Part shown: piece by piece, positions 1-45,439 of the stretch
Layout of the letters: every line of letters starts with the position of its first letter
How positions within the stretch are numbered: the stretch's first letter is position 1
IMG/VR virus record: IMGVR_UViG_2872678658_000002
Strand: one strand, 5' to 3'
DNA length: 45,439 nt
Source of the DNA: a virus
Taxonomy: Duplodnaviria > Heunggongvirae > Uroviricota > Caudoviricetes
Notes under the pieces: generated by a model
Databases searched by the model: none
What the model was told of the DNA's origin: nothing
The model's input: only the letters and a program-made list of their open reading frames with translations
Made by a program: the position numbers and the translations under genes

Positions 1-780
1 ATGAATTTTACGTTTACTGACTCTGGATACACTGAAACAAATAAAAACAATCCCCCAATCATATTCGTTCATGGATTTTTCATGAATAATGAAATGTTCA
101 AATACCAGTTTGACGAACTAAAAGAAAAACATAGAGTTGTTTGCATTAATGTTCGGGGATTCGATGCTCTCTCCGAAAAAATTGAGCCATTCTCGCTCTA
201 TGACATCGTTGATGACATTTTAAACGTCGCAGACTCACTACAACTGGATAAGTTTATTTTAGGTGGAATGTCGATGGGCGGATATATATCATTACGATTT
301 GCCCTGTCACATTCAGAACGTTTGTCAGGGCTAATCCTTATGGCAACTCAGGCAGAGCAGGATCCGCCAGAAATCGCGTCCAGTTACATGGAGTTATGTA
401 ATGGATGGCAAGACCCAATCATAAAGGAAAATATAATCAACTCATTATTACCCGTTTTTTTCGGAAATGATATCTCTGAAGCAGAGACATGGAGACAGGT
501 ATGGCTAGGCCATAAACCTGAAAATATCATAAAGGCCATGAATGCAATGCTGGAGCGCGACGACATTTCAGAAAGAATCCAGATAATCACAATCCCCACG
601 CTGATTATTCATGGTGCCAACGATATGGGGATACCATTAGAGAAAGCAATTCAAATGCACAAAATGATTGCGCATTCTAAGCTTGAAGTCATTCCCGACG
701 CAAATCATGCTCTAAATATCACTCATGCAAAGGAAGTAAATACAGCGATAAAAAACTGGCTGCAAAACAATCATATATAA
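1..780 (+). CDS. alpha/beta-hydrolase fold protein (putative esterase/lipase), AT-rich cargo gene
   Basis: 259-aa ORF with HGFF oxyanion-like motif, GxSxG-type nucleophile motif (GMSMGG), downstream Asp (HGANDMG) and His (DANHAL); low-GC codon usage unlike neighbouring phage genes. Confidence 0.6.
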   Translation: MNFTFTDSGYTETNKNNPPIIFVHGFFMNNEMFKYQFDELKEKHRVVCINVRGFDALSEKIEPFSLYDIVDDILNVADSLQLDKFILGGMSMGGYISLRFALSHSERLSGLILMATQAEQDPPEIASSYMELCNGWQDPIIKENIINSLLPVFFGNDISEAETWRQVWLGHKPENIIKAMNAMLERDDISERIQIITIPTLIIHGANDMGIPLEKAIQMHKMIAHSKLEVIPDANHALNITHAKEVNTAIKNWLQNNHI

Positions 781-818
781 AATTAATTATAACACATATT
801 AATTTCTTAATTATATTA

Positions 819-841
819 CGCCCGTAAAACTGTAGCGGGCG
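819..841. terminator. hairpin between convergent genes (cgcccg-11 nt loop-cgggcg)
   Basis: 6-bp inverted repeat seen directly between hydrolase stop (780) and minus-strand gene stop (982); no clean U-tract. Confidence 0.3.
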
Positions 842-981
842 TATGTTGTCACTCTGGTAGTGCCAGCCTCTCAATATCAGGTGCAGTTGATGTATCAACA
901 CGGTTCAGCAACACCCGATACTTTTTCCAGGCTTCCAGCAACGGGGTTTCTTCCTCCGTTGCATATACAGCTCACCTTTTT

Positions 982-1275
982 TCACCCACGATTAACCAAC
1001 AGCCAGACCAGCAGACACGCCACCACCGGCACAGCAAAATCCATCAGGCTTGCCACATCCCAAGCACGCGGATCAAAACCGCCCCACCACGGCATATTCA
1101 TTCGCTTGCCATGCCCGAACATTTCAATCCAGCGATATTCTGCCTGGGTATGTTCACGCGCAATGAAGAACGTACAACCGGCTATCGCTCCGTAAGCCCA
1201 GTTTCCGGTAAAAAGACCAACCAGTATCTGCGCAGCCACAGCACAAAGTGCATGAAGTAAGGGGCTTATATCCAT
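982..1275 (-). CDS. hypothetical small membrane protein (tail-fiber-distal cargo)
   Basis: 97-aa ORF with two hydrophobic segments, start 12 nt after upstream gene stop, same strand as tail genes. Confidence 0.45.
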   Translation of the reverse strand: MDISPLLHALCAVAAQILVGLFTGNWAYGAIAGCTFFIAREHTQAEYRWIEMFGHGKRMNMPWWGGFDPRAWDVASLMDFAVPVVACLLVWLLVNRG

Positions 1276-1287
1276 TATTTCCTCCTT

Positions 1288-1566
1288 TCAGCTCCATTCC
1301 CGAAGCGGTGTTTCCAGCTCCACGACATAATCAGAGAATACAGAAACATCAAACAAGTCATCAAGAATGCGAATGTTGACAAAATAACCATCATTCCGGA
1401 TACAGACAGGTTCTCCCTCTTCTGTTACCCCTGTTTCTGTGTAGGTGAAACCAATTTCATCAACTAACAGTTTATTCTGGAGGTCTTCATCTTCCGCCCA
1501 GCCAAGAGATGACAGGAAGGCCTTAAACTGCAGTTTGTCATGAAACTTCAAAGTTAAATCTTTCAT
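1288..1566 (-). CDS. small acidic protein translationally coupled to side tail fiber (possible fiber chaperone/accessory)
   Basis: 92-aa ORF; ATGA start/stop overlap with the stf stop codon at 1563-1566; D/E-rich. Confidence 0.45.
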   Translation of the reverse strand: MKDLTLKFHDKLQFKAFLSSLGWAEDEDLQNKLLVDEIGFTYTETGVTEEGEPVCIRNDGYFVNIRILDDLFDVSVFSDYVVELETPLREWS

Positions 1567-3632
1567 ACGACCTCTTTTAATTGCCTGTCATTTAATTCTT
1601 TATGCCATATGCGGAAATTGCGAATATGGCCAAACAGATGTCGTTCTCCAGTATTCGTCTGCCCTCCAAATCGGATATTTTTATCAGCGGTCACGCCATT
1701 ATATTCACAATAAACTTCATTAACCGCTTTACCATTTGTCACCACATGAAAGTGACCATCAGCTTTTGCAATACATCCAAATGTGGTTTTCTCTGCAAAT
1801 ACATCTGTCGCTGCGCTATTAACATACGAGCCTGAAGGGTTTGACAGACTCATATATAACTTACCACTACCTCTGTTGACTGCTGCAATTGCTGATTGCC
1901 CGGTATTGGCTGCTGCTATATCCCACACGCGGGGTGCGGCGTTTGGTGCAATATCCCAGTTTTTATGAATCTCAAGTAAAAAAGTAAATGGTAACTTATA
2001 AAGATTATTTCTGGTGGGGATACTAACCAAATCACTGGCTCTTGTCGTTGCGCTGCCTCCTGAAATAATAAATGATGATACACACGGCCCATTCTCTACT
2101 TGTGGGGTGGCAAGATAAATATAGTCACCAGATACTGTTGCCCCACCCTTCTCAGGAGAATACTGTATCTGAGAGCCTATTTTTAACTCACCATCAATTG
2201 CCTGAATCGTTGCCTCTGCAAAAATCCAGCCCGTGGTCTTATCCTTCCTGACTCGTGCCGTAATTCTGCCGGCAGCACCACCTGTCATATTAATTTCAAG
2301 CGTTTGCGTATCAATGTACGCATCGCCAAGAAAAGTTGTTGCACTTCCGTCATATTTATCAAACCGGATTCGCAACCTTACCTGCAGTTCTGTTTTAAAG
2401 CGACATGAGGTTGTCACGTATTTATTATCGCCTGAGACATCAACTGACTTTGTTGCAGCAATTGATGCCATATTAATAGCCGAAGTTTGCCCAACCAGAG
2501 AATCGTTGCAGACAAACTTTCCATAAGTAAAACCAAAACTATCCGTCCCGGTTTCGGGCACATCCATGTTTGATGACTTCCCCCAGCTGGCTGGACTTTC
2601 CGAATTGAGCATGTAGTTCGTTCTTTGTCCCTCAATAAGCAGGCCATCACACTCAAATCGCGGCTCATTAATTTCCGCCGTTTTCAGTTCGCCAGATTTG
2701 TTGATATATGTTGCCGTTGATGCGCGACTGAAATTAACCTGTTTATCACTGGCGACCTGAACCACATCGTCACCAATAGCTATTTTTTTATAGCCCGGAG
2801 AAAAACCCGCAATCATATCCAGTGAATCGTTAAACGGTATCCACACATCAGGCAGCGGCGGCACTATATTCGCATAGGGCTCTGCAGTCACTTCCGCTGC
2901 GGCTTCTGCGCGGTCTGCCGCCTTTTCAGCTCGTGTCGCTGCCGACAGAGCCTCATCCTTTTTCTGCCCGGCCTTTGTTGCGTCTGCTGCAGCCTCCCGC
3001 GCTTTTGTGGTGGCGACTCCGGCATTTTCAGCGGCTGACTCTGCATTACGGCGGGAAGCCTCTTCACTGTCTGCGGAGGCTTCTTCTGACGCACGGGCAT
3101 TTGTCTCTGAACGTTCTGCCGCTGTTGCTGCGTTTTGTGCGGCTGTTTTTGAAGAAGCTGCCGCTTTCGCGCTGTTACCTGCATTCGTCTCTGATGTTTT
3201 CGCCGCGTTCCTGGACGATGCCGCTGCTGTTTCTGATTTCTTTGCTGCCGCTGCGCTCTGAGAGGCGGCTTCAGCGTTGCGTGCCACATCCTCCACCATT
3301 TCCTGAAAACGGCGCAATGCCTCCGGCATGACATCATCTTCCGTCATGGCACCGAGAAAATCATTCAGCGTCCCCGGACTGGAACCTTCATAGACGGTAA
3401 TGGTCCCAACATGTGATGGCTGAGAACCCTCAATCCACAGGATGACGCTGTACTGACCATACTCAACGTCCATACTGTAACGCCCGGCTTCATCAGGATT
3501 TTCAGAGGCCACCGTGTTCACCAGTACCGTGGTGCTGTTACGCTTTGCCTTCAGTTGAATAGTGCAGTTCTGTATTGGTTTTCCCGCACCATCTTTCAGC
3601 ACACCTGAGATTTTTACTGCTGCCATATCCAC
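1563..3632 (-). CDS. stf: side tail fiber protein (lambda Stf-like N-terminus, divergent C-terminal receptor-binding region)
   Basis: 689 aa; N-terminus MAAVKISGVLKDGAGKPIQNCTIQLKAKRNSTT... matches remembered lambda Stf; Ala/Ser-rich repetitive stalk. Confidence 0.85.
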   Translation of the reverse strand: MDMAAVKISGVLKDGAGKPIQNCTIQLKAKRNSTTVLVNTVASENPDEAGRYSMDVEYGQYSVILWIEGSQPSHVGTITVYEGSSPGTLNDFLGAMTEDDVMPEALRRFQEMVEDVARNAEAASQSAAAAKKSETAAASSRNAAKTSETNAGNSAKAAASSKTAAQNAATAAERSETNARASEEASADSEEASRRNAESAAENAGVATTKAREAAADATKAGQKKDEALSAATRAEKAADRAEAAAEVTAEPYANIVPPLPDVWIPFNDSLDMIAGFSPGYKKIAIGDDVVQVASDKQVNFSRASTATYINKSGELKTAEINEPRFECDGLLIEGQRTNYMLNSESPASWGKSSNMDVPETGTDSFGFTYGKFVCNDSLVGQTSAINMASIAATKSVDVSGDNKYVTTSCRFKTELQVRLRIRFDKYDGSATTFLGDAYIDTQTLEINMTGGAAGRITARVRKDKTTGWIFAEATIQAIDGELKIGSQIQYSPEKGGATVSGDYIYLATPQVENGPCVSSFIISGGSATTRASDLVSIPTRNNLYKLPFTFLLEIHKNWDIAPNAAPRVWDIAAANTGQSAIAAVNRGSGKLYMSLSNPSGSYVNSAATDVFAEKTTFGCIAKADGHFHVVTNGKAVNEVYCEYNGVTADKNIRFGGQTNTGERHLFGHIRNFRIWHKELNDRQLKEVV

Positions 3633-3690
3633 TCCACAAAAAAGCCCGCCTGAACCGGCGGGCTGTCATAACACTGTGTTGCCTGGTTAA

Positions 3691-4290
3691 TCAGAATTTA
3701 TAACCGACACCAACGATGAAACCGTCAGTGCGCCAGTCGCCACTGCCGGAACCTTCATAAGCAATATCAATGGCCACGGATTCGGTCGGGTTAAACTGCA
3801 CGCCAGCCCCCCACGCCAGAGACGTGTCGCTGTAGCGACCGTCATCACTTCCGGTCAGCACATCGTCCGTTTTCCCCTTGTTATCAGTTACGCGGAGATA
3901 ATCCCCGGAGAAAGTCGACACACGGCTGTAAGCCACGCCCGCCATCGCATACGTGCTGAACCATTCATTCACGCGTACAGACGGCCCCGCCATCATGCTG
4001 AACCAGCGGTTACGCACGGAATCTTCATGCCAGCGGGTATCGCTGTAGTGCGTTTTTTGCTCATCCTCAGCATTGGCATAACTGAAGGACGTAATCAGCC
4101 CCAGCGCGTCCGTAAACTCATAACGGTATTTCACGTTAATCCCGTTCAGATTATCGCTGCCGGGAGCGTTCGTACGGGCATGAAGATACCCCGCGCTCAG
4201 TGTGGACTGATGTTCAGACGCCCATGCAGGCGCACCGGATACGGACAGACAGATGGCTGCGGACAAAATGGCTGCACATAATTTACGCAT
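3691..4290 (-). CDS. lom: Lom outer-membrane protein (Ail/Lom family)
   Basis: 199 aa, signal peptide, C-terminal ...GVGYKF beta-barrel terminus; position between J and stf as in lambda. Confidence 0.85.
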   Translation of the reverse strand: MRKLCAAILSAAICLSVSGAPAWASEHQSTLSAGYLHARTNAPGSDNLNGINVKYRYEFTDALGLITSFSYANAEDEQKTHYSDTRWHEDSVRNRWFSMMAGPSVRVNEWFSTYAMAGVAYSRVSTFSGDYLRVTDNKGKTDDVLTGSDDGRYSDTSLAWGAGVQFNPTESVAIDIAYEGSGSGDWRTDGFIVGVGYKF

Positions 4291-4357
4291 AATTACCTCT
4301 CGCTTTTCTGCAATAAAAAAGGCGCCATTTCTGGCGCCCGTATTGGGGTTATAAAAT

Positions 4358-7300
4358 TCAGCTAATCGTGATGCCTGCAGTGGCTTTCTTCATCACAACA
4401 ACCAGCAAATCGCTGATACTTGCTGTGGGATACCAGCCATTTACCCACCATGCTGATACAGAAAACTCCAGCGTCATGTCGCCGCGACCAGCAGGCATAT
4501 CAATAACACCACTGTAAACCAGCGTATTATCCATCGCGGTACGGTTATAAATTTCAGCACCGTTTTTCTTCACTATCAGGCGGCATGACGAATAAGTATC
4601 GCTGTTCTCCCGCTCATGTCTGGCACCGCTGAAAGCCACCGCCGGAATAACAATCTGCCGGTTAAACGGCTGATCGTCATAAACCCTGACGGTAATGGTT
4701 CCTGATGGCCAACGCTTCGGTGCACGGGAGTCACGAGGGAAAGCCTTACCCACTGTTTTAACGAGATCGCCTTCAATCTGGTTTGCAGACAGTTTCCCTC
4801 TGATGACACAGTTCTCGTTAATGGTGACATTATTGAGCGTGCCGGTATTCGCCGTGATGGCTCCACTGATATCCGCATTGCGGGCTGTCAGCCTGCCATC
4901 CGGCGTCAGGGAAAACGTCGGAGGATTGCCGGATGACGTGATGCTCACCGCAAACAGTCGCTTCAGGAACACGTCGTTCATGAACAGCTGATTCCCCTGC
5001 GCCACAAACAGCGGCGTGGTGTTGCCGTTCTCCGGGGTAATCATCGCAATGCGATCGGCCTGCAGCAGAATGTTACTCAGGGTCTGACCATCAACATCCT
5101 CAATCCCCGCACCAATCCCGGCCACATAGGGAATACCGTTTTTTGTTTTCTGCACCTTCAGCATATACATGGCATTCAGCTCATTGCGCGTGTCTGACTG
5201 AACCCGCTGGATTTGCTGTATGGTCACGGCCTGGTCACCCAGCTTTTTATCCGTGGTCGAGGTAATTTCACTCCCTTTTTTATCCACGTACTGGCGGACC
5301 TGTGCTATCTGTCGGGCGTTTTCTGACTGCCCCTGGCTGACAGTCTGTGAGATTTCACTGCTCACCCGGTCCACTTTCTGGCTCACCTGCGCGATGGCCA
5401 GTGTCTGATCCTCATTCTTTTTCGCAACCAGCTGCGTGAGGCTGTTTTCCGCCTTCCCGATTTTCCGGGTCACTTCTGCGATATCCGTGTCCATCCGCTG
5501 ACGGATATCTTCTTCCAGTTGCGTGACCTCCGTACGCAGCGCTGAAGCATCAATGCGCTCTTTCAGTGCCTGACCCAGAAGCGTCTCATCTATCAGCCCC
5601 CGGAAAATTTCCAGATACCCTTCACCATCATTGCTGGGCTGCCCGCTGGCTTCCACAAAAGCAGATTTTCCCACCAGGTTGACGCTTCGCACGTAAAACC
5701 AGAAATCCGTTCCCGGCTTAATCCGGCTCCCCTGGACAGTCCACTGACTGCCGGTCCCCAGATAACGGGCAGATTTTTCCACCTGTGCTGTGTTCGTGAT
5801 GCGTTTTTCTGAGAACCAGAATTCAAACTGTACCGTCGGGTCATACACCGCAAGACGCGGGACCGCCGTTATCTGAAAATACCCCGGCGTCAGCTCAATG
5901 GTGGCGGGTTTTGCAGGTGCGTTAATCCGGAACGATACCGACGCCGGATCGCCCTGCTGTCCCCGGGCATTTACCGCCCGGACCGTCAGCGTGTAACGCC
6001 CCAGCGCCAGCTGCCTGAAGCGGTAAGTGGTTTCCGCCGTCCGGGCCGTGCTGACCAGCCGCTCACTGCCGTCATCCGCTGTTACGGTCAGACGGAGCAG
6101 GAAGCTCACGCCCTTCACCACCTTCGGCGTGTCCCAGCGCGCCAGCACCTGATATTCCCCGCTGTCTGCGGTGACTTCGGCGGTCAGGTGCTGCACCGCT
6201 GGCGGCGTGACACCATTCACCGTGCCGCTCTGGTCGCCGTCAAAGTGCGCTCCGTTATCCACGATGGCCTCTTTTTCCGGTACATGCTGCACGGCGGTGA
6301 TGGCATACGTGCCGTCATCGTTCTCACGGATACTCACGCAGCGGAACAGGCGCTGGCGCAACGTCGGCAGCTTCAGTCCCCATACGCTGTATTCTGCAAC
6401 GCCGTCAGGAACACGGCTCACTTTTACCTTCACGCCGTCGGTGACGGACTGGACCTCCACGCTGACCGGATTCCCCTGTCCGTCAGCCAGGCTTATCAGC
6501 GTGGTGCCGGAGGATGGCAGCGTGATTTCACGGTCGAGCGTCAGTGTCCGCGTCTGGTTGTTCACCGCCAGCACGCGCCCGCCGATGCTGATCCCCGCAT
6601 AGTCATCATCACAGATTTCAATGACATCGCCCGGTACATGGCGAAGCCCTTCTGCACCCACGCTGAAGTCCACGGTCTGCGTTTCCAGCAGCTCCGTTTT
6701 AATCAGCCACAGCCCGGCGCGGTGTGCCTGCCCCCGGCTGGTACAGCCAAAGGCATCCATCTTCGTGACGTTACGACCGTAACGGGCAATGGCCTGCGTG
6801 TCCTCCACAAGCTCTGTCGCCGTCTCCCAGCCGTTATCCGGGTCAATCCAGTTCACCTCAACGGCATTATGGCGGTCTTTCAGGGCGCTGAAGCTGTAGC
6901 GGAACGGCGCGCCATCATCCGGCATCACCACATTACTGCGGTTATAGGTCCACACCTTATCCGACGGTCGGTCCTGCACGAATGTCAGCGTCTGCCCGTT
7001 CCATACCGGCATACAGCGCATCGCCGAGCAAAAATCACTGAGCACATCCCACGCCTTGCGCTGTGTGGTCAGGTACGCATTACAGGTGATGCGCGGCTCC
7101 GTGCCGCCAAAGCCGTCCGGCACTGACTGGTCGCAATTCTGGCCGATGACATACAGCGCCCATTTATCCACATCTGCCGCACCAAGACGTTTCCCCATGC
7201 CGTAGCGCGGATGGGTCAGCATATCCCACAGACACCAGGCCATGTTGTTGCTGTATGCTGGCTTAAACGTTCCGTCCCAGATACCGCTGTATTGCCGCGT

Positions 7301-8056
7301 CTGCGGGTTATAGTTCGACGGCACCTGCAGAATGCGCCCGCGAAGATGATAATTACGGCTCACCTGCTGGCTGCCGAACTGCTCCGAGTCCACCTGTACG
7401 CCGACCAGTGCCGTGTTCGGGTAGCACTGTTTCACATCGATGATTTCGGTGTATGACGACCAGAGCGTTTTGTTCTGCAACTGGTCTGTGGTGCTGTCCG
7501 GCGTCATCCTGCGCATCCGGATATTAAACGGGCGCGGCGGCAGGTTATCCACCACCACCGAGGCCAGATACTGCGACGTGGTTTTGCCCTTAATGGTGAT
7601 GTCTTTTTCCGTCACCCAGCCACCGTTACGTTGAATCTGAACCAGCAGGCGGACTTCCGATGGATTCCTGTCCCCCTTTGAGGTGGTTTCCACCAGTGCC
7701 TGCACGCCGAAAGTAAAACGCAGACGGTCAATGTTTGCCGACGTGATGGTCCGGGTGATCGGCGTGTCATATTTCACTTCTGTACCGAGCACCGTCTCGG
7801 AGCCGGAGGATTCAAATCCCTCCGGCGGTGTCTGCTCCTGCTCACCGGCCCGGAACACCACCGTGACGCCGAATATATTGGTATTCCCCTCACTGTCCAG
7901 CACCGGCGTACTGTTCAGCAGCACGCTTTTTAATCCATCCACCGGACCTTCAACCGGCCCTTCGCTGATGGCGTCTATCACGCTCAGCATCTGGGATGAT
8001 TTCAGGTTGTCCTTCGCTTCGCGCGGGGTATGCCCCTTACTGCTGCCTTTACCCAT
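4358..8056 (-). CDS. J: tail tip/host specificity protein J
   Basis: 1232 aa beginning [20 protein letters not shown], long identity to remembered lambda J over most of the length, divergent extreme C-terminus. Confidence 0.95.
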
Positions 8057-8116
8057 TCCTCATGCTCCATAAACGATAAAACCGCCCGGAGGCGGTTTCA
8101 CATAAAACATTTTGCA

Positions 8117-8788
8117 TCAGCGACCAATCACCACAACCTGACCACCATCCCCTTCGTCTGCCGTGCTGATCTCCTGAGAAACCACGCGTGACCCCACGCG
8201 CATTTCACCGTACAGAACCGGCAGAACATTGCCCTGGGCAACCATGTTATCCAGTGAGGAGAAATAGGTGTTCTGTTTGCCGTTATCCGTTGTCTGTGTA
8301 CGGGGAGTTCTGGCTTTCGGTGCCAGCATCTGCGCCACACCACCGAGCACCATACTGGCACCGAGAGAAAACAGGATGCCGGTCATACCACCGGCCCCAA
8401 TGGCTGCCCCCCATGCTGCAAGGGTGGCTCCGGCGGTAAAGAATGATCCGGCAATGGCGGCAGCCCCCAGGACAATCTGGAATACGCCACCTGACTTGGC
8501 CCCGGCGACTCTGGGAACAATATGAATCACAGCGCCATCAGGCAGAGTCTCATGTAACTGCGCCGTTAACCCGGACGTGCTGACGTCCCGCCCGGCAATC
8601 CGTACCTGATACCAGCCGTCGCTCAGTTTCTGACGAAACGCCGGGAGCTGTGTGGCCAGCGCCCGAATGGCTTCAGCCCCCGTTTTCACACGAAGGTCGA
8701 TGCGGCGGCCAAATCGTTGTAAATCCCCGTAAAGGCAGATGCGCGCCATGCCCGGTGACGCCAGAGGGAGTGTGTGCGTCGCTGCCAT
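8117..8788 (-). CDS. I: tail assembly protein I
   Basis: 223 aa, lambda I-like sequence, overlaps K 3-prime end as in lambda. Confidence 0.9.
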   Translation of the reverse strand: MAATHTLPLASPGMARICLYGDLQRFGRRIDLRVKTGAEAIRALATQLPAFRQKLSDGWYQVRIAGRDVSTSGLTAQLHETLPDGAVIHIVPRVAGAKSGGVFQIVLGAAAIAGSFFTAGATLAAWGAAIGAGGMTGILFSLGASMVLGGVAQMLAPKARTPRTQTTDNGKQNTYFSSLDNMVAQGNVLPVLYGEMRVGSRVVSQEISTADEGDGGQVVVIGR

Positions 8789-9429
8789 TTGTCGGTATAC
8801 CTCTCTCGTTTGCTCAGTTGTTCAGGAATATGGTGCAGCAGCTCGCCATCACCACAGTAAATGGCGGCATGATTCGGCACCGATGAACCAAAACAGCACA
8901 GCAGCACATCGCCCGGTTGTGCTGATGACAACGGCACCTGATACAGCCCTGTGGCCTCCAGATTATCCAGATAGAGATTCTGATCGTGACGCCACCAGTC
9001 ATCCTCGCGATGAAAATCCGGCATCTCAATCCCCGCCAGATGATAAGCATCCCGGAACAGCGTGTAACAGTCCGTCACCCCGTGCTCAAAGCGCCGCCCG
9101 GTGAGATGCGGCACACAGCGGAACTTATGAATCGCCCCCCGGCAGACCAGCAACCACGGCAAATCACTCTGCACCTGCAGCCGCCGGTCAGCCTCACTCA
9201 GCCAGGGCAGACCACCGGGGTGGCTGTGGACCAGCGCCACAATCTCACCCTGCATTTCTGCCTGCAGCCAGTCCTCCGGAGCCATCCGGAAATACGCCTC
9301 CGGCTCACCGGAGATATTCACGCAGGGAAAATATCTTTCCCCCTCCGGCGCTCTCACCACGAAGCCGCACGACTCCGCTGGCGCACATCGCCGGGCGTGC
9401 GCCAGAATCGCTGATTCTGTCTCTGTCAT
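8686..9429 (-). CDS. K: tail assembly protein K (NlpC/P60 + JAB-like)
   Basis: ORF 8686-9471; lambda K-like sequence begins at internal Met (MTETESAILAHARR), so start placed at 9429. Confidence 0.85.
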   Translation of the reverse strand: MTETESAILAHARRCAPAESCGFVVRAPEGERYFPCVNISGEPEAYFRMAPEDWLQAEMQGEIVALVHSHPGGLPWLSEADRRLQVQSDLPWLLVCRGAIHKFRCVPHLTGRRFEHGVTDCYTLFRDAYHLAGIEMPDFHREDDWWRHDQNLYLDNLEATGLYQVPLSSAQPGDVLLCCFGSSVPNHAAIYCGDGELLHHIPEQLSKRERYTDKWQRRTHSLWRHRAWRASAFTGIYNDLAAASTFV

Positions 9430-9433
9430 GGGA

Positions 9434-10132
9434 TTACTGCGAAAGTTTGTTAATGGAAAGGAAGCCGCCAAAGTTGCCGACGTTATTGCGGAACTTACAA
9501 CCGCTCAGGCATTTGCTGCATTTATCCTTCGTGATATCGGACGTTGGCTGGTCATATTCATCCGCGACCGCCGGACCGTGATAACCGCACTCATCGCCGC
9601 GATAGGTCCAGGTGCAGGTGTTGGCCAGCATGATACGTCCCGGAAAAACAGCGCCGTCCGTTTCCGTCGGCGTGGACAGTACAAAGGAGGCACTGACCGC
9701 GCTCAGTTCGCTGCACTGCTCAATGCGCCAGCGGCTGATCACCTCCTGCTCCGGATCGGCGTCTCTGTTTCCGTTGACGAAGTTCACCGCATCCAGAAAA
9801 CGGGCGTAAACCTTACGCCTGACCACCGTTCCGCCGACCAGACTCTGCAGATCTTCCGCCATCCCGGTGACCATGCCGTACAGGTTAGAAACCGTCAGCG
9901 TGGGGCGCGTACTGGTGCCTTTGCCATTCAGTTCAAAACCACTCCCCTGAATGGGATACGCCTGATACTGCCGCCCCTGCCAGGTGACCGGCTCACCTTT
10001 TTCGTTCTGCTCATTACAGAAAAAATAACGTTCTCCACCGACCTCTGTCAGATCGATTTCCCAGAGCACCACGCTGGCCGACTGCTCCGCACGGGTGCAT
10101 TCATTCAATGTTTCCTGCCGGATATCCTGCAT
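9434..10132 (-). CDS. L: minor tail protein L
   Basis: 232 aa, MQDIRQETLNECTRAEQSASVVLWEIDL... lambda L-like. Confidence 0.9.
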   Translation of the reverse strand: MQDIRQETLNECTRAEQSASVVLWEIDLTEVGGERYFFCNEQNEKGEPVTWQGRQYQAYPIQGSGFELNGKGTSTRPTLTVSNLYGMVTGMAEDLQSLVGGTVVRRKVYARFLDAVNFVNGNRDADPEQEVISRWRIEQCSELSAVSASFVLSTPTETDGAVFPGRIMLANTCTWTYRGDECGYHGPAVADEYDQPTSDITKDKCSKCLSGCKFRNNVGNFGGFLSINKLSQ

Positions 10133-10461
10133 CAGTTCACCACCTGTTCAAACTCTGCGCTGAACTCAACACGCAGCATACTGACCCGCGACGACCATTT
10201 TGCGCAGGTCACCTTTATCTGCCTGTAACCATAAGGCGGCGTCCACAGAAAGGCCTTCCAGCCCCCGTGCTCAGCCAGAAACGACTCCAGCGCCGTGGCC
10301 TCCTCACGGGAGACAGACAGCGTCACGCTGTACGTTTTCAGGTCAGCGTTCAGCCCGGCAGGCGCACGCTGGGAATAGCCATCACCAAAGCGCACCTCCC
10401 TGACGGAAGGAGCCGATGTCACATCCATCCCGGGTTTCACTTTCCAGCGGAAGGTTTTCAT
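10132..10461 (-). CDS. M: minor tail protein M
   Basis: 109 aa, lambda M-like, 1-nt overlap with L. Confidence 0.9.
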   Translation of the reverse strand: MKTFRWKVKPGMDVTSAPSVREVRFGDGYSQRAPAGLNADLKTYSVTLSVSREEATALESFLAEHGGWKAFLWTPPYGYRQIKVTCAKWSSRVSMLRVEFSAEFEQVVN

Positions 10462-13019
10462 CGTCCACCTCCGGAGAACAGACCACCATCGCGCATCTGT
10501 GCCTGGATTTCATCACGGGCACCCTTGCGGGCCATGTCATACACCGCCTTCATCATCTGTGGACCTGGCAGACCATTCGTACCGTCGTTCTGAATCACCA
10601 CGTTGTTGTTCTGCTCAAACCTGATACCCTCTGAACGCCGCATTTGCGCCGGACTTCCGGTGCCACCGACATAACCGCCGGTGGCATAGCCGCGCATCAG
10701 CCGGTAGAGATTTCCCACGCCAATCCGGCTGGTTGCCTCCTTCGTGAAGACAAATTCACCACGGTGAACAATCCCCGCTGGCTCATATTTGCCGCCGGTT
10801 CCCGTAAATCCTCCGGTTGCAAAATGGAATTTCGCCGCAGCGGCCTGAATGGCTGTACCGCCTGACGCGGATGCGCCGCCACCAACAGCCCCGCCAATGG
10901 CGCTGCCGATACTCCCGACAATCCCCACCATTGCCTGCTTAAGCAGAATTTCTGTCATCATGGACAGCACGGAACGGGTGAAGCTGCGCCAGTTCTGCTC
11001 ACTGCCGGTCAGCATCGCCGCCATATTCTGTGCAATACCATCAAAGGTCTGCGTGGCTGCACTTTTTACCTGCGACATACTGTCCGTGGCGCTCTCTTCC
11101 CACTCACTCCAGCCGGACTTCAGGCCTGCCATCCAGTTCCCGCGAAGCTGGTCTTCAGCCGCCCAGGTCTTTTTCTGCTCTGACATGACGTTATTCAGCG
11201 CCAGCGGATTATCGCCATACTGTTCCTTCAGGCGCTGTTCCGTGGCTTCCCGTTCTGCCTGCCGGTCAGTCAGCCCCCGGCTTTTCGCATCAATGGCGGC
11301 CCGTTTTGCCCGTTGCTGCTGTGCGAATTTATCCGCCTGCTGCGCCAGCGCGTTCAGGCGCTCCTGATACGTAACCTTGTCGCCAAGTGCAGCCAGCTGG
11401 CGTTTGTACTCCAGCGTCTCATCTTTATGCGCCAGCAGGGATTTCTCCTGTGCAGACAGCTGGCGACGTTGCGCCGCCTCCTCCAGTACCGCGAACTGAC
11501 TCTCCGCCTTCCACAAATCCCGGCGCTGCTGGCTGATTTTCTCATTTGCTCCGGCATGCTTCTCCAGCGTCCGGAGTTCAGCCTGAAGCGTCAGCAGGGC
11601 AGCATGAGCACTGTCTTCCTGACGATCGCCCGCAGACACCTTCACGCCGGACTGTTTCGGCTTTTTCAGCGTCGCTTCATAATCCTTTTTCGCCGCCGCC
11701 ATCAGCGTGTTGTAATCTGCCTGCAGGATTTTCCCGTCTTTCAGTGCCTTGTTCAGTTCTTCCTGACGGGCGGTATATTTCTCCAGCGGTGTCTGCAGCC
11801 GTTCGTAAGCCTTCTGCGCCTCTTCGGTATATTTCAGCCGTGATGCTTCGGTATCGCTCTGCTGCTGCGCATTTTTGTCCTGTTGACTCTGCTGTTCAGC
11901 CTTCTTTCGGGCGGCTTCAAGCGCAAGACGGGCCTTTTCACGATCATCCCAGTAACGCGCCCGCGCTTCATCGTTAACAAAATAATCATCCTTGCGCAGA
12001 TTCCAGATGTCGTCCGCTTTCTTAAACGCAGCCTCTGCCTTAATCAGCATCTCCTGAGCGGTATCAGGACGACCAATATCCAGCACCGCATCCCACATGG
12101 ATTTGAATGCCCGTGCTGTCCTGTCTGCCCAGGTTTCCAGCGTGCCCATGTTCTCTTTCAGGCGTCGGGTCTGGTCATCAAACCCTTTCGTTGCGGCCTC
12201 GTTCGCCGCCTGCAATGCCCCGGATTCATCGCCGGAACGCTGCAACTGAGCAACATACGCAATCTGCTCCGCCGTTACGTTATGGAACTGGCGCGCCATC
12301 GCCGTCAGCCCCGACGTCGGGTCAGTGGTCAGCTTCCCGAAGGCTTCAGCGACCTTGTCCACCTCCACGCCGGATGCAGAGGAGAAACGCGCCACACTCT
12401 GGCTGATGGATGCAATCTGAGCCTCACCGCTTACTCCCGCCTTAACCAGTGCGCTGAGTGACTCGCTGGTCTGGTTAAACGTCAGCCCTGCCGCCTGCCC
12501 GGCTCTGGACAGGACCAGCATACGATCTGCCGTCAGACCCGACTGATTGCCGGAAAGGACCAGCGTTTTGTTGAAATCGGACAGGGTTGAGTTACCCTGA
12601 TACCAGGCATACGCCAGCGCACCGGTCGCCACCGCCAGCGAGGTGGCCCCGACCATCGGCAGGGTGATCGCACCGGCAAGCCCCCGGAACATGGGGATCA
12701 TCCCGCCGAAGGAGTCCTTAACCTGACCACCCTGTTGCAGCAGGATCAGCCACGGGCTTTGCCCGCCTGCAAGCTGCGTGGCCACGTCGGTGAACTGTGC
12801 AGGCAGCATACGCATGGCGGCTTTATACTGCCCGACGGAAATCCCCGCTTTCTGTGCAGCCAGCGCCTGTCGGCTCAGCGACTGTTCAACGACTGCCGCT
12901 GTTTTTTTCGCATCACTTTCCGTACCGGAAAAATGACGCCTGACTCTGGCCATCTGCTCGTCAAATCTGGCCGCATCCAGACTTAAATCAACGACCAGAT
13001 CGCCTACCGGTTCAGCCAT
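10458..13019 (-). CDS. H: tail tape measure protein H
   Basis: 853 aa, coiled-coil-rich, lambda H-like; position between T and M. Confidence 0.9.
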   Translation of the reverse strand: MAEPVGDLVVDLSLDAARFDEQMARVRRHFSGTESDAKKTAAVVEQSLSRQALAAQKAGISVGQYKAAMRMLPAQFTDVATQLAGGQSPWLILLQQGGQVKDSFGGMIPMFRGLAGAITLPMVGATSLAVATGALAYAWYQGNSTLSDFNKTLVLSGNQSGLTADRMLVLSRAGQAAGLTFNQTSESLSALVKAGVSGEAQIASISQSVARFSSASGVEVDKVAEAFGKLTTDPTSGLTAMARQFHNVTAEQIAYVAQLQRSGDESGALQAANEAATKGFDDQTRRLKENMGTLETWADRTARAFKSMWDAVLDIGRPDTAQEMLIKAEAAFKKADDIWNLRKDDYFVNDEARARYWDDREKARLALEAARKKAEQQSQQDKNAQQQSDTEASRLKYTEEAQKAYERLQTPLEKYTARQEELNKALKDGKILQADYNTLMAAAKKDYEATLKKPKQSGVKVSAGDRQEDSAHAALLTLQAELRTLEKHAGANEKISQQRRDLWKAESQFAVLEEAAQRRQLSAQEKSLLAHKDETLEYKRQLAALGDKVTYQERLNALAQQADKFAQQQRAKRAAIDAKSRGLTDRQAEREATEQRLKEQYGDNPLALNNVMSEQKKTWAAEDQLRGNWMAGLKSGWSEWEESATDSMSQVKSAATQTFDGIAQNMAAMLTGSEQNWRSFTRSVLSMMTEILLKQAMVGIVGSIGSAIGGAVGGGASASGGTAIQAAAAKFHFATGGFTGTGGKYEPAGIVHRGEFVFTKEATSRIGVGNLYRLMRGYATGGYVGGTGSPAQMRRSEGIRFEQNNNVVIQNDGTNGLPGPQMMKAVYDMARKGARDEIQAQMRDGGLFSGGGR

Positions 13020-13446
13020 ACCGGACTCCTCCTGCGATCCCTTCTGATACTGTCATCAGCATTACGTCATCCTCCGTCATGCCCGCCATATCCGGGGAAG
13101 CGGGGATAACTTCATTTCCGTCCGGGTCAAAGCGGACGCCTCCGGTAAGCCCTGCCGCTTTCTGCATCAGCACATCATCTTCAGGCTCTTCGTCATCCTC
13201 ACGCCGGTTCAGCAAACTGAAATCCAGCGGATGCATATCCGGATCGCTGAAAAACAGGCTGAGCACAGTGTACGTCAGCCCGGAAAAGTGCATATCCAGC
13301 AGAACATCATGAAAATAATGGGTACTGTAAAAGCGGTGCCAGTCGGCATACTCCGTGGATGACATCCCGGCAAGCATGGCGCGCCAGTCAGGTCGCCCCA
13401 TCTCTCGCGCCAGTTTCAGGGCAAAACTCAGCTCACCGTCGAACAC
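13012..13446 (-). CDS. T: tail assembly chaperone T region, expressed as G-T fusion by -1 frameshift
   Basis: 144-aa -1 frame ORF overlapping the end of G; slippery heptamer present. Confidence 0.85.
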   Translation of the reverse strand: MFDGELSFALKLAREMGRPDWRAMLAGMSSTEYADWHRFYSTHYFHDVLLDMHFSGLTYTVLSLFFSDPDMHPLDFSLLNRREDDEEPEDDVLMQKAAGLTGGVRFDPDGNEVIPASPDMAGMTEDDVMLMTVSEGIAGGVRYG

Positions 13447-13850
13447 TTTCCCGCAGAAACAGGCTCTGCAGGCCCGGAGTCCTCTGCCTGGTCAGGGGCA
13501 TCATTCACCACAAACCCATACATACCGGACAGCCGGTACACCACGTTTTCAGCATGAGAAATTGCCTCCGCGGGCCAGGTGGTAAGCACTTCCTGCTCAA
13601 TCTGTTTAACGGCTTCATTCATGGAAGGCTGCTTTGTCTTCTGCGGATGGTTATGCCACAGGGACATCGCCACCACAAAAGCACCGGTTCTGATGGCGTC
13701 TTCCACAGTAACCTGCCGGTTGCTGTCTGACTCCGCCTGTTCTGCCTGCTGTTTCATCAGGGCGAGATGCTCAATACGCTGCAGGGCTGACAGTTCAGAA
13801 AGCGTGACGGTCACGCCGTTATGTTCAAATGATTCGGTTTTCAGGAACAT
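13428..13850 (-). CDS. G: tail assembly chaperone G
   Basis: 140 aa, lambda G-like. Confidence 0.9.
   Translation of the reverse strand: MFLKTESFEHNGVTVTLSELSALQRIEHLALMKQQAEQAESDSNRQVTVEDAIRTGAFVVAMSLWHNHPQKTKQPSMNEAVKQIEQEVLTTWPAEAISHAENVVYRLSGMYGFVVNDAPDQAEDSGPAEPVSAGKCSTVS
13446..13452 (-). other. G-T programmed -1 ribosomal frameshift slippery site GGGAAAG
   Basis: plus strand reads ctttccc (reverse complement GGGAAAG) 8 codons before the G stop. Confidence 0.85.
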
Positions 13851-13865
13851 CGCTGACTCTCCGGA

Positions 13866-14606
13866 TTAACTGTCGGTGACAGTGATTTCTGCAACCGCAG
13901 CAAGTTCACCATTACCGGATACAACCGGAATGTTGACCTTGCCTGCAGCAACGCCGTTCACTGTGATGGTCATACCACTGACCGACACGGTGGCTTTTGT
14001 TTTATCCGCTGACACCGCACGGAAGCTCTTGTCAGTTGCGCCCTCCGGCTGGAAGGCCACGGTCAGCGTGGTGCTCTGCCCTTTCACCACCGAGGAGCTG
14101 GCAGGCGTCACGGTCATACCGGTTGCCGCCGTCACCGTACTGCGATCTTCTGCCATTGACGGACGGCCCACATTGGTGACCTTCACCGTACGGGTGATCA
14201 CTTCCTTCGCCGTCACCGCCTTACCGATACTGCTGACCCAGCCACGGAACACATCGACCGTGCCGTTCGGGAAGCGGATTTTATAGGCACGGGTATCACC
14301 TTCATTAAACCACGCCAGCAGCGCCTGCTGCCCCTGCTCTCCGGGCATCCACGCCAGCGTGAAGCTGGTATCTCCGGCGGATTTCTGCCCCTGCCCGGTC
14401 GCGGTCCAGTCCGCATCTTCATCATCGAGATAGCTGTCATCATAGGACTCAGCGGTCAGTTCGCCGGGCGTCAGGTCTTTAACTTTTGCCAGACGCGACC
14501 AGTCAACGTCTGAAAGCGGGTTCGCATAAGGGTCGCCGCTCCCGTTATAAACCCACAGGGTGGTTCCGGCACCTTTCACCGGTATTGCTGGATTTGGTAC
14601 AGGCAT
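13866..14606 (-). CDS. V: major tail protein V (with C-terminal Ig-like domain)
   Basis: ORF extends to 14636, but lambda V-like sequence starts [16 protein letters not shown] at the internal Met. Confidence 0.9.
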
Positions 14607-14613
14607 ATCGTCC

Positions 14614-15009
14614 TCACATTTCATAGGTAATGACATACGTCAGATCGGCAGAACTCCACAGGCCCGCATCATCGTCGCGCCGGTAGTCATAGCCGCTGGC
14701 CACCATACTGGTGATCAAATCTGACAGTGCCGGGATATCGCTCATCACCGGATAAATCCGGGACTCCATCCACGAATCCAGCTCTGAATCCGGCACCTGA
14801 GCAGGCAGGAAAACTTCAATATGCAGCTCCGCCTGCCAGGTATCGCTGTCCAGCTCTTCGCCCGTGTATTCAGCGCCGGTGAGATAAACGGCAATTGCCG
14901 GAAAATCTTCCTCATCAAAAACAGCGGGGCGACCATCAAAAAGCGTCGCCCCGGTGTCATGCTTCTCCAGTGCATCCAGTACGGCTGCACGGAGTTCAGT
15001 ATGTTTCAT
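14614..15009 (-). CDS. U: tail terminator protein U
   Basis: 131 aa, [37 protein letters not shown] lambda U-like. Confidence 0.9.
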
Positions 15010-15584
15010 CGCTTTATTACCATTCTCAGTTGATGCTGCAGCGCATAGCCCAGCTCTTTCGGAAGACGCTCACGCCGTATCCGCTCAATATTCTGTTTAA
15101 ACGCCGTGGTCAGCGGCACCGCCATCGGGATTTTCACCACATCAATGGGGTAACGGTTTTTCCCGGCCACACGCTGCATGACATGCCACCGGCCATTTTT
15201 CAGTTGCTGAATAAACGCGCCGGGAATACGACGGTTTCCCACCACAAGCACGCTGCCGCCACCTTTCAGGGATGAACGCTGCCCCTTTTTACGACGCCTG
15301 CGGCGGGACAGGACAACCCGCGCATTACCCAGCTTGATTACGGGCAAATCCCCCCGGTTAACCCTGATTCTGGCCTGCGGATTTTTGACCGTGGCCCTTT
15401 TCAGCCTGGCCCTTTCCTTTACCAGTTTCCGGCGTACCTTTGTCTCACGGGCAACCTGTGACGCAGACTGCGATATCGCGGATGAAGCAACGCGGTTAAT
15501 GGCCATTGCGGCGGCACCGGGCACCGCCGTTTTGCTGATACGGCTGAGGTTTTCAACGGCCTGCTCAAGACCTTTTATGGCCAT
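15006..15584 (-). CDS. Z: tail completion protein Z
   Basis: 192 aa lambda Z-like, 4-nt overlap with U. Confidence 0.9.
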   Translation of the reverse strand: MAIKGLEQAVENLSRISKTAVPGAAAMAINRVASSAISQSASQVARETKVRRKLVKERARLKRATVKNPQARIRVNRGDLPVIKLGNARVVLSRRRRRKKGQRSSLKGGGSVLVVGNRRIPGAFIQQLKNGRWHVMQRVAGKNRYPIDVVKIPMAVPLTTAFKQNIERIRRERLPKELGYALQHQLRMVIKR

Positions 15585-15595
15585 ACATCCCCCTT

Positions 15596-15949
15596 TCAGC
15601 GGCGACGGTTAACGGCAGGCGGTACGCCCCGCCCAAGCCAGAGATGACAGCTTCCGCCATCATCCGGCGAAATCCGGTCTATCCAGAAGTTTTCCTCACC
15701 GATGGTCAGCGTGTCGCCGCGCCGCAGCTGCCGCACATCATCAGTCCGGACAAACAGGGACGGGCTGGAGCCTTCAACGCGTACGCCCTGTCCGGCATAG
15801 CTGATATTTTCAGGGTCATCAAAAACACCACGTATTACTGCGCCGGACTGCTCACCGGATGTCATGGTGGCTGACGTTCCCATGTACCCGCGTATCGTTT
15901 CATCGGCGCGGGCAATGGCAGCATCGAACAGGTTATCGAAATCAGCCAC
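15596..15949 (-). CDS. FII: head-tail connector protein FII
   Basis: 117 aa lambda FII-like. Confidence 0.9.
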   Translation of the reverse strand: MADFDNLFDAAIARADETIRGYMGTSATMTSGEQSGAVIRGVFDDPENISYAGQGVRVEGSSPSLFVRTDDVRQLRRGDTLTIGEENFWIDRISPDDGGSCHLWLGRGVPPAVNRRR

Positions 15950-15960
15950 AGCGCCTCCCG

Positions 15961-16356
15961 TTATTGCATTCTGGCCAGGCCACGTTCTGTCATTTCGGCT
16001 GCCACACCGGCAGAGACACGAAACGCCGTTCCCGGCAGCACAAATGCCACAGGTTCATCCCGCGTGGCGTGAAGTGCATCGGTATGCAGCGTCACCAGTG
16101 CCACAACCGTGACCAGAGCAGCCGTATCAGTCACGGTATCCGTCTGTGCTGATACCACCTCATTTTCATGTCCGGTCAGCGCATTTTCCGGGCTGACAGA
16201 CGAGTCCTGACCGGCTCCGTCATCCGTGTCATCAAGCTCCTCTTCCAGCTCTGCCACACGGAGCGCCAGTTCTTCTTTCGTCCCCGTCAGGCTGACATCA
16301 CGGTTCAGTTGCTCACCCAGCTCCTGAAGACGGGCAATCAGTTCATCTTTCGTCAT
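15961..16356 (-). CDS. FI: DNA packaging protein FI
   Basis: lambda FI-like sequence begins MTKDELIARLQELGEQLNRD at internal Met of ORF 15961-16395. Confidence 0.85.
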   Translation of the reverse strand: MTKDELIARLQELGEQLNRDVSLTGTKEELALRVAELEEELDDTDDGAGQDSSVSPENALTGHENEVVSAQTDTVTDTAALVTVVALVTLHTDALHATRDEPVAFVLPGTAFRVSAGVAAEMTERGLARMQ

Positions 16357-16397
16357 GGACTCCTCCACAGAGAGAAAATGGCCCCTAAGGGCCATGA

Positions 16398-17423
16398 TTA
16401 CGCCAGTTGAACGGACACGAACTCATCAGGGTCAGCCAGCAGCATCAGCGGTGCTGACTGAATCATGGTGAACTCACGCGCCGGATCGCCGGTGGTCACC
16501 CAGTTTTTCGGGTAACGGGCAGAGGCGTTAATGCCTTCGCGCTGTGCGTCCGCATCCTGAATGCAGCCATAGGTGCGCAGACCGCGAGCCTGAGTGTTCC
16601 CCAGCACCATCGTGTTGTCCGGCAGGAAGTTCTTTTTGACGCCGTTTTCCACGTACTGTCCGGAATACACGACGATGGCCACATCGCCATACATTCCCTT
16701 ATAGGACACCGCTTTGCCCAGGTCTTTTACCGCTGTCTCCAGCTCGGAATGAGAGCCGCGACGGGTATCCAGCTTCTCCTTGACGGCTTTGAAGGAACGG
16801 AACAGCGCCCAGCCTTTCGGATCAAACACGATGATATTCACCACACCGCTGGCGTTCAGCGCGTAGGCTTCGATATCGTCGGTCGGGTCATACGTGGACT
16901 TGTCACGCTTGCTCCACTCCGTGCCGCCGGACTGCGTGATGTTATTCGCCTCACTGCGGCCCATATCCACCTCAACCGGATCGAAGGCTTCACCGGTCAT
17001 GGTATATTTGCCCTTAAGCACGGCAGAAACTGCCTGCATCTCTTCGACCTGGGCAATCGCCAGATTTTCATCCAGCATATTCTGCCGAATAATACGGCGA
17101 CGACGGTAAGCCGGGTCAGCCAGGTTCTGCGGATCTTCATCCGGCAGGCGACGCAGGGTCATCTGCGGATTCACCTCATGCTTGGGTTTGACATAACCCG
17201 GCGTAAATTCAGAGGTGGAGCCGCCACGGGATCGGATAACCTCACCGGAAACAATCGGCGAAACGTACAGCGCCATGTTTACCAGTCCCGGAATTTGTGA
17301 GAGATAGACTTTTTCCGTGGTGAAAGGATAGGTTTCACGGAAAAACAGGCGCAGAAACAGCGGATCGAACTTAAAGTGATGCTGGGTCGATGCCAGTAAT
17401 TCTGCAGTTGTATATACAGACAT
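16398..17423 (-). CDS. E: major capsid protein E
   Basis: 341 aa, MSVYTTAELLAS...FKFDPLFLRLFFRE lambda E-like. Confidence 0.95.
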   Translation of the reverse strand: MSVYTTAELLASTQHHFKFDPLFLRLFFRETYPFTTEKVYLSQIPGLVNMALYVSPIVSGEVIRSRGGSTSEFTPGYVKPKHEVNPQMTLRRLPDEDPQNLADPAYRRRRIIRQNMLDENLAIAQVEEMQAVSAVLKGKYTMTGEAFDPVEVDMGRSEANNITQSGGTEWSKRDKSTYDPTDDIEAYALNASGVVNIIVFDPKGWALFRSFKAVKEKLDTRRGSHSELETAVKDLGKAVSYKGMYGDVAIVVYSGQYVENGVKKNFLPDNTMVLGNTQARGLRTYGCIQDADAQREGINASARYPKNWVTTGDPAREFTMIQSAPLMLLADPDEFVSVQLA

Positions 17424-17478
17424 AAATTATTTCCATAAAAAAAGCCGCACAGGCGGCCTTTGTTGATGAAGGGGAAGA

Positions 17479-17811
17479 TTAAACGATGCTGATTGCCGTT
17501 CCGGCAAACGCGGTCCGTTTTTTCGTCTCGTCGCTGGCAGCCTCCGGCCAGAGCACATCCTCATAACGAAACGAGCCGGACTTGTAGAACGTCAGTGTGG
17601 TGCTGGTCTGGTCAGCAGCAACCGCCAGAATGCCAACGGCTGCACCGTCGGTGGTGCCATCCCACACAACCAGCTTACGGGTAGTGCCATCCAGCATCAG
17701 CGGGGTCATTGCAGGCGTTTTCGCACTCAATCCGCCAGGCGCAATTGCTGTATGAGCCGGATCACTGTTACCCAGCGGCTGGTAATGGTTAAACTCTTCT
17801 TTTGTCGCCAT
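17479..17811 (-). CDS. D: head decoration protein D
   Basis: 110 aa lambda D-like. Confidence 0.9.
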
Positions 17812-17820
17812 AACTGCCTC

Positions 17821-19132
17821 TTATACCGGTAAAGCTTCAGGTGTATTAAGTAATTCTTTATTGGTATCAGATGCCAGGTTACCTGCAGCCAGCGGTGCCG
17901 GTGTACCCTGCATCAGACGATCCAGCGCAGTGTCACTGCGCGCCTGTGCACTCTGTGGTGCTGCAGCCAGAATGCGGCGGGCCGTTTCCACGGTCATTCC
18001 GGGGGTTTCTGCCAGAACGCGCGCCTGTTCTTCGCGTCCGTGAGCCTCCTCACAGTTGAGGATCCCCATAATGCGGCTGTTTTCTGCCGCAACCGCAGCG
18101 GTGATCTGCGCGTTCACGTCCGGCTGCGCCGCGCTGGCGTTTTCGCCCTCCGTCGCTGGCACCACGTCAGTAACGTCAGCCTGCGAAGCAGTGGCTGAAA
18201 CAGTTGTTGATTGAGTCTCTTTGGTCATTCGCCCTCCTGAGAGACGGGATTTACGTGCATCCAGTGCATCACGCATAACGGTGATCGCATCGGTGCTGTT
18301 GACAAGTTCATCAGCCAGTCCGGCATCAATGGCCTCCTGACCGCTGTACACTGCAGCCTCGGTATCCAGCACAGCCTGCACGGACAGGCCGGTATATGCC
18401 GACACCTTCTGCGCAAACATCTGGCGGGTTGCATCCATCCGGGACTGCAGTGTCTCCCGGACGTCATCCGGAAGATGGCTGTAGGGGTTGCCATCCACCT
18501 TATGGCTGCCGCTGTAAATCAGCGTGATTTCCACGCCCTGTTTCTCCAGTGCAGCGCCGTAATTACTGTGAGCCATCATGACGCCGATGGAGCCTGTCCG
18601 GGCGGTCTGCGTGACCAGACGCCGGGAGGCGGCACTGGCAAGCAGCTGACCTGCGCTGCAGTTCATGTCATTGGCTAGCGCCCATACCGGCTTTATGTCA
18701 CGCACACGGGCGATGATGTCAGCGCAGTCAAATGCTCCCGCCACCATTCCGCCCGGTGTGTCCATATCGAGCAGAATGCCGTCCACCATCGGGTCGCTGG
18801 CAGCCTGTTGCAGACGGGCGATAATGCCGTTGTAACCGGTCATCCCCGAATACGGCTGCAGCGCCCGCGTCCGGCTGACCAGCGTGCCGGAAACCGGCAG
18901 CACGGCGATGCCGTTCATGACCTGATAACTGCGGGCCTGTCGTGGTCCGTCATCATCACCGGATAACGCCAGCGTCGCGGGTGCCTCCGGGGCAGTCAGG
19001 CTGTCACCGGACACCGCATCTGTCAGGCGGCTGATCCCAAGCTGGCCTGCAAGCGCACAAAAGAAAACCCGCGCATAGGCGGGTTCAAGCATCAGCGGCT
19101 CATTAAAGGCCATGCTGGCAATATGCGGGAGA

Positions 19133-19152
<20 letters not shown>
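17821..19152 (-). CDS. C: capsid assembly protease C, with in-frame nested scaffold Nu3 in its 3-prime third
   Basis: lambda C-like sequence starts at GTG (VTAELRNLPHIASMAFNEP) preceded by AGGAGGAG Shine-Dalgarno; ORF track extends further upstream into B. Confidence 0.85.
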
Positions 19153-22833
<3,681 letters not shown>

Positions 22834-22859
<26 letters not shown>

Positions 22860-23379
22860 TCAGCAACCCCGGTATCAGTTCATCCAGCGCGGCTGCTTTG
22901 TTCATGGCTTTGATGATATCCCGTTTCAGGAAATCAACATGTCGGTTTTCCAGTTCCGGAAAACGCCGCTGCACCGACAGGGGGATCCCGTCGAGAATAC
23001 TGGCAATTTCACCTGCGATCCGCGACAGCACGAAAGTACAGAATGCGGTTTCCACCACTTCAGCGGAGTCTCTGGCATTTTTCAGCTCCTGTGCGTCGGC
23101 CTGCGCACGCGTAAGTCGATGGCGTTCGTACTCAATAGTCCCTGGCTGGAGATCTGTCTCGCTGGCCTGGCGCAGTTCTTCAACCTCCCGGCGCAGCTTT
23201 TCGTTCTCAATTTCAGCATCCCTTTCGGCATACCATTTTATAACGGCGGCAGAGTCATAAAGCACCTCATTACCCTTGCCACCGCCTCGCAGAACGGGCA
23301 TTCCCTGTTCCTGCCAGTTCTGAATGGTACGGATACTCGCACCGAAAATGTCAGCCAGCTGCTTTTTGTTGACTTCCAT
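22834..23379 (-). CDS. Nu1: terminase small subunit Nu1
   Basis: 181 aa MEVNKKQLADIFGASIRTIQNWQEQGMPVL lambda Nu1-like. Confidence 0.95.
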
Positions 23380-23556
23380 TGTTCATTCCACGGCCAAAAA
23401 CAGAGAAAGGAAACGACAAAGGCCCAAAAGTTCGTTTTCAGCACCTGTCGTTTCCTTTCTTTTCAGGGGGTATTTTAAATAAAAACATTAAGTTACGACG
23501 AAGAAGAACGGAAACGCCTTAAACCGGAAAATTTTCATAAATAGCGAAAACCCGCG
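23380..23556 (-). promoter_or_regulatory. cosB-like terminase binding region between cosN and Nu1
   Basis: reverse complement matches remembered lambda left-end sequence (GGGCGGCGACCTCGCGGGTTTTCGCTATTTATGAAAATTTTCCGG...). Confidence 0.7.
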
Positions 23557-23568
23557 AGGTCGCCGCCC
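23557..23568. other. cosN cohesive-end site (12-nt, reverse complement GGGCGGCGACCT)
   Basis: aggtcgccgccc seen at 23557-23568 directly upstream of Nu1 on the phage strand. Confidence 0.85.
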
Positions 23569-23767
23569 CGTAACCTGTCGGATCGCCGGAAAGGACCCGC
23601 AAAATGATAATAATTATCATCTGCATGTCACAACGTGCATCTACGCCATCAAACCACGTCAAATAATCAATTATGACGCAGGTATCGTATTAATTGATCT
23701 GCATCAACTTAACGTAAAAACAACTTCAGACAATACAAATCATCGACACTGAATACAGGGCAACCTC

Positions 23768-24001
23768 ATGTCAACGAAGAACAGAACCCGCAGAACAACA
23801 ACCCGCAACATCCGCTTTCCTAACCAAATGATTGAACAAATTAACATCGCTCTTGTTCAAAAAGGGTCCGGGAATTTCTCAGCCTGGGTCATTGAAGCCT
23901 GCCGCCGGAGACTGTGCTCAGAAAAAAGAGTTTCGCCTGAAGCAAACAAAGAAAAGAGTGACATTACTGAATTGCTCAGAAAACAGGTCAGACCAGATTG
24001 A
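23768..24001 (+). CDS. small ribbon-helix-helix-like protein
   Basis: 77-aa ORF; N-terminal beta-strand/helix pattern (RNIRFPNQMIEQINIALVQKGSGNFSAWVIEACRRRL) resembles CopG/Arc-type RHH fold. Confidence 0.5.
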   Translation: MSTKNRTRRTTTRNIRFPNQMIEQINIALVQKGSGNFSAWVIEACRRRLCSEKRVSPEANKEKSDITELLRKQVRPD

Positions 24002-24058
24002 AGCAATTTAGATAATCGTGCAGACTACGCCCCCTCATATCACATGGAAGGTACTACA

Positions 24059-24469
24059 ATGGCTCAGGTTGCCATTTTTAAACAAATATTCGATAAAGTG
24101 CGAAATAATTTAAACTATCACTGGTTTTATTCTGAACTAAAACGTCACAATGTCTCACATTACATTTACTATTTAGCCACAGAGAATATTCATCTTGTTC
24201 TTGAAAACGATAATACGGTTTTAATAAAAGGACAGGGTAAGGTTGTAAATGTAAGATTTTCAAAAAATAAATGCCTTATAGAAGCCACCTTAAAAGGATT
24301 CAAATCAGGAGAGTTATCATTTTACGAATACAGGAAAAATCTTGCTACAGCAGGGGTTTTCAGATGGATTACAAATATCCACGAAAACAAAAGGTATTAC
24401 TATACCTTTGATAATTCATTACTCTTTACTGAGAACATTCAGAACACTACACAAATATTTCCGCACTAA
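24059..24469 (+). CDS. DUF1398-family protein (YbcV-like)
   Basis: start set at ATG 24059 preceded by GGAAGG; AT-rich; sequence recalled as resembling DLP12 YbcV/lambda right-arm ORF. Confidence 0.5.
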
Positions 24470-25057
24470 ATCATAACGTCCGGTTTCTTCCGTGCCAGAA
24501 CCGGACTCGCTGGCATGATGAAATATGTGTACCCGGTAACCCCGGTGTGCATCGTTTTTGATTATTCCCGCACACTCGCGCAGAAGGAGTTCCCCGTCGG
24601 GCTACGGTCTCTGTTAATACGGGAATACGGCGACGATACAGCGCATGATGTGTCAGGCTTGAATACCTTTATCCTTTAAAAGGGATATCAGTTAAGTTAT
24701 CCCGTGTAGGGTATAAGCCATTATCAAAGCCACTCTGTAGGGAATGGCTTTTGTGATGGCATCACTTACTCTTTACGCTGCTATCCCACTCATCCCGGAA
24801 TTTTGATGGGTTATTGAAACCTTCTGCTGACATAACAACTCCTTCAATGTTTGGCTGAAATTAGGATGTCTTTCCATCAGTCCGCCACCACAAAGAATCT
24901 TTTTTGCCATAAGGCAGGAGGTTCATCTTTCAGTGGCTGCCGGTGTTATTTCCCCACTTACTGGCTTGGGTTGTTTCGTGGTACTGCCGTTAACTGGTGG
25001 CCCAGAATAAATTCCGGTTTCATTATCAAGCCCACCCGTAAATGGGCTTTGTAATGG

Positions 25058-25333
25058 CTACTTCACTTTTGCTTTTGCTTTTGCTTTTGCTTCCGCTCGC
25101 TTACGCCGGCGCTCTTCTTTCCTCTCGGCTTTTGCCATGTCCATGAATGCCTGCATGATCGAGTTCCGCATCATGTAGCTAACAAAGTGATGATTGACAC
25201 AGCCGTTGAGGCGCAGCTGCTCGCCAAACTCATCCACCGAGGCCAATGCTTCCATCATGCCCTTCTCGCCTTTCATGAACTCTGAGAAGTCGCGCCCCGC
25301 TCTGGAGGCGCATTCAATAACACGATCACTCAT
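25058..25333 (-). CDS. hypothetical protein with C-terminal (AK)n repeat, coupled to KilA-N protein
   Basis: 91-aa ORF overlapping upstream gene by 4 nt; C-terminus encoded by tandem CTTTTG hexamers. Confidence 0.5.
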   Translation of the reverse strand: MSDRVIECASRAGRDFSEFMKGEKGMMEALASVDEFGEQLRLNGCVNHHFVSYMMRNSIMQAFMDMAKAERKEERRRKRAEAKAKAKAKVK

Positions 25334-25827
25334 CCCGGAAGCCCGGGGATCGTAATCTGCAGCTGGTTAGCCAGGGAGTTAATCTCAGCGACCAACACTG
25401 GCTTCGTATAGCGCCATGCTGCCAGCCCTTGTCCGCAGAAGCTCGCCATGTCTTTCTTCTGGTCAAACTCATGACATTTCATGTTGAGCTGCGCACTTAA
25501 GCTGTTGCGATGCTGAAGTTCTCCGGTGAAGTAGTCATCGAGGACTTTATAGGCCGCGTACTTGAACCCGGGGTTTAACCAAGCCGCATAATCGTAAGCA
25601 ACAAACTTCCCGCCATATGTTCCACCGTGTACACCGCGCTCAGTAAAAACCACAGATTCGTGGTTTTTCTCCAGCTCGGCTAAGAACTCTTTGGTCTGCT
25701 TGTTTCGCAGGTAGTGGTAAGGCGATTCAGATTCACTTTTACCACTGGCTTTCCACATATCAGTGAGGCAGATCATGCCATCTTCACCGATACGAATTGG
25801 TTGATTGAAGAGGGTTAATGATTTCAT
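25330..25827 (-). CDS. KilA-N domain protein
   Basis: 165 aa; N-terminal region (IRIGEDGMICLTDMWKASGKS...YLRNKQTKEFLAEL) fits the KilA-N pattern. Confidence 0.55.
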   Translation of the reverse strand: MKSLTLFNQPIRIGEDGMICLTDMWKASGKSESESPYHYLRNKQTKEFLAELEKNHESVVFTERGVHGGTYGGKFVAYDYAAWLNPGFKYAAYKVLDDYFTGELQHRNSLSAQLNMKCHEFDQKKDMASFCGQGLAAWRYTKPVLVAEINSLANQLQITIPGLPG

Positions 25828-25942
25828 AGCGTGTACCTACTCTTTGAAATGAACCTTTGCCGCACAGGAAACCAGCCCACCGAGGCTCGCCAGCACTAAC
25901 TGGTATCCTCAAAGGCCCATTCCAAAGGGGCAGGTTCGGTGT

Positions 25943-25967
25943 AAAAAACATGCGTTGCGGTACGCAT
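25943..25967 (-). terminator. candidate rho-independent terminator downstream of Rz/Rz1
   Basis: minus strand stem atgcgt-loop-acgcat followed by U-run (plus-strand A6 at 25943-25948). Confidence 0.4.
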
Positions 25968-26028
25968 TTATTGCAAAAAGCCCCGCATCGCGAGGCTCAT
26001 TAAATGGACTTTGTGATTTGCAAAAAAA

Positions 26029-26502
26029 TTATTTCAGGCATTGCGTCCTGATGTATTCCTGCAGGTAGTTAACCTGCGCGGTTATCTTGTCGATTCCACT
26101 TCGGAGACGGTAATAATTGAGTTCAGCATCTGCTGTAAGTCTTGGGCTTTCTCCATCGCCCATGCTGCTGGCTCCGGTCGTTGACTTTGCACAGGTGGCG
26201 GCGACTTGCAGGCGCTTACGACCAGCAGAAACATCAGCACGGAGACTTTCGATAGTCGCATTAGCATCAGCAAGCTCCTTTGTGTATCTGGCGTCGAGTT
26301 CTGCTACATCACGTTGACGCTTCCGCATGTCAGCGATGGTGGCGTTCGCCTTCTCCAGTTCACTGGCCTTGTTATCGCGCTGCTCTTTGTAGGCGATTGC
26401 GTTATCACGGTAATGATTAACAGCCCATGACAGGCAGACGATGATGCAGATAACCAGAGCATAAATAATCGCGGCGACTCTGCTCACTGATCTATCCCCC
26501 AA
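26029..26502 (-). CDS. Rz: spanin inner-membrane subunit Rz
   Basis: 157 aa, N-terminal TM then coiled coil, lambda/21 Rz-like. Confidence 0.85.
26082..26273 (-). CDS. Rz1: spanin outer-membrane lipoprotein Rz1 (embedded in Rz, +1 frame)
   Basis: 63-aa ORF wholly inside Rz; lipobox (VVSAC) and Pro-rich stretch. Confidence 0.75.
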
Positions 26503-27017
26503 CAGGCTAATGCGCTTTCCTGGTCACGACGAATAACCTGTCCATAGCAGTTATTTGAACGTATGCGGCAATCGCGCCCACCATCTTTTATCCACCAGCG
26601 AATCGCCTCGCATGCACCTTTACGATCACCGGCATTCAGCCGCTTATAAAACGTCGACGGGAAACACTTACCGGGGCCAATGTTATAGGGACAAAATGAC
26701 GCGATACCCGCTTTCTGTGGTTCGGTCAGTGGCACTTTAATATTGCGCTCCACCCATGCCAGCGCCTTATCCCGTTCAATGGCGTTAACCTGGTCGCATT
26801 TTTCCTTCGACAGTTTCATACCGGGAAAAACGGGTTTTCCATCCACCACCGTGGCACCCCGACAGATGGTCCAGATGCCGGAACCATCGCGGTATGCCGT
26901 TGTGTGGTTACCTTCTTTTTCATCCAGAAACTGGTCGAGAATATCAGGCGCAGGCGCACCGACGGCAATCAGTGCCAGAACGGCAGCCGACAGGCCGTAT
27001 CTGATTTTTGCGTTCAT
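26484..27017 (-). CDS. R: lysozyme (T4/P22-type, probable signal-anchor-release endolysin)
   Basis: 177 aa; N-terminal hydrophobic segment; E...D...T catalytic spacing in [16 protein letters not shown]. Confidence 0.8.
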
Positions 27018-27122
27018 GGATATTTATCAGGATTTATCGGTTTCTGAACCCTGGATATGTTTATCTGTCCCGGCCTGTTGAATCAGGCAAGGAATAGTTA
27101 AATACAATAGAGAGGATTGTTT

Positions 27123-27395
27123 ATGGACAATAGCACCATTTCTCTACAGGAGTTGCTCGACTGCATTTCCAGGCTTCGGGATGATGTAAATGCCCTTACT
27201 GTCGCATTTTCATATCTGGCATTCTCAATTCCCAAGGAACAAATGCAACCAACACTGGCATCGCTCCAGCTTGAATCACTCAACCCCAAATGGTCCCAGC
27301 AACAACAAAATTCTTTCAAGTGGCTGGCGGTATTACTGGAAGAAAAATATGCTGGTGAAATTACCATTTCGGCGGAGTCTTCAGAGAACCAGTAA
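27123..27395 (+). CDS. hypothetical protein encoded opposite to the lysis genes
   Basis: ATG at 27123 with GAGAGGA 6 nt upstream; TTGAAT...TACAAT promoter-like elements at 27078-27108; 35-nt convergent overlap with next gene. Confidence 0.4.
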   Translation: MDNSTISLQELLDCISRLRDDVNALTVAFSYLAFSIPKEQMQPTLASLQLESLNPKWSQQQQNSFKWLAVLLEEKYAGEITISAESSENQ

Positions 27396-27705
27396 TTCTT
27401 CCCGGTAGCTTTCCTTTGTAGGTTATCCACACATTCTGCGCCTCTAAAATTATGGGGCGCTTTTCCGGCGACAGCTCATCCCCTTCACATAACCCGGCAG
27501 CAACATCCAGGAAGACCTGTCTGATGCTCCTTCTGGCTGCTGCCTCATAAAACTCCAGCGCGGCACCTTCAACACGGTCCAGCGAGATGTCCAGGTCAAA
27601 AATTTCACCGTCAAAGCGTTTTTTGTCCCGTAACGCTAAAGTTACCGTAACTTTATTCTCAAAATTGCGGATCCCTTTCACAATCAGTTCATAGTTTTGA
27701 GTCAT
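27361..27705 (-). CDS. DUF1327-family protein (YdfR-like) between holin and lysozyme
   Basis: 114-aa ORF; sequence resembles remembered Qin YdfR, which occupies the same position. Confidence 0.55.
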   Translation of the reverse strand: MTQNYELIVKGIRNFENKVTVTLALRDKKRFDGEIFDLDISLDRVEGAALEFYEAAARRSIRQVFLDVAAGLCEGDELSPEKRPIILEAQNVWITYKGKLPGRITGSLKTPPKW

Positions 27706-27709
27706 TGAA

Positions 27710-27925
27710 TTACTCTCCCCGTGCAGCCTTACGCTTGTCTTCTCTGATTTTGAAGTACAGATTTGTCAGATAAGTCAGGAAGCCCAGAACCAGACTCCCA
27801 AGTACACCAATCGCAGCCCACTGTGACGGACTGACCTGATCAAGCCACTGTAAAAACCAGTAGCCAGCACTGCCTGCGGAGGTGCCGTAGGCAATGCCCG
27901 TTGAAATTTTGTCCATGGATTTCAT
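27710..27925 (-). CDS. S: phage-21-type pinholin S with dual-start motif (Met1/Met4)
   Basis: 71 aa [30 protein letters not shown]... matches remembered S21/EssD. Confidence 0.85.
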
Positions 27926-28047
27926 AGCCTCACCTCCGCAAATAACGGATGGCGTAGTTTTACACTGAGAAATGAAAGGGATTTGAAAAGAAAAGTAACC
28001 GGCTCATTTAAACCGTCTGGTCTGTTTCCTCCGGCTCTACAAAAATA

Positions 28048-28725
28048 ATGTCCATCATTTTTAATGGACACTATCGTATGAAACACCGGACCTGGATCAC
28101 TGAAGCTTTACGTCTTCACTTTGAAGAACATTTACCCCGGGTTGTGGCCGGGCGTCGCCTGGGTGTACCAAAATCAACAGTTTGTAGTATGTTCGTGCGC
28201 TTTCGGAGAGCTGGCCTTTCGTGGCCTTTGCCCGCAGGCATGTCGGAGCAGGAACTTGATGCCTGCCTTTACGGACAATTTTCCACGGTACCAGTCGTAC
28301 GTCCTGAAAGCACCGTTATATCCGAAGCCCCCGTGGTAAAAAAACGTCCCCGGCGGCCCAACTTCCCTTATGAGTTTAAAATCGCCTTAGTGGAGCAGTC
28401 ACTGCAGCCCGGAGCCTGTGTGGCGCAGATCGCCCGGGAAAACGGAATCAACGATAACCTGCTCTTCAACTGGCGCCATCAATACCGGAAAGGTGGCCTG
28501 CTGCCTTCCGGAAAAAATATGCCGGCACTGCTTCCCGTGACGTTAACGCCGGAGCCGGATAATAAAATCCCGGCCCCCGCACAGGAACCAGAGCAGATAA
28601 ATACACCGTCCGACAGTCTGTGTTGTGAGCTGGTTCTGCCGGCCGGAACTCTCAGGCTTAAAGGTAAACTGACGCCGGCGTTATTACAGACACTTATCCG
28701 CGAAATAAAAGGGAGCAGCCACTGA
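28048..28725 (+). CDS. tnpA: IS66-family accessory protein TnpA (HTH)
   Basis: 225-aa ORF, HTH-like segments; first of three IS66-type ORFs. Confidence 0.7.
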   Translation: MSIIFNGHYRMKHRTWITEALRLHFEEHLPRVVAGRRLGVPKSTVCSMFVRFRRAGLSWPLPAGMSEQELDACLYGQFSTVPVVRPESTVISEAPVVKKRPRRPNFPYEFKIALVEQSLQPGACVAQIARENGINDNLLFNWRHQYRKGGLLPSGKNMPALLPVTLTPEPDNKIPAPAQEPEQINTPSDSLCCELVLPAGTLRLKGKLTPALLQTLIREIKGSSH

Positions 28726-29072
28726 TGATATCTCTCCCTGCAGGTTCGCGTATCTGGCTGGTTGCAGGTATCACCGATATGCGAAATGGCTTTAACGGCC
28801 TGGCATCAAAAGTTCAGAACGTCCTGAAGGATGACCCGTTCTCCGGACACCTGTTCATCTTCCGCGGACGCCGGGGTGACCAGATAAAAGTGTTGTGGGC
28901 TGACAGTGACGGACTGTGCCTCTTCACCAAACGCCTGGAGCGGGGCCGCTTCGTCTGGCCAGTCACCCGTGACGGCAAGGTGCACCTTACTCCGGCTCAG
29001 TTATCCATGCTTCTTGAAGGTATCAACTGGAAGCACCCGAAACGAACGGAACGCGCTGGAATCCGCATATAA
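28725..29072 (+). CDS. tnpB: IS66-family protein TnpB (orfB)
   Basis: 115 aa, typical IS66 orfB size and sequence, start overlapping tnpA stop. Confidence 0.85.
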   Translation: MISLPAGSRIWLVAGITDMRNGFNGLASKVQNVLKDDPFSGHLFIFRGRRGDQIKVLWADSDGLCLFTKRLERGRFVWPVTRDGKVHLTPAQLSMLLEGINWKHPKRTERAGIRI

Positions 29073-29091
29073 CCCGTTGTAAAGTGAGGAT

Positions 29092-30663
29092 ATGGACACC
29101 TCACTTGCTCATGAGAACGCCCGCCTGCGGGCACTGTTGCAGACGCAACAGGACACCATCCGCCAGATGGCTGAATACAACCGCCTGCTCTCACAGCGGG
29201 TGGCGGCTTATGCTTCCGAAATCAACCGGCTGAAGGCGCTGGTTGCGAAACTGCAACGTATGCAGTTCGGTAAAAGCTCAGAAAAACTTCGTGCAAAAAC
29301 CGAACGGCAGATACAGGAAGCACAGGAGCGAATCAGCGCACTTCAGGAAGAAATGGCGGAAACGCTGGGTGAGCAATATGACCCGGTACTGCCATCCGCC
29401 CTGCGCCAGTCTTCAGCCCGTAAACCGTTACCGGCCTCACTTCCCCGTGAAACCCGGGTTATCCGGCCGGAAGAGGAATGCTGTCCTGCCTGTGGTGGTG
29501 AACTCAGTTCTCTGGGATGTGATGTGTCAGAGCAACTGGAGCTTATCAGCAGCGCCTTTAAGGTTATCGAAACACAACGTCCGAAACAGGCCTGTTGCCG
29601 GTGCGACCATATCGTGCAGGCACCAGTACCTTCAAAACCCATTGCACGCAGTTATGCCGGAGCGGGGCTTCTGGCCCATGTTGTCACCGGGAAATATGCA
29701 GACCATCTGCCGTTATACCGCCAGTCAGAAATATACCGTCGTCAGGGAGTGGAGATGAGCCGCGCCACGCTGGGGCGCTGGACCAGTGCTGTTGCTGAAC
29801 TGCTGGAGCCGCTGTATGACGTCCTGCGCCAGTATGTGCTGATGCCCGGTAAAGTCCATGCTGATGATATCCCCGTCCCGGTCCAGGAGCCGGGCAGCGG
29901 TAAAACCCGGACAGCCCGGCTGTGGGTCTACGTCCGTGATGACCGTAACGCCGGTTCACAGATGCCCCCGGCGGTCTGGTTCGCGTACAGTCCGGACCGG
30001 AAGGGTATCCATCCTCAAAATCACCTGGCCGGTTACAGCGGTGTGCTTCAGGCCGATGCTTACGGTGGTTACCGGGCGTTATACGAATCCGGCAGAATAA
30101 CGGAAGCCGCGTGTATGGCTCATGCCCGGAGAAAAATCCACGATGTGCATGCAAGAGCGCCCACCTACATCACCACGGAAGCCCTGCAGCGTATCGGTGA
30201 ACTGTATGCCATCGAGGCAGAGGTCCGGGGCTGTTCAGCAGAACAGCGTCTGGCGGCAAGAAAAGCCAGAGCCGCGCCACTGATGCAGTCACTGTATGAC
30301 TGGATACAGCAACAGATGAAAACACTGTCGCGTCACTCAGATACGGCAAAAGCGTTCGCATACCTGCTGAAACAGTGGGATGCACTGAACGTGTACTGCA
30401 GTAATGGCTGGGTGGAAATCGACAACAACATCGCAGAGAACGCCTTACGGGGAGTGGCCGTAGGCCGGAAAAACTGGATGTTCGCGGGTTCCGACAGCGG
30501 TGGTGAACATGCGGCGGTGTTGTACTCGCTGATCGGCACATGCCGTCTGAACAATGTGGAGCCAGAAAAGTGGCTGCGTTACGTCATTGAACATATCCAG
30601 GACTGGCCGGCAAACCGGGTACGCGATCTGTTGCCCTGGAAAGTTGATCTGAGCTCTCAGTAA
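29092..30663 (+). CDS. tnpC: IS66-family transposase TnpC
   Basis: 523 aa, N-terminal coiled coil/leucine zipper, Cys-rich zinc ribbon, DDE-like core. Confidence 0.85.
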
Positions 30664-30693
30664 ATATCAATACGGTTCTGACGAGTCGCTTAC

Positions 30694-30716
30694 AAAGAAA
30701 AACCCGCAAAAGCGGG
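30694..30716 (-). terminator. rho-independent terminator downstream of tRNA cluster, U-tract interrupted by IS66
   Basis: minus strand GCCCGC-TTTT-GCGGG stem followed by TTTTTCTTT; the TSD lies within the U-tract. Confidence 0.6.
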
Positions 30717-30924
30717 CGAAACGATATATACAGAAAGGAAAGCACTCTATCCAACAAACCACCCACAGTTAATCGGAATAAAAGCAGAGTGCTTATGAAT
30801 GATCGCCTGCTCGAAGGTTAGTATTTCTGCACAGCAATTTTGCAAAAAAAGGCGATCATTCATAACTTAAACGTCTTTCAGTCACTCCGGGATTTCCCAT
30901 CATCGCAGACTGAAAGACTCTAAC

Positions 30925-30999
<75 letters not shown>

Positions 31000-31002
31000 A
31001 TA

Positions 31003-31078
<76 letters not shown>

Positions 31079-31080
31079 AC

Positions 31081-31157
31081 TGGACCGCCACCGGGGACTC
31101 GAACCTCGCACACTCAACTTAAAGGGTTGACGCTCTTTCCTGATGAGCTAGTGGCGG
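31081..31157 (-). tRNA. tRNA-like gene with atypical anticodon loop CCUUUAA (anticodon UUU if canonical; C at position 33)
   Basis: foldable cloverleaf with 7-bp acceptor stem, D and T arms (T-loop UUCGAGU), abuts next tRNA with 1-nt spacer. Confidence 0.5.
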
Positions 31158-31158
31158 C

Positions 31159-31234
31159 TGGTGGCCCTTGCTGGATTTGAACCAGCGACCTGGCGATTAT
31201 GAGTCGCTCGCTCTCACCACTGAGCTAAAGGGCC
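31159..31234 (-). tRNA. tRNA-Ile2-like (anticodon CAU, ileX/ileZ type)
   Basis: 76 nt, anticodon loop ACUCAUAA; body far closer to remembered ileX than to elongator tRNA-Met. Confidence 0.75.
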
Positions 31235-31334
31235 GGGCGCAGGATAATAACGTTACGAAATCAATGTTGCAAGCATTCAAAAATCACCCTTATCTCCTCC
31301 ACTAGCGCATTCACCATGTCTATCCGAGATAAGT

Positions 31335-31364
31335 GGCACAAAAAACCCGCTTGTGGGCGGGTTT
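31335..31364 (-). terminator. tR-prime-like hairpin downstream of Q (bidirectional terminator structure)
   Basis: A6-cccgc-ttgtgg-gcggg-TTTTGTTT; reads as terminator on both strands; lies between Q stop and tRNAs. Confidence 0.55.
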
Positions 31365-31370
31365 TGTTTG

Positions 31371-31428
31371 CTTTTGCCATCACGTACAAAATCGGCAAAA
31401 TATCAGATTTGCATGAAATATATGCCTT
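31371..31428 (-). promoter_or_regulatory. expected late promoter pR-prime/qut region (position-based)
   Basis: 58-nt AT-rich interval between Q stop and terminator hairpin; no confident -10/-35 assigned. Confidence 0.3.
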
Positions 31429-32124
31429 TCAATCTACTTTTGCAACACTTTGCTTTGAAAATGCCGCCTTTTGTTTTGAACGTGTTCTCATTACAAACAA
31501 TAAAGCCTCACTATCAAGTCGGTGAAAAATGTGTTTCATTGCAACCCAGTGACGAGTAAATGTTTTGGACCAGTTTTTAGTTGTCACTCCCGCCAGTAAT
31601 GCCAGCTCCTGGTATTCATAACCTTCCCCACCAAAAAGTTCTGCTTTTACTGCCTGCGCCGCCAGCCAGATTAATTTTTTCAGGCGTTCCTGCGTTTTCC
31701 CTGCAATTTTTCTGGTACCGGATTGAGTATTAAATTCATTCCACGCCCACTGTGTTATCGCGATCTGATATTCCCAACAAATACTCCCGCTGTAACACCA
31801 CAACAACCAGGCTTTATGATGTTCTTCAAGAGACAGAACAGCCCGCCGCCACGATGATGTCGAAAACTCAACCGGACTGACCAGAGGTATTGACGTCCCC
31901 TTCGCCAGCGATTGCTTTCCCGGGATTGGTGGATTATCCCGCGTTATCATTTTTCCAGTCACTTCATCGCGGTACCGGATTTTTTTTCGCCTGTAACGCC
32001 CTGTATCGAACATGGCATTCTCTTGCCAGGCTTCAAGCTGACCTTTTGTTGCCCCACTCAAATCAGCGGTGGCGATAATGAGCTGCTCACGCACAAACTG
32101 TAAATACTGGTTATTCATGCGCAC
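31429..32124 (-). CDS. putative late-gene antiterminator Q (QuuQ-like)
   Basis: 231 aa; position immediately upstream of terminator hairpin, tRNAs and lysis genes; resembles remembered E. coli prophage Quu proteins. Confidence 0.5.
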   Translation of the reverse strand: MRMNNQYLQFVREQLIIATADLSGATKGQLEAWQENAMFDTGRYRRKKIRYRDEVTGKMITRDNPPIPGKQSLAKGTSIPLVSPVEFSTSSWRRAVLSLEEHHKAWLLWCYSGSICWEYQIAITQWAWNEFNTQSGTRKIAGKTQERLKKLIWLAAQAVKAELFGGEGYEYQELALLAGVTTKNWSKTFTRHWVAMKHIFHRLDSEALLFVMRTRSKQKAAFSKQSVAKVD

Positions 32125-32480
32125 TCCAGTTCTGTGATTTTTATCCCCAGCCGCCCACCAGGAACGAGCTGACCGCGCACAATATTGATTTCATCAAACT
32201 GCTCGTCGTCTATAAGTAGTCCGGCATGCGTCAGCGCATCCAGTGGTGCCTTCAGGATATTGTCCAAGTCACGACGGCGCTTATCCGGTGGCTCTGCAAT
32301 AATCTTTATCGCCAGCCTTCCGGACAGGTTTAATTTCAGCCGCTGCTGGCGAACAATTAGCGCCACATCACGGCGATAACGCTTTCCGGCCTCCGAGATG
32401 AAATACGTATTGCCATGACGTCGCCAGTAGGTATTCACCGTCGGCGGGTAAGGCAAAACAAATTCTATGCGTTCAGTCAT
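32115..32480 (-). CDS. rusA: Holliday junction resolvase RusA
   Basis: 121 aa MTERIEFVLPYPPTVNTYWRRHG... typical RusA N-terminus and acidic catalytic residues. Confidence 0.85.
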   Translation of the reverse strand: MTERIEFVLPYPPTVNTYWRRHGNTYFISEAGKRYRRDVALIVRQQRLKLNLSGRLAIKIIAEPPDKRRRDLDNILKAPLDALTHAGLLIDDEQFDEINIVRGQLVPGGRLGIKITELECA

Positions 32481-33464
32481 TCATGCTTTCCACTTCAGGA
32501 CACCCGAATTTCTCGCGTGCATTAAAAAACGAATCAGCAACAACAGCTGGCTGCCGTGTTTTTCTTCAAAATCTTTTACCCCGGCGTGCAGTTCGTTATG
32601 ACATTTACGGCACAGCGGAATAACAAACAAATCATCAGCCTTTGTTCCCATCCCTCCCAGTCCATGACCAATGATGTGATGCGGATCATCTGCCTGATTA
32701 CCGCACGTCATGCATTTCTGCGTTTTTACCCAGCGCGTGTATACAGGCATCTCTTCCCGTTGTGGTTTCTGGCGCTGGAGATACTGAGCCGGTGACTCCG
32801 GATCAACAGCAATGCTGACCACCGTCTTTTCCTGTGGCGGGTTTTGCTGGTGGGCGTGAGGCAGCGGCGCAAGATTTTTTGTGCGCTGCTTCAGTATGCT
32901 GGTGGCGGTCTGCTCTCCCGGTACGATGTCGCTTTCACGGTACATTGAACGGATTTTTTCCGCACGCAACCCCAGCGAACGACGTAATACCGCTTCCGGT
33001 AGCGCGTCCGCCACCTGATTGCGGACCGCCCACCAGGATAATTCAGCCAGAGATAATTCACGCTCCTGCGTACCGCTTATTGCGTGACCGATGACGTCAA
33101 TCATCCATGCTGACAGGTTTTGATGAGCAAGCTGCCCGAGTGATTCGGATGTCTGGTCACGCAACTGGTTGTCGCAGTGCCAGCACAACACCATCGCGCC
33201 GGTACCGTAACGATGTATGACGATTTCACTGTGATGATAGTCACCATGAGGCCACTGGCAGGATTTGACATGACGCAACAGCCAGTCAGACAGTGCCCCA
33301 GCGCCGCCAGCAGCACGAATCACCCGCTCATCGCTGAAAAATGGCAGTAATGATTTATCCTCCGCCAGCGGCTGGCGAACGGCAGGGACGACTCCGGACG
33401 GCAGACCGCGCATGCTTTTCGGTTCAGGCTCCACCAGCACTCGAGGGTTATGAAATACTTGCAT
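32481..33464 (-). CDS. DUF968-family protein with C-terminal HNH-like Cys/His motif (YdfU-like)
   Basis: ORF runs to 33608, but start placed at Met49 (33464) to avoid low-complexity extension overlapping upstream gene; C-terminal CMTCG...HHIIGHG...CRKCH. Confidence 0.6.
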   Translation of the reverse strand: MQVFHNPRVLVEPEPKSMRGLPSGVVPAVRQPLAEDKSLLPFFSDERVIRAAGGAGALSDWLLRHVKSCQWPHGDYHHSEIVIHRYGTGAMVLCWHCDNQLRDQTSESLGQLAHQNLSAWMIDVIGHAISGTQERELSLAELSWWAVRNQVADALPEAVLRRSLGLRAEKIRSMYRESDIVPGEQTATSILKQRTKNLAPLPHAHQQNPPQEKTVVSIAVDPESPAQYLQRQKPQREEMPVYTRWVKTQKCMTCGNQADDPHHIIGHGLGGMGTKADDLFVIPLCRKCHNELHAGVKDFEEKHGSQLLLLIRFLMHARNSGVLKWKA

Positions 33465-33537
33465 GGATTCACGGCCCGGCCTAAGGACCACCAGCCCAAG
33501 TTCCGGTACCAGAACAGGTCGAAGTAATATCCGCACG

Positions 33538-33816
33538 TTACCTCCAGATCCGTTGCTGGTATGTGCGGGATGGGCGCGGTGGGCGTTCGGAATAAGGGAG
33601 CCTGACATAGATTATCCAGTGACGATAATCGAGGCTGAGGGCTTTCTTAATCTCGTATCCGCGTCTGCGATAGTTATGAATTAGCCATTCGGCCTGTTCT
33701 TCAGTACATGGGTCATGCTGGAACCAGTCAGATTTGAAAGTGCGGGAACGCCGCCCGTGCCTGCTGGCAAAGACGGCAGAATCATCAGAATTGTGTAATT
33801 TGGTATCGTGCGCCAT
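33538..33816 (-). CDS. hypothetical small basic protein (Rem position)
   Basis: 93 aa from internal Met of ORF 33538-33897. Confidence 0.35.
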   Translation of the reverse strand: MAHDTKLHNSDDSAVFASRHGRRSRTFKSDWFQHDPCTEEQAEWLIHNYRRRGYEIKKALSLDYRHWIIYVRLPYSERPPRPSRTYQQRIWR

Positions 33817-34112
33817 CGGTTGTCTCTGCTGGCGCAGCAGGTGCCAGTTGTTCAGGCTGGCGTGCGAATTGTAAACCAGAATGCCAGGAAAAAACAAAAC
33901 CCGCCGAAGCGGGTATGCTAAAACAAACTGAAAGTAATATACCGGACTTGTAAAGGAACGATAGAATAATTATTGGATTAAACCCTGACTCAATCCAGAT
34001 TTCATAGGCAACAACTACGGACTAATCATCACAGTCATGTTTGATAGGCTTAGTCCACATTGGGTGAGGGTTTACGGCGTTTTCACTAATAATTTATCGT
34101 CCAAGCTATACA

Positions 34113-34505
34113 CTACTGCCCTGTTTTAACGAAGTTTTTAAAGGAAACAACTGCCTGATAGGGGTTTGGTTGACAGCCAAACATATTATCGCAAAAAGGC
34201 TTGATGAAAATTCTTGAGGATCCATCTTCATTTGGCATTTTACTCACTTGATAAGCGAGGAATGGACTATTTGGAGAGGGATTATAAGTGGAAATTAGCG
34301 TGTCTGTCGCCGTTTGAATTTTCCATGAGGAATTATTAGCCAACCAGAATTGCGCTCGTTTCCAATAAAAGTCACATTGCTTTTCATCATTACATGTTAG
34401 TGGCTTCATTGCTTCTGCTTTCAACGCTGGATCGATCTTTGCTGCACACCCTCCCAACATTACTGTTGCAATCATTACACCTGCGACTAAAACAAGTTTC
34501 TTCAT
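34113..34505 (-). CDS. predicted lipoprotein (moron)
   Basis: 130 aa, signal peptide with lipobox LGGC, six further Cys; AT-rich codon usage. Confidence 0.6.
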   Translation of the reverse strand: MKKLVLVAGVMIATVMLGGCAAKIDPALKAEAMKPLTCNDEKQCDFYWKRAQFWLANNSSWKIQTATDTLISTYNPSPNSPFLAYQVSKMPNEDGSSRIFIKPFCDNMFGCQPNPYQAVVSFKNFVKTGQ

Positions 34506-34648
34506 CTCCCTGCCCCATCAATAAAAGTTCGGTTCTCTAATAACTAGAGTTAATCAACGGAAAAAACGCCGAAGCGGGTTAAGTGCGGGTGCGTTGAGGA
34601 TGCCTGACACATCAGAGGTGGCGAGGGATTTCTCCCCCGCCAGGTCTC

Positions 34649-34804
34649 TTACTCCTCAGGTTCGTAAGCTGTGAAGACAGCGACCTCCGTCTGGCCGGTT
34701 CGGATTCGTACCTCGCAGAGGTCTTTCCTCGTTACCAGTGCCGTCACAATGACGGTTAAACAGATGACGATCAGGGCGATTAACATCGCCTTTTGCTGCT
34801 TCAT
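34649..34804 (-). CDS. hok: Hok/Gef-family membrane toxin (HokD-like)
   Basis: 51 aa MKQQKAMLIALIVICLTVIVTALVTRKDLCEVRIRTGQTEVAVFTAYEPEE; ORF has in-frame upstream extension to 34861. Confidence 0.85.
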   Translation of the reverse strand: MKQQKAMLIALIVICLTVIVTALVTRKDLCEVRIRTGQTEVAVFTAYEPEE

Positions 34805-35040
34805 AGCCTGCTTCTCCTTGCCTTTCGGCACGTAAGAGGCTAACCTAGATTTGCCGTTCATAGATTGAGCCTCAGATTAATGTTAAGCGTCTTGCAGGAC
34901 GCGTAATGTTAACTGGGGCTTTTCTCTATCTGCCTTTGGTGTTCATGCCTGAGACAGATAGCCTCAAGCACCCGCAGCCATTCTACTTAACTCCCGTTAC
35001 CTCGCCAATATAAAATCAATCAGAAAGGTGATCCATAAAA

Positions 35041-35727
35041 TCACTCCTTCTCTTCTTTTCCGTAGTGGAGTTGGCCAATTTTGATAAGAGGGCGTCCCTG
35101 AGATTTGCGGTGTAGATTGGTATCGCGCAGAGAATACACACAGCCACAATATTCCTGCTGATAGAATTTTTCGCGCTTGCTGATTTCAATCATACGGGAC
35201 GAGCCGCCCTGCTTGCGCCAGTTATAATCCCAGTACACCATACCCGGATAATGCGCAACAGCTCGCCGCCCACACTCGTTAACCTGCTGCATATTTTTCC
35301 AGCGTGAAATGCCCAGTGAACTGCTGATCACACTGAAACCATTTTCAGCAGCGTACAACGCTGTCCGCTCAAAACGCATGTCAAAACACATGGTACAACG
35401 GATCCCCCTCTCAGGCTCCCATTCCATTCCTTTGGCACGTTCAAACCAGTTGTCGGTGTCGTAATCAGCATCGATAAACGGCACGCCGTGTTGTTCAGCA
35501 AAGCGAATATTTTCATCCTTACGAATTAAATACTCTTTCTGAGGATGAATGTTCGGGTTGTAGAAAAAGATGGTGTAGTCGATTCCCGAGGCCTGAAGCG
35601 CCTCCATCACTTCACCGGAACATGGAGCACAGCAAGAGTGCAGTAGTAGTTTGTTTGCCCCGTTTGGGAGCTCCAATTTAGGCCGTTTGAAATCAGCAAT
35701 AGTCATAAATATTTTTATTGGGGTCAT
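35041..35727 (-). CDS. DUF208/QueH-like protein (putative epoxyqueuosine reductase, Fe-S)
   Basis: 228 aa with [11 protein letters not shown] motif plus CTMCF and YCGC cysteines characteristic of QueH family. Confidence 0.65.
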
Positions 35728-35880
35728 GAAAATAGCACAGAGTGTAGCATCAGAGCAGGGCTATCGGGAATATATGTCTAAATCTGGTAATATCTGGTTT
35801 TGACGCAAAGCGGACAACCACGCTGGCTCTACCCTGCGCCATGAAAATGTCAATTCACATCTGAACTAATGCTCTTTAAT

Positions 35881-36306
35881 CTAGTAACGTCTAAAATACC
35901 TAACATTTCCTTGATAAAATGCCAGTACACGCTGCATAGCTTCGCTCTTCCGGCACTCGCGACAGATTATGTTCTGACGCCTGTCGTAGCGACGTATTTC
36001 TCCGTCAGGTAATGACCAGATAAGGTCCGGATCAACCGCAGATGGTTTCTTCAGCTTTGCCCTTGAGAGCTTTTTACGGGCATTTTGCCAGTCCTTACGC
36101 GCCTGTTCAGACGGGAATAACCCGTAACCAGAGTTGTATACATCGCCGCTGGCAACCAGCTCTCTTGCGAGAACGCTCATCAGATATCTTGTCGCACCTG
36201 TCTTGACTTCCAGTTGCCGTAACGTCTCACGCCCACTCTGGCGTACGAGTTCAAAAACCTGTCCTTTAATTTTTTCCCGCTCTTCTTGTGTAAAAACTTT
36301 TGCCAC
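35881..36306 (-). CDS. hypothetical protein downstream of replication initiator
   Basis: 141-aa ORF, basic C-terminal half with CxxC. Confidence 0.4.
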   Translation of the reverse strand: MAKVFTQEEREKIKGQVFELVRQSGRETLRQLEVKTGATRYLMSVLARELVASGDVYNSGYGLFPSEQARKDWQNARKKLSRAKLKKPSAVDPDLIWSLPDGEIRRYDRRQNIICRECRKSEAMQRVLAFYQGNVRYFRRY

Positions 36307-36346
36307 AAGCCCTCCTGAAAATTACCTCATGACCAGAAATTAACAC

Positions 36347-37423
36347 TTACCCCCTGAAGCCCGGCGGAATTTCGTTATCCGGTTCAGAAATATGATTCAC
36401 ACAACGCTGGTTGTTCGTGCCGCTTACCGGGAGCAACCAGGGGTTCTCAAAATTCCGGTCTGGTCCAAAAAACGTCGTCGCTCGCTGAACAAATTCCGTT
36501 CCCGTTTTCCCGGTAGCCGCCAAGTATCTTGCGTAACGCCTCACGCCATCCAGCATGGCCTCTGGTGGCACCCCCTCGCGTAATCTGGCCTTCCAGGCAC
36601 TGAAAGCGGATTTCTTCGGGTTTGCCCCAGCACGCAACGGGTACTCCCGCCAGACCTGTTCGAACACATCCGGATAATCCACTCGTCCCACAGACTGCCC
36701 GGTGTTTTCCGGGACTACCCGATCGGCTTCCCGCTGAATGGCGGAATCGGCTTCGGGCTGCTGCAGTTGGTGTGATTGCTCCGGCCTTGCGGTCATCACC
36801 TGCTGCACAGCGCCCGAATCGGCTTTCAGCGCATACGCTGAATCGGCTTCCGGTGTCGTGCCTGCTGGCTGACCAAGATTGACGGTCTGAACATCCCCTG
36901 CCTGGTTCGTGGCGTTTTTTACGCCATGGACCATAGTGTTTTGATCTTCTTGATCTGTATCTTTATCTGTATCTTTATCTGTCGTGACTCGTCGTGACAT
37001 GTGCGTGACATTTCGTGACGCGCCGTGACAATCGCCATTTTGTTCCCGCTTTCTTTCCCTCTCTCGCTGCGCCCTCTTGCGCTCTGCAGGAGATTTTGCG
37101 GTTTGCGAAATATTGCCGTTGTCCTCTTTAAGCACCTGGCGTTTTTCCCATCCAGTGATTAAATCACCATCAAGTACCCGCCCCTGCATCGTCTGCAAAA
37201 TTGAATCAATTACCTCTTCTGTCACGTCGAGCGCACTTGCCAAATCTTCTGTCGTGACATCAATGTGACCTCGCGTGACATTTCGTGACGCGCTCACCAA
37301 GAGGTGGATATACACTGCCATCACTGTTGCAATTGGCTGCCCTGACACCCTGGCAATTGTTCGCCACTTAGGGTCATTTGGCATGTCATGCCATAATCTG
37401 AGCCAGGCGTTAGCCATACTCAC
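36347..37423 (-). CDS. replication initiator (lambda O-like role) containing its own iteron origin
   Basis: 358 aa; N-terminal winged-helix-like region; two iteron arrays and an AT-rich tandem repeat lie inside the coding sequence. Confidence 0.6.
   Translation of the reverse strand: MSMANAWLRLWHDMPNDPKWRTIARVSGQPIATVMAVYIHLLVSASRNVTRGHIDVTTEDLASALDVTEEVIDSILQTMQGRVLDGDLITGWEKRQVLKEDNGNISQTAKSPAERKRAQRERERKREQNGDCHGASRNVTHMSRRVTTDKDTDKDTDQEDQNTMVHGVKNATNQAGDVQTVNLGQPAGTTPEADSAYALKADSGAVQQVMTARPEQSHQLQQPEADSAIQREADRVVPENTGQSVGRVDYPDVFEQVWREYPLRAGANPKKSAFSAWKARLREGVPPEAMLDGVRRYARYLAATGKTGTEFVQRATTFFGPDRNFENPWLLPVSGTNNQRCVNHISEPDNEIPPGFRG
36983..37029. repeat. iteron array 1: five CGTGAC repeats at 10-11 bp phasing
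   Basis: repeat starts at 36983, 36993, 37004, 37014, 37024; preceded by (TCTGTATCTTTA)x2 and two GATC sites. Confidence 0.7.
37253..37289. repeat. iteron array 2: four (C/T)GTGAC repeats at about 10-bp phasing plus one inverted copy at 37221
   Basis: catttcgtgacgcgc is shared verbatim with array 1. Confidence 0.65.
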
Positions 37424-37488
37424 CTCTTTTGATACCGAATCTTTTTACTCACAAATTGCCGGAAGTGATCCGGTATGAATATTGCGAG

Positions 37489-37914
37489 TCAATGCACAGC
37501 CACAATATTTCCTGCAGGGCCACCACGATTCATCTGGTTGAAACCAGCGATCGCCACTGCGACAAAATCATCAGCGTCTCTCACCAGTCGTTCCCGCGTC
37601 TCCACTAGTTCCCGAAAATAGGCTGAGCTATGACTGCGCATTCGGGCCACCAGCAGAGGTGGCATTGCTTTTTCGATAGCTGGTAACAACGCCTGAATTT
37701 TTTTAACCGCATCAGGGGTGTCTTTCTCCACCCAGCGGAAAATTTTCTGAGTATTGCGAGCCAGGGCTTCCGGATGGCTGTCGTCATACAGTTCCGGGAA
37801 CGTCATTCCCAGCTCGAAATACGCTTTGGTAATTTTCGCAGCCGGTACTTTTTCGCCGTCCGGATGCGCCCAGGCATTCATCGCCATGCGGATGTGTTCA
37901 TGCTTGATTTTCAT
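37489..37914 (-). CDS. YdaT-like protein (DUF1019; cII-position protein)
   Basis: 141 aa starting MKIKHEHI as remembered for Rac YdaT; follows Cro-like gene. Confidence 0.55.
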   Translation of the reverse strand: MKIKHEHIRMAMNAWAHPDGEKVPAAKITKAYFELGMTFPELYDDSHPEALARNTQKIFRWVEKDTPDAVKKIQALLPAIEKAMPPLLVARMRSHSSAYFRELVETRERLVRDADDFVAVAIAGFNQMNRGGPAGNIVAVH

Positions 37915-38165
37915 GAATCAACTCCCATCAGCTTTTTCGTAGTAGTTTTATTCCTGCCAATAGTTAAAATTGCATCGGCAGAAAATAATCCGTTTGATGC
38001 AAGAGCGATTTTTTCAGCGTAATTTGTTTCGCCGGTATATTCTGTGCGAGGCAATTTTCCGTTATCCATCCATTTATAGATTGCTCTTTGGCTGACACCA
38101 CAAACGTCGGCCACAACAGCAACGCGAACAGTTTTGATTACATCTTCAAGTGTTTTCTGGTTCAT
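37911..38165 (-). CDS. Cro-like HTH regulator
   Basis: start placed at Met25 (ATG at 38165) with GAGGGTG Shine-Dalgarno; HTH segment VVADVCGVSQRAIYKWM; divergent from repressor. Confidence 0.65.
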   Translation of the reverse strand: MNQKTLEDVIKTVRVAVVADVCGVSQRAIYKWMDNGKLPRTEYTGETNYAEKIALASNGLFSADAILTIGRNKTTTKKLMGVDS

Positions 38166-38244
38166 ATCACCCTCACAATGTGAACTTTGAGTACATGCTA
38201 TAACAGAACTGACAGTACATTCAAGAGCGAATATCATTGAACTT
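38166..38244. promoter_or_regulatory. OR-like divergent promoter/operator region
   Basis: palindrome TCACAATGTGA (38173-38183) and direct repeats AGTACAT at 38190 and 38214. Confidence 0.5.
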
Positions 38245-38664
38245 ATGGTTCATGAAGATAAAGCGCGTAAAGAGTTCGCCAGTAGGCTTGCGCTAGCCTG
38301 TGAAAACGCTGGTTATGAACAACATGGAAGGCAGGCAGAAATTGCCCGTCGAATGAAATTAACACCAAAAGCGGTTAGCAAATGGTTTAATGGCGAAACA
38401 ATTCCTCGCCGGGAGAAATTAAGGGAATTAGCAACACTAATAGGAACAACACCAACCTATCTTTTGGGAGAGGATACAGAAGAAAGTGGACAGGTACGTT
38501 TCTATCAGGAGTTAAATCCAAGACAAAAAATCATCATTGACCTTCTGGACGAGCTCCCTGACAGTGAGACAGATGAACTTTTAAAAACTCTTGAAGAGAA
38601 AAAACAGAAGTACAATGCAATTTACGAAGAGTTAGCACGAAAGAAAAAACAAAAAGCCTCTTAA
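38245..38664 (+). CDS. CI-like prophage repressor (HTH_XRE)
   Basis: 139 aa; HTH (GRQAEIARRMKLTPKAVSKWFNG); divergently oriented to Cro-like gene. Confidence 0.7.
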   Translation: MVHEDKARKEFASRLALACENAGYEQHGRQAEIARRMKLTPKAVSKWFNGETIPRREKLRELATLIGTTPTYLLGEDTEESGQVRFYQELNPRQKIIIDLLDELPDSETDELLKTLEEKKQKYNAIYEELARKKKQKAS

Positions 38665-38734
38665 ACCAGCATAAATCCGGTAGCGCCTTCCTCCGGGTTT
38701 GTGCTTCACTTTATCCCATCTCATTTTTTTACAC

Positions 38735-38785
38735 ACAAAATGTACTAAAAGTACTTTACAACAATGAACGCAAAGTACATTATAT
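38735..38785 (+). promoter_or_regulatory. OL/pL-like operator-promoter candidate downstream of repressor
   Basis: ATGTACT (38740), palindromic AAGTACTT (38749) and AGTACAT (38774) share the heptamer seen in the OR-like region. Confidence 0.4.
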
Positions 38786-38965
38786 ACCTGCCACCCACCC
38801 CACCCCACAGAATGCAGGGCAATACTTCGAGTTACCAGGCAGTGGTCAGGGGTTAAGTAGCCAGCCCGAGGCGTAAGAACATGACGGCAGGGTTCAACTT
38901 TAATAACTATGCAGCAGGTTTTTGTTCCGCTACCCCGGCGTTAAGGGGAAACAGAGGATTTCTCA

Positions 38966-39322
38966 GTGGGCGAAGTCAAACATCAGAATGGAAGGCGTCC
39001 AGGGATCAGCAAAGAAACAGCGATGGCGCTTTATATTGATATCAGCGCCATTGCCGGACAGGTAAGAATTATCAGAGCGGTAACTAAGCGGTATGCGCCT
39101 TTACTTCAGAAAGTCTCTGGTGAGTGCACCGAAGATATTGTCAACGATTTCGTCATCAAACTGCGAGGACTCATCTTCAGTTACAAGGTGACCACAATTT
39201 TTGCAGATGGCTCCCGCGAAACTGTCAGAGCCCTGCGGTTTAAAGGATGTGTCAAAGACTTCGCCACCACATTCTGGGCAAGAAAACTTGATTGTATTCA
39301 TAACCAATTTCCTCTCGAGTAA
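38966..39322 (+). CDS. hypothetical protein (first ORF of early-left operon), antisense-overlapping a zinc-ribbon ORF
   Basis: GTG start with AGAGGA 7 nt upstream; same strand as repressor and dicB operon. Confidence 0.35.
   Translation: MGEVKHQNGRRPGISKETAMALYIDISAIAGQVRIIRAVTKRYAPLLQKVSGECTEDIVNDFVIKLRGLIFSYKVTTIFADGSRETVRALRFKGCVKDFATTFWARKLDCIHNQFPLE
39101..39301 (-). CDS. small zinc-ribbon protein (CPECG...CKNCG)
   Basis: 66 aa from ATG 39301 with GAGAGGA Shine-Dalgarno; two CxxC pairs 24 residues apart; acidic C-terminus. Confidence 0.45.
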   Translation of the reverse strand: MNTIKFSCPECGGEVFDTSFKPQGSDSFAGAICKNCGHLVTEDESSQFDDEIVDNIFGALTRDFLK

Positions 39323-39393
39323 CAGACCCCTCAGAGGATACCACCTCGCCTGACGTGGTTAAAAGCAGGCAACGCTAACCACAAGGAGCCGAC

Positions 39394-39612
39394 ATGCAGA
39401 AACGAGAACCCGTCATCATCGCGCCAGACTATACCGATGATGAACTTTATGAGTGGATGCGCCAGAAAATTAATGCAGCGCAGGATCTGAAATGGGCCAA
39501 TGAAGCCAGGGCTAAGCAGGCTGAAAATCTGTCCGCTCTGGAGCAGGATATCACCAATCTGGAAAAAGCAGCGGCATTAAGCATTGCCAGAATGATTACA
39601 TACCCGCGTTAA
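39394..39612 (+). CDS. YdfC-like small protein
   Basis: 72 aa with strong AAGGAG RBS; same size and position as Qin ydfC upstream of dicF. Confidence 0.6.
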   Translation: MQKREPVIIAPDYTDDELYEWMRQKINAAQDLKWANEARAKQAENLSALEQDITNLEKAAALSIARMITYPR

Positions 39613-39952
39613 TAGCTAACCAACGAAGCTAAGGTTGGTAATTAAGGAGTTCTCCACGGGTGAGGTGGAGTGCGTGCGCCGGACACGGGTGAACATCCAG
39701 CACAGACAGTTTACTGAAAGGATATTTCCCTGAAAAGTCAGACCATAACGCGAAAGCGCACGGCGAGGTAGCTGGTTCATAGATAGCCTGTCGTTAAATT
39801 TTCGTCGACCGTGCGCTTCCGGTTGTGGCACTCCGCGAAATGGCGCGGCGGTAAGTATGGCGGGGTTATTCCTTCCCCGTTGAGGACACCGGGTTGTCAG
39901 GTTGACCATACGCTTAAGTGACAACCCCGCTGCAACGCCCTCTGTTATCAAT

Positions 39953-40010
39953 TTTCTGGTGACGTTTGGCGGTATCAGTTTTACTCCGTGACTGCTCTGC
40001 CGCCCTTTTT
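39953..40010 (+). ncRNA. dicF: DicF small RNA
   Basis: TTTCTGGTGACGTTTGGCGGTATCAGTTTTACTCCGTGACTGCTCTGCCGCCCTTTTT matches remembered DicF; lies in long ORF-free structured leader upstream of dicB. Confidence 0.85.
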
Positions 40011-40179
40011 AAAGTGAATTTTGTGATGTGGTGAATGCGGCTGAGCGCACGCGGAACAGTTAAAACCAAAAACAGTGTTATGGGTGGATTCTCTGTATCC
40101 GGCGTTAATTGTTAACTGGTTAACGTCACCTGGAGGCACCAGGCACCGCATCACAAAATTCATTGTTGAGGACGCGATA

Positions 40180-40368
40180 ATGGAAACGTTATTACCAAAC
40201 GTTAATACGTCTGAAGGTTGTTTTGAAATTGGTGTCACTATCAGTAACCCTGAATTTACTGAAGATGCCATTAACAAGAGAAAACACGAACGGGAGTTAT
40301 TAAATAAAATATGCATTGTTTCAATGCTGGCCCGTTTACGCCTGATGCAAAAAGGACGCTGGCAATGA
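40180..40368 (+). CDS. dicB: cell-division inhibitor DicB
   Basis: 62 aa METLLPNVNTSEGCFEIGVTISNPEFTEDAINKRKHERELLNKICIVSMLARLRLMQKGRWQ, near-identical to remembered DicB; GAGGA RBS. Confidence 0.85.
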   Translation: METLLPNVNTSEGCFEIGVTISNPEFTEDAINKRKHERELLNKICIVSMLARLRLMQKGRWQ

Positions 40369-40568
40369 ATACTGCTGTTGCCCTCACTCTGACTGTTTTT
40401 CTTAATACTGGCGAACCTGTTGATGTGGTTACTGGTATATATGGTTCAATGAAAGAATGTATGGCTGCCGCAGCAGAACAGAAAATTCCTGGTAACTGTT
40501 ATCCGGTCGAGAAAGTTATTCGCATGGATAATAACGAAATCCCGGCAGGATTAAAAACAGCGCCGTAA
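40365..40568 (+). CDS. YdfD-like small membrane protein
   Basis: 67 aa with N-terminal hydrophobic segment; immediately follows dicB as ydfD does in Qin. Confidence 0.55.
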   Translation: MNTAVALTLTVFLNTGEPVDVVTGIYGSMKECMAAAAEQKIPGNCYPVEKVIRMDNNEIPAGLKTAP

Positions 40569-40647
40569 TTAATATCCAGTTTCATTTTTATATGCCAGCA
40601 ATGGCAGGGATTTGTTCACCCTTAAATCTGTAATGAGGTAAAACAAA

Positions 40648-43119
40648 ATGAGTAAAGTCTTTATTTGCGCCGCCATTCCGGACGAACAGGCAATAAAGGA
40701 AGAAGGTGCAGTTGCTGTAGCCACTGCCATTGAAGCCGGTGACAAACGCCGCGCCCGTGCCAAATTTACCTGGCAATTCCTGGAGCAATATCCGGCTGCT
40801 CAGGACTGCGCTTATAAATTTCTTGTCTGCGAGGATAAAACCGGCATGCCCCGCCCTGCTATAGACTCCTGGGATACCGAATATATGCAGGAAAACCGCT
40901 GGGATGAGGAATCCGCTTCCTTTATTCCGGTCGAACCAGAATCCGATCCGATGAACGTCAATTTTGACAAGCTGTCCCTTGAAGTACAGAACGCGGTTCT
41001 GGTTAAGTTCGGTACATGTGAAAACATCACCGTTGATATGGTGATTAGTGCTCAGGAATTACTGCAGGAGGACATGGCAACATTCGACGGGCATATCGTT
41101 GAGGCATTGATGAAAATGCCTGAAGTTAATGTCATGTATTCAGAGCTTAAGCTGCTCGCCATCGGGTGGGTTAAACATAAATGTAAGCCGGGTGCAAAAT
41201 GGCCTGAGATCCAGACAGAATTACGCACCTGGAAAAAACGTCGCGAAGCCGAACGCAAAGAAACCGGGAAATACACGTCTGTTGTTGATCTTGCCCGCGC
41301 CAGAGTCAACCGGCAGCACACTGAAAACTCAGCAGGAAAAATCAACCCCGCCACTGCCGCCATTCGTCGCGAATACAAGCAGACATGGAAAACGCTGGAT
41401 GAAGAACTGGCCTACGCTCTGTGGCCTGGTGATATTAATGCCGGAAACATTGACGGCAGCATCCATCGCTGGGCAAAAAATGAAGTTATCGACAAAGATC
41501 GCGAAGACTGGAAGCGTATCTCGGCATCAATGCGCAAACAGCCTGATGCCCTTCGCTACGACCGCCAGACTATTTTTGGCCTTGTCCGTGAACGTCCGAT
41601 CGACATTCACAAAGACCCTGTGGCACTGAACAAATACATTACTGAATACCTGACTACAAAGGGCGTGTTTGAAGATGAAGGAAGAAATCAGAGCACAACT
41701 GATACTCTCTCGTCGCCAGTACCAGAAACTGATGCAGTGGAAACGGCAATTCCGGACAACGAAAAAACCGAATGCCAAGTGGAAGTCGAACCATCTGTAG
41801 AGCGTGAGGGGCCGTTCTACTTCCTCTTCACCGACAAGGATGGCGAAAAATACGGTCGCGCAAACAAACTTTCTGGTCTGGATAAGGCACTGGCTGCCGG
41901 GGCTACTGAAATCACGAAAGAAGAATATTTCGCCCGCAAAAACGGTACATACTCAGGTTCACAACAAAATACTGGTACATCTGACACGACCGCACAACCA
42001 GGGCCGGTAAAAGTTACCGCTGACGAAGTAAACAAAATTATGCAGGCAGCCAATATCAGCCAGCCTGACGCCGATGAACTGCTTGCAGTATCACGTGGTG
42101 AATTTGTTGCAGGGATTAGCGATCCGAATGATCCGAAATGGGTGAAGGGGATTGAAACCCGCGATTCTGTGAACCAGAACCAGCAAAAAACGGAACAGAA
42201 CGACCAGAAAGCGGAACAAAACAGCCCAAATACGCAACAAAACGAGCCAGAAACGAAACAACCTGAACCAGTAGTGCAACAGGAACCGGAAAAGATCTGC
42301 ACCGCCTGCGGTCAGAGCGGTTGCGGCAACTGCCCTGATTGTGGCGCGGTGATGGGCGACGCAACATACCAGGAAACATTCGATGAAGAGAATCAGGTTG
42401 AAGTTCAGGAAAATGATCCGGAGGAAATGGAAGGCGCTGAACATCCACACAAGGAGAACACTGGCGGCAATCAGCATCACGATAGCGATAATGAAACTGG
42501 CGAGGCGGCAGATCACTCAATTAAGGTGAACGGTCATCACGAAATCACATCCACCAGCAGAACGTGTGACCATCTAATGATCGACCTCGAAACCATGGGA
42601 AAAAATCCTGATGCCCCGATTATCTCAATAGGTGCAATATTTTTCGATCCGCAAACCGGAGATATGGGACCGGAATTTAGTAAGACTATCGATCTGGAAA
42701 CTGCTGGCGGAGTCATTGATCGGGACACCATTAAATGGTGGCTGAAGCAATCACGCGAAGCGCAATCTGCCATTATGACCGATGAAATCCCGTTAGATGA
42801 TGCACTGTTACAATTGCGAGAATTTATCGACGAAAACTCCGGTGAATTTTTTGTTCAGGTCTGGGGAAATGGAGCCAACTTCGACAACACGATTTTGCGC
42901 CGTTCATACGAACGGCAGGGGATCCCCTGCCCGTGGCGTTACTACAACGATCGCGATGTACGCACAATCGTTGAGCTGGGGAAAGCCATAGACTTCGATG
43001 CCAGAACGGCTATTCCATTCGAAGGTGAGCGCCATAATGCACTTGATGACGCCCGTTACCAAGCAAAATACGTTTCAGCTATCTGGCAAAAACTGATCCC
43101 GAGTCAGGCTGATTTTTAA
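40648..43119 (+). CDS. multidomain exonuclease (YdfE-like; C-terminal DnaQ-like DEDDh 3-prime-5-prime exonuclease)
   Basis: 823 aa; Q/N-rich linker, CTACGQSGCGNCPDCG zinc ribbon, C-terminal DLETMG...NGANFD...HNALDD exonuclease motifs. Confidence 0.7.
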   Translation: MSKVFICAAIPDEQAIKEEGAVAVATAIEAGDKRRARAKFTWQFLEQYPAAQDCAYKFLVCEDKTGMPRPAIDSWDTEYMQENRWDEESASFIPVEPESDPMNVNFDKLSLEVQNAVLVKFGTCENITVDMVISAQELLQEDMATFDGHIVEALMKMPEVNVMYSELKLLAIGWVKHKCKPGAKWPEIQTELRTWKKRREAERKETGKYTSVVDLARARVNRQHTENSAGKINPATAAIRREYKQTWKTLDEELAYALWPGDINAGNIDGSIHRWAKNEVIDKDREDWKRISASMRKQPDALRYDRQTIFGLVRERPIDIHKDPVALNKYITEYLTTKGVFEDEGRNQSTTDTLSSPVPETDAVETAIPDNEKTECQVEVEPSVEREGPFYFLFTDKDGEKYGRANKLSGLDKALAAGATEITKEEYFARKNGTYSGSQQNTGTSDTTAQPGPVKVTADEVNKIMQAANISQPDADELLAVSRGEFVAGISDPNDPKWVKGIETRDSVNQNQQKTEQNDQKAEQNSPNTQQNEPETKQPEPVVQQEPEKICTACGQSGCGNCPDCGAVMGDATYQETFDEENQVEVQENDPEEMEGAEHPHKENTGGNQHHDSDNETGEAADHSIKVNGHHEITSTSRTCDHLMIDLETMGKNPDAPIISIGAIFFDPQTGDMGPEFSKTIDLETAGGVIDRDTIKWWLKQSREAQSAIMTDEIPLDDALLQLREFIDENSGEFFVQVWGNGANFDNTILRRSYERQGIPCPWRYYNDRDVRTIVELGKAIDFDARTAIPFEGERHNALDDARYQAKYVSAIWQKLIPSQADF

Positions 43120-43177
43120 TGTTCAACCCTGATCGCCGCTAACCGCATATAGTTAGCGGCGGTTATGAGATATAGCT

Positions 43178-43381
43178 ATGAGCAGCTTATTTTTAACCGA
43201 AGATGAATTGCTAATATTAACGGGCTGCAAATATGCAAGCCACCAGCGAAAATGGTTAATGGAAAACGGGCTTCCGTTCTATACCAATCGTAGTGGCAAA
43301 CCGATTGTCAGCCGGGATCTATTTACCTGCAATAAAACTTTACCACCACGCGAGGTAGAGCCGAATTTTGGTGCGATCTGA
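43178..43381 (+). CDS. xis: putative excisionase
   Basis: 67-aa ORF whose stop overlaps the integrase start (TGATG). Confidence 0.5.
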   Translation: MSSLFLTEDELLILTGCKYASHQRKWLMENGLPFYTNRSGKPIVSRDLFTCNKTLPPREVEPNFGAI

Positions 43382-44406
43382 TGGGAAGACGAAGGAAAAA
43401 TCCTGAACACGAAAAATTACCTCCAAATGTATACCCAAATAAATATAGTTATGTATGGAAACCAACATCCAGAGAATCTGTAACACTAACCGCCATCAAG
43501 GATGGTTTAGCTGCTTTATGGAAAAAGTATGAGGAAACTGTAAATAATCGCGATCGTGCAATGACATTCGGTCGCTTGTGGGAAAAATTCCTCGCCAGCG
43601 CCTATTACAGTGACCTCAGTCCAAGAACACAAAAAGATTATCTGCAACATCAAAAAAAGTTGCTTGCCGTATTCGGTAAGGTGCCGGCAGATTCCATAAA
43701 ACCAGAACACATCCGTCGATACATGGACAAGAGAGGGGAACAGAGTAAAACGCAAGCCAACCATGAAAAAAGCAGTATGTCCCGCGTTTACAGTTGGGGG
43801 TATGAGCGAGGGTACGTGAAAGCTAACCCATGTGCAGGTGTAAGTAAATTCAAGGCCAAAAACCGCGAACGATATGTAACCGACAAAGAATACCAGGCAG
43901 TATTAAGCGTTGCACCTCTTCCTGTTTTTATCGCAATGGAAATTGCCTATCTGTGTGCAGCGAGGGTTTCCGATGTGTTATCGCTGAAATGGGAGCAGAT
44001 TGGAAACGACGGGATCTTTATCCAGCAAGGGAAAACAGGAAAAAAACAGATAAAAGCATGGAGTCCACGATTACAGGCGGCGATCGAAAAAGCAAAACAG
44101 TTACCAACATCCGCCTATGTAATCAGCAATCAATACGGCAACCGATATATGTACAAAGGCTTTAACGAAATGTGGGTAGATGCAAGAAATCGTGCTGGAA
44201 AAATTTCAGGTATTTTAACCGACTTCACCTTTCATGATCTGAAGGCGAAAGGAATTTCAGACTATGAAGGAAGCAGCCGGGATAAGCAACTTTTCTCTGG
44301 TCACAAAACCGAAGGGCAAGTGCTAATCTATGACAGGAAGGTTAAAGTTTCACCAACACTTGATGTCCCGTTACCTGAAAATATTCCAAGAAAATATTCC
44401 AAGTAA
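43381..44406 (+). CDS. int: tyrosine integrase
   Basis: 341 aa; C-terminal catalytic region (R...HDLK...VLIYDRK with Tyr); adjacent to tRNA 3-prime end. Confidence 0.85.
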   Translation: MGRRRKNPEHEKLPPNVYPNKYSYVWKPTSRESVTLTAIKDGLAALWKKYEETVNNRDRAMTFGRLWEKFLASAYYSDLSPRTQKDYLQHQKKLLAVFGKVPADSIKPEHIRRYMDKRGEQSKTQANHEKSSMSRVYSWGYERGYVKANPCAGVSKFKAKNRERYVTDKEYQAVLSVAPLPVFIAMEIAYLCAARVSDVLSLKWEQIGNDGIFIQQGKTGKKQIKAWSPRLQAAIEKAKQLPTSAYVISNQYGNRYMYKGFNEMWVDARNRAGKISGILTDFTFHDLKAKGISDYEGSSRDKQLFSGHKTEGQVLIYDRKVKVSPTLDVPLPENIPRKYSK

Positions 44407-44458
44407 TTCCAAGTGTGATTTTTGTCACTGACTTAATGATGTGTAAGTGATTGAATTT

Positions 44459-44548
44459 TGGCGGAGAGAGGGGGATTTGAACCCCCGGTGGAGTTGCCCC
44501 CACTCCGGTTTTCGAGACCGGTCCGTTCAGCCGCTCCGGCATCTCTCC
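44459..44548 (-). tRNA. serU: tRNA-Ser (anticodon CGA), integration target
   Basis: 90-nt cloverleaf with long variable arm, anticodon loop CUCGAAA; 3-prime end faces integrase. Confidence 0.85.
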
Positions 44549-44641
44549 GTTCAGATGGTTGCCATGATGCCAGGAAATTTGGCATTTTAACAGTCCCTGT
44601 CCGTGCAATTTTGTTCAAGTGACGAGTTTGCGAGCAAAACG

Positions 44642-45439
44642 ATGATTAAGTGGCCCTGGAAAGTACAAGAATCAGCACATCAAACTGCCCTTCCCTGGCA
44701 GGAAGCACTATCGATCCCCCTTTTAACGTGTCTGACGGAACAGGAACAAAGCAAATTAGTCACTCTTGCCGAACGTTTTTTACAGCAAAAACGGCTTGTT
44801 CCTTTACAGGGCTTTGAGCTGAATTCATTAAGAAGCTGCCGGATAGCACTTCTATTTTGCCTGCCCGTTCTGGAGTTAGGACTGGAATGGCTGGATGGTT
44901 TTCATGAAGTCTTAATTTATCCTGCGCCATTTGTGGTCGATGATGAATGGGAAGACGATATCGGTCTGGTGCATAACCAACGTATTGTTCAGTCAGGTCA
45001 GAGCTGGCAGCAAGGGCCTATCGTTTTGAACTGGTTGGATATACAAGATTCTTTTGATGCTTCTGGTTTTAACCTGATTATTCATGAAGTCGCTCATAAG
45101 CTGGACACCCGTAACGGCGATCGCGCCAGCGGAGTTCCCTTTATTCCGTTGCGTGAGGTTGCTGGCTGGGAACACGATCTTCATGCTGCAATGAACAACA
45201 TTCAGGAAGAAATCGAGTTGGTTGGCGAGAATGCGGCGAGCATCGATGCTTATGCTGCCAGTGATCCTGCTGAATGTTTTGCCGTACTTTCTGAATATTT
45301 CTTTAGCGCCCCAGAACTTTTTGCTCCTCGTTTCCCTTCATTGTGGCAACGTTTCTGCCAATTTTATCAACAAGATCCTTTGCAGAGACTGCATCACGCT
45401 AATGATACAGACTCGTTTTCGGCGACGAATGTTCATTAA
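44642..45439 (+). CDS. mtfA: Mlc titration factor MtfA (host gene)
   Basis: 265 aa from [23 protein letters not shown]..., matches remembered MtfA/YeeI incl. zinc-peptidase-like HEVAH motif. Confidence 0.85.

Follow-up and report, generated by a model that had tools for sequence, protein, structure and literature searches.

Two genes beside cos in a lambda-type prophage, a YlcI/YnfO (DUF3950) gene and a DUF1398 gene, are probably independent accessory genes

Introduction

Immediately to the right of cos in a prophage of the lambda type, two small genes read against the packaging and lysis genes and stand only 57 nt apart. An earlier note on this DNA, made from the sequence alone, had likened their arrangement to a regulator-effector or antitoxin-toxin layout in a known moron position of lambdoid phages. 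The question raised by this locus is whether the two genes form such a functional unit or are separate passengers at the same site. The window, meaning the whole stretch of 45,439 nt that was analysed, has the gene content of a lambda-type prophage. The comparisons reported here make it probable that the locus holds two independent accessory ('moron') genes beside host regulator sites, not a functional pair. The finding is an ordinary one, being neither a new toxin-antitoxin nor a new defence system, and it concerns ylcI and DUF1398 genes that are among the last genes of the lambda region without a function.

Genomic location and gene starts

Both open reading frames are present on the plus strand, as had been observed before. 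ORF1 (23768-24001) encodes a small basic protein of 77 aa with a pI of 10.9, belonging to the YlcI/YnfO (DUF3950) family, and ORF2 (24059-24469) encodes a soluble protein of 136 aa with 31% GC in its gene, belonging to the DUF1398 family (YdfO/YbcV/lambdap78). The longest open frame for ORF2 extends over 24044-24469 and encodes 141 aa, with the gap to ORF1 then being 42 nt. The ATG at 24059 is favoured because a GGAAGG ribosome-binding site is well spaced from it, PGAP uses the same start, and the alignment with phage ev099 reveals a 1-bp deletion upstream of 24059 that breaks the longer frame. With the start at 24059, the 57-nt gap between the two genes holds.

The cosN cohesive-end sequence, aggtcgccgccc, lies at 23557-23568, outside the gene pair, and comparison identifies it as the reverse complement of GGGCGGCGACCT, the lambda cohesive-end sequence. 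The right end of lambda (J02459) aligns to the window up to 23569; from this and the position of cosN, the start of ORF1 is 199 nt from the cos cut, which bears out its placement directly right of cos. Nu1 (22834-23379; Phage_Nu1, E 4e-101) and the large terminase gene A (20934-22859) occupy the minus strand, as do Rz and the lysozyme gene (26029-27017) to the right of the gene pair, so the described opposition in strand to both packaging and lysis genes is correct. A KilA-N/ORF11CD3 gene (25330-25827) is an antirepressor-type neighbour. Since both genes read against the late operon, they would be expressible mainly in the prophage state. The AT-richness attributed to both genes applies to ORF2, with 31.4% GC against 51.8% for the window, and only mildly to ORF1 (44.9%), whose conserved core has 48.7% GC.

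Downstream, a plus-strand hairpin just 3' of the ORF2 stop (24478-24506) retains its stem in five contexts and is without a T-tract; the terminator scan called no intrinsic terminator at the hairpin and none elsewhere after ORF2. On its right, the DUF1398 cassette is bounded by a conserved non-coding block (24538-24645), which is present in 432 phage records. Folded as RNA, the conserved sequence 24474-24645 gave no structure signal (z -0.9 and -0.8), and Rfam returned nothing credible over 22800-26100. A 54-aa open reading frame at 24515-24679 was rejected as a gene because a frameshift falls within it in lambda.

Identity of the two genes and their closest relatives

ORF1 matches Pfam DUF3950 (PF13132) with an E value of 2e-20 and 72.8 bits (cut-off 25), NCBIfam NF041551 (YlcI/YnfO) with 35.2 bits (cut-off 30), and also phrog_949, and it is 96% identical to E. 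coli YlcI/YnfO proteins. The family consists of small proteins of about 60-80 aa with a conserved core, a description that ORF1 fits in both respects, its residues 12-50 carrying the core motif K-x-IRFP...NFSAWV[IL][ED]AC seen in the family alignments. Across the family the core is conserved, with C-terminal tails that vary freely. The family is small, comprising 108 representatives (at 50% identity) at E <= 0.001 among 1.84 billion proteins, several of these representatives being error-laden lambda reads; many of the genome and plasmid matches are lambda control-DNA contamination. ORF2 matches Pfam DUF1398 (PF07166) over profile positions 1-119 of 119 with an E value of 3e-43 and 147 bits, and PDB entry 2HH8, the NMR structure of E. 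coli YdfO, over its full length with an E value of 1.4e-69. It is about 77% identical to E. coli YdfO, and no hydrophobic segment was found in it.

The ratio dN/dS is approximately 0.10 for the ORF1 core compared with phage BP-4795 (dS 0.81, dN 0.08) and 0.21-0.36 for ORF2. This purifying selection on both, together with the Pfam matches, indicates that ORF1 and ORF2 are real genes and not chance open reading frames. Related-locus alignments in viral contigs comprised near-identical copies only, with no diversity. A 1131-nt stretch is shared at 100% DNA identity with an E. coli APEC IMT5155 prophage, whose annotation reads 'ynfO: YlcI/YnfO family protein' for ORF1 and 'DUF1398 domain-containing protein' for ORF2, and the same stretch has a match in 4298 of 5426 complete E. 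coli genomes. Both genes are already known: thousands of E. coli genomes have them annotated, K-12 (Qin, DLP12) does too, and so in effect does lambda. No functional study of DUF1398, DUF3950, ynfO, ylcI, ydfO or ybcV came up in a literature search. Calling DUF1398 a 'head protein' or a 'putative envelope protein', as databases do, seems to have no basis, and neither label should be carried forward.

Among the closest relatives, the ynfO-ydfO locus of Qin, by nohA, shares both families, their order, strand and spacing, and the place beside a Nu1 homologue and cos. The Qin-type locus aligns over 23560-24507 at 90% identity, with ORF1 differing by 2 residues and ORF2 about 77% identical, and the Fur, FNR and PdhR sites are those described for this K-12 locus. 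Qin differs in carrying another allele of ORF2 (dS 0.68 between the two) and in what follows downstream, namely gnsB, ynfN and cspI in Qin and the KilA-N gene and a phrog_875 gene here. In lambda, the YlcI homologue is an unannotated 64-aa open reading frame (48303-48109 complement, J02459) and the ORF2 homologue is lambdap78; in DLP12 the corresponding genes are ylcI and ybcV. Both share with this prophage the cos end, the spacer and ORF1 codons 1-54 at 94-96% identity, as well as the DUF1398 gene and its flanks at 83% identity. Unlike here, about 560 bp with the opposite-strand ybcW (lambdap79) separates the two genes in lambda and DLP12, YlcI has 64 aa with another tail, and bor follows; ybcW and bor are absent from the present locus.

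Predicted fold of ORF1

The conserved core of ORF1 (residues 12-50; 23801-23917, plus strand) is predicted to form a ribbon-helix-helix (RHH), with a layout comprising the strand NIRFP, a helix at residues 19-32, the turn GSGN and a second helix at residues 37-54. In the AlphaFold2 single-chain model, computed with a 20-sequence alignment, the conserved core reaches pLDDT values of 73-83, and the modelled topology matches the strand, helix A, tight turn and helix B of the RHH superfamily. Residues 14-18 are extended or coil in the single chain, the strand being one that can form only in a dimer. The model thus makes an RHH fold probable for ORF1. Its best candidate structural neighbours are RHH type II antitoxins (ParD, RelB, CopG-family, TacA and others), which combine an N-terminal RHH with a variable C-terminal tail, as ORF1 appears to do; ORF1 differs from them in having no conserved partner gene and a tail that is not conserved.

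Sequence searches did not bring out such a fold. BLASTP of ORF1 against Arc gave no alignment, phmmer and profile searches against PDB sequences returned nothing, and no RHH Pfam family was detected in 20 DUF3950 members at E values up to 10. With hhalign, ORF1 residues 12-33 are set on Arc residues 9-30 in the expected register (NIRFP on NLRWP) with a P value of 0.037 and a probability of 1.4%, and the comparison with Mnt (NFRMP) also falls in the expected register at a P value of 0.22, neither of which is significant. ORF1 shares with P22 Arc and Mnt the predicted strand-helix-turn-helix and the pattern N-[IL]-R-[FW]-P, in register with NLRWP of Arc and NFRMP of Mnt, whereas the sequence similarity is not significant and an arc-ant-type operon is absent here. 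The Arc/CopG-like N-terminus proposed earlier is accordingly upheld by structure prediction at the level of topology, with no significant sequence or profile link to RHH proteins. The earlier note had also named the lack of an RHH fold in a structure prediction, combined with the absence of any toxicity, autoregulation or phage phenotype of the pair, as grounds for abandoning its reading, and had proposed profile searches for both proteins; the RHH-type topology is present in the model, and the searches matched each protein to its family profile while linking no RHH family to ORF1. With RHH as its probable fold, DUF3950 now has one testable activity, DNA binding. The model of ORF2 was too poor to use, with a pLDDT of 46 and 2HH8 ranking only 12th.

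Mosaic structure of the locus

Alignment with related prophages divides the locus into blocks. Lambda, DLP12 and ylcI-only prophages match the block 23560-23930, which covers the cos end and ORF1 codons 1-54, at 94-97% identity. In pairwise alignments, the block 23981-24645 corresponds to the ybcV block and includes 75 nt of the ybcV upstream region; in lambda and DLP12, the sequence from 23981 onwards is that upstream region and lies outside ylcI. As the ylcI-type block ends at 23930 and ybcV upstream DNA begins at 23981, the tail of the 77-aa ORF1 is a side effect of that junction and no conserved domain for binding a partner. Prophages with ylcI only, whose flanks are 94-97% identical, lack the DUF1398 block 23931-24537, and 24538-24645 directly follows ylcI in prophages that lack DUF1398. 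Since the flanking blocks are contiguous in other prophages, DUF1398 constitutes an insertion/deletion cassette. Its presence or absence between collinear phages at a module boundary substantiates the moron position ascribed to the locus.

Like the morons bor/iss and lom, these genes lie between functional modules, opposite to late transcription, are missing in close relatives and have an atypical base composition; expression under host control or from the prophage is probably a further common trait (PMC12288877). The base composition is clearly atypical in ORF2 and only mildly so in ORF1. As to a promoter and terminator of their own, host regulator sites are present and the K-12 homologues are transcribed, and no consensus promoter or T-tract terminator was found. 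In contrast to bor/iss and lom, there is here no demonstrated host benefit and no clearly definable promoter-terminator pair.

Host regulator sites and expression

The 199-nt spacer from cos to ORF1 is almost invariant, with 94-100% conservation from lambda to this prophage. It contains a perfect 7-1-7 Fur box, TGATAATAATTATCA, at 23605-23619, the only match in the 45-kb window (0 expected), which is conserved in lambda, 163 bp upstream of ylcI, and in all lambda-type loci. Gel shift and in vivo selection had established this box as the 'nohA/nohB' Fur site (PMC2189734), and a ChIP peak maps to the same site (PMC3688515). A predicted strong sigma-70-like promoter on the minus strand (GTGACA-16-TATCAT, 23604-23631), with a 10/12 consensus match and the top score in the weighted scan, points through cos towards Nu1, its -10 element lying in the Fur box. 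Because the Fur box overlaps this promoter-like site facing Nu1, Fur may control the minus-strand promoter and not ORF1.

A perfect FNR-type box, TTGATCTGCATCAA, follows at 23694-23707, again the only match in the window (0.05 expected), with an inverted repeat at this site. Together with 23666-23674 it provides three TTAATTGAT-like half-sites, which are candidate operators. The 24-nt FNR site is identical, by sequence comparison, to nohA/ydfO and nohB, which are FNR ChIP-chip targets in K-12 (PMC1802558). The Fur and FNR sites long assigned to 'nohA' fall in a divergent region shared with ynfO/ylcI, genes that were unannotated when the papers on these sites were written.

A PdhR-type palindrome, AACAGGTCAGACCAGAT, occupies 23982-23998, within the 3' end of ORF1 and 61-77 nt upstream of the ORF2 start. 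It is an exact match to the Qin PdhR site found by gSELEX and travels with the DUF1398 block; in a pdhR mutant, ybcV mRNA was down 10-fold (PMC7660256). The position of the site in the end of ORF1 and the drop in ybcV mRNA argue for a promoter of ORF2's own. For ORF1, promoter scans revealed no convincing sigma-70 promoter on the plus strand. RNA-seq of MG1655 recorded overlapping ylcI and ybcW transcripts (PMC12288877). According to other published work, ydfO was induced more than 100-fold by an ionic liquid (PMC4077768), and lambdap78 proved non-essential by CRISPRi (PMC10695390). Where ORF1 and ORF2 adjoin, they may be co-transcribed.

Relation between the two genes

A type II toxin-antitoxin or dedicated regulator-effector pair, in which an RHH antitoxin (ORF1) neutralises ORF2 through its tail and represses the operon, would account for the shared strand, the RHH gene coming first, the 57-nt gap, and the 77-aa tail version of ORF1 being seen only where DUF1398 directly follows. 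The distribution of the genes makes this extremely unlikely. Each gene is frequent without the other, in place of the co-occurrence expected of type II partners, and the two are separable in both directions. The phage collection held 155 records with YlcI/YnfO versus 43 with DUF1398; among E. coli genomes, the YlcI core occurs at 9861 places in 4184 genomes, with up to 12 per genome, and full-length DUF1398 in 3011 genomes, while O157:H7 chromosomes have 8 YlcI places versus 1 ybcV place. DUF3950 stands by itself in Stx phages such as BP-4795, placed downstream of Rz and divergent from HNH-TerS-TerL; a lone ylcI is convergent with a Rha gene in strain SJ3, and ylcI is followed by bor/iss in other loci. 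DUF1398 stands alone as ycgX beside bluR, which is the best match in 2373 E. coli records, and adjoins sopE2 in Salmonella. None of 40 diverse Enterobacterales loci had DUF1398 within 6 kb of the YlcI-like gene, and in lambda and DLP12 ybcW, on the opposite strand, splits ylcI from the DUF1398 gene. The ORF1 tails differ between alleles, in place of a conserved toxin-binding C-terminal region, and the tail found here derives from the recombination junction. ORF2 matched no toxin or defence family in Pfam or PADLOC; YdfO was overproduced for the NMR structure 2HH8, and when overexpressed it is cited as making cells more resistant to oxidative stress (PMC4077768). The separability, the lack of a toxin match for ORF2, the overproduction and reported protective effect of YdfO, and the dispensability of lambdap78 together defeat the regulator-effector or antitoxin-toxin layout that had been proposed.

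It is also highly improbable that the pair, or ORF2 alone, serves the prophage in anti-phage defence or superinfection exclusion. In its favour one could cite the location, a hot spot for prophage accessory genes, the AT-richness of ORF2 and its expression under stress (PMC4077768), as well as the listing of ydfO among the lost genes of one phage-resistant APEC mutant (PMC8711792), a case that holds no evidence of a resistance role. Against this, PADLOC gave no match at a meaningful score, PADLOC-DB v2 yielding none for ORF1 and only Csx23 at an E value of 0.025 and 12.6 bits for ORF2. There is no enzymatic or sensor domain, no phenotype was found in the searchable literature, and DUF1398 also occurs in ordinary chromosomal contexts.

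Two further readings concern ORF1 and its surroundings. YlcI/YnfO could be a packaging-linked DNA-binding factor near cos that modulates terminase access or expression, as a module also used by satellites. This reading draws on gene order: DUF3950 faces the first packaging gene head-to-head in two systems that are unrelated (Nu1/A here, HNH-TerS-TerL in BP-4795), and about 24 of 40 satellite-like loci show it in the same orientation to their primase/packaging operon. It also draws on the conservation of the cos-to-ORF1 spacer. Moreover, in five clusters of proteins, 120-129 aa long, DUF3950 is joined to the DNA-binding N-terminal portion of a small terminase (TerS) of the Terminase_2 type. In the fusion from E. 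coli CP027459, the TerS part is 64-66% identical to the small terminase of Stx-type prophages, and the fusion gene lies in a capsid-forming satellite that is itself inserted in an Stx-type prophage. However, terminase and IHF suffice for lambda packaging in vitro, some DUF3950 genes lie in contexts without packaging genes, and the position could simply mark where accessory genes are tolerated; we regard the reading as unlikely. The fuller version, in which YlcI/YnfO would be a cos-proximal factor that accompanies packaging operons of any terminase type and was copied by PICI-like satellites, the TerS fusion a packaging decoy or redirector built on a copy of the helper's TerS domain, and DUF1398 incidental cargo, is similarly doubtful. 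If it were true, satellite-phage competition for packaging would use the DUF3950-TerS fusion. The suggested link of DUF3950 to packaging operons and satellites could be tested cheaply in lambda. An immI-like switch, with ORF1 controlling a nearby antirepressor-type gene as P22 Arc and Mnt do, appears very unlikely. Antirepressor-like neighbours are frequent (KilA-N here, ant in BP-4795, Rha in SJ3), Bro-N occurs near DUF3950 in satellites (PMC13612085), and ORF1 has an Arc-like strand motif, yet ylcI/ynfO of lambda, DLP12 and Qin have no antirepressor nearby, and ORF1 and the KilA-N gene are convergent and more than 1 kb apart, with no divergent operator arrangement.

Proposed roles of ORF1 and ORF2

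The account of two independent accessory genes beside host regulator sites, in the variable stretch that separates lysis from packaging genes, is the probable one, and a coherent mechanism can be outlined for it. ORF1 would be made from the resident prophage while late transcription, which runs antisense through ORF1, is off. As an Arc-like dimer, it would contact DNA with its beta-ribbon (N14, R16) and an arginine-rich N-terminal arm, and it might serve to repress, or regulate its own gene, at the divergent control region that it shares with the first packaging gene. ORF2 would have a transcript of its own, starting at a PdhR-dependent promoter in the last ORF1 codons, and would be a soluble, non-essential and stress-responsive protein acting on host physiology. 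The cargo after ylcI would be interchangeable, with DUF1398 here and bor/iss or nothing elsewhere. Weighing against this account are the missing sequence-profile link of DUF3950 to any RHH family, the want of a convincing plus-strand sigma-70 promoter for ORF1, the overlap of the Fur box with a promoter-like site facing Nu1, and the fact that YlcI has no known DNA target.

ORF1 itself is most likely an Arc-like dimeric DNA-binding protein, serving as a small repressor or autoregulator. No meaningful 8-mers were shared upstream of the lambda-type, BP-4795-type and satellite DUF3950 genes. Palindromes and repeats upstream of the satellite genes are operator-like and support a regulator role for these YlcI relatives. 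Perfect palindromes with arms of at least 6 occur in 13 of 24 satellite DUF3950 upstream regions, against 11% of shuffles, and one satellite has, ahead of its DUF3950 gene, a TATAAT with a TGGTACGTACCA palindrome on either side, the two palindromes lying 33 bp apart.

Fur and FNR sites between cos and the YlcI/YnfO gene

A perfect Fur box lies within the divergent region common to ynfO/ylcI and the packaging side, overlapping the -10 element of a strong promoter-like site on the minus strand (GTGACA-16-TATCAT; window 23604-23631) that is directed through cos and into the packaging genes Nu1/A. This box is the "nohA/nohB Fur site" of older papers. Since ynfO/ylcI, sharing the divergent region, were still unannotated at that time, the site may have a target other than nohA/nohB. 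Three half-sites resembling TTAATTGAT occupy 23666-23711. The last two together make up a perfect FNR box, whose sequence is the same as at nohA/ydfO and nohB, targets found by FNR ChIP-chip in K-12. These half-sites could equally be candidate operators for YlcI itself.

Hairpin and conserved block downstream of the DUF1398 gene

To the right of the DUF1398 gene, window 24478-24645 holds a hairpin and, after it, a non-coding block conserved over about 108 nt (24538-24645). The block comes after whichever gene closes the ylcI-side cassette, and is present in 432 phage records, Stx2a phages among them. No RNA-fold signal was found across the hairpin and block (24478-24645). In HK629 and HK630, annotators placed the bor promoter at the equivalent of 24478-24645, whereas the window prophage lacks bor. 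A 54-aa ORF at 24515-24679 is frameshifted in lambda.

DUF3950 genes in satellite-like elements

In E. coli CP027459.1 (locus L169, about 1-8900), a capsid-forming satellite interrupts the packaging region of an Stx-type prophage. The satellite encodes an integrase, an AlpA-like protein, a primase, and capsid proteins, and has a small terminase of its own. Among its genes are two of the DUF3950 family, with operator-like palindromes and GTTTAACAC repeats upstream; in one of the two (7001-7363), DUF3950 is fused to an N-terminal domain copied from the helper-type small terminase. Divergent YlcI-like genes from diverse Enterobacterales (L211-L252) are mostly located in satellite-like elements, where, of the genes between int/alpA and the primase operon, they alone are on the opposite strand, often with a Bro-N gene beside them. 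Others occupy unrelated chromosomal places; in Salmonella, for instance, one has a sopB-like gene on one side and a pipD-like gene on the other. Genes of the antirepressor type (Ant, Rha, Bro) repeatedly adjoin DUF3950 genes in other elements; in the window, an antirepressor-like gene of the KilA-N/ORF11CD3 kind lies with a phrog_875 gene (25058-25827) on the late strand downstream of Rz.

Host range and annotation of the two families

Lambda right-end DNA contaminates many assemblies of unrelated taxa, including Streptomyces, Pseudomonas, Staphylococcus, and Synechocystis, making the host range of the YlcI/YnfO and DUF1398 families look too wide. The cases comprise loci L179-L210, L229, and L244, plasmid matches H249-H259, and ENA contigs of about 3.5 kb. 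We infer sequencing control or spike-in DNA as the source.

Two database labels for DUF1398 (window 24059-24469; lambda 47042-47575) are unsupported: "head protein" (PHROG 413, RefSeq phage records) and "putative envelope protein" (lambdap78). The protein is soluble and non-essential, and it lacks any signal peptide or membrane segment. The annotated lambdap78 start (177 aa; lambda 47042-47575) looks over-extended, with the conserved DUF1398 start giving 136 aa.

Other features of the prophage

The opposite-strand gene lambdap79 (ybcW) is absent from the window. It was scored essential by CRISPRi, though deletions are viable (PMC10695390), and this score may reflect polarity, with CRISPRi blocking the late transcript that crosses the region. 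A preprint from 2026, concerned with a bacterial NADase immunity domain, names lambdap79 six times.

In the collinear prophage of APEC IMT5155, both Q and the integrase gene carry frameshifts, which makes the prophage probably defective. An IS66 element (tnpA, tnpB, tnpC; 28048-30663) is inserted near the holin. Four tRNA genes cluster at 30925-31234 (Gly, Thr, Lys, and one with a CAT anticodon, for which the annotation of the matching genome gives Ile). A further tRNA gene, for Ser, lies at the prophage edge (44459-44548).

Follow-up and report, generated by a model that had tools for sequence, protein, structure and literature searches.

The region described here is an accessory two-gene cassette of a lambda-like prophage and encodes a KilA-N DNA-binding protein and a small basic protein. 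It lies in a stretch of 45,439 nt from IMG/VR virus record IMGVR_UViG_2872678658_000002, which we call the window, and the gene pair is a common, already catalogued cassette of enterobacterial phages that is annotated but uncharacterised. We favor, with a probability of roughly 0.55, the reading that it is an accessory cassette of the rha locus, drawn from the domain-shuffling network of Bro, KilA-N, Rha and antirepressor proteins. According to this reading, the two genes form a late-transcribed, translationally coupled and nucleic-acid-binding regulatory pair, and the hexamer repeat at the end of the second gene is a slippage-prone, near-neutral tract. The features of the region are collected in Table 1.

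Table 1. Features of the cassette and its flanks, in the direction of transcription (positions refer to the window)
Feature	Position	Strand	Description
Terminator-like hairpin 1	25973..25998	minus	just past the Rz stop codon; GAGCCUCGC-GAU-GCGGGGCU followed by UUUUU; forms in the fold of 25828-26040
Terminator-like hairpin 2	25940..25967	minus	AUGCGU-ACCGCA-ACGCAU followed by GUUUUUU; stem 25967-25950; found by terminator scan and in the fold
Structured leader	25836..25929	minus	imperfect hairpin of ~40 bp; 3' arm holds the Shine-Dalgarno region of the KilA-N gene
KilA-N + ORF11CD3 gene	25330..25827	minus	165 aa; Bro-network protein, rha locus
ATGA stop/start overlap	25330..25333	minus	predicted translational coupling junction
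Small partner gene	25058..25333	minus	91 aa; PHROG 875; three predicted helices, of which the C-terminal one is long and basic
Hexanucleotide microsatellite, in frame	25066..25092	minus	(GCAAAA)4 on the coding strand, encodes (AK)4
Two-tier 3' hairpin	25021..25057	minus	CAUUA/UAAUG outer stem and AAGCCCAUU/GGUGGGCUU inner stem; ΔG ~ -16 kcal/mol

A late-operon cassette between Rz and cos

Rz (26029..26502) and the lysozyme gene (26484..27017) lie directly upstream of the cassette, on the minus strand as well. Downstream, an exact copy of lambda cosN (GGGCGGCGACCT) occupies 23557-23568 of the same strand, ahead of Nu1 (22834..23379) and gpA. The initial annotation, made from the sequence alone, was therefore correct in placing the genes between Rz and cos. 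The gap of 1.5 kb from the cassette to cos holds two oppositely oriented AT-rich genes, which encode a DUF3950 (YlcI/YnfO-like) and a DUF1398 protein. Q, the lysis genes, cos and the terminase genes all share the strand of the cassette. The GC content of the cassette is ~50% and matches its neighbors, in contrast to the AT-rich adjacent antisense genes. In this prophage, an IS66-family element is located between Q and the lysis genes, and this insertion may impair late transcription.

The cassette DNA is 95-100% identical to gene pairs in many phages, among them HK620, the Stx2 phages 1717 and 2851, ECP1 and PhiR49_1, which carry the same two genes. They have been annotated as hkbK/hkbL in HK620, as 'kilA' in the Stx2 phages and as 'KilA-N-ORF11CD3' in PhiR49_1. 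A literature search on the role of hkbK/hkbL, of the PhiR49_1 genes or of KilA-N genes behind Rz returned nothing specific. The cassette is present in 525 of 5,426 complete E. coli genomes (~10%). In addition, a scan of genome contigs gave six loci, and a second scan, of viral contigs in IMG/VR, gave 312 loci, from close relatives only.

Two terminator-like hairpins separate Rz from the leader of the KilA-N gene. Relatives have a short GC hairpin ahead of the leader, to which hairpin 2 corresponds, and the P22 homologue of hairpin 2 carries a compensatory change from U-A to C-G. On the minus strand from Rz to the KilA-N ATG, a scan for the sigma-70 consensus found no promoter, which leaves room for weak or activator-dependent expression in the lysogen. 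The genes had been taken for an operon with its own candidate terminator at about 25030-25053, and this view has to be changed in two respects. Lacking a promoter of its own in the consensus scan, the pair is a cassette of the late operon instead of an autonomous operon. The proposed terminator does coincide with a hairpin, which is larger than described and conserved, but it is not a canonical intrinsic terminator because the sense strand carries no U-tract behind it. The hairpin is kept across 27 sequence variants at -16 to -19 kcal/mol, with G-U / A-U exchanges, and it marks a mosaic junction, as relatives diverge directly after its GATAATG. Only some relatives carry a further module of 300 bp, the end of which is formed by a paralogous hairpin (24727-24752). 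This downstream module holds a 23-aa ORF, and seven distinct sequences of it were seen.

The interval from the lysis genes to cos is a known hot spot of accessory genes, in which lambda bor is located. Such a location would suit a lysogenic-conversion or defence moron, that is, a pair expressed from the prophage that protects the lysogen from other phages or counters a host defence. A weak PADLOC match of the KilA-N protein to the candidate PDC-S22 (E = 1.2e-8) points the same way, although it is local and covers 31 residues only. The other PADLOC match, to QatB, has E = 0.013, both are marginal, and the toxin, antitoxin and defence models of NCBIfam gave nothing. Of the marks that define a moron, the cassette has neither a promoter of its own in the consensus scan nor a factor-independent terminator, and its base composition is that of the late genes rather than deviant. 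Moreover, two terminator-like hairpins stand upstream, and the truly moron-like neighbors, the DUF1398 and DUF3950 genes, are AT-rich and antisense, unlike the cassette. We regard a moron as quite unlikely.

The KilA-N gene as an allele of the rha locus

Pfam places KilA-N (PF04383) at residues 9-101 of the 165-aa protein with 57.6 bits, well above the gathering cut-off of 23.8, which bears out the domain call made initially. Residues 109-161 match ORF11CD3 (PF10549) with 50.5 bits (gathering cut-off 25). The protein also matches PHROG 129 and PHROG 10441. P22 Rha is composed of Phage_pRha (79.8 bits) and ORF11CD3. The window protein has no Pfam match to Phage_pRha, its N-terminus being KilA-N, and its C-terminal domain shares 35% identity with that of P22 Rha (E = 2e-8).

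P22 rha (orf201) occupies the equivalent position, directly after gene 15/Rz. The ~100 nt before the start codon are ~99% identical between the window KilA-N gene and P22 rha, and the ATGs of the two genes align. Since position, leader and ORF11CD3 domain all agree with P22 rha, the window gene is, by sequence comparison, an allele of the rha locus in which KilA-N takes the place of the pRha N-terminal domain. A late-operon Rha gene is also known from phi80. P22 rha differs from the cassette in its Phage_pRha N-terminal domain, and P22 has no PHROG 875 partner. In the literature, rha is described as a gene of the late operon that harms lytic growth if the host lacks IHF (PMC4936722), and a failure to grow on IHF mutants is the defining Rha phenotype. 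A domain swap of the KilA-N/pRha type is of the kind described for the 'Bro network' (PMC10111431).

A covarying hairpin ahead of the KilA-N gene

The leader folds with a minimum free energy of -48.7 kcal/mol (z = -3.0). Its helices contain nine G-U pairs, and the antisense strand folds with -40.0 kcal/mol, which leaves the sense strand an advantage of 8.7 kcal/mol. The leaders of HK97, mEp234, Klebsiella RAH1 and E. asburiae differ in sequence and have the same fold. A first covariance model, made from four of these leaders, retrieved 33 copies. In the alignment of these copies, which was fitted to the model, 92% of the cells are paired, compared with 38-49% in slid controls. Both sides change in 25 of the 29 pairs, and not one of 500 shuffles reached the observed covariation. 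The structure-blind route through MAFFT and RNAalifold gave back 13 pairs of the same leader helices, 10 of them with compensatory changes. An enlarged model, R2, has its top match in the window at the leader (25840-25929, 37.3 bits) and also matches P22 at 39518-39642. Full-length matches to the leader model all end at a start codon, while the window match is local and stops 12 nt before the ATG. The leaders of the window and of five relatives have no Rfam match at E <= 1, and an Rfam scan of 23000-28000 gave one spurious snoRNA match only. We conclude that the leader forms a covarying hairpin, in which the Shine-Dalgarno sequence is buried.

The leader is found ahead of diverse genes. Besides KilA-N-ORF11CD3 and KilA-N-P63C genes, these include P22 rha (pRha-ORF11CD3), P22_AR_N-ORF11CD3 and HNH_3-AP2 genes, a fusion of the small-protein domain to T5orf172, genes for proteins with tail-tip-like domains and a gene for a 155-aa protein without a Pfam match. 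Stable hairpins that sequester the ribosome-binding site are typical of T4 homing-endonuclease genes and also occur in T4 late genes (PMC2988022). In the window, too, a long polycistronic phage transcript carries an accessory gene whose ribosome-binding site lies within a stable hairpin. The window leader differs from the T4 hairpins in being much longer (~40 bp) and in showing no internal late promoter by which the ribosome-binding site could be released. A promoter inside the leader, as in T4, was looked for by eye and by scan and was not seen.

The range of genes behind the leader bears on a further explanation, namely a selfish mobile cassette. Leader, Bro-type gene, small gene and 3' hairpin would travel together from one phage genome to another in a homing-like or site-specific manner, and the proteins would serve this mobility. 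The same leader stands ahead of HNH_3-AP2 and T5orf172 (GIY-YIG-like) genes, the T4 hairpins offer a homing-endonuclease parallel, and the mosaic junctions are flanked by hairpins. In addition, the cassette occurs in several settings. It follows the lysis genes in the window, lies among tail genes in Klebsiella RAH1 and Enterobacter asburiae, and is found within immI-like arc/mnt/ant operons, in one case (Rouxiella) beside the tailspike gene. However, neither cassette protein has a recognisable nuclease domain in Pfam or NCBIfam, and homologous recombination at conserved boundaries explains the mosaicism equally well. A mobile cassette of this kind seems very unlikely to us.

The small protein and its basic tail

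The 91-aa protein matches PHROG 875 with E = 3.9e-54, its residues 1-85 covering profile positions 1-85 of 85. PHROG annotations of relatives include 'anti-repressor'. The protein has no relative in Pfam, in NCBIfam or in the PDB, which was searched by sequence profile with the family. PHROG 875 is a narrow family, with 21 clusters at 50% identity among 1.8 billion representatives. An AlphaFold2 model made with 22 homologues (pLDDT 91.4) consists of helices at residues 3-20, 26-42 and 48-90. Foldseek comparison of this model with the PDB and BFVD gave generic helical-bundle noise, all at E > 0.1.

In the family alignment, an N-terminal core, ECASRxGRDFS ... GCVNHHF, and the basic stretch EERRRKR are invariant. 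The last 5-12 residues are lysine-rich yet variable, and conservation across the family is lowest at the extreme C-terminus. A zinc site was considered because residues C8, C45, H48 and H49 vary little or not at all within the close family. It was rejected because C8 and H48 are not retained in the distant T5orf172 fusions. These fusions belong to the distant relatives in PHROG 4284, where the first ~56 residues of the small protein are joined to T5orf172/MUG113. The fusion genes occupy the same hot spots as the cassette, and at one such locus (L141) the leader-model match ends at the start codon of the fusion gene. The basic helix and T5orf172 share the C-terminal position, and therefore the basic tail of the small protein may be a nucleic-acid-binding module. 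By its sequence relations, the small protein appears to belong to the same domain network as the Bro, KilA-N and Rha genes. Sequence P0001 was considered as a natural fusion of ORF11CD3 with the small protein and was rejected as a frameshift product.

Coupling to genes of the Bro network

We surveyed 127 distinct sequence contexts of the small gene and counted a context as intact if an ORF ends <=12 nt from the ATG. In all 110 intact contexts, the upstream ORF encodes a Bro-network protein (KilA-N or pRha) and ends within 8 nt. The partner is a KilA-N-ORF11CD3 gene with a 4-nt overlap in 95 of the 110, and a KilA-N-P63C gene with a 2-nt spacer in 11, among them HK97 (p60/p61) and mEp234, where the same small gene thus stands behind a variant partner. 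A pRha gene with a 4-nt overlap (two contexts), a pRha-ANT gene (one) and a KilA-N-ORF11CD3 gene with an 8-nt overlap (one) make up the others. In the remaining 17 of the 127, either a contig edge cuts the context or the KilA-N allele is frameshifted, and the frameshifted alleles retain an intact small ORF. The PHROG 875 gene is a constant coupled partner of Bro-network genes in the intact contexts examined. This holds in three genomic settings, namely behind the lysis genes, among the tail genes and in immI-like arc/mnt/ant operons.

The 4-nt overlap of the two ORFs reported in the initial annotation is present in the window. No Shine-Dalgarno sequence precedes the ATG of the small ORF, and termination-reinitiation is therefore its likely mode of translation. 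Together, the ATGA, the missing Shine-Dalgarno sequence and the tight junction in every intact context support the translational coupling that had been proposed. The partners differ in both their N-terminal (KilA-N or pRha) and C-terminal (ORF11CD3, P63C or ANT) domains, and this makes a simple domain-specific complex less likely.

A self-neutralising toxic pair, too, would be expected to show strict downstream coupling in every intact context. Here, the KilA-N protein would be harmful, as with P1 KilA or with Rha in the absence of IHF, and the small protein would be its stoichiometric inhibitor in a toxin-first, type II-like arrangement. The terminator-like hairpins and the predicted masking of the Shine-Dalgarno sequence would tightly restrain expression, and rha is reported to be detrimental to phage growth if the host lacks IHF (PMC4936722). 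Yet neither PADLOC nor NCBIfam yields a toxin or antitoxin model match, and the varying domain composition of the partners makes a single inhibitor interface unlikely. P22 rha does without such a partner, and frameshifted KilA-N alleles still keep the small ORF intact. We consider a toxic pair unlikely.

Distant relatives of the small protein resemble the P22 immI region (mnt-arc-ant) in that they lie in operons controlled by arc/mnt, behind Ant-like and pRha/ANT genes. Unlike immI, the window cassette has no Arc/Mnt regulators and sits in the late operon, and its proteins show no P22_AR_N, P22_AR_C or ANT domain in Pfam at E <= 0.01.

A hexamer repeat that varies in copy number

The 91-aa ORF ends in ...RAEAKAKAKAKVK, also given as ...RKRAEAKAKAKAKVK, with the tail AKAKAKAKVK. 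Tandem Repeats Finder identifies CTTTTG in 4.5 copies with 100% matches, and the derivation of this tail from tandem CTTTTG units holds. Of the span first given for the repeat, 25066-25095, the start stands and the end overshoots the true one, 25092, by 3 nt. The array is the sole perfect array of at least four copies in the 45-kb window, and we estimate the chance of a 21-nt exact self-match at lag 6 at ~1e-8 per window.

A scan of IMG/VR with a 22-mer from the conserved coding sequence beside the repeat gave 120 loci. The commonest allele (79 of the 120) has the tail RAEAKAK* and the interrupted repeat GCAAAAGCGAAG, for which no length variants were seen in this sample. In a second lineage, the tail (AK)nVK is encoded by GAAGC(AAAAGC)nAAAAGTGAAGTAG. 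A gapped-pattern scan of IMG/VR found 36 expanded alleles, of which 12, 14, 5, 4 and 1 have 2, 3, 4, 5 and 6 units, respectively. Most relatives of the HK620, HK97 and Stx type carry the short interrupted tail (AEAKAK, 85 aa), whereas the window has the expanded (AK)4VK.

One set of alleles is nearly identical to the window: at most one substitution separates them from it in the 700 nt upstream, and the 100 nt downstream agree fully. Within this set, two units are found at L063, three at L029, L094 and L111, four at L092, L078 and L112, five at L041, L086 and L115, and six at L062. Among complete E. coli genomes, four match 801 nt of the window exactly. The next-best group matches over a span of 795 nt with 99.3% identity, which corresponds to about a single 6-nt gap and thus to one unit fewer with little or no other change. 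Every observed repeat allele keeps the reading frame.

The variation in copy number that the initial annotation had anticipated is therefore real, with 2-6 units among alleles no more than one substitution apart in 800 nt. Nor did profile and phage comparisons link either cassette protein to a lambda right-arm ORF whose function is known, which would have spoken against that annotation. Copy-number change outpaces point substitution, and the tract is a slippage hotspot. The hotspot would have arisen when the ancestral GCAAAAGCGAAG turned into a perfect GCAAAA repeat, and the tract became unstable once the repeat was perfect. Many phage matches start at 25083, and a recombination break inside the repeat was considered for them; it was rejected, as a shorter allele together with divergent downstream DNA explains these matches.

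Like a contingency locus, the tract is a perfect short repeat in a coding region whose copy number differs between otherwise identical genomes. If the length of (AK)n were under diversifying selection, it might tune how active or how specific the module is, for instance how strongly it binds DNA non-specifically, and the phage population would hold functional variants in advance. The five length classes among alleles only 0-1 substitutions apart would fit such an adaptive role, as would the placement of the tract on a conserved basic helix. Unlike in a contingency locus, the repeat unit is a multiple of three, so that the length of the tail changes and not the frame, and a unit of 6 nt leaves the repeat unable to act as an on/off switch. 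Furthermore, the tract occupies the least conserved end of the family, the most frequent allele is the short and interrupted one, and the length distribution falls towards longer tracts, which we read as unselected slippage. We give the adaptive explanation little credence. Most likely, the repeat is a near-neutral slippage tract on a nucleic-acid-binding tail, or fine-tunes affinity at most; near-neutrality is suggested by the position and the variability of the (AK)n tract.

Discussion

Our results are best accommodated by a regulatory module at the rha locus, and the four other explanations weighed above, although each is possible, are less well supported. Since the consensus scan found no promoter and the base composition matches that of the late genes, the cassette would be transcribed solely by read-through of Q-modified RNA polymerase that started at the late promoter. 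The leader hairpin would then hold back translation of the KilA-N gene. Ribosomes that finish this gene at the overlapping UGA would go on to translate the second one, so that both proteins would be made together. The two proteins may work together as a regulatory module of the Rha/antirepressor type that binds nucleic acids, to which the KilA-N part would contribute sequence-specific DNA binding and the small protein a lysine/arginine-rich helix. Each unit of the repeat would add two residues and one positive charge at the end of the basic helix.

A broader reading, which we offer tentatively and hold to be rather less probable than the one above, is that the cassette brings to light a widespread cis-regulatory RNA that has so far gone undescribed. 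It would be composed of a short GC hairpin and a covarying hairpin of 100-125 nt that stops exactly at the start codon and buries the Shine-Dalgarno sequence, and it would serve eight or more types of gene in phages of the lambdoid and P22-like groups. Such an RNA might gate the translation of swappable accessory genes of the late region in a common manner, and it might perhaps also be a boundary for recombination. PHROG 875 would then be a general co-factor of Bro-network regulators, and slippage would tune the length of its DNA-binding tail.

To our knowledge, Bro, KilA-N and Rha proteins are among the commonest accessory proteins of phages, and a function has been demonstrated for few of them. 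A KilA-N allele at the classical rha locus, with the leader and the C-terminal domain of P22 rha, offers a handle on the Rha/IHF puzzle. The small, basic, coupled partner and the gating by a structured leader, as we infer it, provide further handles. The hexamer repeat is a clean natural case of in-frame slippage outpacing point substitution in prophages. It could help to type, at a fine scale, prophages that are otherwise identical, and it probably matters little for function. Of all the parts, the leader RNA and the universal partnership of the small protein most deserve follow-up.

Leader hairpin and gene starts

A covarying leader hairpin of 100-125 nt is conserved in lambdoid and P22-like phages, where it precedes a wide range of accessory genes and ends at their start codons. 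The copies tabulated below are examples, and others exist; no Rfam family matched the hairpin. In P22 (NC_002371), the annotated start of rha (39575; region 39575-39646) falls within the conserved hairpin, and the covariance model of the leader ends at an internal ATG at 39644 (MNELIAN...), which aligns with the KilA-N ATG of the window. Judging from this alignment and from the position of the annotated start inside the hairpin, the first 23 residues of P22 Rha as annotated are probably not translated.

Positions of features in the window and in relatives' loci (L-numbers)
Feature	Sequence	Position	Strand
Leader hairpin	window	25836-25929	-
Leader hairpin	L131 (P22)	39518-39642	
Leader hairpin	L133	2147-2273	
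Leader hairpin	L141	3890-4004	
Second hairpin	window	24727-24752	
300-bp module	window	24756-25029	
23-aa ORF, MSAEGFNNPSKFRDEWDSSVKSK	window	24762-24833	-
Frameshifted KilA-N allele	L024	2957-3397	
Frameshifted KilA-N allele	L143	879-1319	
DUF3950 (YlcI/YnfO-like) and DUF1398 genes	window	23768-24469	+
IS66-family element	window	28048-30663	+
Q antiterminator gene	window	31429-32124	-
isrJ match	L144	36-114	
isrJ match, weaker	L133	475-545	
Tandem-repeat cluster	window	36948-37030	
Tandem-repeat cluster	window	42175-42261	
358-aa ORF	window	36347-37423	

Variation at the 3' side of the cassette

The hairpin following the small ORF has a paralogue, the second hairpin, with which it shares the flanks CCAT.ACAAA...GATAATGG and from which it differs by compensatory changes in the stem. 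A 300-bp module, which some relatives have and others lack, is closed by this second hairpin and contains a 23-aa ORF preceded by an AAGGAG Shine-Dalgarno sequence. Two relatives carry frameshifted KilA-N alleles of 146 aa ending in ...DQKRHGELL, which uncouples the small ORF. For one of these, L143, the record names a 'Candidatus Nanosynbacter' MAG contig, but DNA of an E. coli phage is present on it, so a binning error is probable. In addition, the small protein has database versions in relatives (P0008, P0014, P0065, P0067 and P0113) that continue past the stop and into the hairpin following the small ORF (…AEAKRSSHYKA…). This would fit the loss of one A from the A4 run of the repeat unit, whether through homopolymer slippage or through an error in sequencing.

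Neighbouring genes and insertions

Between the cassette and cos, the DUF3950 and DUF1398 genes are AT-rich (31-43% GC) and antisense to the late operon, and the pair looks like a typical moron. Far upstream of the cassette, the Hfq-binding sRNA isrJ (Rfam) is matched above the gathering score in a Leclercia prophage (L144) and more weakly between the holin gene and Q in L133. The window also holds two tandem-repeat clusters with 10-12-nt and 21-nt units; the first, inside the 358-aa ORF, may represent origin-type iterons. The IS66-family element, with three ORFs (HTH_Tnp_1, TnpB_IS66 and DDE_Tnp_IS66), sits between the lysis genes and the Q antiterminator gene, and may impair late transcription of this prophage.

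Follow-up and report, generated by a model that had tools for sequence, protein, structure and literature searches.

Convergent or antisense control is known in temperate phages from pR/pL interference in coliphage 186, lambda oop, and P22 sar. There, regulation comes from transcription itself or from a non-coding RNA, and it is directed at one specific developmental gene. A different kind of opposite-strand gene is represented by lambda bor and by the iraM-like, ynfO, and ydfO/DUF1398 genes, which lie in or next to the Q-S-R-Rz region. Bor-type genes should be expressed from the prophage without a need for Q, and Bor itself is a lipoprotein with a serum-resistance phenotype. Morons of lambdoid phages were described by Juhala et al. 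2000 and are reviewed in PMC3594210, and the definition of a moron in PMC3594210 was applied here. One annotated moron, HK022 gene 23 (“srb”), lies between the tail genes I and J and has a convergent 81-nt overlap with the moron gene 22; nothing informative on srb was found in the literature.

Here, we analyzed a window of 45,439 nt (IMG/VR virus record IMGVR_UViG_2872678658_000002, Caudoviricetes), which carries a lambdoid lysis cassette of the P21 type on its minus strand. The cassette contains a P21-type class II (S-type) holin gene (27710-27925; PF04971, E=1.4e-35), a 114-aa gene of the YdfR family (DUF1327) in the late lysis operon (27361-27705; Pfam E=4.1e-42, with 142.8 bits against a Pfam gathering cut-off of 25), a phage lysozyme (endolysin) gene (26484-27017; PF00959, E=1.4e-24), and an Rz gene with an embedded Rz1 frame (26029-26502). 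On the plus strand, between lysozyme and holin, a 90-aa ORF occupies 27123-27395, and its stop-proximal region overlaps that of ydfR convergently by 35 nt (27361-27395). An earlier note on this DNA had placed a 90-aa plus-strand ORF and a 114-aa DUF1327 ORF in this interval with a 35-nt overlap of their 3' ends, and the coordinates and the Pfam match agree with it in each respect.

The Q antiterminator gene (31429-32124, minus strand) is separated from the holin gene by an IS66-family element on the plus strand (28048-30663), which comprises an HTH_Tnp_1 ORF, TnpB_IS66, and a DDE_Tnp_IS66 transposase. Because this element sits between Q and the lysis genes, the prophage is perhaps defective. 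The insertion probably uncouples the lysis cassette from pR'; the lysis operon may have been cut off from its promoter, while the plus-strand gene would not be. Another plus-strand accessory gene, a DUF1398 (ydfO-like) gene, lies in the terminase-lysis interval (24044-24469; E=3.3e-43), and related prophages have ynfO and iraM-like genes on the same strand as it. The 90-aa ORF resembles these and lambda bor in being on the opposite strand, with the difference that it is inside the cassette, between ydfR and R, whereas bor-type genes come after Rz.

We consider it likely that the plus-strand ORF is a moron, lodged head-on in a lambdoid late lysis operon at a site of cargo exchange between the lysozyme gene and ydfR. 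On comparative evidence, the ORF is a genuine conserved gene. The plus frame is open in all seven diverged copies compared, where variable sites at codon positions 1, 2, and 3 number 15, 11, and 33, overall pN/pS is 0.27 (0.17-0.42 across alleles, with dS up to 0.56), and synonymous changes are in excess (binomial P=7e-6). The antisense frame that shares its third positions shows the expected shadow signal, yet has stops in several alleles. The plus-strand ORF is intact in 78 of 80 viral contigs carrying it in IMG/VR, and a 341-nt segment that includes it was found in 1121 of the 5426 complete E. coli genomes (~21%); in E. coli, the site and the length of 273 nt are constant, and the ORF adjoins ydfR each time. 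The earlier note had named a lack of conservation in related prophages as the finding that would count against its reading, and conservation was what we found.

This gene, present in roughly one in five complete E. coli genomes, is already annotated, as a hypothetical protein (the PGAP label), and the exact 90-aa protein is present on at least 999 contigs. The protein matches PHROG 2411 with E=1.6e-59 over residues 1-90 of 90; the family carries no annotation, so membership is silent on function. No match to the protein was found in Pfam or NCBIfam, and a scan of IMG/VR proteins returned near-identical E. coli prophages only. The anti-phage defence profiles of PADLOC-DB gave no match at E<=1 for either the plus-strand protein or YdfR, and no paper found mentions the protein accessions or PHROG 2411.

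The product is acidic (90 aa, 10.2 kDa, pI 4.3) and has no hydrophobic span, signal peptide, or TM segment, and is in this respect unlike the lipoprotein Bor. An AF2 model based on the family alignment (pLDDT 82.5) contains helices at residues 8-34, 38-52, and 59-76, followed by a C-terminal tail (81-90) with a confidence below 50, which is the part encoded by the overlap. Structure searches with this three-helix model gave no informative fold match. Leucines 11, 18, 25, and 32 form a heptad in helix 1 and are nearly invariant over the wider family, which suggests that helix 1 is a coiled-coil-like binding helix. Coding constraint and the model together lead us to expect an acidic, cytoplasmic protein of 10 kDa with three helices, the first of which carries the leucine heptad. 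Its most likely mode of action is to bind another protein, either from the host or from an incoming phage. A role in lysogenic conversion or in phage exclusion is a reasonable possibility for the gene.

A profile search over 1.84 billion representatives gave only 20 hits. The distant homologues, with ~26-64% identity, all match PHROG 2411, and their settings differ widely. Two of them (L014 and L112) lie on the opposite strand between the tail genes M and L, one (L011) is near terminase, one (L021) is beside an autotransporter gene, and a Citrobacter homologue (L023, 64% identity) is located upstream of a different holin/CHAP-endolysin/Rz cassette. In Serratia, chromosomal homologues (L025 2971-3252; L019 5001-5279) occupy the position X in the order pyrC-dinI-X-bssS-solA. 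Because homologues are found in tail operons and on the Serratia chromosome, the family has no fixed association with lysis genes or with ydfR, and as far as its distribution indicates, it is not lysis-specific. Overlaps of 7-20 nt also occur at the 3' ends of other homologues, and the small ORFs that overlap them are mutually unrelated. A two-gene module formed with the convergent partner was rejected, as the partners are unrelated to one another.

The chromosomal branch is conserved in Serratia, Chania, Gibbsiella, Sodalis, and relatives, always in the dinI-bssS interval and with no phage genes nearby. This points to an origin of the PHROG 2411 family in the host, or to a use of it there. 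Conceivably, the clade was acquired from, or contributed to, a Yersiniaceae chromosomal gene adjoining dinI.

The signals upstream of the gene were compared among alleles. The earlier note had proposed a promoter composed of TTGAAT (27078-27083) and TACAAT (27103-27108), and the comparison did not support it. The two elements are 19 nt apart, the equivalent of TTGAAT differs among alleles (TTGCCT, CTGAAT), and a sigma-70 consensus scan did not call the pair; over 1.7 kb, the scan found 1 site where chance alone predicts 2.3. The distance from the end of TACAAT to the ATG is 14 nt, and a transcript from this element would lose the Shine-Dalgarno (SD) sequence, since a start ~7 nt downstream falls inside the SD. 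The pair is probably not the promoter.

A portable 46-nt block at the 5' side (27016-27061) is the better supported candidate on comparative grounds. It is nearly invariant among E. coli alleles and can be aligned with a block found upstream of many other small antisense genes. The block contains a candidate -10, TATGTT (27056-27061), separated by 17 nt from a candidate -35, TTTATC (27033-27038). In 67 of 76 unique cassettes, TAnnnT is in register (T 91%, A 96%, T 91%), and the hexamer ends 7 nt before the conserved RNA start; the position of TATGTT reads CAGGTT in a relative that lacks the ORF. The TTTATC/TATGTT pair has a consensus score of 7/12 and includes no good -35. We infer a start near 27068, where host RNA polymerase would initiate from a weak sigma-70-type promoter in the 46-nt block, and this predicted start gives a 55-nt leader containing the SD. 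In E. coli AR_451, an ISEc52 copy (L007 1252-2421) lies 41 nt upstream of the ATG; the insertion takes out the 46-nt block while the plus-strand ORF stays intact, so this is a natural deletion allele of the candidate promoter.

The region 27062-27122, which includes the leader, varies among alleles more than any other stretch of the locus, with GAGGATT(A/G)TTTATG conserved in all of them. The GAGAGGA that the earlier note had taken for a ribosome-binding site is indeed present (27110-27116), with its core GAGGA (27112-27116) 6 nt from the ATG, and this SD, which the predicted leader would offer to ribosomes, is conserved among alleles. An inverted repeat GCCTG-N6-CAGGC in the leader (27073-27077/27084-27088) is kept in most alleles, with 6 bp in one and 4 bp in another and with no compensatory changes. 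A LexA box upstream of the gene was considered and rejected by eye, as the palindrome is CTG-N9-CAG and not N10. Downstream, a terminator scan of the plus strand called no terminator-like site after 27395. A weak hairpin followed by UUUU at 27438-27464 (7 bp, 9-nt loop, 43 nt past the plus-strand stop; fold z-score -0.16, non-significant) is a possible weak terminator, and Rfam gave nothing at E<=1 over 25800-28200.

The predicted promoter would be independent of the Q antiterminator, so that the gene could be expressed in a lysogen. Expression from the repressed prophage would most likely be Q-independent and low-level. After induction, Q-modified polymerases from pR' would run over the weak plus-strand promoter and silence it, and not the reverse.

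Comparison of related phages indicates that the lysozyme-ydfR junction is a hot spot for the exchange of small cargo genes. Perceval and two contigs (L147 and L191) follow the window collinearly across the lysozyme gene; their homology stops exactly at 27061 and resumes at 27454 or 27545, inside ydfR. In Perceval, this site holds an unrelated 79-aa plus-strand ORF (exchange region L236 1495-1884), and its YdfR has yet another C-terminus. In four unrelated phage loci (L128, L189, L208, and L221), 27016-27061 is the sole stretch shared with the window. Phage 611R1 has no plus-strand ORF and is 274 nt shorter; it still has the two termini of the module, with the final codons and stop of the ORF among what is kept, and looks like a deletion derivative. 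The PHROG 2411 cargo occupies ~1250 places in E. coli against 4862 for ydfR, or about a quarter. The GC content of the module is 42.6%, compared with 47.7-52.4% for ydfR, holin, lysozyme, and Rz and 51.8% for the whole window.

Features expected of a moron are present in that the gene is absent from 611R1 and K-12 Qin and replaced in Perceval, L147, and L191, and in that its GC content deviates. For a promoter of its own, the TATGTT block is a candidate supported by comparison, with the consensus score of 7/12 given above. On the plus strand after 27395, no terminator of its own was found, and in this the gene is unlike the moron model. The window gene shares with HK022 srb the small size, the orientation opposite to the late operon, the variable presence, the atypical GC content, and the same kind of 5' promoter block. 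The two differ in that srb has a full structured leader (92.6 bits with the covariance model R1, described below) and the window gene does not. The lack of a good -35, of a canonical terminator, and of a structured leader in the E. coli alleles are points against the moron reading, as is the IS66-family element between Q and the lysis genes.

The exchange of cargo also bears on the overlap. The 35 nt encode the low-confidence tail of the plus-strand protein together with the last 11 codons and the stop of YdfR. In the Qin prophage of K-12, ydfR abuts the lysozyme gene and the plus-strand ORF is absent, and the YdfR proteins of K-12 and the window have only residues 1-68 in common. The Citrobacter homologue is faced by a 238-aa ORF that is unrelated to YdfR and is not DUF1327. 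The overlap DNA is also present at the end of this homologue, and the final 12 residues of the 238-aa ORF (KITGSLRVPMKL) are shared with YdfR (RITGSLKTPPKW), as each of the two genes runs into the same end of the module. The overlap sequence is thus part of the plus-strand module: ydfR, which lacks a stop codon of its own ahead of the module, continues into the module's 3' end and so comes to overlap the ORF. The earlier note had seen in the overlap a possible means of control over one gene or over lysis; as its DNA is part of the plus-strand module, cargo and partners vary, and the family extends beyond lysis loci, this role is not borne out. In sequence terms, the overlap looks like a by-product of cargo swapping and not a lysis control device, and its codons would specify a disordered tail on the plus-strand protein and a replaceable tail on YdfR. 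The overlap itself need not be regulatory.

In YdfR (27361-27705, minus strand, in the window; L010 6055-6366), the N-terminal ~68 aa, the part reported to bind the N-terminal domain of RNase E (PMC13232886), are conserved. The C-terminus is mosaic and varies with the downstream content among K-12 Qin, the types of the window and of 611R1, and Perceval. The C-terminus is mosaic because ydfR reads into interchangeable cargo. The only literature found on DUF1327 or ydfR is a paper on an interaction with RNase E (PMC13232886).

It remains to weigh other explanations of the locus. One is that plus-strand transcription, or the plus RNA, acts in cis as an antisense regulator, which interferes with the late lysis operon through polymerase collision or pairing with the ydfR-R mRNA, and so tunes lysis timing or silences leaky holin and endolysin expression in lysogens. 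The convergent geometry and the 35-nt overlap are consistent with it, and 61 of 99 related cassette genes are 3'-overlapped by a convergent ORF (a raw count with no control set). Because no strong terminator follows the plus-strand ORF, its RNA could also run antisense into ydfR and the holin gene. The locus resembles 186 pR/pL, oop, and sar in its convergent units with overlapping transcripts, of which the overlap of the ORFs is what is seen in the window; it differs from them in that the RNA encodes a protein under selection and the partner varies between phages. In addition, the overlap partner changes with every context, and the partners are mutually unrelated. Late transcription by Q-modified polymerase is resistant to termination and much stronger than that from a weak promoter, so any interference should run from the late operon onto the plus-strand gene, which is the other direction from that proposed. 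We regard cis-antisense regulation as unlikely, because the ORF is under purifying selection at the protein level, the family also occurs at sites without lysis genes (tail operons, the Serratia chromosome), and read-in accounts more simply for the overlap sequence.

Another explanation takes the plus-strand gene as a functional partner of YdfR in a two-gene convergent module, for example as a lysogen-expressed antagonist of an RNase E-binding or RNA-binding late protein. Residues 1-72 of K-12 YdfR bind the N-terminal domain of RNase E, and the protein co-purifies RNA (PMC13232886); K-12 YdfR perhaps binds RNA besides RNase E. These properties would suit such a partnership, as would the position of the ORF beside ydfR in all E. 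coli cases and the Citrobacter copy, which likewise faces a gene ending in a YdfR-like tail. However, only about a quarter of ydfR copies have the plus-strand ORF, the Citrobacter partner is not DUF1327 and has only the 12 read-in residues in common with YdfR, other homologues have no ydfR nearby, and unrelated cargo genes fill the same site beside ydfR. A dedicated pairing with YdfR is accordingly very unlikely. That the ORF is not a gene at all, but a frame left open by chance or as the shadow of a feature on the minus strand, is hardly credible in spite of the “hypothetical protein” annotation of its product, given a pN/pS of 0.17-0.42 among alleles with dS up to 0.56, the stops that interrupt the minus-strand shadow ORF in other alleles, the conserved SD, and homologues with 26-57% identity in independent genomic contexts.

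In related loci, the promoter/leader cassette is a more unusual item than the window gene. An element of ~80 nt between the TAnnnT -10 and the start codon precedes many different small phage genes, with carriers that include the phage-borne distant homologues, HK022 gene 23, mEp213 gp72, and well over a hundred IMG/VR contigs. It lies at 1499-1579 in L234 (HK022), 873-952 in L235 (mEp213), 1499-1587 in L236 (Perceval), 4925-5004 in L014, 3919-4002 in L011, and 2922-3002 in L023, and is also found in L114-L233. The consensus consists of TCAGCC, hairpin 1, a linker, GAGG-GAUGGCUGAUUA-CCUC, the SD, and the ATG, and the loop GAUGGCUGAUUA is invariant. Among 63 sequences, 95.9% of cells pair and 10 of 13 hairpin pairs show double changes, while none of 500 shuffles reached the observed pairing values. 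The structure is placed on the sense strand of the small gene because G.U pairs are frequent. A pseudoknot P1 (UCAGCC with GGCUGA) showed no covariation or compensatory changes.

The leader element has no match in Rfam 15. The covariance model R1, which we built from it, finds the leader upstream of three homologues outside the training set (35-48 bits) and gives 35-80 bits for the phage-borne distant homologues. In the window, its best hit has E=2.6, with nothing at 27062-27122, and the leader was not found in the E. coli alleles or the chromosomal copies. The cassette leader may be a new cis-regulatory RNA; an mRNA stabiliser, a riboswitch, and a translational operator are candidate roles.

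More tentatively, the window gene could be one cargo of an undescribed system that is widespread in temperate siphophages, a possibility we consider doubtful at present. Such a system would combine a portable promoter and, usually, a two-hairpin (possibly pseudoknotted) leader acting as a regulatory RNA with highly diversified proteins of 50-100 aa encoded head-on in late (tail or lysis) operons, the lysozyme-ydfR junction being one hot spot. Its products would be modulators expressed in the lysogen, for example superinfection-exclusion or host-regulator-binding proteins. Homology between PHROG 2411 and Srb-like cargo is unestablished (hhalign E=0.0033, probability 9.7%). The cassette could serve the systematic finding of antisense small genes in phage late operons. 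Cassette-driven genes encode 50-100 aa, and 96 of 97 are antisense to the flanking long ORFs; many of the products are small helical proteins, and DUF1883 proteins and a zinc-ribbon protein are also among them.

Follow-up and report, generated by a model that had tools for sequence, protein, structure and literature searches.

Members of the IS66 family, as described by Han et al. in 2001, reportedly have imperfect terminal inverted repeats starting with 5'-GTAA. The IS66-family element ISCro1 was first named in Citrobacter rodentium ICC168, where 24 copies are present (PMC3072379), and the length of the copy in EC958 was given as 2,824 bp (PMC8764528). When located upstream of afaA, ISCro1 lowered transcription rather than raising it, and reduced promoter activity was seen in reporter assays (PMC8764528). 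Insertion sequences are a well-documented source of prophage diversity and decay, and an arrangement comparable to the one analyzed here is that of the Stx2a-converting lambdoid phages of Escherichia coli O157:H7: genomes assembled from the DNA of induced phages have IS629 in the interval from stx2 to the lysis genes (PMC4587872). In those phages the element lies within the Q-dependent late transcript, past Q and the morons, and represents the chief variation among otherwise identical prophages, which were still induced and the DNA of which was found in phage preparations. With regard to the late transcript itself, Q82-type antitermination is known to be processive and Rho-resistant (PMC12360218).

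The window, i.e., the whole analyzed stretch of DNA of 45,439 nucleotides, contains a lambda-like Escherichia coli prophage with a complete ISCro1 element of 2,699 bp. The features of the element and of its immediate flanks are as follows.

27995..30693, plus strand: ISCro1 (99.7-99.8% identity to PGAP-labelled copies, Pfam domains, three full-length ORFs)
27987..27994, no strand: left copy of the 8-bp target-site duplication, AAAGAAAA (sequence; single-copy in IS-free genomes)
30694..30701, no strand: right copy of the duplication, reading TTTTCTTT on the minus strand, where it is the retained terminator T-tract (sequence)
27995..28020, plus strand: left terminal inverted repeat, GTAACCGGCTC... 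(18 of 26 bases equal to the reverse complement of the right end)
30668..30693, plus strand: right terminal inverted repeat, ...GAGTCGCTTAC (end comparison)
28048..28725, plus strand: tnpA, 225 aa, HTH_Tnp_1 (Pfam; identical to WP_001339397.1 annotated in VTB96815v)
28725..29072, plus strand: tnpB, 115 aa, TnpB_IS66 (Pfam, E = 4.7e-40)
29092..30663, plus strand: tnpC, 523 aa, DDE_Tnp_IS66 transposase (Pfam, E = 2e-102)

The element in the window shares with ISCro1 the length of 2,699 bp, the tnpA-tnpB-tnpC order, the GTAA termini and the 8-bp duplication. The assignment rests on copies labelled by PGAP as "IS66-like element ISCro1 family", used as a proxy for the ISfinder reference; the window element is 99.7-99.8% identical to such copies, which occur in 3,018 of the 5,426 E. 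coli genomes; its identity to a copy from Citrobacter sp. is 94.7%. The element begins with GTAACCGG at 27995 and ends with CGCTTAC at 30693, and its termini are imperfect inverted repeats of the GTAA type (GTAACCGGCTC... versus GTAAGCGACTC..., 18/26 identical). The genes tnpA and tnpB, which overlap by one base (28725), precede tnpC on the same strand; PF03050 spans residues 186-472 of TnpC, in addition to the zf-IS66, LZ_Tnp_IS66 and IS66_C domains. Indirect signs that this copy may be mobile are its undamaged ORFs, the large number of near-identical copies and a site specific to one lineage. Thus, the domains, gene layout, ends and duplication bear out the preliminary description, which had called this an IS66-family element.

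The octamer AAAGAAAA is an exact direct repeat that abuts the element on both sides, with a different ninth base. Three other full ISCro1 copies are flanked by 8-bp duplications (GATCAAAC, ACACTAAC and CCGTAATA), and a duplication of this length is the rule for ISCro1. We reconstructed the empty site by deleting the element together with one repeat copy, and compared the resulting 1,200 nt to 5,426 complete E. coli genomes. A single uninterrupted match of 100% was obtained to the IS-free E. coli F95 (NZ_OY754453.1), and the empty site was contiguous in 395 of the 5,426 genomes, with a coverage of 80% or more at a single place; the IS-free module is also present in phage vB_EcoS-689R5. Because AAAGAAAA is single-copy in IS-free genomes, it is a true target-site duplication, as first proposed; a longer native repeat is ruled out, the direct repeat ending at 8 bp and the IS-free genomes having one copy.

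The occupied junction was found in only three of the 5,426 complete genomes, all of them poultry isolates (from chickens and a duck; China and South Africa are the countries given in two of the records). The presence of the occupied junction in three genomes and of the empty site in 395 points to a recent event limited to one lineage. Positions 17995-42994 of the window are ~100% identical to DE17, whereas the tail region is 96-97% identical to IMT5155 and a short DE17-covered part of it is ~96% identical. Since the match to DE17 is near 100% but the tail identity to IMT5155 only 96-97%, the window comes from a fourth carrier or a recombinant, and not from one of the three carrier genomes. A repeat-collapsed IS misplaced by the assembler would be another source of such junctions; however, the same junctions recur in the window and in three complete genomes that were assembled independently, and both the duplication and the empty site are exact, so that we assign a negligible probability to an assembly artefact. 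No observation in its support was made. The insertion is real but ordinary, a matter of known biology, and the RefSeq annotation already includes the ISCro1 insertion of the window.

The position of the insertion can be understood by comparison to the Q regions of phages 82 and 434. The following features lie upstream of the element on the late-operon strand.

31429..32124, minus strand: antiterminator Q of the phage-82 type (PF06323, 8.6e-92)
31417..31445, minus strand: pR'-like late promoter, TTGCAA-17-TATATT, overlapping the end of Q (scan; conserved with phage 434)
31342..31365, minus strand: tR' analogue, hairpin AAAACCCGCCCACAAGCGGGTTTT plus T-run (aligns with the annotated phage 434 terminator)
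31244..31272, minus strand: putative promoter-like site, TTGCAA-17-TATTAT, 10 nt upstream of the first tRNA (9/12 match)
30925..31234, minus strand: tRNA cluster, Ile (CAU; Met according to ARAGORN), Lys (UUU), Thr (UGU) and Gly (UCC) (ARAGORN, Rfam, PGAP labels)
30702..30717, minus strand: predicted intrinsic-terminator hairpin, GCCCGC-UUUU-GCGGGU, at the end of the tRNA cluster (-10.9 kcal/mol; conserved empty-site module)

The Q protein is 77% identical to that of phage 82 and 74% identical to that of phage 434; a search of solved structures with Q returned a single chance-level match to a phage lysin. As in phage 434, with which the window shares the promoter hexamers, the initially transcribed region and a terminator hairpin soon after the Q stop codon, the late promoter is followed within ~100 nt by a terminator (the tR' analogue, 64-87 nt past the Q stop codon), with the lysis and morphogenesis genes further downstream on this strand. 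The Rfam scan gave weak isrK/isrJ-like matches over the leader (31340-31413), below threshold, and otherwise the four tRNAs alone. A difference from phages 82 and 434 is that in the window the holin gene is separated from tR' by the four-tRNA cluster, with its promoter-like site, and by a second terminator; it is this second terminator, not tR', that was struck by the element. A role of this terminator as the gate of late transcription is not supported, as the tR' analogue sits directly after Q and is conserved with phage 434. Identity of the struck terminator with tR' was rejected on the phage 434 annotation and alignment, which fit the hairpin at 31365-31342.

The predicted terminator of the tRNA cluster consists of a 6-bp stem with five G-C pairs and a 4-nt loop (-10.9 kcal/mol), followed by UUUUUCUUU in both the empty and the occupied states, as required of an intrinsic terminator (a GC-rich hairpin with a U-tract of 7-9 nt directly behind it). 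When the site is occupied, TTTTTCTTT comes after the hairpin (30717-30702) and before the start of the element, the 9-nt T-tract being kept. The 8 bp duplicated by the insertion are the T-tract, and hence neither the tRNA unit nor its terminator, both upstream of the element, was damaged. Accordingly, the placement of the insertion within the T-tract of the terminator following the tRNA cluster holds, with the minus-strand hairpin and T-run adjoining the IS, but the statement that removal of the element restores the terminator holds in part: the hairpin and T-run are real, yet there is nothing to restore, as the T-tract was regenerated by the duplication. The hairpin follows the last tRNA, as would be expected if it closed the operon. 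It should be noted that terminator-like sites are not in excess in the region (6 found versus 5.3 +/- 2.3 expected in shuffled sequence).

The exact location of the element within a terminator T-tract could mean that ISCro1 recognises terminator hairpins or T-tracts, the position thus being a target choice. We compared 35 independent ISCro1 left flanks (34 from Escherichia sp. MOD1-EC7003 and one from Citrobacter) and found only a weak consensus, roughly G/C-N-T-N-A-A/T-N-C, to which AAAGAAAA is a poor match; these flanks have no adjacent GC-rich hairpins or T-runs, and in related prophages ISCro1 is found between head genes and also between xis and int. Targeting of terminators or hairpins was rejected on the basis of the 35 flanks, and such target choice is very unlikely to explain the position. 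Since ISCro1 inserted independently elsewhere in related prophages, its insertion is a common event.

Downstream of the element, the minus-strand late genes follow in the order S, R, Rz, cos, Nu1 to J, the first of them being the holin gene.

27710..27925, minus strand: class II (S21-type) holin with the dual start MKSM, the first late gene past the IS (PF04971, 1.4e-35)

The start codon of the holin is 69 bp from the end of the element. ORF positions confirm that the plus-strand IS genes are antisense to the late operon, with the element between Q and S-R-Rz-Nu1...J. As was also proposed, the prophage is otherwise largely gene-complete, with the lambda cosN, Nu1-J, S/R/Rz, O-like, cI/cro-like and Q genes present as intact ORFs; the late genes carry no pseudogene flags in the window or in VTB96815v, and the prophage size including the IS (~43.5 kb) is inside the lambda packaging limits. 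The left boundary of the prophage probably lies at ~900, because similarity to IMT5155 begins there; an attachment-site repeat of the tRNA-Ser end was sought, and no exact repeat of at least 12 nt was found in window positions 1-5000 and none of at least 10 nt in 600-1700. Several lesions are present in sister copies: PGAP flags the integrase of one sister genome as frameshifted, the O-like gene of VTB96815v has lost 10 bp, and the K gene of IMT5155 is flagged as frameshifted.

We consider it probable that the insertion is near-neutral and that the element is a tolerated passenger through which the Q-modified polymerase reads; we infer this chiefly because such polymerase is processive and withstands both intrinsic and Rho-dependent termination. 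The favored course of events is as follows: (i) an intact, apparently functional ISCro1, with a DDE transposase TnpC and the accessory proteins TnpA and TnpB, transposed into the prophage in an avian-pathogenic E. coli lineage, leaving the 8-bp staggered-cut duplication usual for the family; (ii) the target was the distal T-tract of the terminator closing the four-gene tRNA cluster, the tRNA unit and its terminator remaining unharmed upstream and the holin leader unharmed downstream, with the IS ~0.7 kb into the late transcription unit that depends on Q; (iii) upon induction, the Q-modified RNA polymerase, being processive and resistant to both kinds of termination, would read through tR', the terminator of the tRNA cluster and the antisense strand of the IS, which gives 2.7 kb of untranslated RNA. 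The element would then be a near-neutral passenger in a moron-rich Q-S interval, and not a switch. The Stx2a phages differ in that IS629 belongs to the IS3 family, is 1.3 kb long and splits a predicted ORF in PST1-1, not a terminator T-tract; the orientation of IS629 relative to the late operon is left unstated in PMC4587872.

Conversely, the element could act as a polar block, in which 2.7 kb of antisense IS RNA, internal hairpins and convergent transposase transcription cut late expression, the prophage being lysis- and packaging-defective while the tRNAs are expressed. Terminator-like hairpins are indeed found inside the IS on the late-operon strand, one of them ~50 nt before the exit from the element.

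28037..28074, minus strand: AT-rich 13-bp hairpin plus TTTTT, overlapping the tnpA start (-14.1 kcal/mol)

This hairpin (28074-28037) looks like a terminator for antisense read-through, and a second hairpin with a T-run lies on the same strand at ~28590-28567 (-11.4 kcal/mol); the two are moderately good structures and, together with convergent transposase transcription, could lower late expression. The decreased transcription downstream of ISCro1 at afaA (PMC8764528) and the sharing of the insertion by three complete genomes of poultry strains from different hosts and places point in the same direction. Moreover, the carrier IMT5155 yielded no plaque-forming phage: no plaques were obtained on MC1061, with or without nalidixic acid treatment, as for 20 of the 29 strains screened (PMC9701743). 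However, a single indicator strain was used in this screen, in which most strains were negative, and non-production is explained equally well by the other lesions (integrase, O-like gene and K). The resistance of Q82-type antitermination to intrinsic and Rho-dependent terminators (PMC12360218), the IS629 precedent from induced Stx2a phages (PMC4587872) and the intact late genes in the window and in VTB96815v also argue against a polar block, which we regard as unlikely, although it deserves some weight. A lysis or packaging defect caused by the IS, raised in the preliminary description, is speculation. If late transcription were blocked, this would be a further case of prophage domestication by an IS, and could help explain the absence of detectable phage from IMT5155-type strains.

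An extension of the polar block is that the IS is a natural "grounding" lesion, by which attenuation of Q-dependent transcription before the holin would disarm lysis and virion production, the lesion being inherited vertically in the avian-pathogenic lineage. The chicken and duck carriers, two of them with a country on record, fit a prophage that has lost the ability to kill its host and has long been passed on vertically, and the host would then keep the terminator-insulated tRNA operon, QueH and the hok-like toxin of a phage unable to kill. We find this scenario quite doubtful.

The opposite effect, i.e., control of S-R-Rz and the structural genes without Q by an outward left-end promoter or a hybrid -35/-10, had been suggested as well. 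Outward and hybrid promoters exist in other IS families (discussed in PMC8764528); the window sequence yielded nothing in support of such control. No consensus promoter was found at the IS left end, and a relaxed hexamer scan for an outward sigma-70 promoter within 200 nt of this end gave a best match of 8/12, upon which such a promoter was rejected. In addition, the hairpin and T-run ~50 nt before the exit are on the same strand, constitutive holin and endolysin would be lethal, and the effect of ISCro1 at afaA is a reduction. Taken with these points, IS-derived control is highly improbable and the suggestion does not stand.

The useful outcome consists of corrections, namely, which terminator was struck, its survival, and the true site of the Q-controlled promoter and terminator; beyond annotation, the insertion has little significance. 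The window copy has some sequence variation of its own. TnpC differs from the common variant by two amino acid changes (M222L and S232G), and a clustered patch of 7 nt in tnpC (29755-29785, 30003 and 30015) is found neither in the same-site copy in VTB96815v nor in ISCro1 copies at other sites, suggesting that gene conversion has taken place among IS copies.

The inserted element spans 27995 (GTAACCGGCTC...) to 30693 (...GAGTCGCTTAC), a length of 2,699 bp, with imperfect inverted repeats at its termini (18 of the first 26 bases match) and the direct repeat AAAGAAAA at both flanks, which ends at 8 bp. The Pfam content of its three ORFs is typical of the IS66 family:

tnpA, plus strand, 225 aa: HTH_Tnp_1
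tnpB, plus strand, 115 aa: TnpB_IS66 (E = 4.7e-40)
tnpC, plus strand, 523 aa: DDE_Tnp_IS66 (2e-102), with zinc-finger, leucine-zipper and C-terminal IS66 domains

At 99.7-99.8% identity, the element matches copies labelled "IS66-like element ISCro1 family" by NCBI's pipeline (PGAP); copies so labelled were found in 3,018 of 5,426 complete E. coli genomes, and 8-bp duplications were also present at three further full ISCro1 copies inspected (GATCAAAC, ACACTAAC and CCGTAATA). For the empty site, the IS and one repeat copy were removed and 600 nt retained per side (1,200 nt). E. coli F95 matches this reconstruction in one piece at 100%, and it is contiguous in 395 of the 5,426 genomes searched. 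Because the empty site is contiguous in IS-free genomes, the 8-mer is single-copy there and is a true target-site duplication, not part of a longer native repeat. The boundaries, exact repeat, Pfam domains and empty site thus bear out the preliminary description of an IS66-family element with an 8-bp duplication, and a genuine ISCro1 insertion is close to certain. ISCro1 insertion in a prophage is known biology and has been annotated already.

Among the complete genomes, the occupied junction is confined to three of poultry origin: APEC IMT5155, DE17 (duck) and VTB96815v (chicken). The window matches DE17 near-perfectly over 17995-42994, and its tail-gene region is only 96-97% identical to IMT5155 and ~96% to the short part covered in DE17; the window therefore comes from an additional carrier or a recombinant. 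Against VTB96815v, ~180 of 203 mismatches fall in a recombinant patch at 9-14 kb, among the tail genes. Beyond J, IMT5155 and DE17 carry a truncated tail-fibre gene and then sitABCD, whereas lom and genes for a 689-aa tail fibre and an alpha/beta-hydrolase lie within window positions 1-5800, so that the IS-bearing prophage has at least two distal-end variants. Within the element, seven clustered tnpC positions (29755-29785, 30003, 30015; two amino-acid changes) differ from the common ISCro1 variant. The VTB96815v copy at the same site has the common variant, which suggests post-insertion gene conversion among IS copies.

The surrounding late control region can be read from the Q gene (31429-32124), a member of the phage-82 family (PF06323 match; 77% identity to phage 82 Q, 74% to phage 434 Q). 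Downstream of Q, the minus strand reads:

31445-31417, minus: promoter-like TTGCAA-17-TATATT, overlapping the Q stop codon
31365-31342, minus: hairpin and T-run, tR' analogue
10 nt upstream of the first tRNA, minus: second promoter-like site
31234-30925, minus: four tRNA genes
after the tRNA genes, minus: long inverted repeat
30717-30702, minus: terminator GCCCGC-UUUU-GCGGGU, -10.9 kcal/mol
then, minus: TTTTCTTT, the IS, and a second TTTTCTTT
then, minus: 61-nt leader and the holin ATG at 27925

The promoter-like site and hairpin/T-run directly after Q align with those of phage 434, and a terminator is marked at the matching position in the curated phage 434 record; by sequence, they are the analogue of pR'/tR', the late promoter and Q-controlled terminator. 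The ~73-nt leader between them (31340-31413, minus) gave weak, sub-threshold Rfam matches to the Salmonella prophage sRNAs (leader RNAs) isrK (22.7 bits) and isrJ (24.5 bits) and is probably a 6S-RNA-like terminated late leader.

Insertion occurred within the T-tract of the post-tRNA terminator, at its distal eight bases. Since the duplicated 8 bp are T-tract bases, the hairpin still precedes UUUUUCUUU ahead of IS sequence, and the terminator and tRNA unit are intact; on the other side, the holin ribosome-binding region and dual start are unbroken. This terminator is the second in the late leader, with tR' ~0.65 kb upstream, and the IS lies ~0.7 kb into the late transcription unit, antisense to it. 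The earlier structural reading thus stands for the insertion point and antisense orientation and requires correction on the terminator, which is neither disrupted nor tR'.

Target choice was assessed in 35 independent ISCro1 left flanks, most of them drawn from a single Escherichia genome with heavy IS expansion. These flanks gave only a weak consensus (~G/C-N-T-N-A-A/T-N-C), which AAAGAAAA fits poorly, and no association with hairpins or T-runs; targeting of terminators or T-runs was rejected on these grounds. Independent ISCro1 copies in related prophages lie between head genes D/E and between xis/int. Taken together, the terminator position looks like chance plus a tolerated intergenic site. 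In the Escherichia sp. MOD1-EC7003 draft, ~30 contig ends stop in the ISCro1 left end, indicating massive expansion in that strain.

For late gene expression, the insertion is probably near-neutral. Q proteins remain on RNA polymerase, which is then resistant to intrinsic terminators (PMC12360218); in O157:H7 Stx2a phages, IS629 often separates stx2 from the lysis genes, yet the genomes were assembled from induced-culture phage DNA (PMC4587872); and the region shows no excess of terminator-like sites over shuffled sequence. For these reasons, read-through is more likely than the lysis or packaging defect proposed earlier, which was unsupported speculation, and significant polarity of the IS on the late genes is unlikely. 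Other observations point in the opposite direction. Our scan of the antisense IS strand found two moderately stable hairpin and T-run structures. Plaques were absent when IMT5155 was screened on a single indicator strain, but the same held for 20 of the 29 strains in that screen (PMC9701743). Sister copies have further lesions: the loss of 10 bp from the O-like replication gene of VTB96815v (window 36981-36990; the window copy is intact), a K gene flagged as frameshifted in IMT5155, and an integrase (43381-44406) flagged "frameshifted" by PGAP in VTB96815v and Ec-U3.

IS-derived control of the late genes, also raised in the preliminary description, finds no support: near the IS left end the best outward sigma-70 promoter match is only 8/12, a hairpin and T-run lie ~50 nt ahead of the IS exit on the outward strand, and ISCro1 upstream of afaA reduced promoter activity in reporter assays (PMC8764528). 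An AT-rich 13-bp hairpin (28037-28074) overlaps the start codon of tnpA and, on the sense strand, could mask that codon in read-in transcripts; on the antisense strand, followed by TTTTT, it resembles a terminator.

The window holds a lambda-like prophage adjoining tRNA-Ser(CGA) and mtfA, with late genes on the minus strand. The cosN sequence of lambda itself (GGGCGGCGACCT) lies upstream of Nu1, head and tail genes Nu1 to J are present with lom and the tail-fibre gene after them, and the lysis genes encode an S21-type dual-start holin, lysozyme and Rz. With the IS, the prophage is ~43.5 kb, well within the lambda packaging range, assuming the left boundary inferred from IMT5155 similarity. The integrase is annotated as intact (341 aa) in phage record ON470583; the 341-aa ORF keeps the catalytic-tyrosine region (GHK...LIY) and has HDLK versus HxLR of lambda-type integrases.

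The tRNA cluster (30925-31234, minus), between Q and holin, comprises Ile2 (CAU; Met per ARAGORN), Lys-UUU, Thr-UGU and Gly-UCC, with a promoter-like site and a terminator of its own. PPompW prophages of O157 share Q and the tRNA-Ile/Lys part, and phages vB_EcoS-689R5 and vB_EcoM-606R7 share the entire Q-tRNA module. Between tRNA-Gly and the terminator, an inverted repeat with a 16-bp stem (30800-30870, minus; core ATGAATGATCGCCT ... AGGCGATCATTCAT) lies in a 96-nt stretch folding at -27 kcal/mol, where one phage record annotates a small ORF. The nin-like region carries a gene for QueH epoxyqueuosine reductase, a tRNA-modification enzyme (35041-35727, minus), near which a hokD-type toxin gene is annotated in relatives.

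What the first reader, a model, noticed from the sequence alone, without database searches (positions are those of the whole stretch)
34113..34505. AT-rich predicted lipoprotein moron in the nin-like region
It has a clear lipobox signal peptide, six additional cysteines and low-GC codon usage, embedded among phage early genes. This profile is seen in prophage-encoded superinfection-exclusion or envelope-modifying lipoproteins.
Basis: inference. Interest (0 to 1): 0.4.

Follow-up and report, generated by a model that had tools for sequence, protein, structure and literature searches.

The report
Prophage moron encoding uncharacterised periplasmic lipoprotein
A small, AT-rich gene for an outer-membrane-anchored lipoprotein has been dropped as a 665-base cassette next to the hokD toxin gene of an E. 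coli prophage. It belongs to a large, unnamed protein family that travels on prophages and tiny plasmids and probably protects the cell envelope, though its function has never been tested.

Summary
The ORF is real: window 34113..34505, minus strand, 130 aa. It has a canonical lipobox (LGGC, Cys20), Ala at +2, and GC 0.40 against 0.52 for the window. It has four further cysteines, not six.

It lies in a precise 665-bp insertion between hokD and a rem-like gene. A 13-nt direct repeat taken from the hok terminator bounds the insertion. The reconstructed empty site exists at 100% identity in other E. coli. 254 of 5426 complete E. coli genomes carry the cassette.

Close homologues (66-84% identity) sit at five or more other junctions in prophages of Enterobacter, Pantoea and Phytobacter, mostly inside the tail-tip operon. 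They have their own extended -10 promoter and terminator, and dN/dS is 0.04-0.11. These are the marks of a moron.

A profile search finds 1134 cluster representatives with four near-invariant cysteines. None matches Pfam, NCBIfam or PADLOC. Variants occur on 2.5-4 kb ColE1-type plasmids and as LysM or PDZ fusions. The AlphaFold model (pLDDT 94.5) is a helix-grip fold nearest to Flpp3/DUF3568 and the N-terminal domain of BamC. It does not resemble Cor, Llp, Rtp45 or Bor.

Function is inferred only: most likely a periplasmic envelope-protection or superinfection-exclusion factor. Moron and lipoprotein are supported; exclusion is untested.

The parts
34113..34505 (-). Lipoprotein CDS of 130 aa, identical or near-identical to RefSeq WP_000737636.1/WP_000737634.1 'hypothetical protein'. 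The mature part is 110 aa after Cys20, about 12.5 kDa, pI 8.7.
   Evidence: ORF. Annotation. phrog_16082 matches at E 2.9e-84. dN/dS is 0.04-0.11. AlphaFold2 pLDDT is 94.5.
34446..34505 (-). Signal peptide and lipobox (codons 1-20: MKKLVLVAGVMIATVMLGG|C). Residues +2 and +3 are Ala-Ala, which predicts Lol-dependent sorting to the outer membrane.
   Evidence: PS51257-type pattern match. 146 of 177 family sequences have such a lipobox, and +2 is never Asp. The sorting rule comes from established E. coli knowledge and was not tested here.
34506..34566 (-). 5' leader of the cassette, with a G-rich Shine-Dalgarno (GGGGCAGGGAG) directly before the ATG. It aligns with the conserved TGnTAGGAT extended -10 of relatives, but reads AGTTATTAG here, so the promoter looks degenerate.
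   Evidence: Alignments of upstream regions. The promoter scan finds no sigma-70-like site here.
34567..34579 (.). hokD-proximal copy of the 13-nt direct repeat CGCCGAAGCGGGT. On the minus strand it reads ACCCGCTTCGGCG followed by TTTTTT. The terminator stem is truncated and no longer folds.
   Evidence: Fold is -4.5 kcal/mol with no hairpin, no better than shuffles.
33915..34112 (-). AT-rich 3' untranslated part of the cassette, 198 nt. A 16-nt inverted repeat lies at 33979-33994 / 34059-34074. Some E. coli alleles carry a shorter version.
   Evidence: The fold is not exceptional (z -0.96).
33889..33914 (-). Intact intrinsic terminator (ACCCGCTTCGGCGGGT + TTTGTTTTTT). It contains the second copy of the direct repeat (33902-33914). 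It is the first good terminator downstream of hokD on this strand.
   Evidence: Terminator scan. Fold is -13.1 kcal/mol, z -3.8.
33915..34579 (.). The 665-bp insertion relative to the empty hokD|rem site. An equivalent placement is 33902-34566.
   Evidence: The reconstructed empty site is found as a single 271-nt piece at 100% identity in NZ_CP097367.1 (H43). About 2,488 genomes carry it at >=80% coverage. Alignment.
34649..34804 (-). hokD toxin gene (type I toxin-antitoxin system) immediately upstream on the same strand. The sok/leader RNA match is at 34799-34973.
   Evidence: Pfam HOK_GEF at E 3e-23. Rfam sok scores 110 bits. RefSeq annotation.
33538..33816 (-). rem-like gene (279 nt) immediately downstream. 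It marks the other side of the insertion site.
   Evidence: RefSeq annotation mapped from L001. phrog_1212.

Best explanation
The feature is a moron, a self-contained cargo cassette that is not needed for phage growth.

Shown:
- It encodes a small lipoprotein whose precursor carries a type II signal peptide.
- The cassette is a 665-bp insertion at the hok terminator hairpin. It duplicates 13 nt of that hairpin.
- In this E. coli version the hokD-proximal hairpin copy is broken and the cassette's ancestral extended -10 is degenerate.

Inferred steps of the mechanism:
- Its 110-residue domain has a helix-grip fold and probably two DsbA-made disulfides (four conserved Cys). A tether of only about 5 residues holds it against the periplasmic face of the outer membrane.
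- The gene is probably transcribed in the lysogen as a hokD-lipoprotein read-through RNA that ends at the intact distal hairpin.

Most likely function (inferred, not shown):
- A single-protein envelope-protection factor that binds a conserved host envelope component at the outer membrane/peptidoglycan interface.
- This would block entry of superinfecting phages and stop progeny being wasted on cell debris.
- That would make it functionally analogous to Llp, Cor and Rtp45, but it belongs to an unrelated and larger protein family.
For: Anatomy (shown):
- ORF, lipobox and composition.
- Exact empty site at 100% identity, and the 13-nt direct repeat.
- Intact distal terminator versus broken proximal copy.
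- The cassette sits at the same place in all 56 E. coli IMG/VR loci and in 254 of 5426 genomes.

Mobility and selection (shown):
- Homologues of 66-84% identity lie between H|M, M|L, K|I and I|J of lambda-like tail operons, and next to ant/gpJ.
- More distant members lie between TAC|TMP, in a nin/lysis region, between lysis genes and terminase, next to int, and next to an IS.
- A TGnTAGGAT extended -10 is conserved in five of the eight non-E. coli upstream regions, and an intrinsic terminator follows the gene in six of eight, despite unrelated flanks.
- dN/dS is 0.04-0.11.

Stand-alone cargo (shown):
- A 41%-identical member is the main cargo of 2.5-4 kb ColRNAI plasmids.

Periplasmic location (supported):
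- The lipid anchor is replaced by a Sec signal plus LysM in Acinetobacter plasmids, and a C-terminal PDZ is added in others.
- Four Cys are near-invariant.

Expression by analogy:
- In prophage Tritos of LF82, a different cargo occupies the same hokD|rem site and is likewise bounded by two hairpin copies.
- That cargo is expressed 14-30x above prophage background in the lysogen. hokD is at 3792x and the rem-like gene is at background (PMC9928086).

Exclusion analogy:
- Llp and Rtp45 are periplasm-facing outer-membrane lipoproteins that block their receptors from inside (PMC12685063).
- Repeated placement of close relatives beside gpJ parallels cor and llp, which sit next to receptor-binding genes. 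This last point rests on my own knowledge.
Against: - There is no experimental datum for any family member. No paper mentions the two accessions searched.
- No sequence or structural similarity to any known exclusion lipoprotein, and no PADLOC hit.
- In the window the gene is about 25 kb from gpJ, so it is not linked to a receptor-binding module.
- LysM-anchored variants fit a periplasmic inhibitor at least as well as a receptor blocker.
- Very strong sequence conservation is not what an arms-race protein usually shows.
- No sigma-70 promoter is detectable in the E. coli cassette, so lysogenic expression is inferred and not shown.
- Only 2 of 50,697 sequenced phage records carry the gene.
Confidence: 0.4

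Rival explanations
1. It is a periplasmic inhibitor or immunity protein. The domain would bind and neutralise an incoming cell-wall-degrading enzyme, such as a phage tail-associated or endolysin-type hydrolase, a T6SS amidase or muramidase effector, a bacteriocin such as colicin M or pesticin, or host lysozyme. Known inhibitors such as MliC/PliC, Ivy and Tai/Tsi work this way. The protein would be tethered near peptidoglycan by a lipid or by LysM.
For: - LysM fusion with a plain Sec signal in Acinetobacter plasmids, and PDZ fusions in others.
- It is a single-gene cargo on tiny plasmids and prophages, as orphan immunity genes are.
- It is a disulfide-bonded small periplasmic domain.
- Close relatives sit beside gpK, an NlpC/P60 + JAB protein, in tail operons.
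- High conservation suits a conserved enzyme target.
Against: - No adjacent toxin gene was seen in any context examined.
- Adjacency to gpK may only reflect insertion-tolerant junctions in the tail operon.
Confidence: 0.22
2. It is a host-fitness or virulence lipoprotein in the manner of lambda Bor/Iss (serum resistance) or an envelope-stress factor. It would benefit the lysogen in an animal host rather than against phages.
For: - The best E. coli matches include avian-pathogenic, urinary and enteroaggregative strains such as APEC IMT5155, MSHS 133 and strain 042.
- Bor is also a prophage-encoded outer-membrane lipoprotein expressed from the prophage (PMC9928086).
Against: - There is no Lambda_Bor or other Pfam match.
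- Family members occur in plant-associated Pantoea, Phytobacter, a fungal endosymbiont (Mycetohabitans), Shewanella, Variovorax and groundwater metagenome-assembled genomes. The selective benefit is therefore not specific to animal hosts.
- Pathotype enrichment was not measured.
Confidence: 0.13
3. It is a hitch-hiking or decaying gene with no current function in this prophage. It would persist only because it is linked to the hok/sok addiction module.
For: - The promoter element conserved in relatives is degenerate in the E. coli cassette.
- Truncated or frameshifted copies exist: P0006, P0012, P0013 and P0015.
- Many of the carrier prophages are partly defective.
Against: - The ORF is intact and 95-100% identical across 56 viral loci and 254 genomes.
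- The wider family is under strong purifying selection.
- The broken upstream hairpin creates a plausible read-through route from the very highly expressed hok RNA.
Confidence: 0.07

Closest known systems
Superinfection-exclusion lipoproteins Llp (T5), Cor (phi80/N15/T1/HK022) and Rtp45 (Rtp)
   Same: - Phage-encoded, with a type II signal peptide and predicted outer-membrane inner-leaflet location with a short tether.
- Single-gene action.
- Close relatives of the window protein sit beside the tail-tip/receptor-binding gene gpJ, as cor and llp sit beside receptor-binding genes.
- Llp and Rtp45 are shown to bind their receptors (FhuA, LptDE) from the periplasmic side (PMC12685063).
   Different: - No sequence homology. 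The weak phrog_1119 Cor hit covers only the signal peptide.
- The mature protein is about 110 aa with a helix-grip fold and four Cys, against about 60 aa for the known ones.
- In the window the gene lies in the nin region, far from gpJ.
- No receptor is known and no exclusion has been tested.
Flpp3 / DUF3568 (Francisella lipoprotein) and the N-terminal domain of BamC
   Same: - They share an alpha+beta helix-grip of two helices packed on a four-stranded antiparallel sheet.
- Both are lipoproteins of Gram-negative bacteria.
   Different: - Identity is only 12-13%.
- There is no Pfam DUF3568 or BamC hit for the query or for 75 family members.
- KA1 and TBP-like domains score equally well, so this is fold-level resemblance with no functional implication.
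- The four-Cys pattern is specific to this family.
Classical lambdoid morons (lambda bor and lom; HK97 gp15)
   Same: - Extra gene between conserved neighbours, with deviant base composition and its own terminator.
- Relatives have their own promoter.
- Present or absent among otherwise colinear prophages.
- HK97 gp15 is a moron in the tail-gene region that excludes superinfecting phage (PMC3594210; details of gp15 are from my own knowledge).
   Different: - No homology to Bor, Lom or gp15.
- The E. coli copy seems to have lost its own promoter and may depend on hokD read-through.
- The same family is also plasmid cargo.
Membrane-bound and periplasmic enzyme inhibitors (MliC/PliC, Ivy, T6SS immunity lipoproteins)
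   Same: - Small periplasmic proteins stabilised by disulfides.
- They occur in both lipid-anchored and soluble or otherwise anchored versions.
- They are mobile as single genes.
   Different: - No sequence or fold match was found.
- No cognate toxin or enzyme has been identified.

Membership tests
Bacterial lipoprotein (type II signal peptide, PROSITE PS51257 rule) | Positively charged n-region, uncharged h-region, lipobox [LIVMFWSTAG]2-[LIVMFYSTAGCQ]-[AGS]-C with the Cys at position 15-35 | tested here: met
   MKK / LVLVAGVMIATVM / LGG-C20 matches the pattern. Cys20 is invariant in 75 aligned members.
Bacterial lipoprotein (type II signal peptide, PROSITE PS51257 rule) | Actual lipidation and cleavage by Lgt/LspA, and outer-membrane localisation | not testable with these tools
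   Ala at +2 predicts Lol export (with the established +2 rule). Confirmation needs globomycin or palmitate labelling and fractionation.
Moron (Hendrix/Juhala sense) | Present in some and absent from other, otherwise colinear, phage genomes, with precise boundaries | tested here: met
   The empty site is 271/271 identical in NZ_CP097367.1. About 2,488 genomes carry the uninterrupted site against 254 with the cassette.
Moron (Hendrix/Juhala sense) | Base composition different from the surrounding genome | tested here: met
   GC is 0.40 (GC3 0.37) against 0.52. Flanking genes have GC3 of 0.44-0.68.
Moron (Hendrix/Juhala sense) | Own promoter and own factor-independent terminator | tested here: inconclusive
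   A terminator is present at 33889-33914. No sigma-70-like promoter was found in the window's leader. Relatives keep a TGnTAGGAT extended -10 and a terminator.
Moron (Hendrix/Juhala sense) | Expressed from the repressed prophage | not testable with these tools
   Only an analogy is available. A different cargo at the same site in LF82 Tritos is expressed 14-30x above background (PMC9928086).
Cor / Llp / Rtp45 superinfection-exclusion lipoproteins | Sequence homology to the family | tested here: not met
   phrog_1119 (Cor) matches at E 0.0088 over residues 1-43 only, which is the signal peptide. There is no Pfam or NCBIfam hit, and nothing in PDB by sequence.
Cor / Llp / Rtp45 superinfection-exclusion lipoproteins | Gene adjacent to the receptor-binding protein gene | tested here: not met
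   In the window the gene lies between hokD and rem, and gpJ is roughly 25 kb away. In Pantoea and Enterobacter relatives the gene is adjacent to gpJ or inside the tail-tip operon.
Cor / Llp / Rtp45 superinfection-exclusion lipoproteins | Blocks adsorption or DNA entry through a defined outer-membrane receptor | not testable with these tools
   This needs plating-efficiency and adsorption assays.
Lambda Bor / Iss | Match to Pfam Lambda_Bor | tested here: not met
   No Pfam hit at E<=0.1 for the query, and none at E<=0.01 for 75 members.
DUF3568 (Flpp3-like) | Match to the Pfam family, and a Bet v1-like helix-grip fold | tested here: inconclusive
   [not shown]
Known anti-phage defence systems (PADLOC-DB v2) | Match to any PADLOC model | tested here: not met
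   No hits for the ORF or for four neighbouring genes.

The most novel reading that the evidence does not exclude
The ORF would be the first-noticed member of a large, unnamed family: at least 1,134 clusters at 50% identity across Proteobacteria, with no Pfam or NCBIfam model. The family would be periplasmic four-cysteine helix-grip proteins that act as stand-alone mobile envelope-immunity modules. Members move as hairpin-bounded cassettes among at least nine different prophage junctions and onto 2.5-kb plasmids. They would block phage entry, or neutralise an incoming cell-wall hydrolase, by a mechanism unrelated to Llp/Cor/Rtp45. On this reading the hok terminator hairpin would also be a recurrent cargo-exchange site in lambdoid prophages.
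Probability: 0.3. Interest if true: 0.65.

Novelty: new member of a known kind. Interest (0 to 1): 0.4.

Why it matters
If the family is a phage-exclusion or envelope-immunity factor, it would add a widespread single-gene defence class that current defence finders miss. It has no PADLOC hit and no Pfam model. It would also help explain phage-resistance phenotypes linked to prophages and cryptic small plasmids in Enterobacterales and Acinetobacter.

The high-confidence structure model and the existence of an inducible carrier phage (vB_EcoS-689R5) make the idea cheap to test.

The anatomy is informative in its own right. Three different cargos occupy the same hokD|rem junction. Two of them are bounded by copies of the hok terminator hairpin, which points to a recombination hot spot for moron exchange.

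If no phenotype is found, this is simply one more conserved hypothetical prophage lipoprotein.

Tried and rejected
Searches that found nothing:
- Pfam, NCBIfam and PADLOC scans of the ORF found no family. A Pfam scan of 75 family members also found none.
- A profile search of PDB sequences gave nothing below E 0.3.
- Foldseek against the BFVD viral structures gave no match at E<=1e-3.
- tblastn against 50,697 phage records found only the two induced E. coli prophages.
- Literature searches for WP_000737636 and WP_032201349 returned no papers.

Searches that failed for technical reasons:
- The afdb50 fold library was unavailable.
- The search for related loci in genome contigs failed with the broad alignment because no stretch was conserved enough. 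It found no confirmed relative with the close alignment. A third sub-alignment gave six loci.
- Single distant proteins P0026 and P0019 gave nothing in IMG/VR.

Leads rejected:
- The PHROG Cor hit covers only the signal peptide.
- The Pfam C4 procollagen and NCBIfam LsoB hits (E about 0.07-0.1) are far below their cut-offs.
- The 'mobile element protein' annotated at window 33808..33921 in phage records is a short ORF that spans the rem-like gene's start and the terminator hairpin.
- An RNA element in the 198-nt 3' region is not supported: fold z is -0.96 and Rfam has no hit.
- A tail-type difference between vB_EcoS-689R5 and vB_EcoM-606R7 does not exist. 606R7 carries lambda-like tail genes H, M, K and I, and the part of 689R5 examined has the same early and lysis layout.

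Not possible with these tools:
- Disulfide connectivity could not be read, because model coordinates are not exposed.

Full report
**1. Observation**

Window 34113..34505 on the minus strand holds a 130-aa ORF starting with ATG. The sequence is MKKLVLVAGVMIATVMLGGCAAKIDPALKAEAMKPLTCNDEKQCDFYWKRAQFWLANNSSWKIQTATDTLISTYNPSPNSPFLAYQVSKMPNEDGSSRIFIKPFCDNMFGCQPNPYQAVVSFKNFVKTGQ.

The N-terminus satisfies the PROSITE-type lipobox rule, with Cys20 as the lipidated residue and Ala at +2. There are five cysteines (20, 38, 44, 105, 111).

GC is 0.399 and GC3 is 0.366. The window is 0.518, and neighbouring genes have GC3 of 0.44-0.68.

The surroundings, all on the minus strand, form a lambdoid early-right region. 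The order is an O-like replication gene, DUF977, QueH, hokD with sok (Pfam HOK_GEF 3e-23, Rfam sok 110 bits), the ORF, a rem-like gene, DUF968/YdfU, RusA and Q.

RefSeq calls the protein 'hypothetical' (WP_000737636.1 in E. coli 042, WP_000737634.1 in MSHS 133).

**2. The ORF sits in a precise insertion**

A 13-nt exact direct repeat, CGCCGAAGCGGGT, lies at 33902-33914 and 34567-34579, 665 nt apart. It is part of the hok terminator hairpin.

I joined the two flanks across one repeat copy and searched with the result. This reconstructed empty site occurs as one uninterrupted 271-nt piece at 100% identity in NZ_CP097367.1. About 2,488 genomes carry it at >=80% coverage. The full cassette occurs in 254 of 5,426 genomes.

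In 56 E. coli-type viral contigs from IMG/VR, the cassette is flanked by rem-like sequence downstream in all 56 and by hokD sequence upstream in 55. The remaining contig begins too close to the gene to show it.

On the coding strand, the copy of the hairpin nearest hokD has lost half its stem and no longer folds (-4.5 kcal/mol, no better than shuffles). The distal copy is an intact terminator (-13.1 kcal/mol, z -3.8, followed by a U tract). The first good terminator after hokD therefore lies after the lipoprotein gene.

**3. The site is a hot spot**

NZ_OZ038535.1 carries an unrelated AT-rich insert of about 300 bp at the same junction.

Prophage Tritos of E. coli LF82 carries a third cargo there: two genes, LF82_281 and LF82_280. 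It too is bounded by two copies of the hairpin.

Published RNA-seq of the LF82 lysogen shows hokD at 3,792-fold above prophage background. The two cargo genes are at 14-30-fold, and the following rem-like gene is at background (PMC9928086). This shows that cargo at this position can be expressed in the lysogenic state. It is not direct evidence for the lipoprotein.

**4. The gene moves among prophages**

The word-indexed search found only close relatives, at 66-84% identity, in Enterobacter, Pantoea and Phytobacter. Their positions are:

| Position | Loci |
|---|---|
| Between tape measure H and gpM | L004, L093 |
| Between gpM and gpL | L091 |
| Between gpK and gpI | L092 |
| Between gpI and gpJ | L008 |
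| Downstream of ant (L012) or other unrelated genes (L075), just upstream of gpI/gpJ, followed by a second unrelated lipoprotein gene | L012, L075 |
| Beside a gpM remnant | L009 |

More distant members lie in these positions:

| Position | Locus |
|---|---|
| Between the tail chaperone and the tape measure | L083 |
| Between RusA and a methylase/endolysin block | L085, Plesiomonas |
| Between the lysis genes and terminase, on the opposite strand | L094 |
| Next to int/AlpA | L015 |
| Next to an IS | L013 |

Five of the eight non-E. coli upstream regions share a TGnTAGGAT extended -10 about 35-45 nt before the start codon, although their flanks are unrelated. Six of the eight have an intrinsic terminator 40-70 nt after the stop codon.

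The E. coli cassette reads AGTTATTAG at the aligned position. The promoter scan finds nothing there.

Pairwise dN/dS is 0.04-0.11, with synonymous sites saturated.

These are the defining marks of a moron. The one exception is that an independent promoter is not demonstrable in the window copy.

**5. The wider family**

A profile of the close relatives retrieved 1,134 representatives of 50%-identity clusters at E<=1e-3, and 504 at E<=1e-10. They are mostly 125-135 aa long.

- In an alignment of 75 members, the lipobox Cys and three of the further four Cys are invariant. The fourth is present in more than 90%.
- Of 177 sequences, 146 have a PS51257-type lipobox, and +2 is never Asp.
- 125 of those 146 have exactly four further Cys.
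- No member matches any Pfam family.
- The query has no NCBIfam or PADLOC match.
- It belongs to phrog_16082 and more distantly to phrog_4186. Both are of unknown function.

A 41%-identical member (WP_032201349.1) is the main cargo of 2.5-4 kb ColRNAI plasmids of Citrobacter and Salmonella. It also occurs on an 8.6-kb Enterobacter plasmid.

In Acinetobacter plasmids of about 110 kb, the lipid anchor is replaced by a plain signal peptide plus a LysM domain. Members of about 230 aa carry a C-terminal PDZ domain, and one of these sits in a prophage.

Only 2 of 50,697 sequenced phage records carry the gene. Both are induced E. coli prophages.

**6. Structure**

With the 75-sequence alignment, AlphaFold2 gives pLDDT 94.5 and pTM 0.82. 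The model has these elements in order:

- signal helix
- a tether of about 5 residues
- a short helix (26-32)
- a strand (36-38)
- a long helix (41-58)
- four antiparallel strands
- a C-terminal helix (115-128)

No known exclusion lipoprotein, lysozyme inhibitor or immunity protein appears among the top 60 matches. BFVD gives nothing significant.

**7. Mechanism**

Shown: the anatomy, the mobility, the purifying selection and the family features described above.

Inferred from established rules:
- Lgt/LspA/Lnt processing at Cys20.
- Lol transport to the outer membrane, because +2 is Ala.
- DsbA-dependent disulfides.
- A compact domain held against the periplasmic face of the outer membrane.

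Inferred from anatomy: co-transcription with hokD through the broken hairpin, ending at the intact one.

Functional inference: the gene works alone, since it is plasmid and prophage cargo in many hosts. It acts in the periplasm, as shown by lipid or LysM anchoring and by the PDZ additions. Its very low dN/dS suggests that it recognises something conserved.

The best-fitting known logic is that of Llp and Rtp45. These are periplasm-facing lipoproteins that disable a phage receptor from inside (PMC12685063). The repeated placement of relatives next to gpJ supports this.

I give the exclusion reading about 0.4. The periplasmic enzyme-inhibitor or immunity reading gets about 0.2, a Bor-like fitness factor about 0.13, and no function about 0.07.

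**8. Comparison and novelty**

It works like a classical lambdoid moron and possibly like an exclusion lipoprotein. It is not a member of the Cor, Llp, Rtp45, Bor or DUF3568 families by any test run here. It is a new, uncharacterised member of the known kind 'prophage moron lipoprotein'.

The family is large and unnamed, which is the main point of interest. So is the hairpin-bounded cargo exchange at the hok terminator.

**9. Verdict**

Moron and lipoprotein are supported. Exclusion is plausible but untested. Interest is moderate, at 0.4.

Noticed in passing
window 33889-33914 and 34567-34579; L099 (E. coli LF82) about 530-600 and 2455-2485; L018 about 700-1080: The hokD|rem junction is a recurrent cargo site. 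Three unrelated inserts occupy it: the lipoprotein cassette, the LF82_281/LF82_280 pair, and a roughly 300-bp AT-rich insert. The last contains a 28-aa hydrophobic ORF, MENNKSAHYAPFLSVILFVLCCVWALFL. The first two inserts are each bounded by two copies of the hok terminator hairpin, which suggests recombination at the hairpin.
   Followed up: partly
window 34552-34586 (minus strand): In every cassette-bearing prophage the canonical hokD terminator hairpin is truncated. The hok mRNA is therefore predicted to be extended by about 665 nt. This could change the 3'-end processing that normally activates hok translation.
   Followed up: partly
window 35041-35727 (minus strand): A QueH epoxyqueuosine reductase gene (Pfam 1.1e-65) lies in the prophage early region, between DUF977 and hokD. 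It looks like another probable cargo or auxiliary metabolic gene. E. coli 042 and AGR6128 carry different genes at that position.
   Followed up: no
L012 6374-6721; L075 8374-8784: In Pantoea-type prophages the lipoprotein gene is followed, with about 10 nt of overlap, by a second unrelated lipoprotein gene (115 or 136 aa, lipobox MVGC or LSGC, no Pfam match). This is a possible two-lipoprotein operon just upstream of gpI/gpJ.
   Followed up: partly
L098 5776-6345 (Acinetobacter baumannii plasmid NZ_CP046537.1); P0172 and P0177: The family domain occurs in fusions. One form has a Sec signal plus LysM at the N-terminus, found in 126 Acinetobacter plasmid records. Another has a C-terminal PDZ domain in proteins of about 230 aa.
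   Followed up: partly
L095 (NZ_CP141253.1, 2,519 bp) and L096 (NZ_CP091549.1, 3,988 bp): Tiny ColRNAI plasmids of Citrobacter and Salmonella carry a family member (WP_032201349.1). A convergent 69-aa ORF of unknown function is almost their only other cargo.
   Followed up: partly
L034 about 6589-7926: One IMG/VR prophage has about 1.3 kb of extra DNA between hokD and the cassette. It is probably an IS element.
   Followed up: no
L014 (GCA_963205115.1 contig, 10 kb): A distant family member (P0175) sits in an odd array of repeated 35-aa and 220-aa ORFs together with an Adhesin_E-like gene. It could be a cassette array of small envelope proteins.
   Followed up: no
window 33808-33921 (plus strand): Phage records annotate a 37-aa 'mobile element protein' here. 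It spans the start of the rem-like gene and the terminator hairpin, and looks like a spurious call.
   Followed up: yes
window about 10136-26208: The head and packaging module of the window prophage has no megablast match to the otherwise similar MSHS 133 prophage. The cassette therefore travels with the early-right module, independently of the structural genes.
   Followed up: partly

Follow-up and report, generated by a model that had tools for sequence, protein, structure and literature searches.

A predicted QueH-type epoxyqueuosine reductase gene behaves as a compact cargo cassette in lambdoid prophages of Escherichia coli

The tRNAs that receive queuosine (Q) are those for Asp, Asn, His and Tyr, which have GUN anticodons. 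E. coli does not synthesize cobalamin de novo and has to import or salvage this vitamin. According to a passage in PMC4646009, which cites Frey 1988, the step from epoxyqueuosine (oQ) to Q is cobalamin-dependent in E. coli and is carried out by QueG, a cobalamin/[4Fe-4S] enzyme. A passage in PMC5372724 describes QueH as a non-orthologous replacement of QueG. Genomes often contain a cobamide-dependent enzyme together with an alternative that does not need the cofactor, as reported in an analysis that had QueH outside its scope (PMC6461909). With respect to viruses, a large survey of 7-deazaguanine genes listed no homologue of QueA, QueG or QueH among those that it covered (Hutinet et al. 2019, PMC6884629). 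The 7-deazaguanine genes of phages (DpdA with FolE, QueD, QueE and QueC) resemble the gene described here in being phage-borne queuosine-pathway genes. However, those systems modify phage DNA and act upstream of preQ0/preQ1, whereas the present element has only the terminal enzyme, acting at the level of tRNA, and no transglycosylase. A second point of comparison is the 'moron' cargo of lambdoid phages, which includes hok/sok and with which the present gene shares the compact single-gene cassette with sharp homology edges, the slot between the replication genes and the antiterminator gene Q, and the shuffling among backbones. That cargo otherwise consists of genes for toxins, exclusion or virulence, whereas the present gene would contribute a tRNA-modification enzyme of the housekeeping kind; its independent transcription is putative.

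The gene, queH, lies within the window, which is the whole stretch of 45,439 nucleotides of viral DNA that was analysed (Table 1). An earlier note on this DNA had drawn attention to a 228-aa open reading frame (35041..35727, minus strand) with an HSCCAPCS signature and extra cysteine pairs, and had assigned its product to the QueH/DUF208 proteins. Both the motifs and the assignment were recovered in our analysis. The cysteine motifs of the product are H30-S-C32-C33-A-P-C36-S, C111-x-x-C114 and C194-x-C196, and the protein matched Pfam PF02677 QueH (formerly DUF208, IPR003828) with 221.5 bits against a gathering cut-off of 23.5 (E = 1.1e-65), residues 27-201 being aligned to profile positions 1-174 of 175. 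This match is far above chance level, and QueH was the sole Pfam family found for the 228-aa protein at E < 0.01. Residues 27-203 were also aligned with chain residues 4-178 of the Thermotoga maritima QueH crystal structure 7LC5 (E = 7.8e-22), the structures matched for this enzyme being 7LC5, 7LC7 and 9DEU. The start codon had to be corrected. In the allele of a Rac-like prophage the first ATG of the 228-aa frame is an ATT; the second ATG (35706) and its context are invariant. Since the upstream ATG is not conserved and RefSeq starts the protein at the second one, the true start is probably at 35706, which gives a product of 221 aa.

Table 1. Positions of queH and of neighbouring features in the window.
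Feature	Position	Strand	Description	Evidence
hokD-type toxin gene	34649..34804	-	51 aa; maximal ORF to 34861, 70 aa	Pfam HOK_GEF; RefSeq hokD at equivalent coordinates
hok mRNA leader / sok antisense region	34799..34973	-		Rfam RF01794 sok, full model, E 5e-25
Promoter-like site TTGGCG-17-TAGAAT	34980..35008	-	downstream of the queH stop codon	consensus scan
Minimal queH cassette	35037..35755	-	ORF plus about 50 nt upstream, common to all backbones compared	blastn
queH coding sequence	35041..35706	-	221 aa; maximal ORF to 35727, 228 aa	Pfam QueH, 7LC5, RefSeq WP_000150294.1
Candidate extended -10 element TGcTACACT	35741..35749	-	inside the invariant block upstream of queH	allele conservation
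DUF977 / Ren-like gene	35881..36306	-	final replication-module gene, normally next upstream of queH	Pfam DUF977, 102 bits; phrog_142

The exact protein is present in RefSeq as WP_000150294.1, "epoxyqueuosine reductase QueH", at the equivalent coordinates of a 99.93%-identical prophage of E. coli APEC IMT5155. As our search against the NCBIfam profiles returned no model at E values up to 0.01, this name must rest on a type of evidence other than an NCBIfam HMM of the present release. Because the family, its chemistry and the name of the exact protein are all public, QueH is filed here as known, and its identification adds nothing new.

Like QueH of T. maritima, with which it shows homology over the full length, the queH product has the QueH domain with a CC pair, a CxxC and a CxC motif, and it is predicted to convert oQ34 to Q34 on tRNA without cobalamin. 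The two proteins differ in that their sequence similarity is only remote, in that the present copy is prophage-borne and its host has QueG as well, and in that Asp13 of T. maritima QueH takes the position of Cys36. Which residue binds which metal is reportedly set out in a QueH structure paper of 2021. To define the conserved cysteines, we compared four prophage or phage alleles, three chromosomal orthologues and four QueH proteins at 32-50% identity; short "Bacteriophage sp." scaffolds of faecal origin, which are unverified and unannotated, served only as divergent QueH sequences. All seven motif cysteines (C32, C33, C36, C111, C114, C194 and C196) were kept in every prophage allele and relative compared, and the eighth cysteine, C152, was the sole variable one. 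At the position of Asp13, all other QueH proteins sampled have a Cys, even at 32-50% identity. Cys36 thus represents the usual state and is no argument against membership. Judged by these sequence features, the protein is very probably a functional QueH, and we regard it as a typical representative of a known enzyme family, found where it has received little notice.

A near-full-length match to the K-12 queG gene was found in each of the 5426 complete E. coli genomes, which means that every queH-positive strain has two unrelated genes for one step. This agrees with the earlier statement that E. coli uses the unrelated QueG, and it makes the prophage queH a second, non-homologous oQ reductase gene. 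The reaction and the substrate of the two enzymes are expected to be identical, and both genes are present in every queH-positive genome. Nonetheless, the enzymes are unrelated in fold and in cofactors, and queG is core (5426/5426) whereas queH is accessory, its sequence being present in 995 of the 5426 genomes (about 18%), almost always on the chromosome. At least 80% of the gene is covered in 985 of these 995 copies, and RefSeq labels the copies in complete E. coli genomes "epoxyqueuosine reductase QueH". None of the genes for TGT/DpdA, queC, queD, queE, queF and folE appears in the RefSeq annotation of the prophage (99.93% identical in the early, lysis and head region, and 96-97% in the tail region). 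Any QueH activity would thus act on epoxyqueuosine made by the Tgt and QueA enzymes of the host.

From position 15302 to its end, the window matches the prophage of IMT5155, which is integrated next to a tRNA-Ser gene and mtfA. Positions 1..15301 (the tail region) are only 96-97% identical to IMT5155, and positions 1..905 have no match to the sitABCD-adjacent sequence of that strain, which indicates that the window comes from a different strain with a recombinant version of the prophage. On the minus strand, a cro-like gene, YdaT, the replication initiator (phrog_3729), DUF977 (Ren-like), queH, hokD, a gene for a 130-aa lipoprotein, DUF968, RusA, Q and four tRNA genes follow one another, and these are succeeded by an IS66 element and the lysis, head and tail genes. 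The position in the nin region that had been claimed for queH is thereby borne out, since the slot between the replication module (DUF977 and initiator) and DUF968/RusA/Q is the equivalent of the nin region of lambda.

Several features of these surroundings deserve separate mention. The gene at 35881..36306 is a "Ren-like exclusion protein" according to PHROGs (phrog_142) and only a "DUF977 family protein" according to RefSeq. The IS66-family element (28048..30663; tnpA, tnpB and tnpC) lies between the lysis cassette and the tRNA cluster. In the prophage of IMT5155, the genes for the Q antiterminator and the integrase carry a frameshift label in RefSeq, and IS66 is inserted as well; this prophage may be defective despite its intact queH. 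The 130-aa frame at 34113..34505 (minus strand) has a lipoprotein-type signal (…LGGC) and a GC content of 0.40, and its searches gave no Pfam, NCBIfam or PADLOC match and, among the PHROGs, only phrog_16082 (unknown function). Since it occurs in only 7 of 80 queH-bearing IMG/VR loci (the best 80 of 190), it can be seen as another variable cargo gene of the queH slot.

The same protein recurs widely. In a large protein collection the exact sequence was found on at least 1000 contigs, and its 90% cluster includes entries from Shigella, Enterobacter and Klebsiella. Relatives of queH are present on 190 viral contigs of IMG/VR, and the best 80 of these 190 encode a 100% identical protein. The isolated temperate phage HannyBb is the sole curated phage genome with queH (95% aa identity), which is annotated there as hypothetical. 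Matches with 78% identity in "Acinetobacter phage MD-2021a" were rejected as instances of phage carriage, these being bacterial chromosome contigs labelled as phage. The record concerned (CAKLQH020000001.1, 328 kb) has soxR, a gntR-family regulator, transporters and tadA around its QueH homologue, which is annotated as 'putative prophage protein', and it is apparently a bacterial contig under a wrong label.

At least three lambdoid backbones carry queH, namely the prophage of the window, a Qin-like prophage (L007) with the markers cspB, ydfT, ydfU, rem and hokD, and a Rac-like prophage (L008) that adjoins trkG and has racR and ydaS/T/U/V. The edges of the cassette were defined by blastn of the window against these two prophages and phage HannyBb (L009). 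Homology to the Rac-like prophage is confined to 35037..35755, and homology to the Qin-like prophage and HannyBb covers 35035..35822. Of the best 80 among the 190 IMG/VR loci, 67 have the end of DUF977 at 175 nt upstream of queH, and 53 have a hok block that begins 3 nt downstream of it; the genes for replication and for the lipoprotein are variable. Judging from these alignments, queH behaves as a compact cargo cassette in a mosaic slot. In the Qin-like prophage and in HannyBb, a truncated gene for a DNA methyltransferase (6768..6953 in L007 and 7762..7968 in L009) is situated between DUF977 and queH, and its end shares homology with positions 35756..35822 of the window. Of this gene, only a remnant seems to be left in the window, upstream of queH.

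As had been claimed, hok is next to queH: a hok/sok system lies directly downstream, with a match of 81.6 bits to Pfam HOK_GEF (PF01848) on the frame 34649..34861 and of 110 bits to Rfam RF01794 sok, against a gathering score of 59. The idea that queH and hok form a unit, on the other hand, found no support in the comparison of backbones. The hok homology block (34561..35038, blastn) is apart from that of queH and contains a promoter-like site of its own, TTGGCG-17-TAGAAT, the -10 hexamer of which ends 7 nt ahead of the first RF01794 match position and which is probably the hok promoter; moreover, queH has no hok neighbour in the Rac-like prophage. On the basis of these alignments, hok is a neighbouring but separate module. 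Since no terminator was found between them, co-transcription of queH and hok by read-through is possible, but neither gene needs it.

The closest relatives outside E. coli, with 79-86% aa identity, are the QueH proteins of Erwinia, Gibbsiella, Photorhabdus, Providencia, Proteus and related genera, which are equal in length to the prophage protein and share its motifs. They differ from it in setting, as in the genomes examined they belong to core chromosomal neighbourhoods whereas the E. coli copies are found in lambdoid prophages. An Erwinia-like genome has the chromosomal order purL-queH-glrK, the Providencia gene lies among tmcA, purC, bamC and dapA, and that of Photorhabdus is in a non-phage region. 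Since these relatives occupy core chromosomal settings, the prophage gene looks like a captured bacterial housekeeping gene. Its GC content is 0.48, which is not distinct from that of the neighbouring genes. The upstream regions of the chromosomal orthologues could not be aligned with that of the prophage queH, and capture together with the native promoter is not demonstrable from this comparison. Prophage alleles from different backbones had dS values of 0.29-0.46 and dN values of 0.013-0.023, and thus dN/dS ratios of 0.042-0.053 (Nei-Gojobori). Such ratios argue for strong purifying selection on the prophage queH across backbones.

We consider it reasonably probable (roughly 0.6) that the locus encodes a functional, cobalamin-independent QueH that was captured from a chromosome elsewhere in the Enterobacterales and is now compact cargo among E. 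coli prophages. A lambdoid phage would have taken up queH from such a chromosome, and the cassette would since have moved among E. coli prophages at a position just downstream of the replication module. In the cell, epoxyqueuosine would be made by the host enzymes Tgt and QueA at position 34 of the tRNAs for Asp, Asn, His and Tyr, and QueH, with a [4Fe-4S] cluster and an adjacent iron, would reduce the epoxide to yield queuosine. The last step of Q formation would then be freed from the B12 supply, and QueH and QueG would form a backup pair comparable to MetE/MetH. Within this proposal, the assignment to the family, the conservation of the ligand cysteines, the action of purifying selection, the movement between backbones and the joint occurrence with queG are established, and added to them are a predicted enzymatic activity, a putative expression in lysogens from an extended -10-like element, and B12 independence as a presumed selective benefit. 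The B12-independent formation of Q34 that was suggested earlier stands as the most economical reading, the activity itself being predicted. That this is the role for which the gene is selected in the lysogen falls a little short of even odds. We know of no growth phenotype of oQ versus Q, and the benefit of B12 independence is for this reason a presumed one.

The alternative that fares best is that queH is an auxiliary gene of the lytic cycle, transcribed only in the early-right operon after induction, which would top up the Q34 of the host and do nothing for the lysogen. With the replication genes on one side and Q on the other, the gene has the orientation of the early-right genes, and it should for that reason be transcribed after induction. 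A scan with strict sigma-70 -35/-10 consensus sequences revealed no promoter upstream of queH, a terminator scan revealed no terminator-like site on either side, and a free, isolated temperate phage (HannyBb) carries the gene, all of which would fit such a role. However, the 14-nt block CTCTGATGCTACAC upstream of queH is invariant in the four prophage/phage alleles while its flanks diverge, and it is kept even in the Rac-like allele, whose homology ends just upstream of it. A candidate extended -10 element lies inside this block (Table 1); taken alone, this motif is weak evidence, as a chance match to its five fixed bases is expected in roughly one out of seven regions of this kind. The conservation of the block at the very edge of the cassette is no more than suggestive of a promoter belonging to queH itself. 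Furthermore, queH has remained intact in IMT5155 in spite of the frameshifts in Q and the integrase gene and the IS66 insertion, the gene is under strong purifying selection across backbones, and we know of no way in which oQ and Q differ in decoding and from which phage translation could profit. A purely lytic role is thus rather unlikely in our view. Returning to a function in the lysogen, we put forward, as a tentative proposal held with less than even confidence, that queH is a lysogenic-conversion gene, which from its own conserved extended -10 promoter would provide about one fifth of E. coli strains with fully matured Q when cobalamin is scarce, while queH-negative strains would stay at oQ.

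It is less probable still that queH is a passenger without a selected function, which entered by illegitimate recombination and then hitch-hiked with successful prophages. Such a history would accord with the presence of queG in every host genome and with a mosaic slot in which other cargo, such as the methyltransferase remnant, the lipoprotein gene and hok, is variable. It is difficult to reconcile with a dN/dS of about 0.04-0.05 at a dS of up to 0.46, with the near-full-length state of 985 of the 995 copies, with the retention of every ligand cysteine and with the movement of the cassette between at least three backbones.

The earlier note had further connected queH with the tRNA cluster of the prophage, a connection that our data do not support. 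The tRNAs encoded there are Gly-UCC, Thr-UGU, Lys-UUU and a tRNA with the anticodon CAU, none of which is a queuosine substrate. The cluster lies 3.8 kb from queH, beyond Q and in a different module, and no tRNA genes are annotated in the 12.7 kb examined of the queH-positive Qin-like prophage. As regards the CAU tRNA (31159..31234, minus strand), ARAGORN assigns it to Met and RefSeq to Ile (a lysidine-type AUA reader). The suggestion of defence or counter-defence fared no better: the PADLOC models gave no match for queH, hok, the 130-aa lipoprotein, DUF977 or the replication protein, and the element has no 7-deazaguanine or TGT/DpdA genes. A tRNA-directed defence or counter-defence role, or a non-tRNA substrate such as 7-deazaguanine-modified DNA, possibly in conjunction with hok or the prophage tRNAs, is therefore highly improbable, even though phages use 7-deazaguanine chemistry on their own DNA (PMC6884629) and hok is adjacent in 53 of the best 80 of 190 loci, as DpdA/TGT, queC, queD, queE and folE are missing from the element, PADLOC recognizes neither queH nor its neighbours, the prophage tRNAs are not Q substrates, queH also occurs without hok and without tRNA genes in the stretch examined, and an identity of 79-86% to housekeeping QueH leaves little room for a new specificity.

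Our literature search, which did not extend to the QueH discovery paper, returned no publication on a prophage QueH in E. coli. Thus, what is undocumented in the searchable literature is the occurrence of a terminal queuosine enzyme on temperate phages, in about 18% of complete E. coli genomes, all of which also have QueG. If the enzyme is active in lysogens, the wobble modification of four tRNAs would differ in a strain- and vitamin-dependent manner, and the list of prophage auxiliary genes would gain a tRNA-modification enzyme. A strain-dependent Q state, if true, would bear on work on translation fidelity and on the supply of queuine to animal hosts. Were lysogenic conversion to be true, QueH would be the first tRNA-level queuosine enzyme shown as phage cargo, and APEC, ST131 and O157:H7 isolates would be among the Q-producing strains, with queH-negative strains such as K-12 at oQ.

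A last observation concerns annotation. The PHROGs family that matches QueH, phrog_3217, is labelled as having unknown function. Its profile begins at residue 34 of the queH protein and so lacks the N-terminal CCAPC motif, which suggests truncated gene calls in phage genomes. Moving the QueH annotation onto phrog_3217 would be a simple practical gain.

Follow-up and report, generated by a model that had tools for sequence, protein, structure and literature searches.

The stretch of DNA analysed here (the window, 45,439 nt) contains the replication origin and the initiator gene of a common, lambda-like E. coli prophage whose replication module lacks a helicase loader. The features of the locus are the following:

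35881-36306, minus strand: gene for a 141-aa DUF977 protein (LygF, or 'Ren-like exclusion protein'; PF06163, 2.8e-29; PHROG 142, 2.2e-46)
36347-37423, minus strand: replication initiator gene, 358 aa from a GTG start (PHROG 3729; DnaD-like phage replisome organizer)
36350-36424, minus strand: DnaT-like tail of the initiator, aa 334-358, SGTNNQRCVNHISEPDNEIPPGFRG, the proposed docking motif for the host DnaB-DnaC machinery
36464-36676, minus strand: helical domain 'X' of the C-terminal part, aa 250-320, whose fold may weakly resemble that of the DnaD C-domain
36940-36985, no strand: AT-rich tract, probable DNA-unwinding element, with a 12-bp repeat in three copies (36948-36983) and GATC at 36943 and 36952
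36983-37029, no strand: downstream iteron array (array 1), GTCACG in five direct copies, encoding aa 132-147 in the disordered linker
37145-37408, minus strand: winged-helix domain at the N-terminus, aa 6-93, presumed to bind the iterons
37221-37289, no strand: upstream iteron array (array 2), GTCAC(G/A) in four direct copies spaced 10-11 bp (37253-37289) and an inverted copy (37221-37226)

Strains APEC IMT5155 and DE17 showed 100% identity to the window over the 2.9 kb compared, and 328 complete E. coli genomes contained 80% or more of the 2.9-kb query (window positions 35800-38700, from the repressor gene to the DUF977 gene). A scan of viral contigs for relatives returned near-identical copies only. 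NCBI places the start of the initiator at an ATG two codons downstream (37417), giving a 356-aa protein, and names it 'phage replisome organizer'; the cluster to which it belongs counts 5786 sequences. The protein matched PHROG 3729 ('replication initiation protein') with E = 5.5e-258, the Pfam search gave no family at E <= 0.01, the lambda O families Phage_rep_O and Phg_2220_C included, and nothing useful for the initiator body was obtained from Pfam and NCBIfam. A homolog search with the C-terminal 114 aa recovered mostly short or partial proteins. The labels in use for this one gene family are 'hypothetical protein', 'replisome organizer', 'replication protein O' and 'primosomal protein I'.

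The initiator is a modular DnaD-like phage replisome organizer, made up of a winged-helix N-domain of the DnaD or organizer type, a disordered linker that holds the origin, the helical C-domain and a tail of 25 residues. When domain X was compared by hhalign with an alignment of phage DnaT bundles the probability was 0.1%, and a PDB profile search with the same domain found no DnaT match. The three-helix ssDNA-binding bundle of DnaT (PF17948, DnaT residues 84-153) had no Pfam match in the window initiator, and BLASTP against K-12 DnaT aligned only residues 155-179 significantly, leaving out the N-terminal oligomerisation domain and the acidic PriB-binding linker. Since the profile comparison between the C-domain and the DnaT bundle was negative, we do not call the initiator DnaT-like beyond its tail. 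Relatives with another C-module do match the bundle (PF17948, 7e-25), the SPN1S initiator carrying DnaT residues 86-179 at 63% identity. With some relatives, DnaT tblastn alignments reached into the domain at 33-36% identity; these were discarded as tail-driven and not taken as domain homology.

Ten GTCAC(G/A) repeats were found in the initiator ORF, five in array 1, four in array 2 and one inverted. On the plus strand, the CGTGAC copies of array 1 start at 36983, 36993, 37004, 37014 and 37024 (spacing 10, 11, 10 and 10 bp), and those of array 2 at 37253, 37274 and 37284, while position 37264 has the variant TGTGAC, which gives spacings of 11, 10 and 10 bp. Measured between their first copies, the arrays stand 270 bp apart, and 260 bp when they are set in the best register. 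The preliminary description of this DNA had reported two arrays about 270 bp apart, phased at about 10.5 bp, within the ORF; we saw the same layout, with ten copies when the TGTGAC variant and the inverted copy are included. Nine exact hexamers fall within 320 nt, compared to at most 4 in 200 Markov shuffles of the window. GTCACG on the coding strand is read as C-H-G, A-S-R, V-T and M-S-R, and this translation in all three codon frames indicates that the repeats are DNA repeats and not amino-acid repeats. Among five diverged genes the GTCAC core was invariant at 25 of 25 positions, versus 9 of 17 spacer positions. The part of the N-domain that array 2 encodes (aa 45-68) is a variable loop, which in relatives shows copy-number insertions. 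An arrangement in two arrays is common to eight A-type genes and the unrelated B-type gene. Moreover, the repeat motif of the relatives switches with the type of N-terminal domain, from GTCACG to GTAACG, AAGGGGCTT and GGTCAAAATG. Amino-acid repeats and chance were thus ruled out by the three frames, the shuffle control and the co-variation. The repeats behave as iterons and are putative initiator-binding sites. A further direct repeat, AATCGGCTT, present four times at 36722-36853, was rejected as a second iteron family, because shorter alleles delete the sequence between copies.

In the direction of transcription the AT-rich tract comes after array 1; its AT content is 70%, compared to 48% for the window. 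It includes the 12-mer TCTT(G/T)ATCTGT(A/C) three times, so the GATC sites and the tandem AT-rich 12-mer noted earlier beside the array are indeed there. In six of the seven other A-type genes array 1 is followed by repeats of the GATAAA/GATACA type, and in L005 by an A-rich tract. By analogy with ori-lambda, this tract is probably the DNA-unwinding element. No enrichment of DnaA boxes was detected near the origin. The phased arrays and the AT-rich tract were all found within the ORF, in agreement with the initial view of an initiator that carries the origin inside its own coding sequence.

In the tail of the initiator, 15 of the 25 residues (60%) are identical and 20 similar to K-12 DnaT 155-179, including the terminal IPPGFRG, and the conserved DnaT pattern ...SEPDxxIPPGFRG is present. 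The tail is predicted to be disordered, and it matched the PDB entries 6aep, 2ru8 and 9zbt_D and positions 156-179 of the NCBIfam DnaT model NF002770. The check proposed beforehand for the initiator C-terminus thus gave this DnaT match and no conventional helicase loader. The motif R-x-V-N-x-[IV]-S-x-P-D-x-x-I-P-x-G-F-R-G is common to host DnaT, whose gene lies directly upstream of dnaC, and to many enterobacterial phage initiators, where the DnaT-type tail sits on at least four or five unrelated initiator bodies, a distribution that would be typical of a portable docking motif. Our literature searches brought up no work on phage initiators that end in a tail of the DnaT type. In a 2026 structural study (PMC13377028), the mechanism by which DnaT recruits DnaB/DnaC is stated as unknown, and the DnaT N-domain, not the tail, is suggested as the recruiter. 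As to published activities of DnaT residues 154-179, we found a single one: they raise the affinity of ssDNA binding about two-fold and contribute to its cooperativity (PMC4132743).

Tblastn of the 45-kb window with Pfam-verified references and K-12 DnaC detected no homolog of lambda P, DnaC/IstB, DnaB or a primase-helicase. The queries were K-12 DnaC, seven phage DnaC homologs, three P-like proteins, a DnaB-like protein and a primase-helicase, with cut-offs of E < 1e-3 for the phage references and E < 0.05 for K-12 DnaC; PF06992-like (lambda P) sequence was likewise absent from the window by tblastn. This whole-window search confirmed the earlier remark that no lambda P or DnaC-like gene follows the initiator. 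Phages Tritos and Evi carry the module of the window, which in Tritos is 96.8% identical, and their whole genomes are without a helicase or helicase loader; for Evi, Tritos and SPN1S, no loader was found by tblastn and the annotations agree. Tritos forms plaques on MG1655 (PMC9928086). The loader-less arrangement recurs with three unrelated initiator bodies.

When the loci were sorted by tail, DnaT-type tails were followed by a DnaC homolog in L004, L005, L006, L107, the 75/02 Stx prophage, Gifsy-1/2 and Rac, or stood without a loader in the window, L007, HannyBb, L108, L093, L097, SPN1S and Klebsiella phi3.2, this absence covering 3-5 kb flanks only for HannyBb, L093, L097, L108, L007 and phi3.2 (in phi3.2, no DnaC- or P-like gene in the annotation or by tblastn of the 3-kb flank). 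The phage DnaC homologs beside DnaT-type tails showed 45-50% identity to K-12 DnaC over residues 1-240. Lambda P was found beside a DnaT-type tail in none of about 16 loci examined, and an alternative tail was followed by a lambda-P-like gene in four out of four (L002, L003, L091 and Rac-SA53). The association comes from about 20 loci, which are not phylogenetically independent and were not systematically sampled. We infer from it that the extreme C-terminal tail may act as a loader-selecting module, the DnaT type going with a DnaC-type loader, the phage's or the host's, and the alternative type with lambda P.

These observations led us to lean, somewhat more than not, towards a model in which the iteron-bound initiator would melt the AT-rich tract and its DnaT-like tail would recruit host DnaB-DnaC directly. 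The winged-helix N-domain would bind both arrays on one face of the helix, and the resulting nucleoprotein complex would melt the adjoining AT-rich tract in the manner of ori-lambda. A speculative role for the upstream array, about 260 bp off, is that of an auxiliary or looping site, and the helical C-domain may hold the opened DNA or oligomerise. The disordered tail would then recruit the host DnaB-DnaC complex by itself, so that no phage P-type or DnaC-type protein would be needed. The suggestion that the module depends on host DnaC/DnaT-type functions therefore stands in part: use of the host helicase is favoured by the 60% identity of the tail to DnaT and by the DnaC homolog, or lack of any loader, beside such tails, but dependence on DnaT itself is not, as the initiator appears to imitate DnaT.

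The tail might instead recruit the restart primosome, PriA and/or PriB, with the initiator opening the origin and then serving as a surrogate DnaT in PriA-dependent loading. In the preprimosome solved by cryo-EM (PMC13377028), PriA is the docking partner of the DnaT C-terminal domain, and relatives of the initiator, SPN1S among them with its 63% identity to DnaT, have a genuine three-helix bundle. Nevertheless, the window initiator lacks that PriA-contacting bundle, the DnaT chains of 9zbu were deposited as 154 residues, which suggests that the tail lies outside the modelled PriA/PriB complex, and this explanation leaves unaccounted for why tail type tracks loader type (DnaC-like or none versus lambda P); we consider it unlikely. 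A purely DNA-binding role, in which the tail would only strengthen cooperative ssDNA binding at the opened origin and the helicase would be recruited via another initiator surface or a host factor, appears more doubtful. It agrees with the behaviour of DnaT lacking 154-179, whose apparent Kd for dT30 rose about two-fold while cooperativity fell (PMC4132743), but a generic DNA-binding tail is not expected to swap with the loader gene, nor does this role fit a tail found on several unrelated bodies, and the lack of DnaA-box enrichment near the origin also counts against this explanation.

The 141-aa protein had also been put forward as a novel adaptor between initiator and host helicase. As described, it is the next ORF after the initiator and is followed by QueH, and our check of it returned DUF977 as the only Pfam match (PF06163, residues 1-135 of 141), with no helicase-loader family. 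DUF977 lies directly after the initiator in the three loader-less E. coli modules examined (window/L089, L007 and HannyBb), and the DNA homology between otherwise different initiators comprises the tail-coding end and DUF977. However, DUF977 is also found downstream of the lambda-P-like module of Rac-SA53 and of the DnaC-like modules of L107, 75/02 Stx and Rac, which makes an adaptor role unlikely, and the loader-less modules of Salmonella, Winslowiella, Scandinavium and phage SPN1S that bear this tail (L093, L097, L108 and SPN1S) do not have it. Neither an AAA+ nor a lambda-P family match was obtained, the N-half matches the DNA-binding family phrog_2391 (E = 5.7e-05) and PHROGs groups the protein with Ren-like exclusion proteins. 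We therefore give the adaptor idea little credence; judged by its distribution, DUF977 borders the replication module but probably takes no part in helicase loading. Scarcely credible, finally, is the view that the module has decayed through loss of its loader gene and does not replicate, or that it relies on the loader of another prophage. In the DE17 copy of the prophage the integrase is frameshifted and an IS66 element has inserted, and since a DnaC homolog lies between initiator and DUF977 in L107 and Rac, a deletion could yield the gene order of the window. Against decay, the arrangement is shared by the plaque-forming Tritos and by Evi, is widespread among complete E. coli genomes and is not confined to one initiator body, and the iterons and reading frame are intact. 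Because MG1655, the Tritos host, carries a cryptic Rac, and a DnaC-like ydaV gene is present in the Rac sequence of another E. coli strain, 442/2, a loader might conceivably be supplied to Tritos in trans.

Among known systems, lambda O/ori-lambda/P is one of the closest. As in lambda, the origin lies within the initiator gene, direct repeats precede an AT-rich tract in the direction of transcription, the gene occupies an early-operon position after a cII-like gene and the initiator C-terminus would specify the helicase-delivery partner. Ori-lambda has one array of four 19-bp iterons, whereas the window has two arrays of short 6-8 bp core repeats spaced 10-11 bp; moreover, the initiator has no sequence relationship to lambda O (no Pfam match), there is no P gene and the tail is of the DnaT type. 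The Rac oriJ (ydaU-ydaV, compared here in the Rac of an E. coli strain other than K-12) and the O-like/DnaC-like modules of Gifsy-1/2 share with the window initiators ending in the same tail, a position after ydaS/ydaT-like genes and a nearby DUF977 (lygF), but they have their own DnaC homolog directly downstream, and their initiators have a different N-domain and a C-domain of another type. A title cited in PMC11014345 indicates that plasmids have been built with the oriJ replicon of K-12 Rac. E. coli DnaT (primosomal protein I) resembles the window initiator in its last ~25 residues, and close relatives of the initiator carry its bundle, but the initiator has neither the DnaT N-domain nor a detectable bundle, and it is origin-specific whereas DnaT is brought to forks by PriA/PriB. 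With respect to Firmicutes DnaD and SPP1 G38P, it lacks a Pfam match to Phage_rep_org_N or to the DnaD domain, its host is Gram-negative, its tail is of the DnaT type and there is no dedicated phage loader or helicase, SPP1 having G39P and G40P. DopC-DopE is a domesticated pair of O-like and P-like proteins in which the C-terminal part of DopC was replaced by the DnaT C-terminal domain (Brezellec et al. 2017, PMC5509034), showing that DnaT modules circulate among phage-derived initiators; DopC, however, pairs with a lambda-P-like protein and has no iterons, and thus corresponds to the relatives with DnaT bundle, alternative tail and P (L002 and Rac-SA53), not to the form seen in the window.

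In summary, the origin design is ordinary lambdoid, in a loader-less variant mimicking DnaT, the binding partner of whose tail we infer. The origin is a clean, conserved example of iterons written into protein loops in all three reading frames, but the loader-less architecture matters more: in at least one plaque-forming phage and two other phages with complete genomes, the initiator is the single dedicated replication protein. It is built from swappable parts, of which the last 20-25 residues track the loader type in roughly 20 loci, and this provides practical rules for annotating the replication modules of enterobacterial prophages, now labelled inconsistently. Since the tail is copied from DnaT, whose own way of recruiting DnaB/DnaC is stated to be unknown, the phage comparison offers a specific and cheap docking-peptide hypothesis. 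We tentatively propose, as a possibility that we ourselves hold in some doubt, that the tail common to DnaT and phage initiators could be the missing DnaB-DnaC docking motif, which loader-less phages would have grafted onto an origin-binding protein to load the host helicase without DnaA, PriA/PriB, DnaT or a phage loader. If this were true, the same reasoning would make the host dnaT-dnaC operon a phage initiator-loader pair that was domesticated and has lost its origin-binding domain.

From 35800 to 38700, the 2.9 kb searched, the window was 100% identical to a lambda-like prophage in E. coli APEC IMT5155 and DE17, which adjoins a tRNA-Ser gene and mtfA. Its early-right operon lies on the minus strand, and the genes around the initiator are arranged as follows:

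38245-38664, plus strand, cI-like repressor gene
37911-38237, minus strand, Cro/YdaS-like gene, between the cI-like repressor and YdaT/cII-like genes
37489-37914, minus strand, YdaT/cII-like gene
36347-37423, minus strand, initiator ORF
35881-36306, minus strand, ORF of 141 aa (DUF977)
35041-35727, QueH gene, after DUF977 in the early-right operon
34649-34861, HokD gene, after QueH in the early-right operon
then DUF968, RusA and Q, in that order

The Cro/YdaS-like ORF was 108 aa long counted from its first ATG vs the 84 aa (255 bp) annotated in DE17, and its true start is uncertain. Directly 3' of the replication module are the genes for an epoxyqueuosine reductase (QueH) and the HokD toxin; other genes occupy the QueH position in phages Tritos and Evi, and QueH therefore looks like variable cargo, a moron gene. 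In the DE17 copy of the prophage (L001, NZ_CP045206.1), the annotation records a frameshift in the integrase, and between the lysis genes and a four-tRNA-gene cluster upstream of Q lies an IS66-family element.

The preliminary description of repeats, GATC sites and an AT-rich 12-mer inside the initiator gene was accurate:

36983-37029, array 1, CGTGAC on the plus strand at 36983, 36993, 37004, 37014 and 37024
37221-37289, array 2, CGTGAC on the plus strand at 37253, 37274 and 37284, the variant TGTGAC at 37264, and one copy inverted at 37221
adjoining array 1 on its downstream side with respect to transcription, three copies of the 12-mer in a tract of 70% AT (48% for the window), with GATC at 36943 and 36952

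Repeats are spaced by 10-11 bp and the arrays by 260-270 bp, and the nine exact hexamers in 320 nt compare with never more than 4 in 200 shuffles of the window. The hexamer repeats as DNA and not as peptide, because its coding-strand form GTCACG is translated in each of the three frames, as C-H-G, A-S-R, V-T and M-S-R. Origin-in-gene design, operon position and the order of iterons and AT-rich DNA are those of lambdoid replicons. The initiator is of the DnaD/organizer kind and not of the lambda O kind.

Relatives of the initiator protein were then compared together with their DNA. Genes with the same type of N-terminal domain keep this plan in E. coli, Salmonella, Serratia, Scandinavium and a metagenome assembly, with 3-5 copies of GTCAC(G/A) near codon 45 and 3-5 near codon 130, followed in 6 out of 7 other such genes by GATAAA/GATACA repeats and in the most diverged one (L005) by an A-rich tract. 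Among five diverged genes the GTCAC core was invariant at 25/25 positions vs 9/17 for the spacers, whose changes alter the protein sequence. In two relatives at only ~47% protein identity the hexamer was GTAACG in both arrays, and genes with unrelated initiator types carry other repeats: AAGGGGCTT in L007 (unrelated N-terminal domain; two arrays ~256 bp apart, 11-bp spacing) and four GGTCAAAATG-type copies in phage HannyBb. The comparative evidence for iterons specific to the N-terminal domain is thus strong. In the structure model, array 2 encodes a variable-length loop of the N-domain, and array 1 and the AT-rich tract a disordered linker, regions in which the protein tolerates constraint at the DNA level.

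A second repeat family in the linker (36722-36853), four copies of AATCGGCTT encoding (P)EADSA, arranged as an imperfect 36-nt duplication with 96 bp from one copy to the other, was considered as another iteron set and rejected: in shorter alleles, of 324 aa, precisely the 34 residues that separate the repeats are missing, and therefore this segment is recombination-prone and dispensable. Just downstream of the AT-rich tract, the coding strand at 36910-36942 reads AAAACACTATGGTCCATGGCGTAAAAAACGCCA (protein NTMVHGVKNAT), which includes a small GGCG-A-rich-CGCC palindrome. Its DNA sequence is conserved in L004, L006 and L007, genes whose N-terminal modules are unrelated; it could serve the origin as a DNA element or the protein as a motif, or mark a recombination joint.

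No Pfam family matched the initiator, its C-terminal domain included. It belongs to PHROG family 3729 ('replication initiation protein') and is named 'phage replisome organizer' at NCBI; its N-half matches PHROG replisome-organizer families and its C-half the 'DnaD-like helicase loader' and 'primosomal protein' families. In the AlphaFold model, a confidently predicted N-domain (aa 6-93) is joined by a long disordered linker, which includes one basic helix, to a C-domain of four helices (aa 250-320, window 36464-36676), and the tail is disordered. The C-domain is widespread, with matches to the representatives of at least 4000 clusters at 50% identity (1898 at E ≤ 1e-10), and of the 143 best ones newly retrieved just 12 ended in the DnaT-type tail; non-enteric relatives have other tails, and their next genes are DnaC-like, DnaB-like, primase-helicase or without Pfam match.

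This tail is formed by the last 25 residues of the initiator (SGTNNQRCVNHISEPDNEIPPGFRG), which match the C-terminal end of DnaT (PDB, NCBIfam), with 15/25 residues identical and 20/25 similar to K-12 DnaT 155-179; compared with DnaT, the initiator is not DnaT-like outside the tail. The identity of the coding DNA to dnaT is only 47/78, so the tail is not a recent capture. In the alignment the relatives are mosaics that combine three or more N-modules with two or more C-domains and two main tails. One of the C-domains is the genuine three-helix bundle of DnaT (PF17948), matching DnaT structures in the PDB at E = 7e-25. One tail is the DnaT type, and the other, unrelated to it, carries the motif G-x-H-G-G...E-P-L-D-x-E-E. 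The DnaT-type tail also ends other bodies, namely the HannyBb initiator, the Gifsy-1/2 proteins, Rac YdaU, a Klebsiella phage protein and the SPN1S initiator, where it lies within a match to DnaT residues 86-179 at 63% identity. The SPN1S replication protein (L114/L117, JN391180.1 35140-35955) is an organizer-type N-domain fused to DnaT bundle and tail. In the phage collection the tail occurred in 48 records, and every record annotated at the match had a replication-type gene there; two matches were the host dnaT gene in Salmonella contigs.

The absence of a lambda P- or DnaC-like partner, already pointed out from the sequence, was borne out, as tblastn of the window with K-12 DnaC, seven phage DnaC homologs, three lambda-P-like proteins, a DnaB-like helicase and a primase-helicase found no loader or helicase. 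Phages Evi and Tritos carry the replication module at 94-97% identity, and their complete genomes hold no loader or helicase gene of the types searched, and no DnaC-, P- or DnaB-like gene was found in the whole 38.7-kb SPN1S genome. Tritos was obtained from a plaque on MG1655 and then propagated (PMC9928086). The loader-less state is therefore functional and not the result of decay. Tail type tracked loader type without exception, in a sample that is small, non-independent and non-systematic.

Tail type of the initiator and loader gene. For HannyBb, L093, L097, L108, L007 and phi3.2 the check covered 3-5 kb flanks only.
DnaT-type tail; DnaC/IstB homolog immediately downstream: L004, L005, L006, L107, Shigella phage 75/02 Stx, Gifsy-1/2, Rac
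DnaT-type tail; no loader found: window, L007, HannyBb, Salmonella L108, Winslowiella L093, Scandinavium L097, SPN1S, Klebsiella phi3.2
DnaT-type tail; lambda-P-like gene: none
Alternative tail; lambda-P-like gene: L002, L003, L091, Rac-SA53 (4/4, with any C-domain)

The phi3.2 annotation lists no DnaC- or P-like gene, and tblastn of a 3-kb flank detected none. Where a DnaT-type tail is paired with a DnaC homolog, that homolog is 45-50% identical to K-12 DnaC over the whole length.

The 141-aa protein had been proposed as a novel adaptor. It is a DUF977 (LygF) protein, classed in PHROGs as 'Ren-like exclusion protein', with no convincing match to a solved structure. DUF977 also follows a lambda-P module (Rac-SA53) and DnaC-homolog modules, and is missing from several loader-less modules with a DnaT-type tail; we therefore do not think that it is the adaptor. 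We infer that the N-domain would bind the phased repeats, that the nucleoprotein complex would melt the adjoining AT-rich tract, by analogy with ori-lambda, with the upstream array as an auxiliary or looping site, and that the tail would dock the host DnaB-DnaC complex, so that no phage loader would be needed. Recruitment of PriA/PriB by the tail is a live alternative, as is plain ssDNA binding; a modest effect on the latter is the only reported activity that we found for DnaT residues 154-179 (PMC4132743).

DnaT C-terminal domains in phage-derived O-like proteins had already been noted for DopC-DopE (PMC5509034), and annotation pipelines already label some such genes 'primosomal protein I'. 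In the accessible literature we did not find the extreme tail, and not the bundle, described as the part that a widespread E. coli module shares with DnaT, nor tail type tracking loader type, nor phages with a DnaT-type tail able to dispense with any loader. In K-12, dnaT is immediately upstream of dnaC (L109, NC_000913.3 4600238-4601517), its stop lying 2 nt ahead of the dnaC start. This is the gene order of phage initiators with a DnaT-type tail and their DnaC homologs (Rac ydaU-ydaV, Gifsy-1/2, 75/02 Stx), which suggests that DnaT may have arisen through domestication of a phage initiator's C-terminal half. The phage comparison also provides a testable lead on DnaT function.
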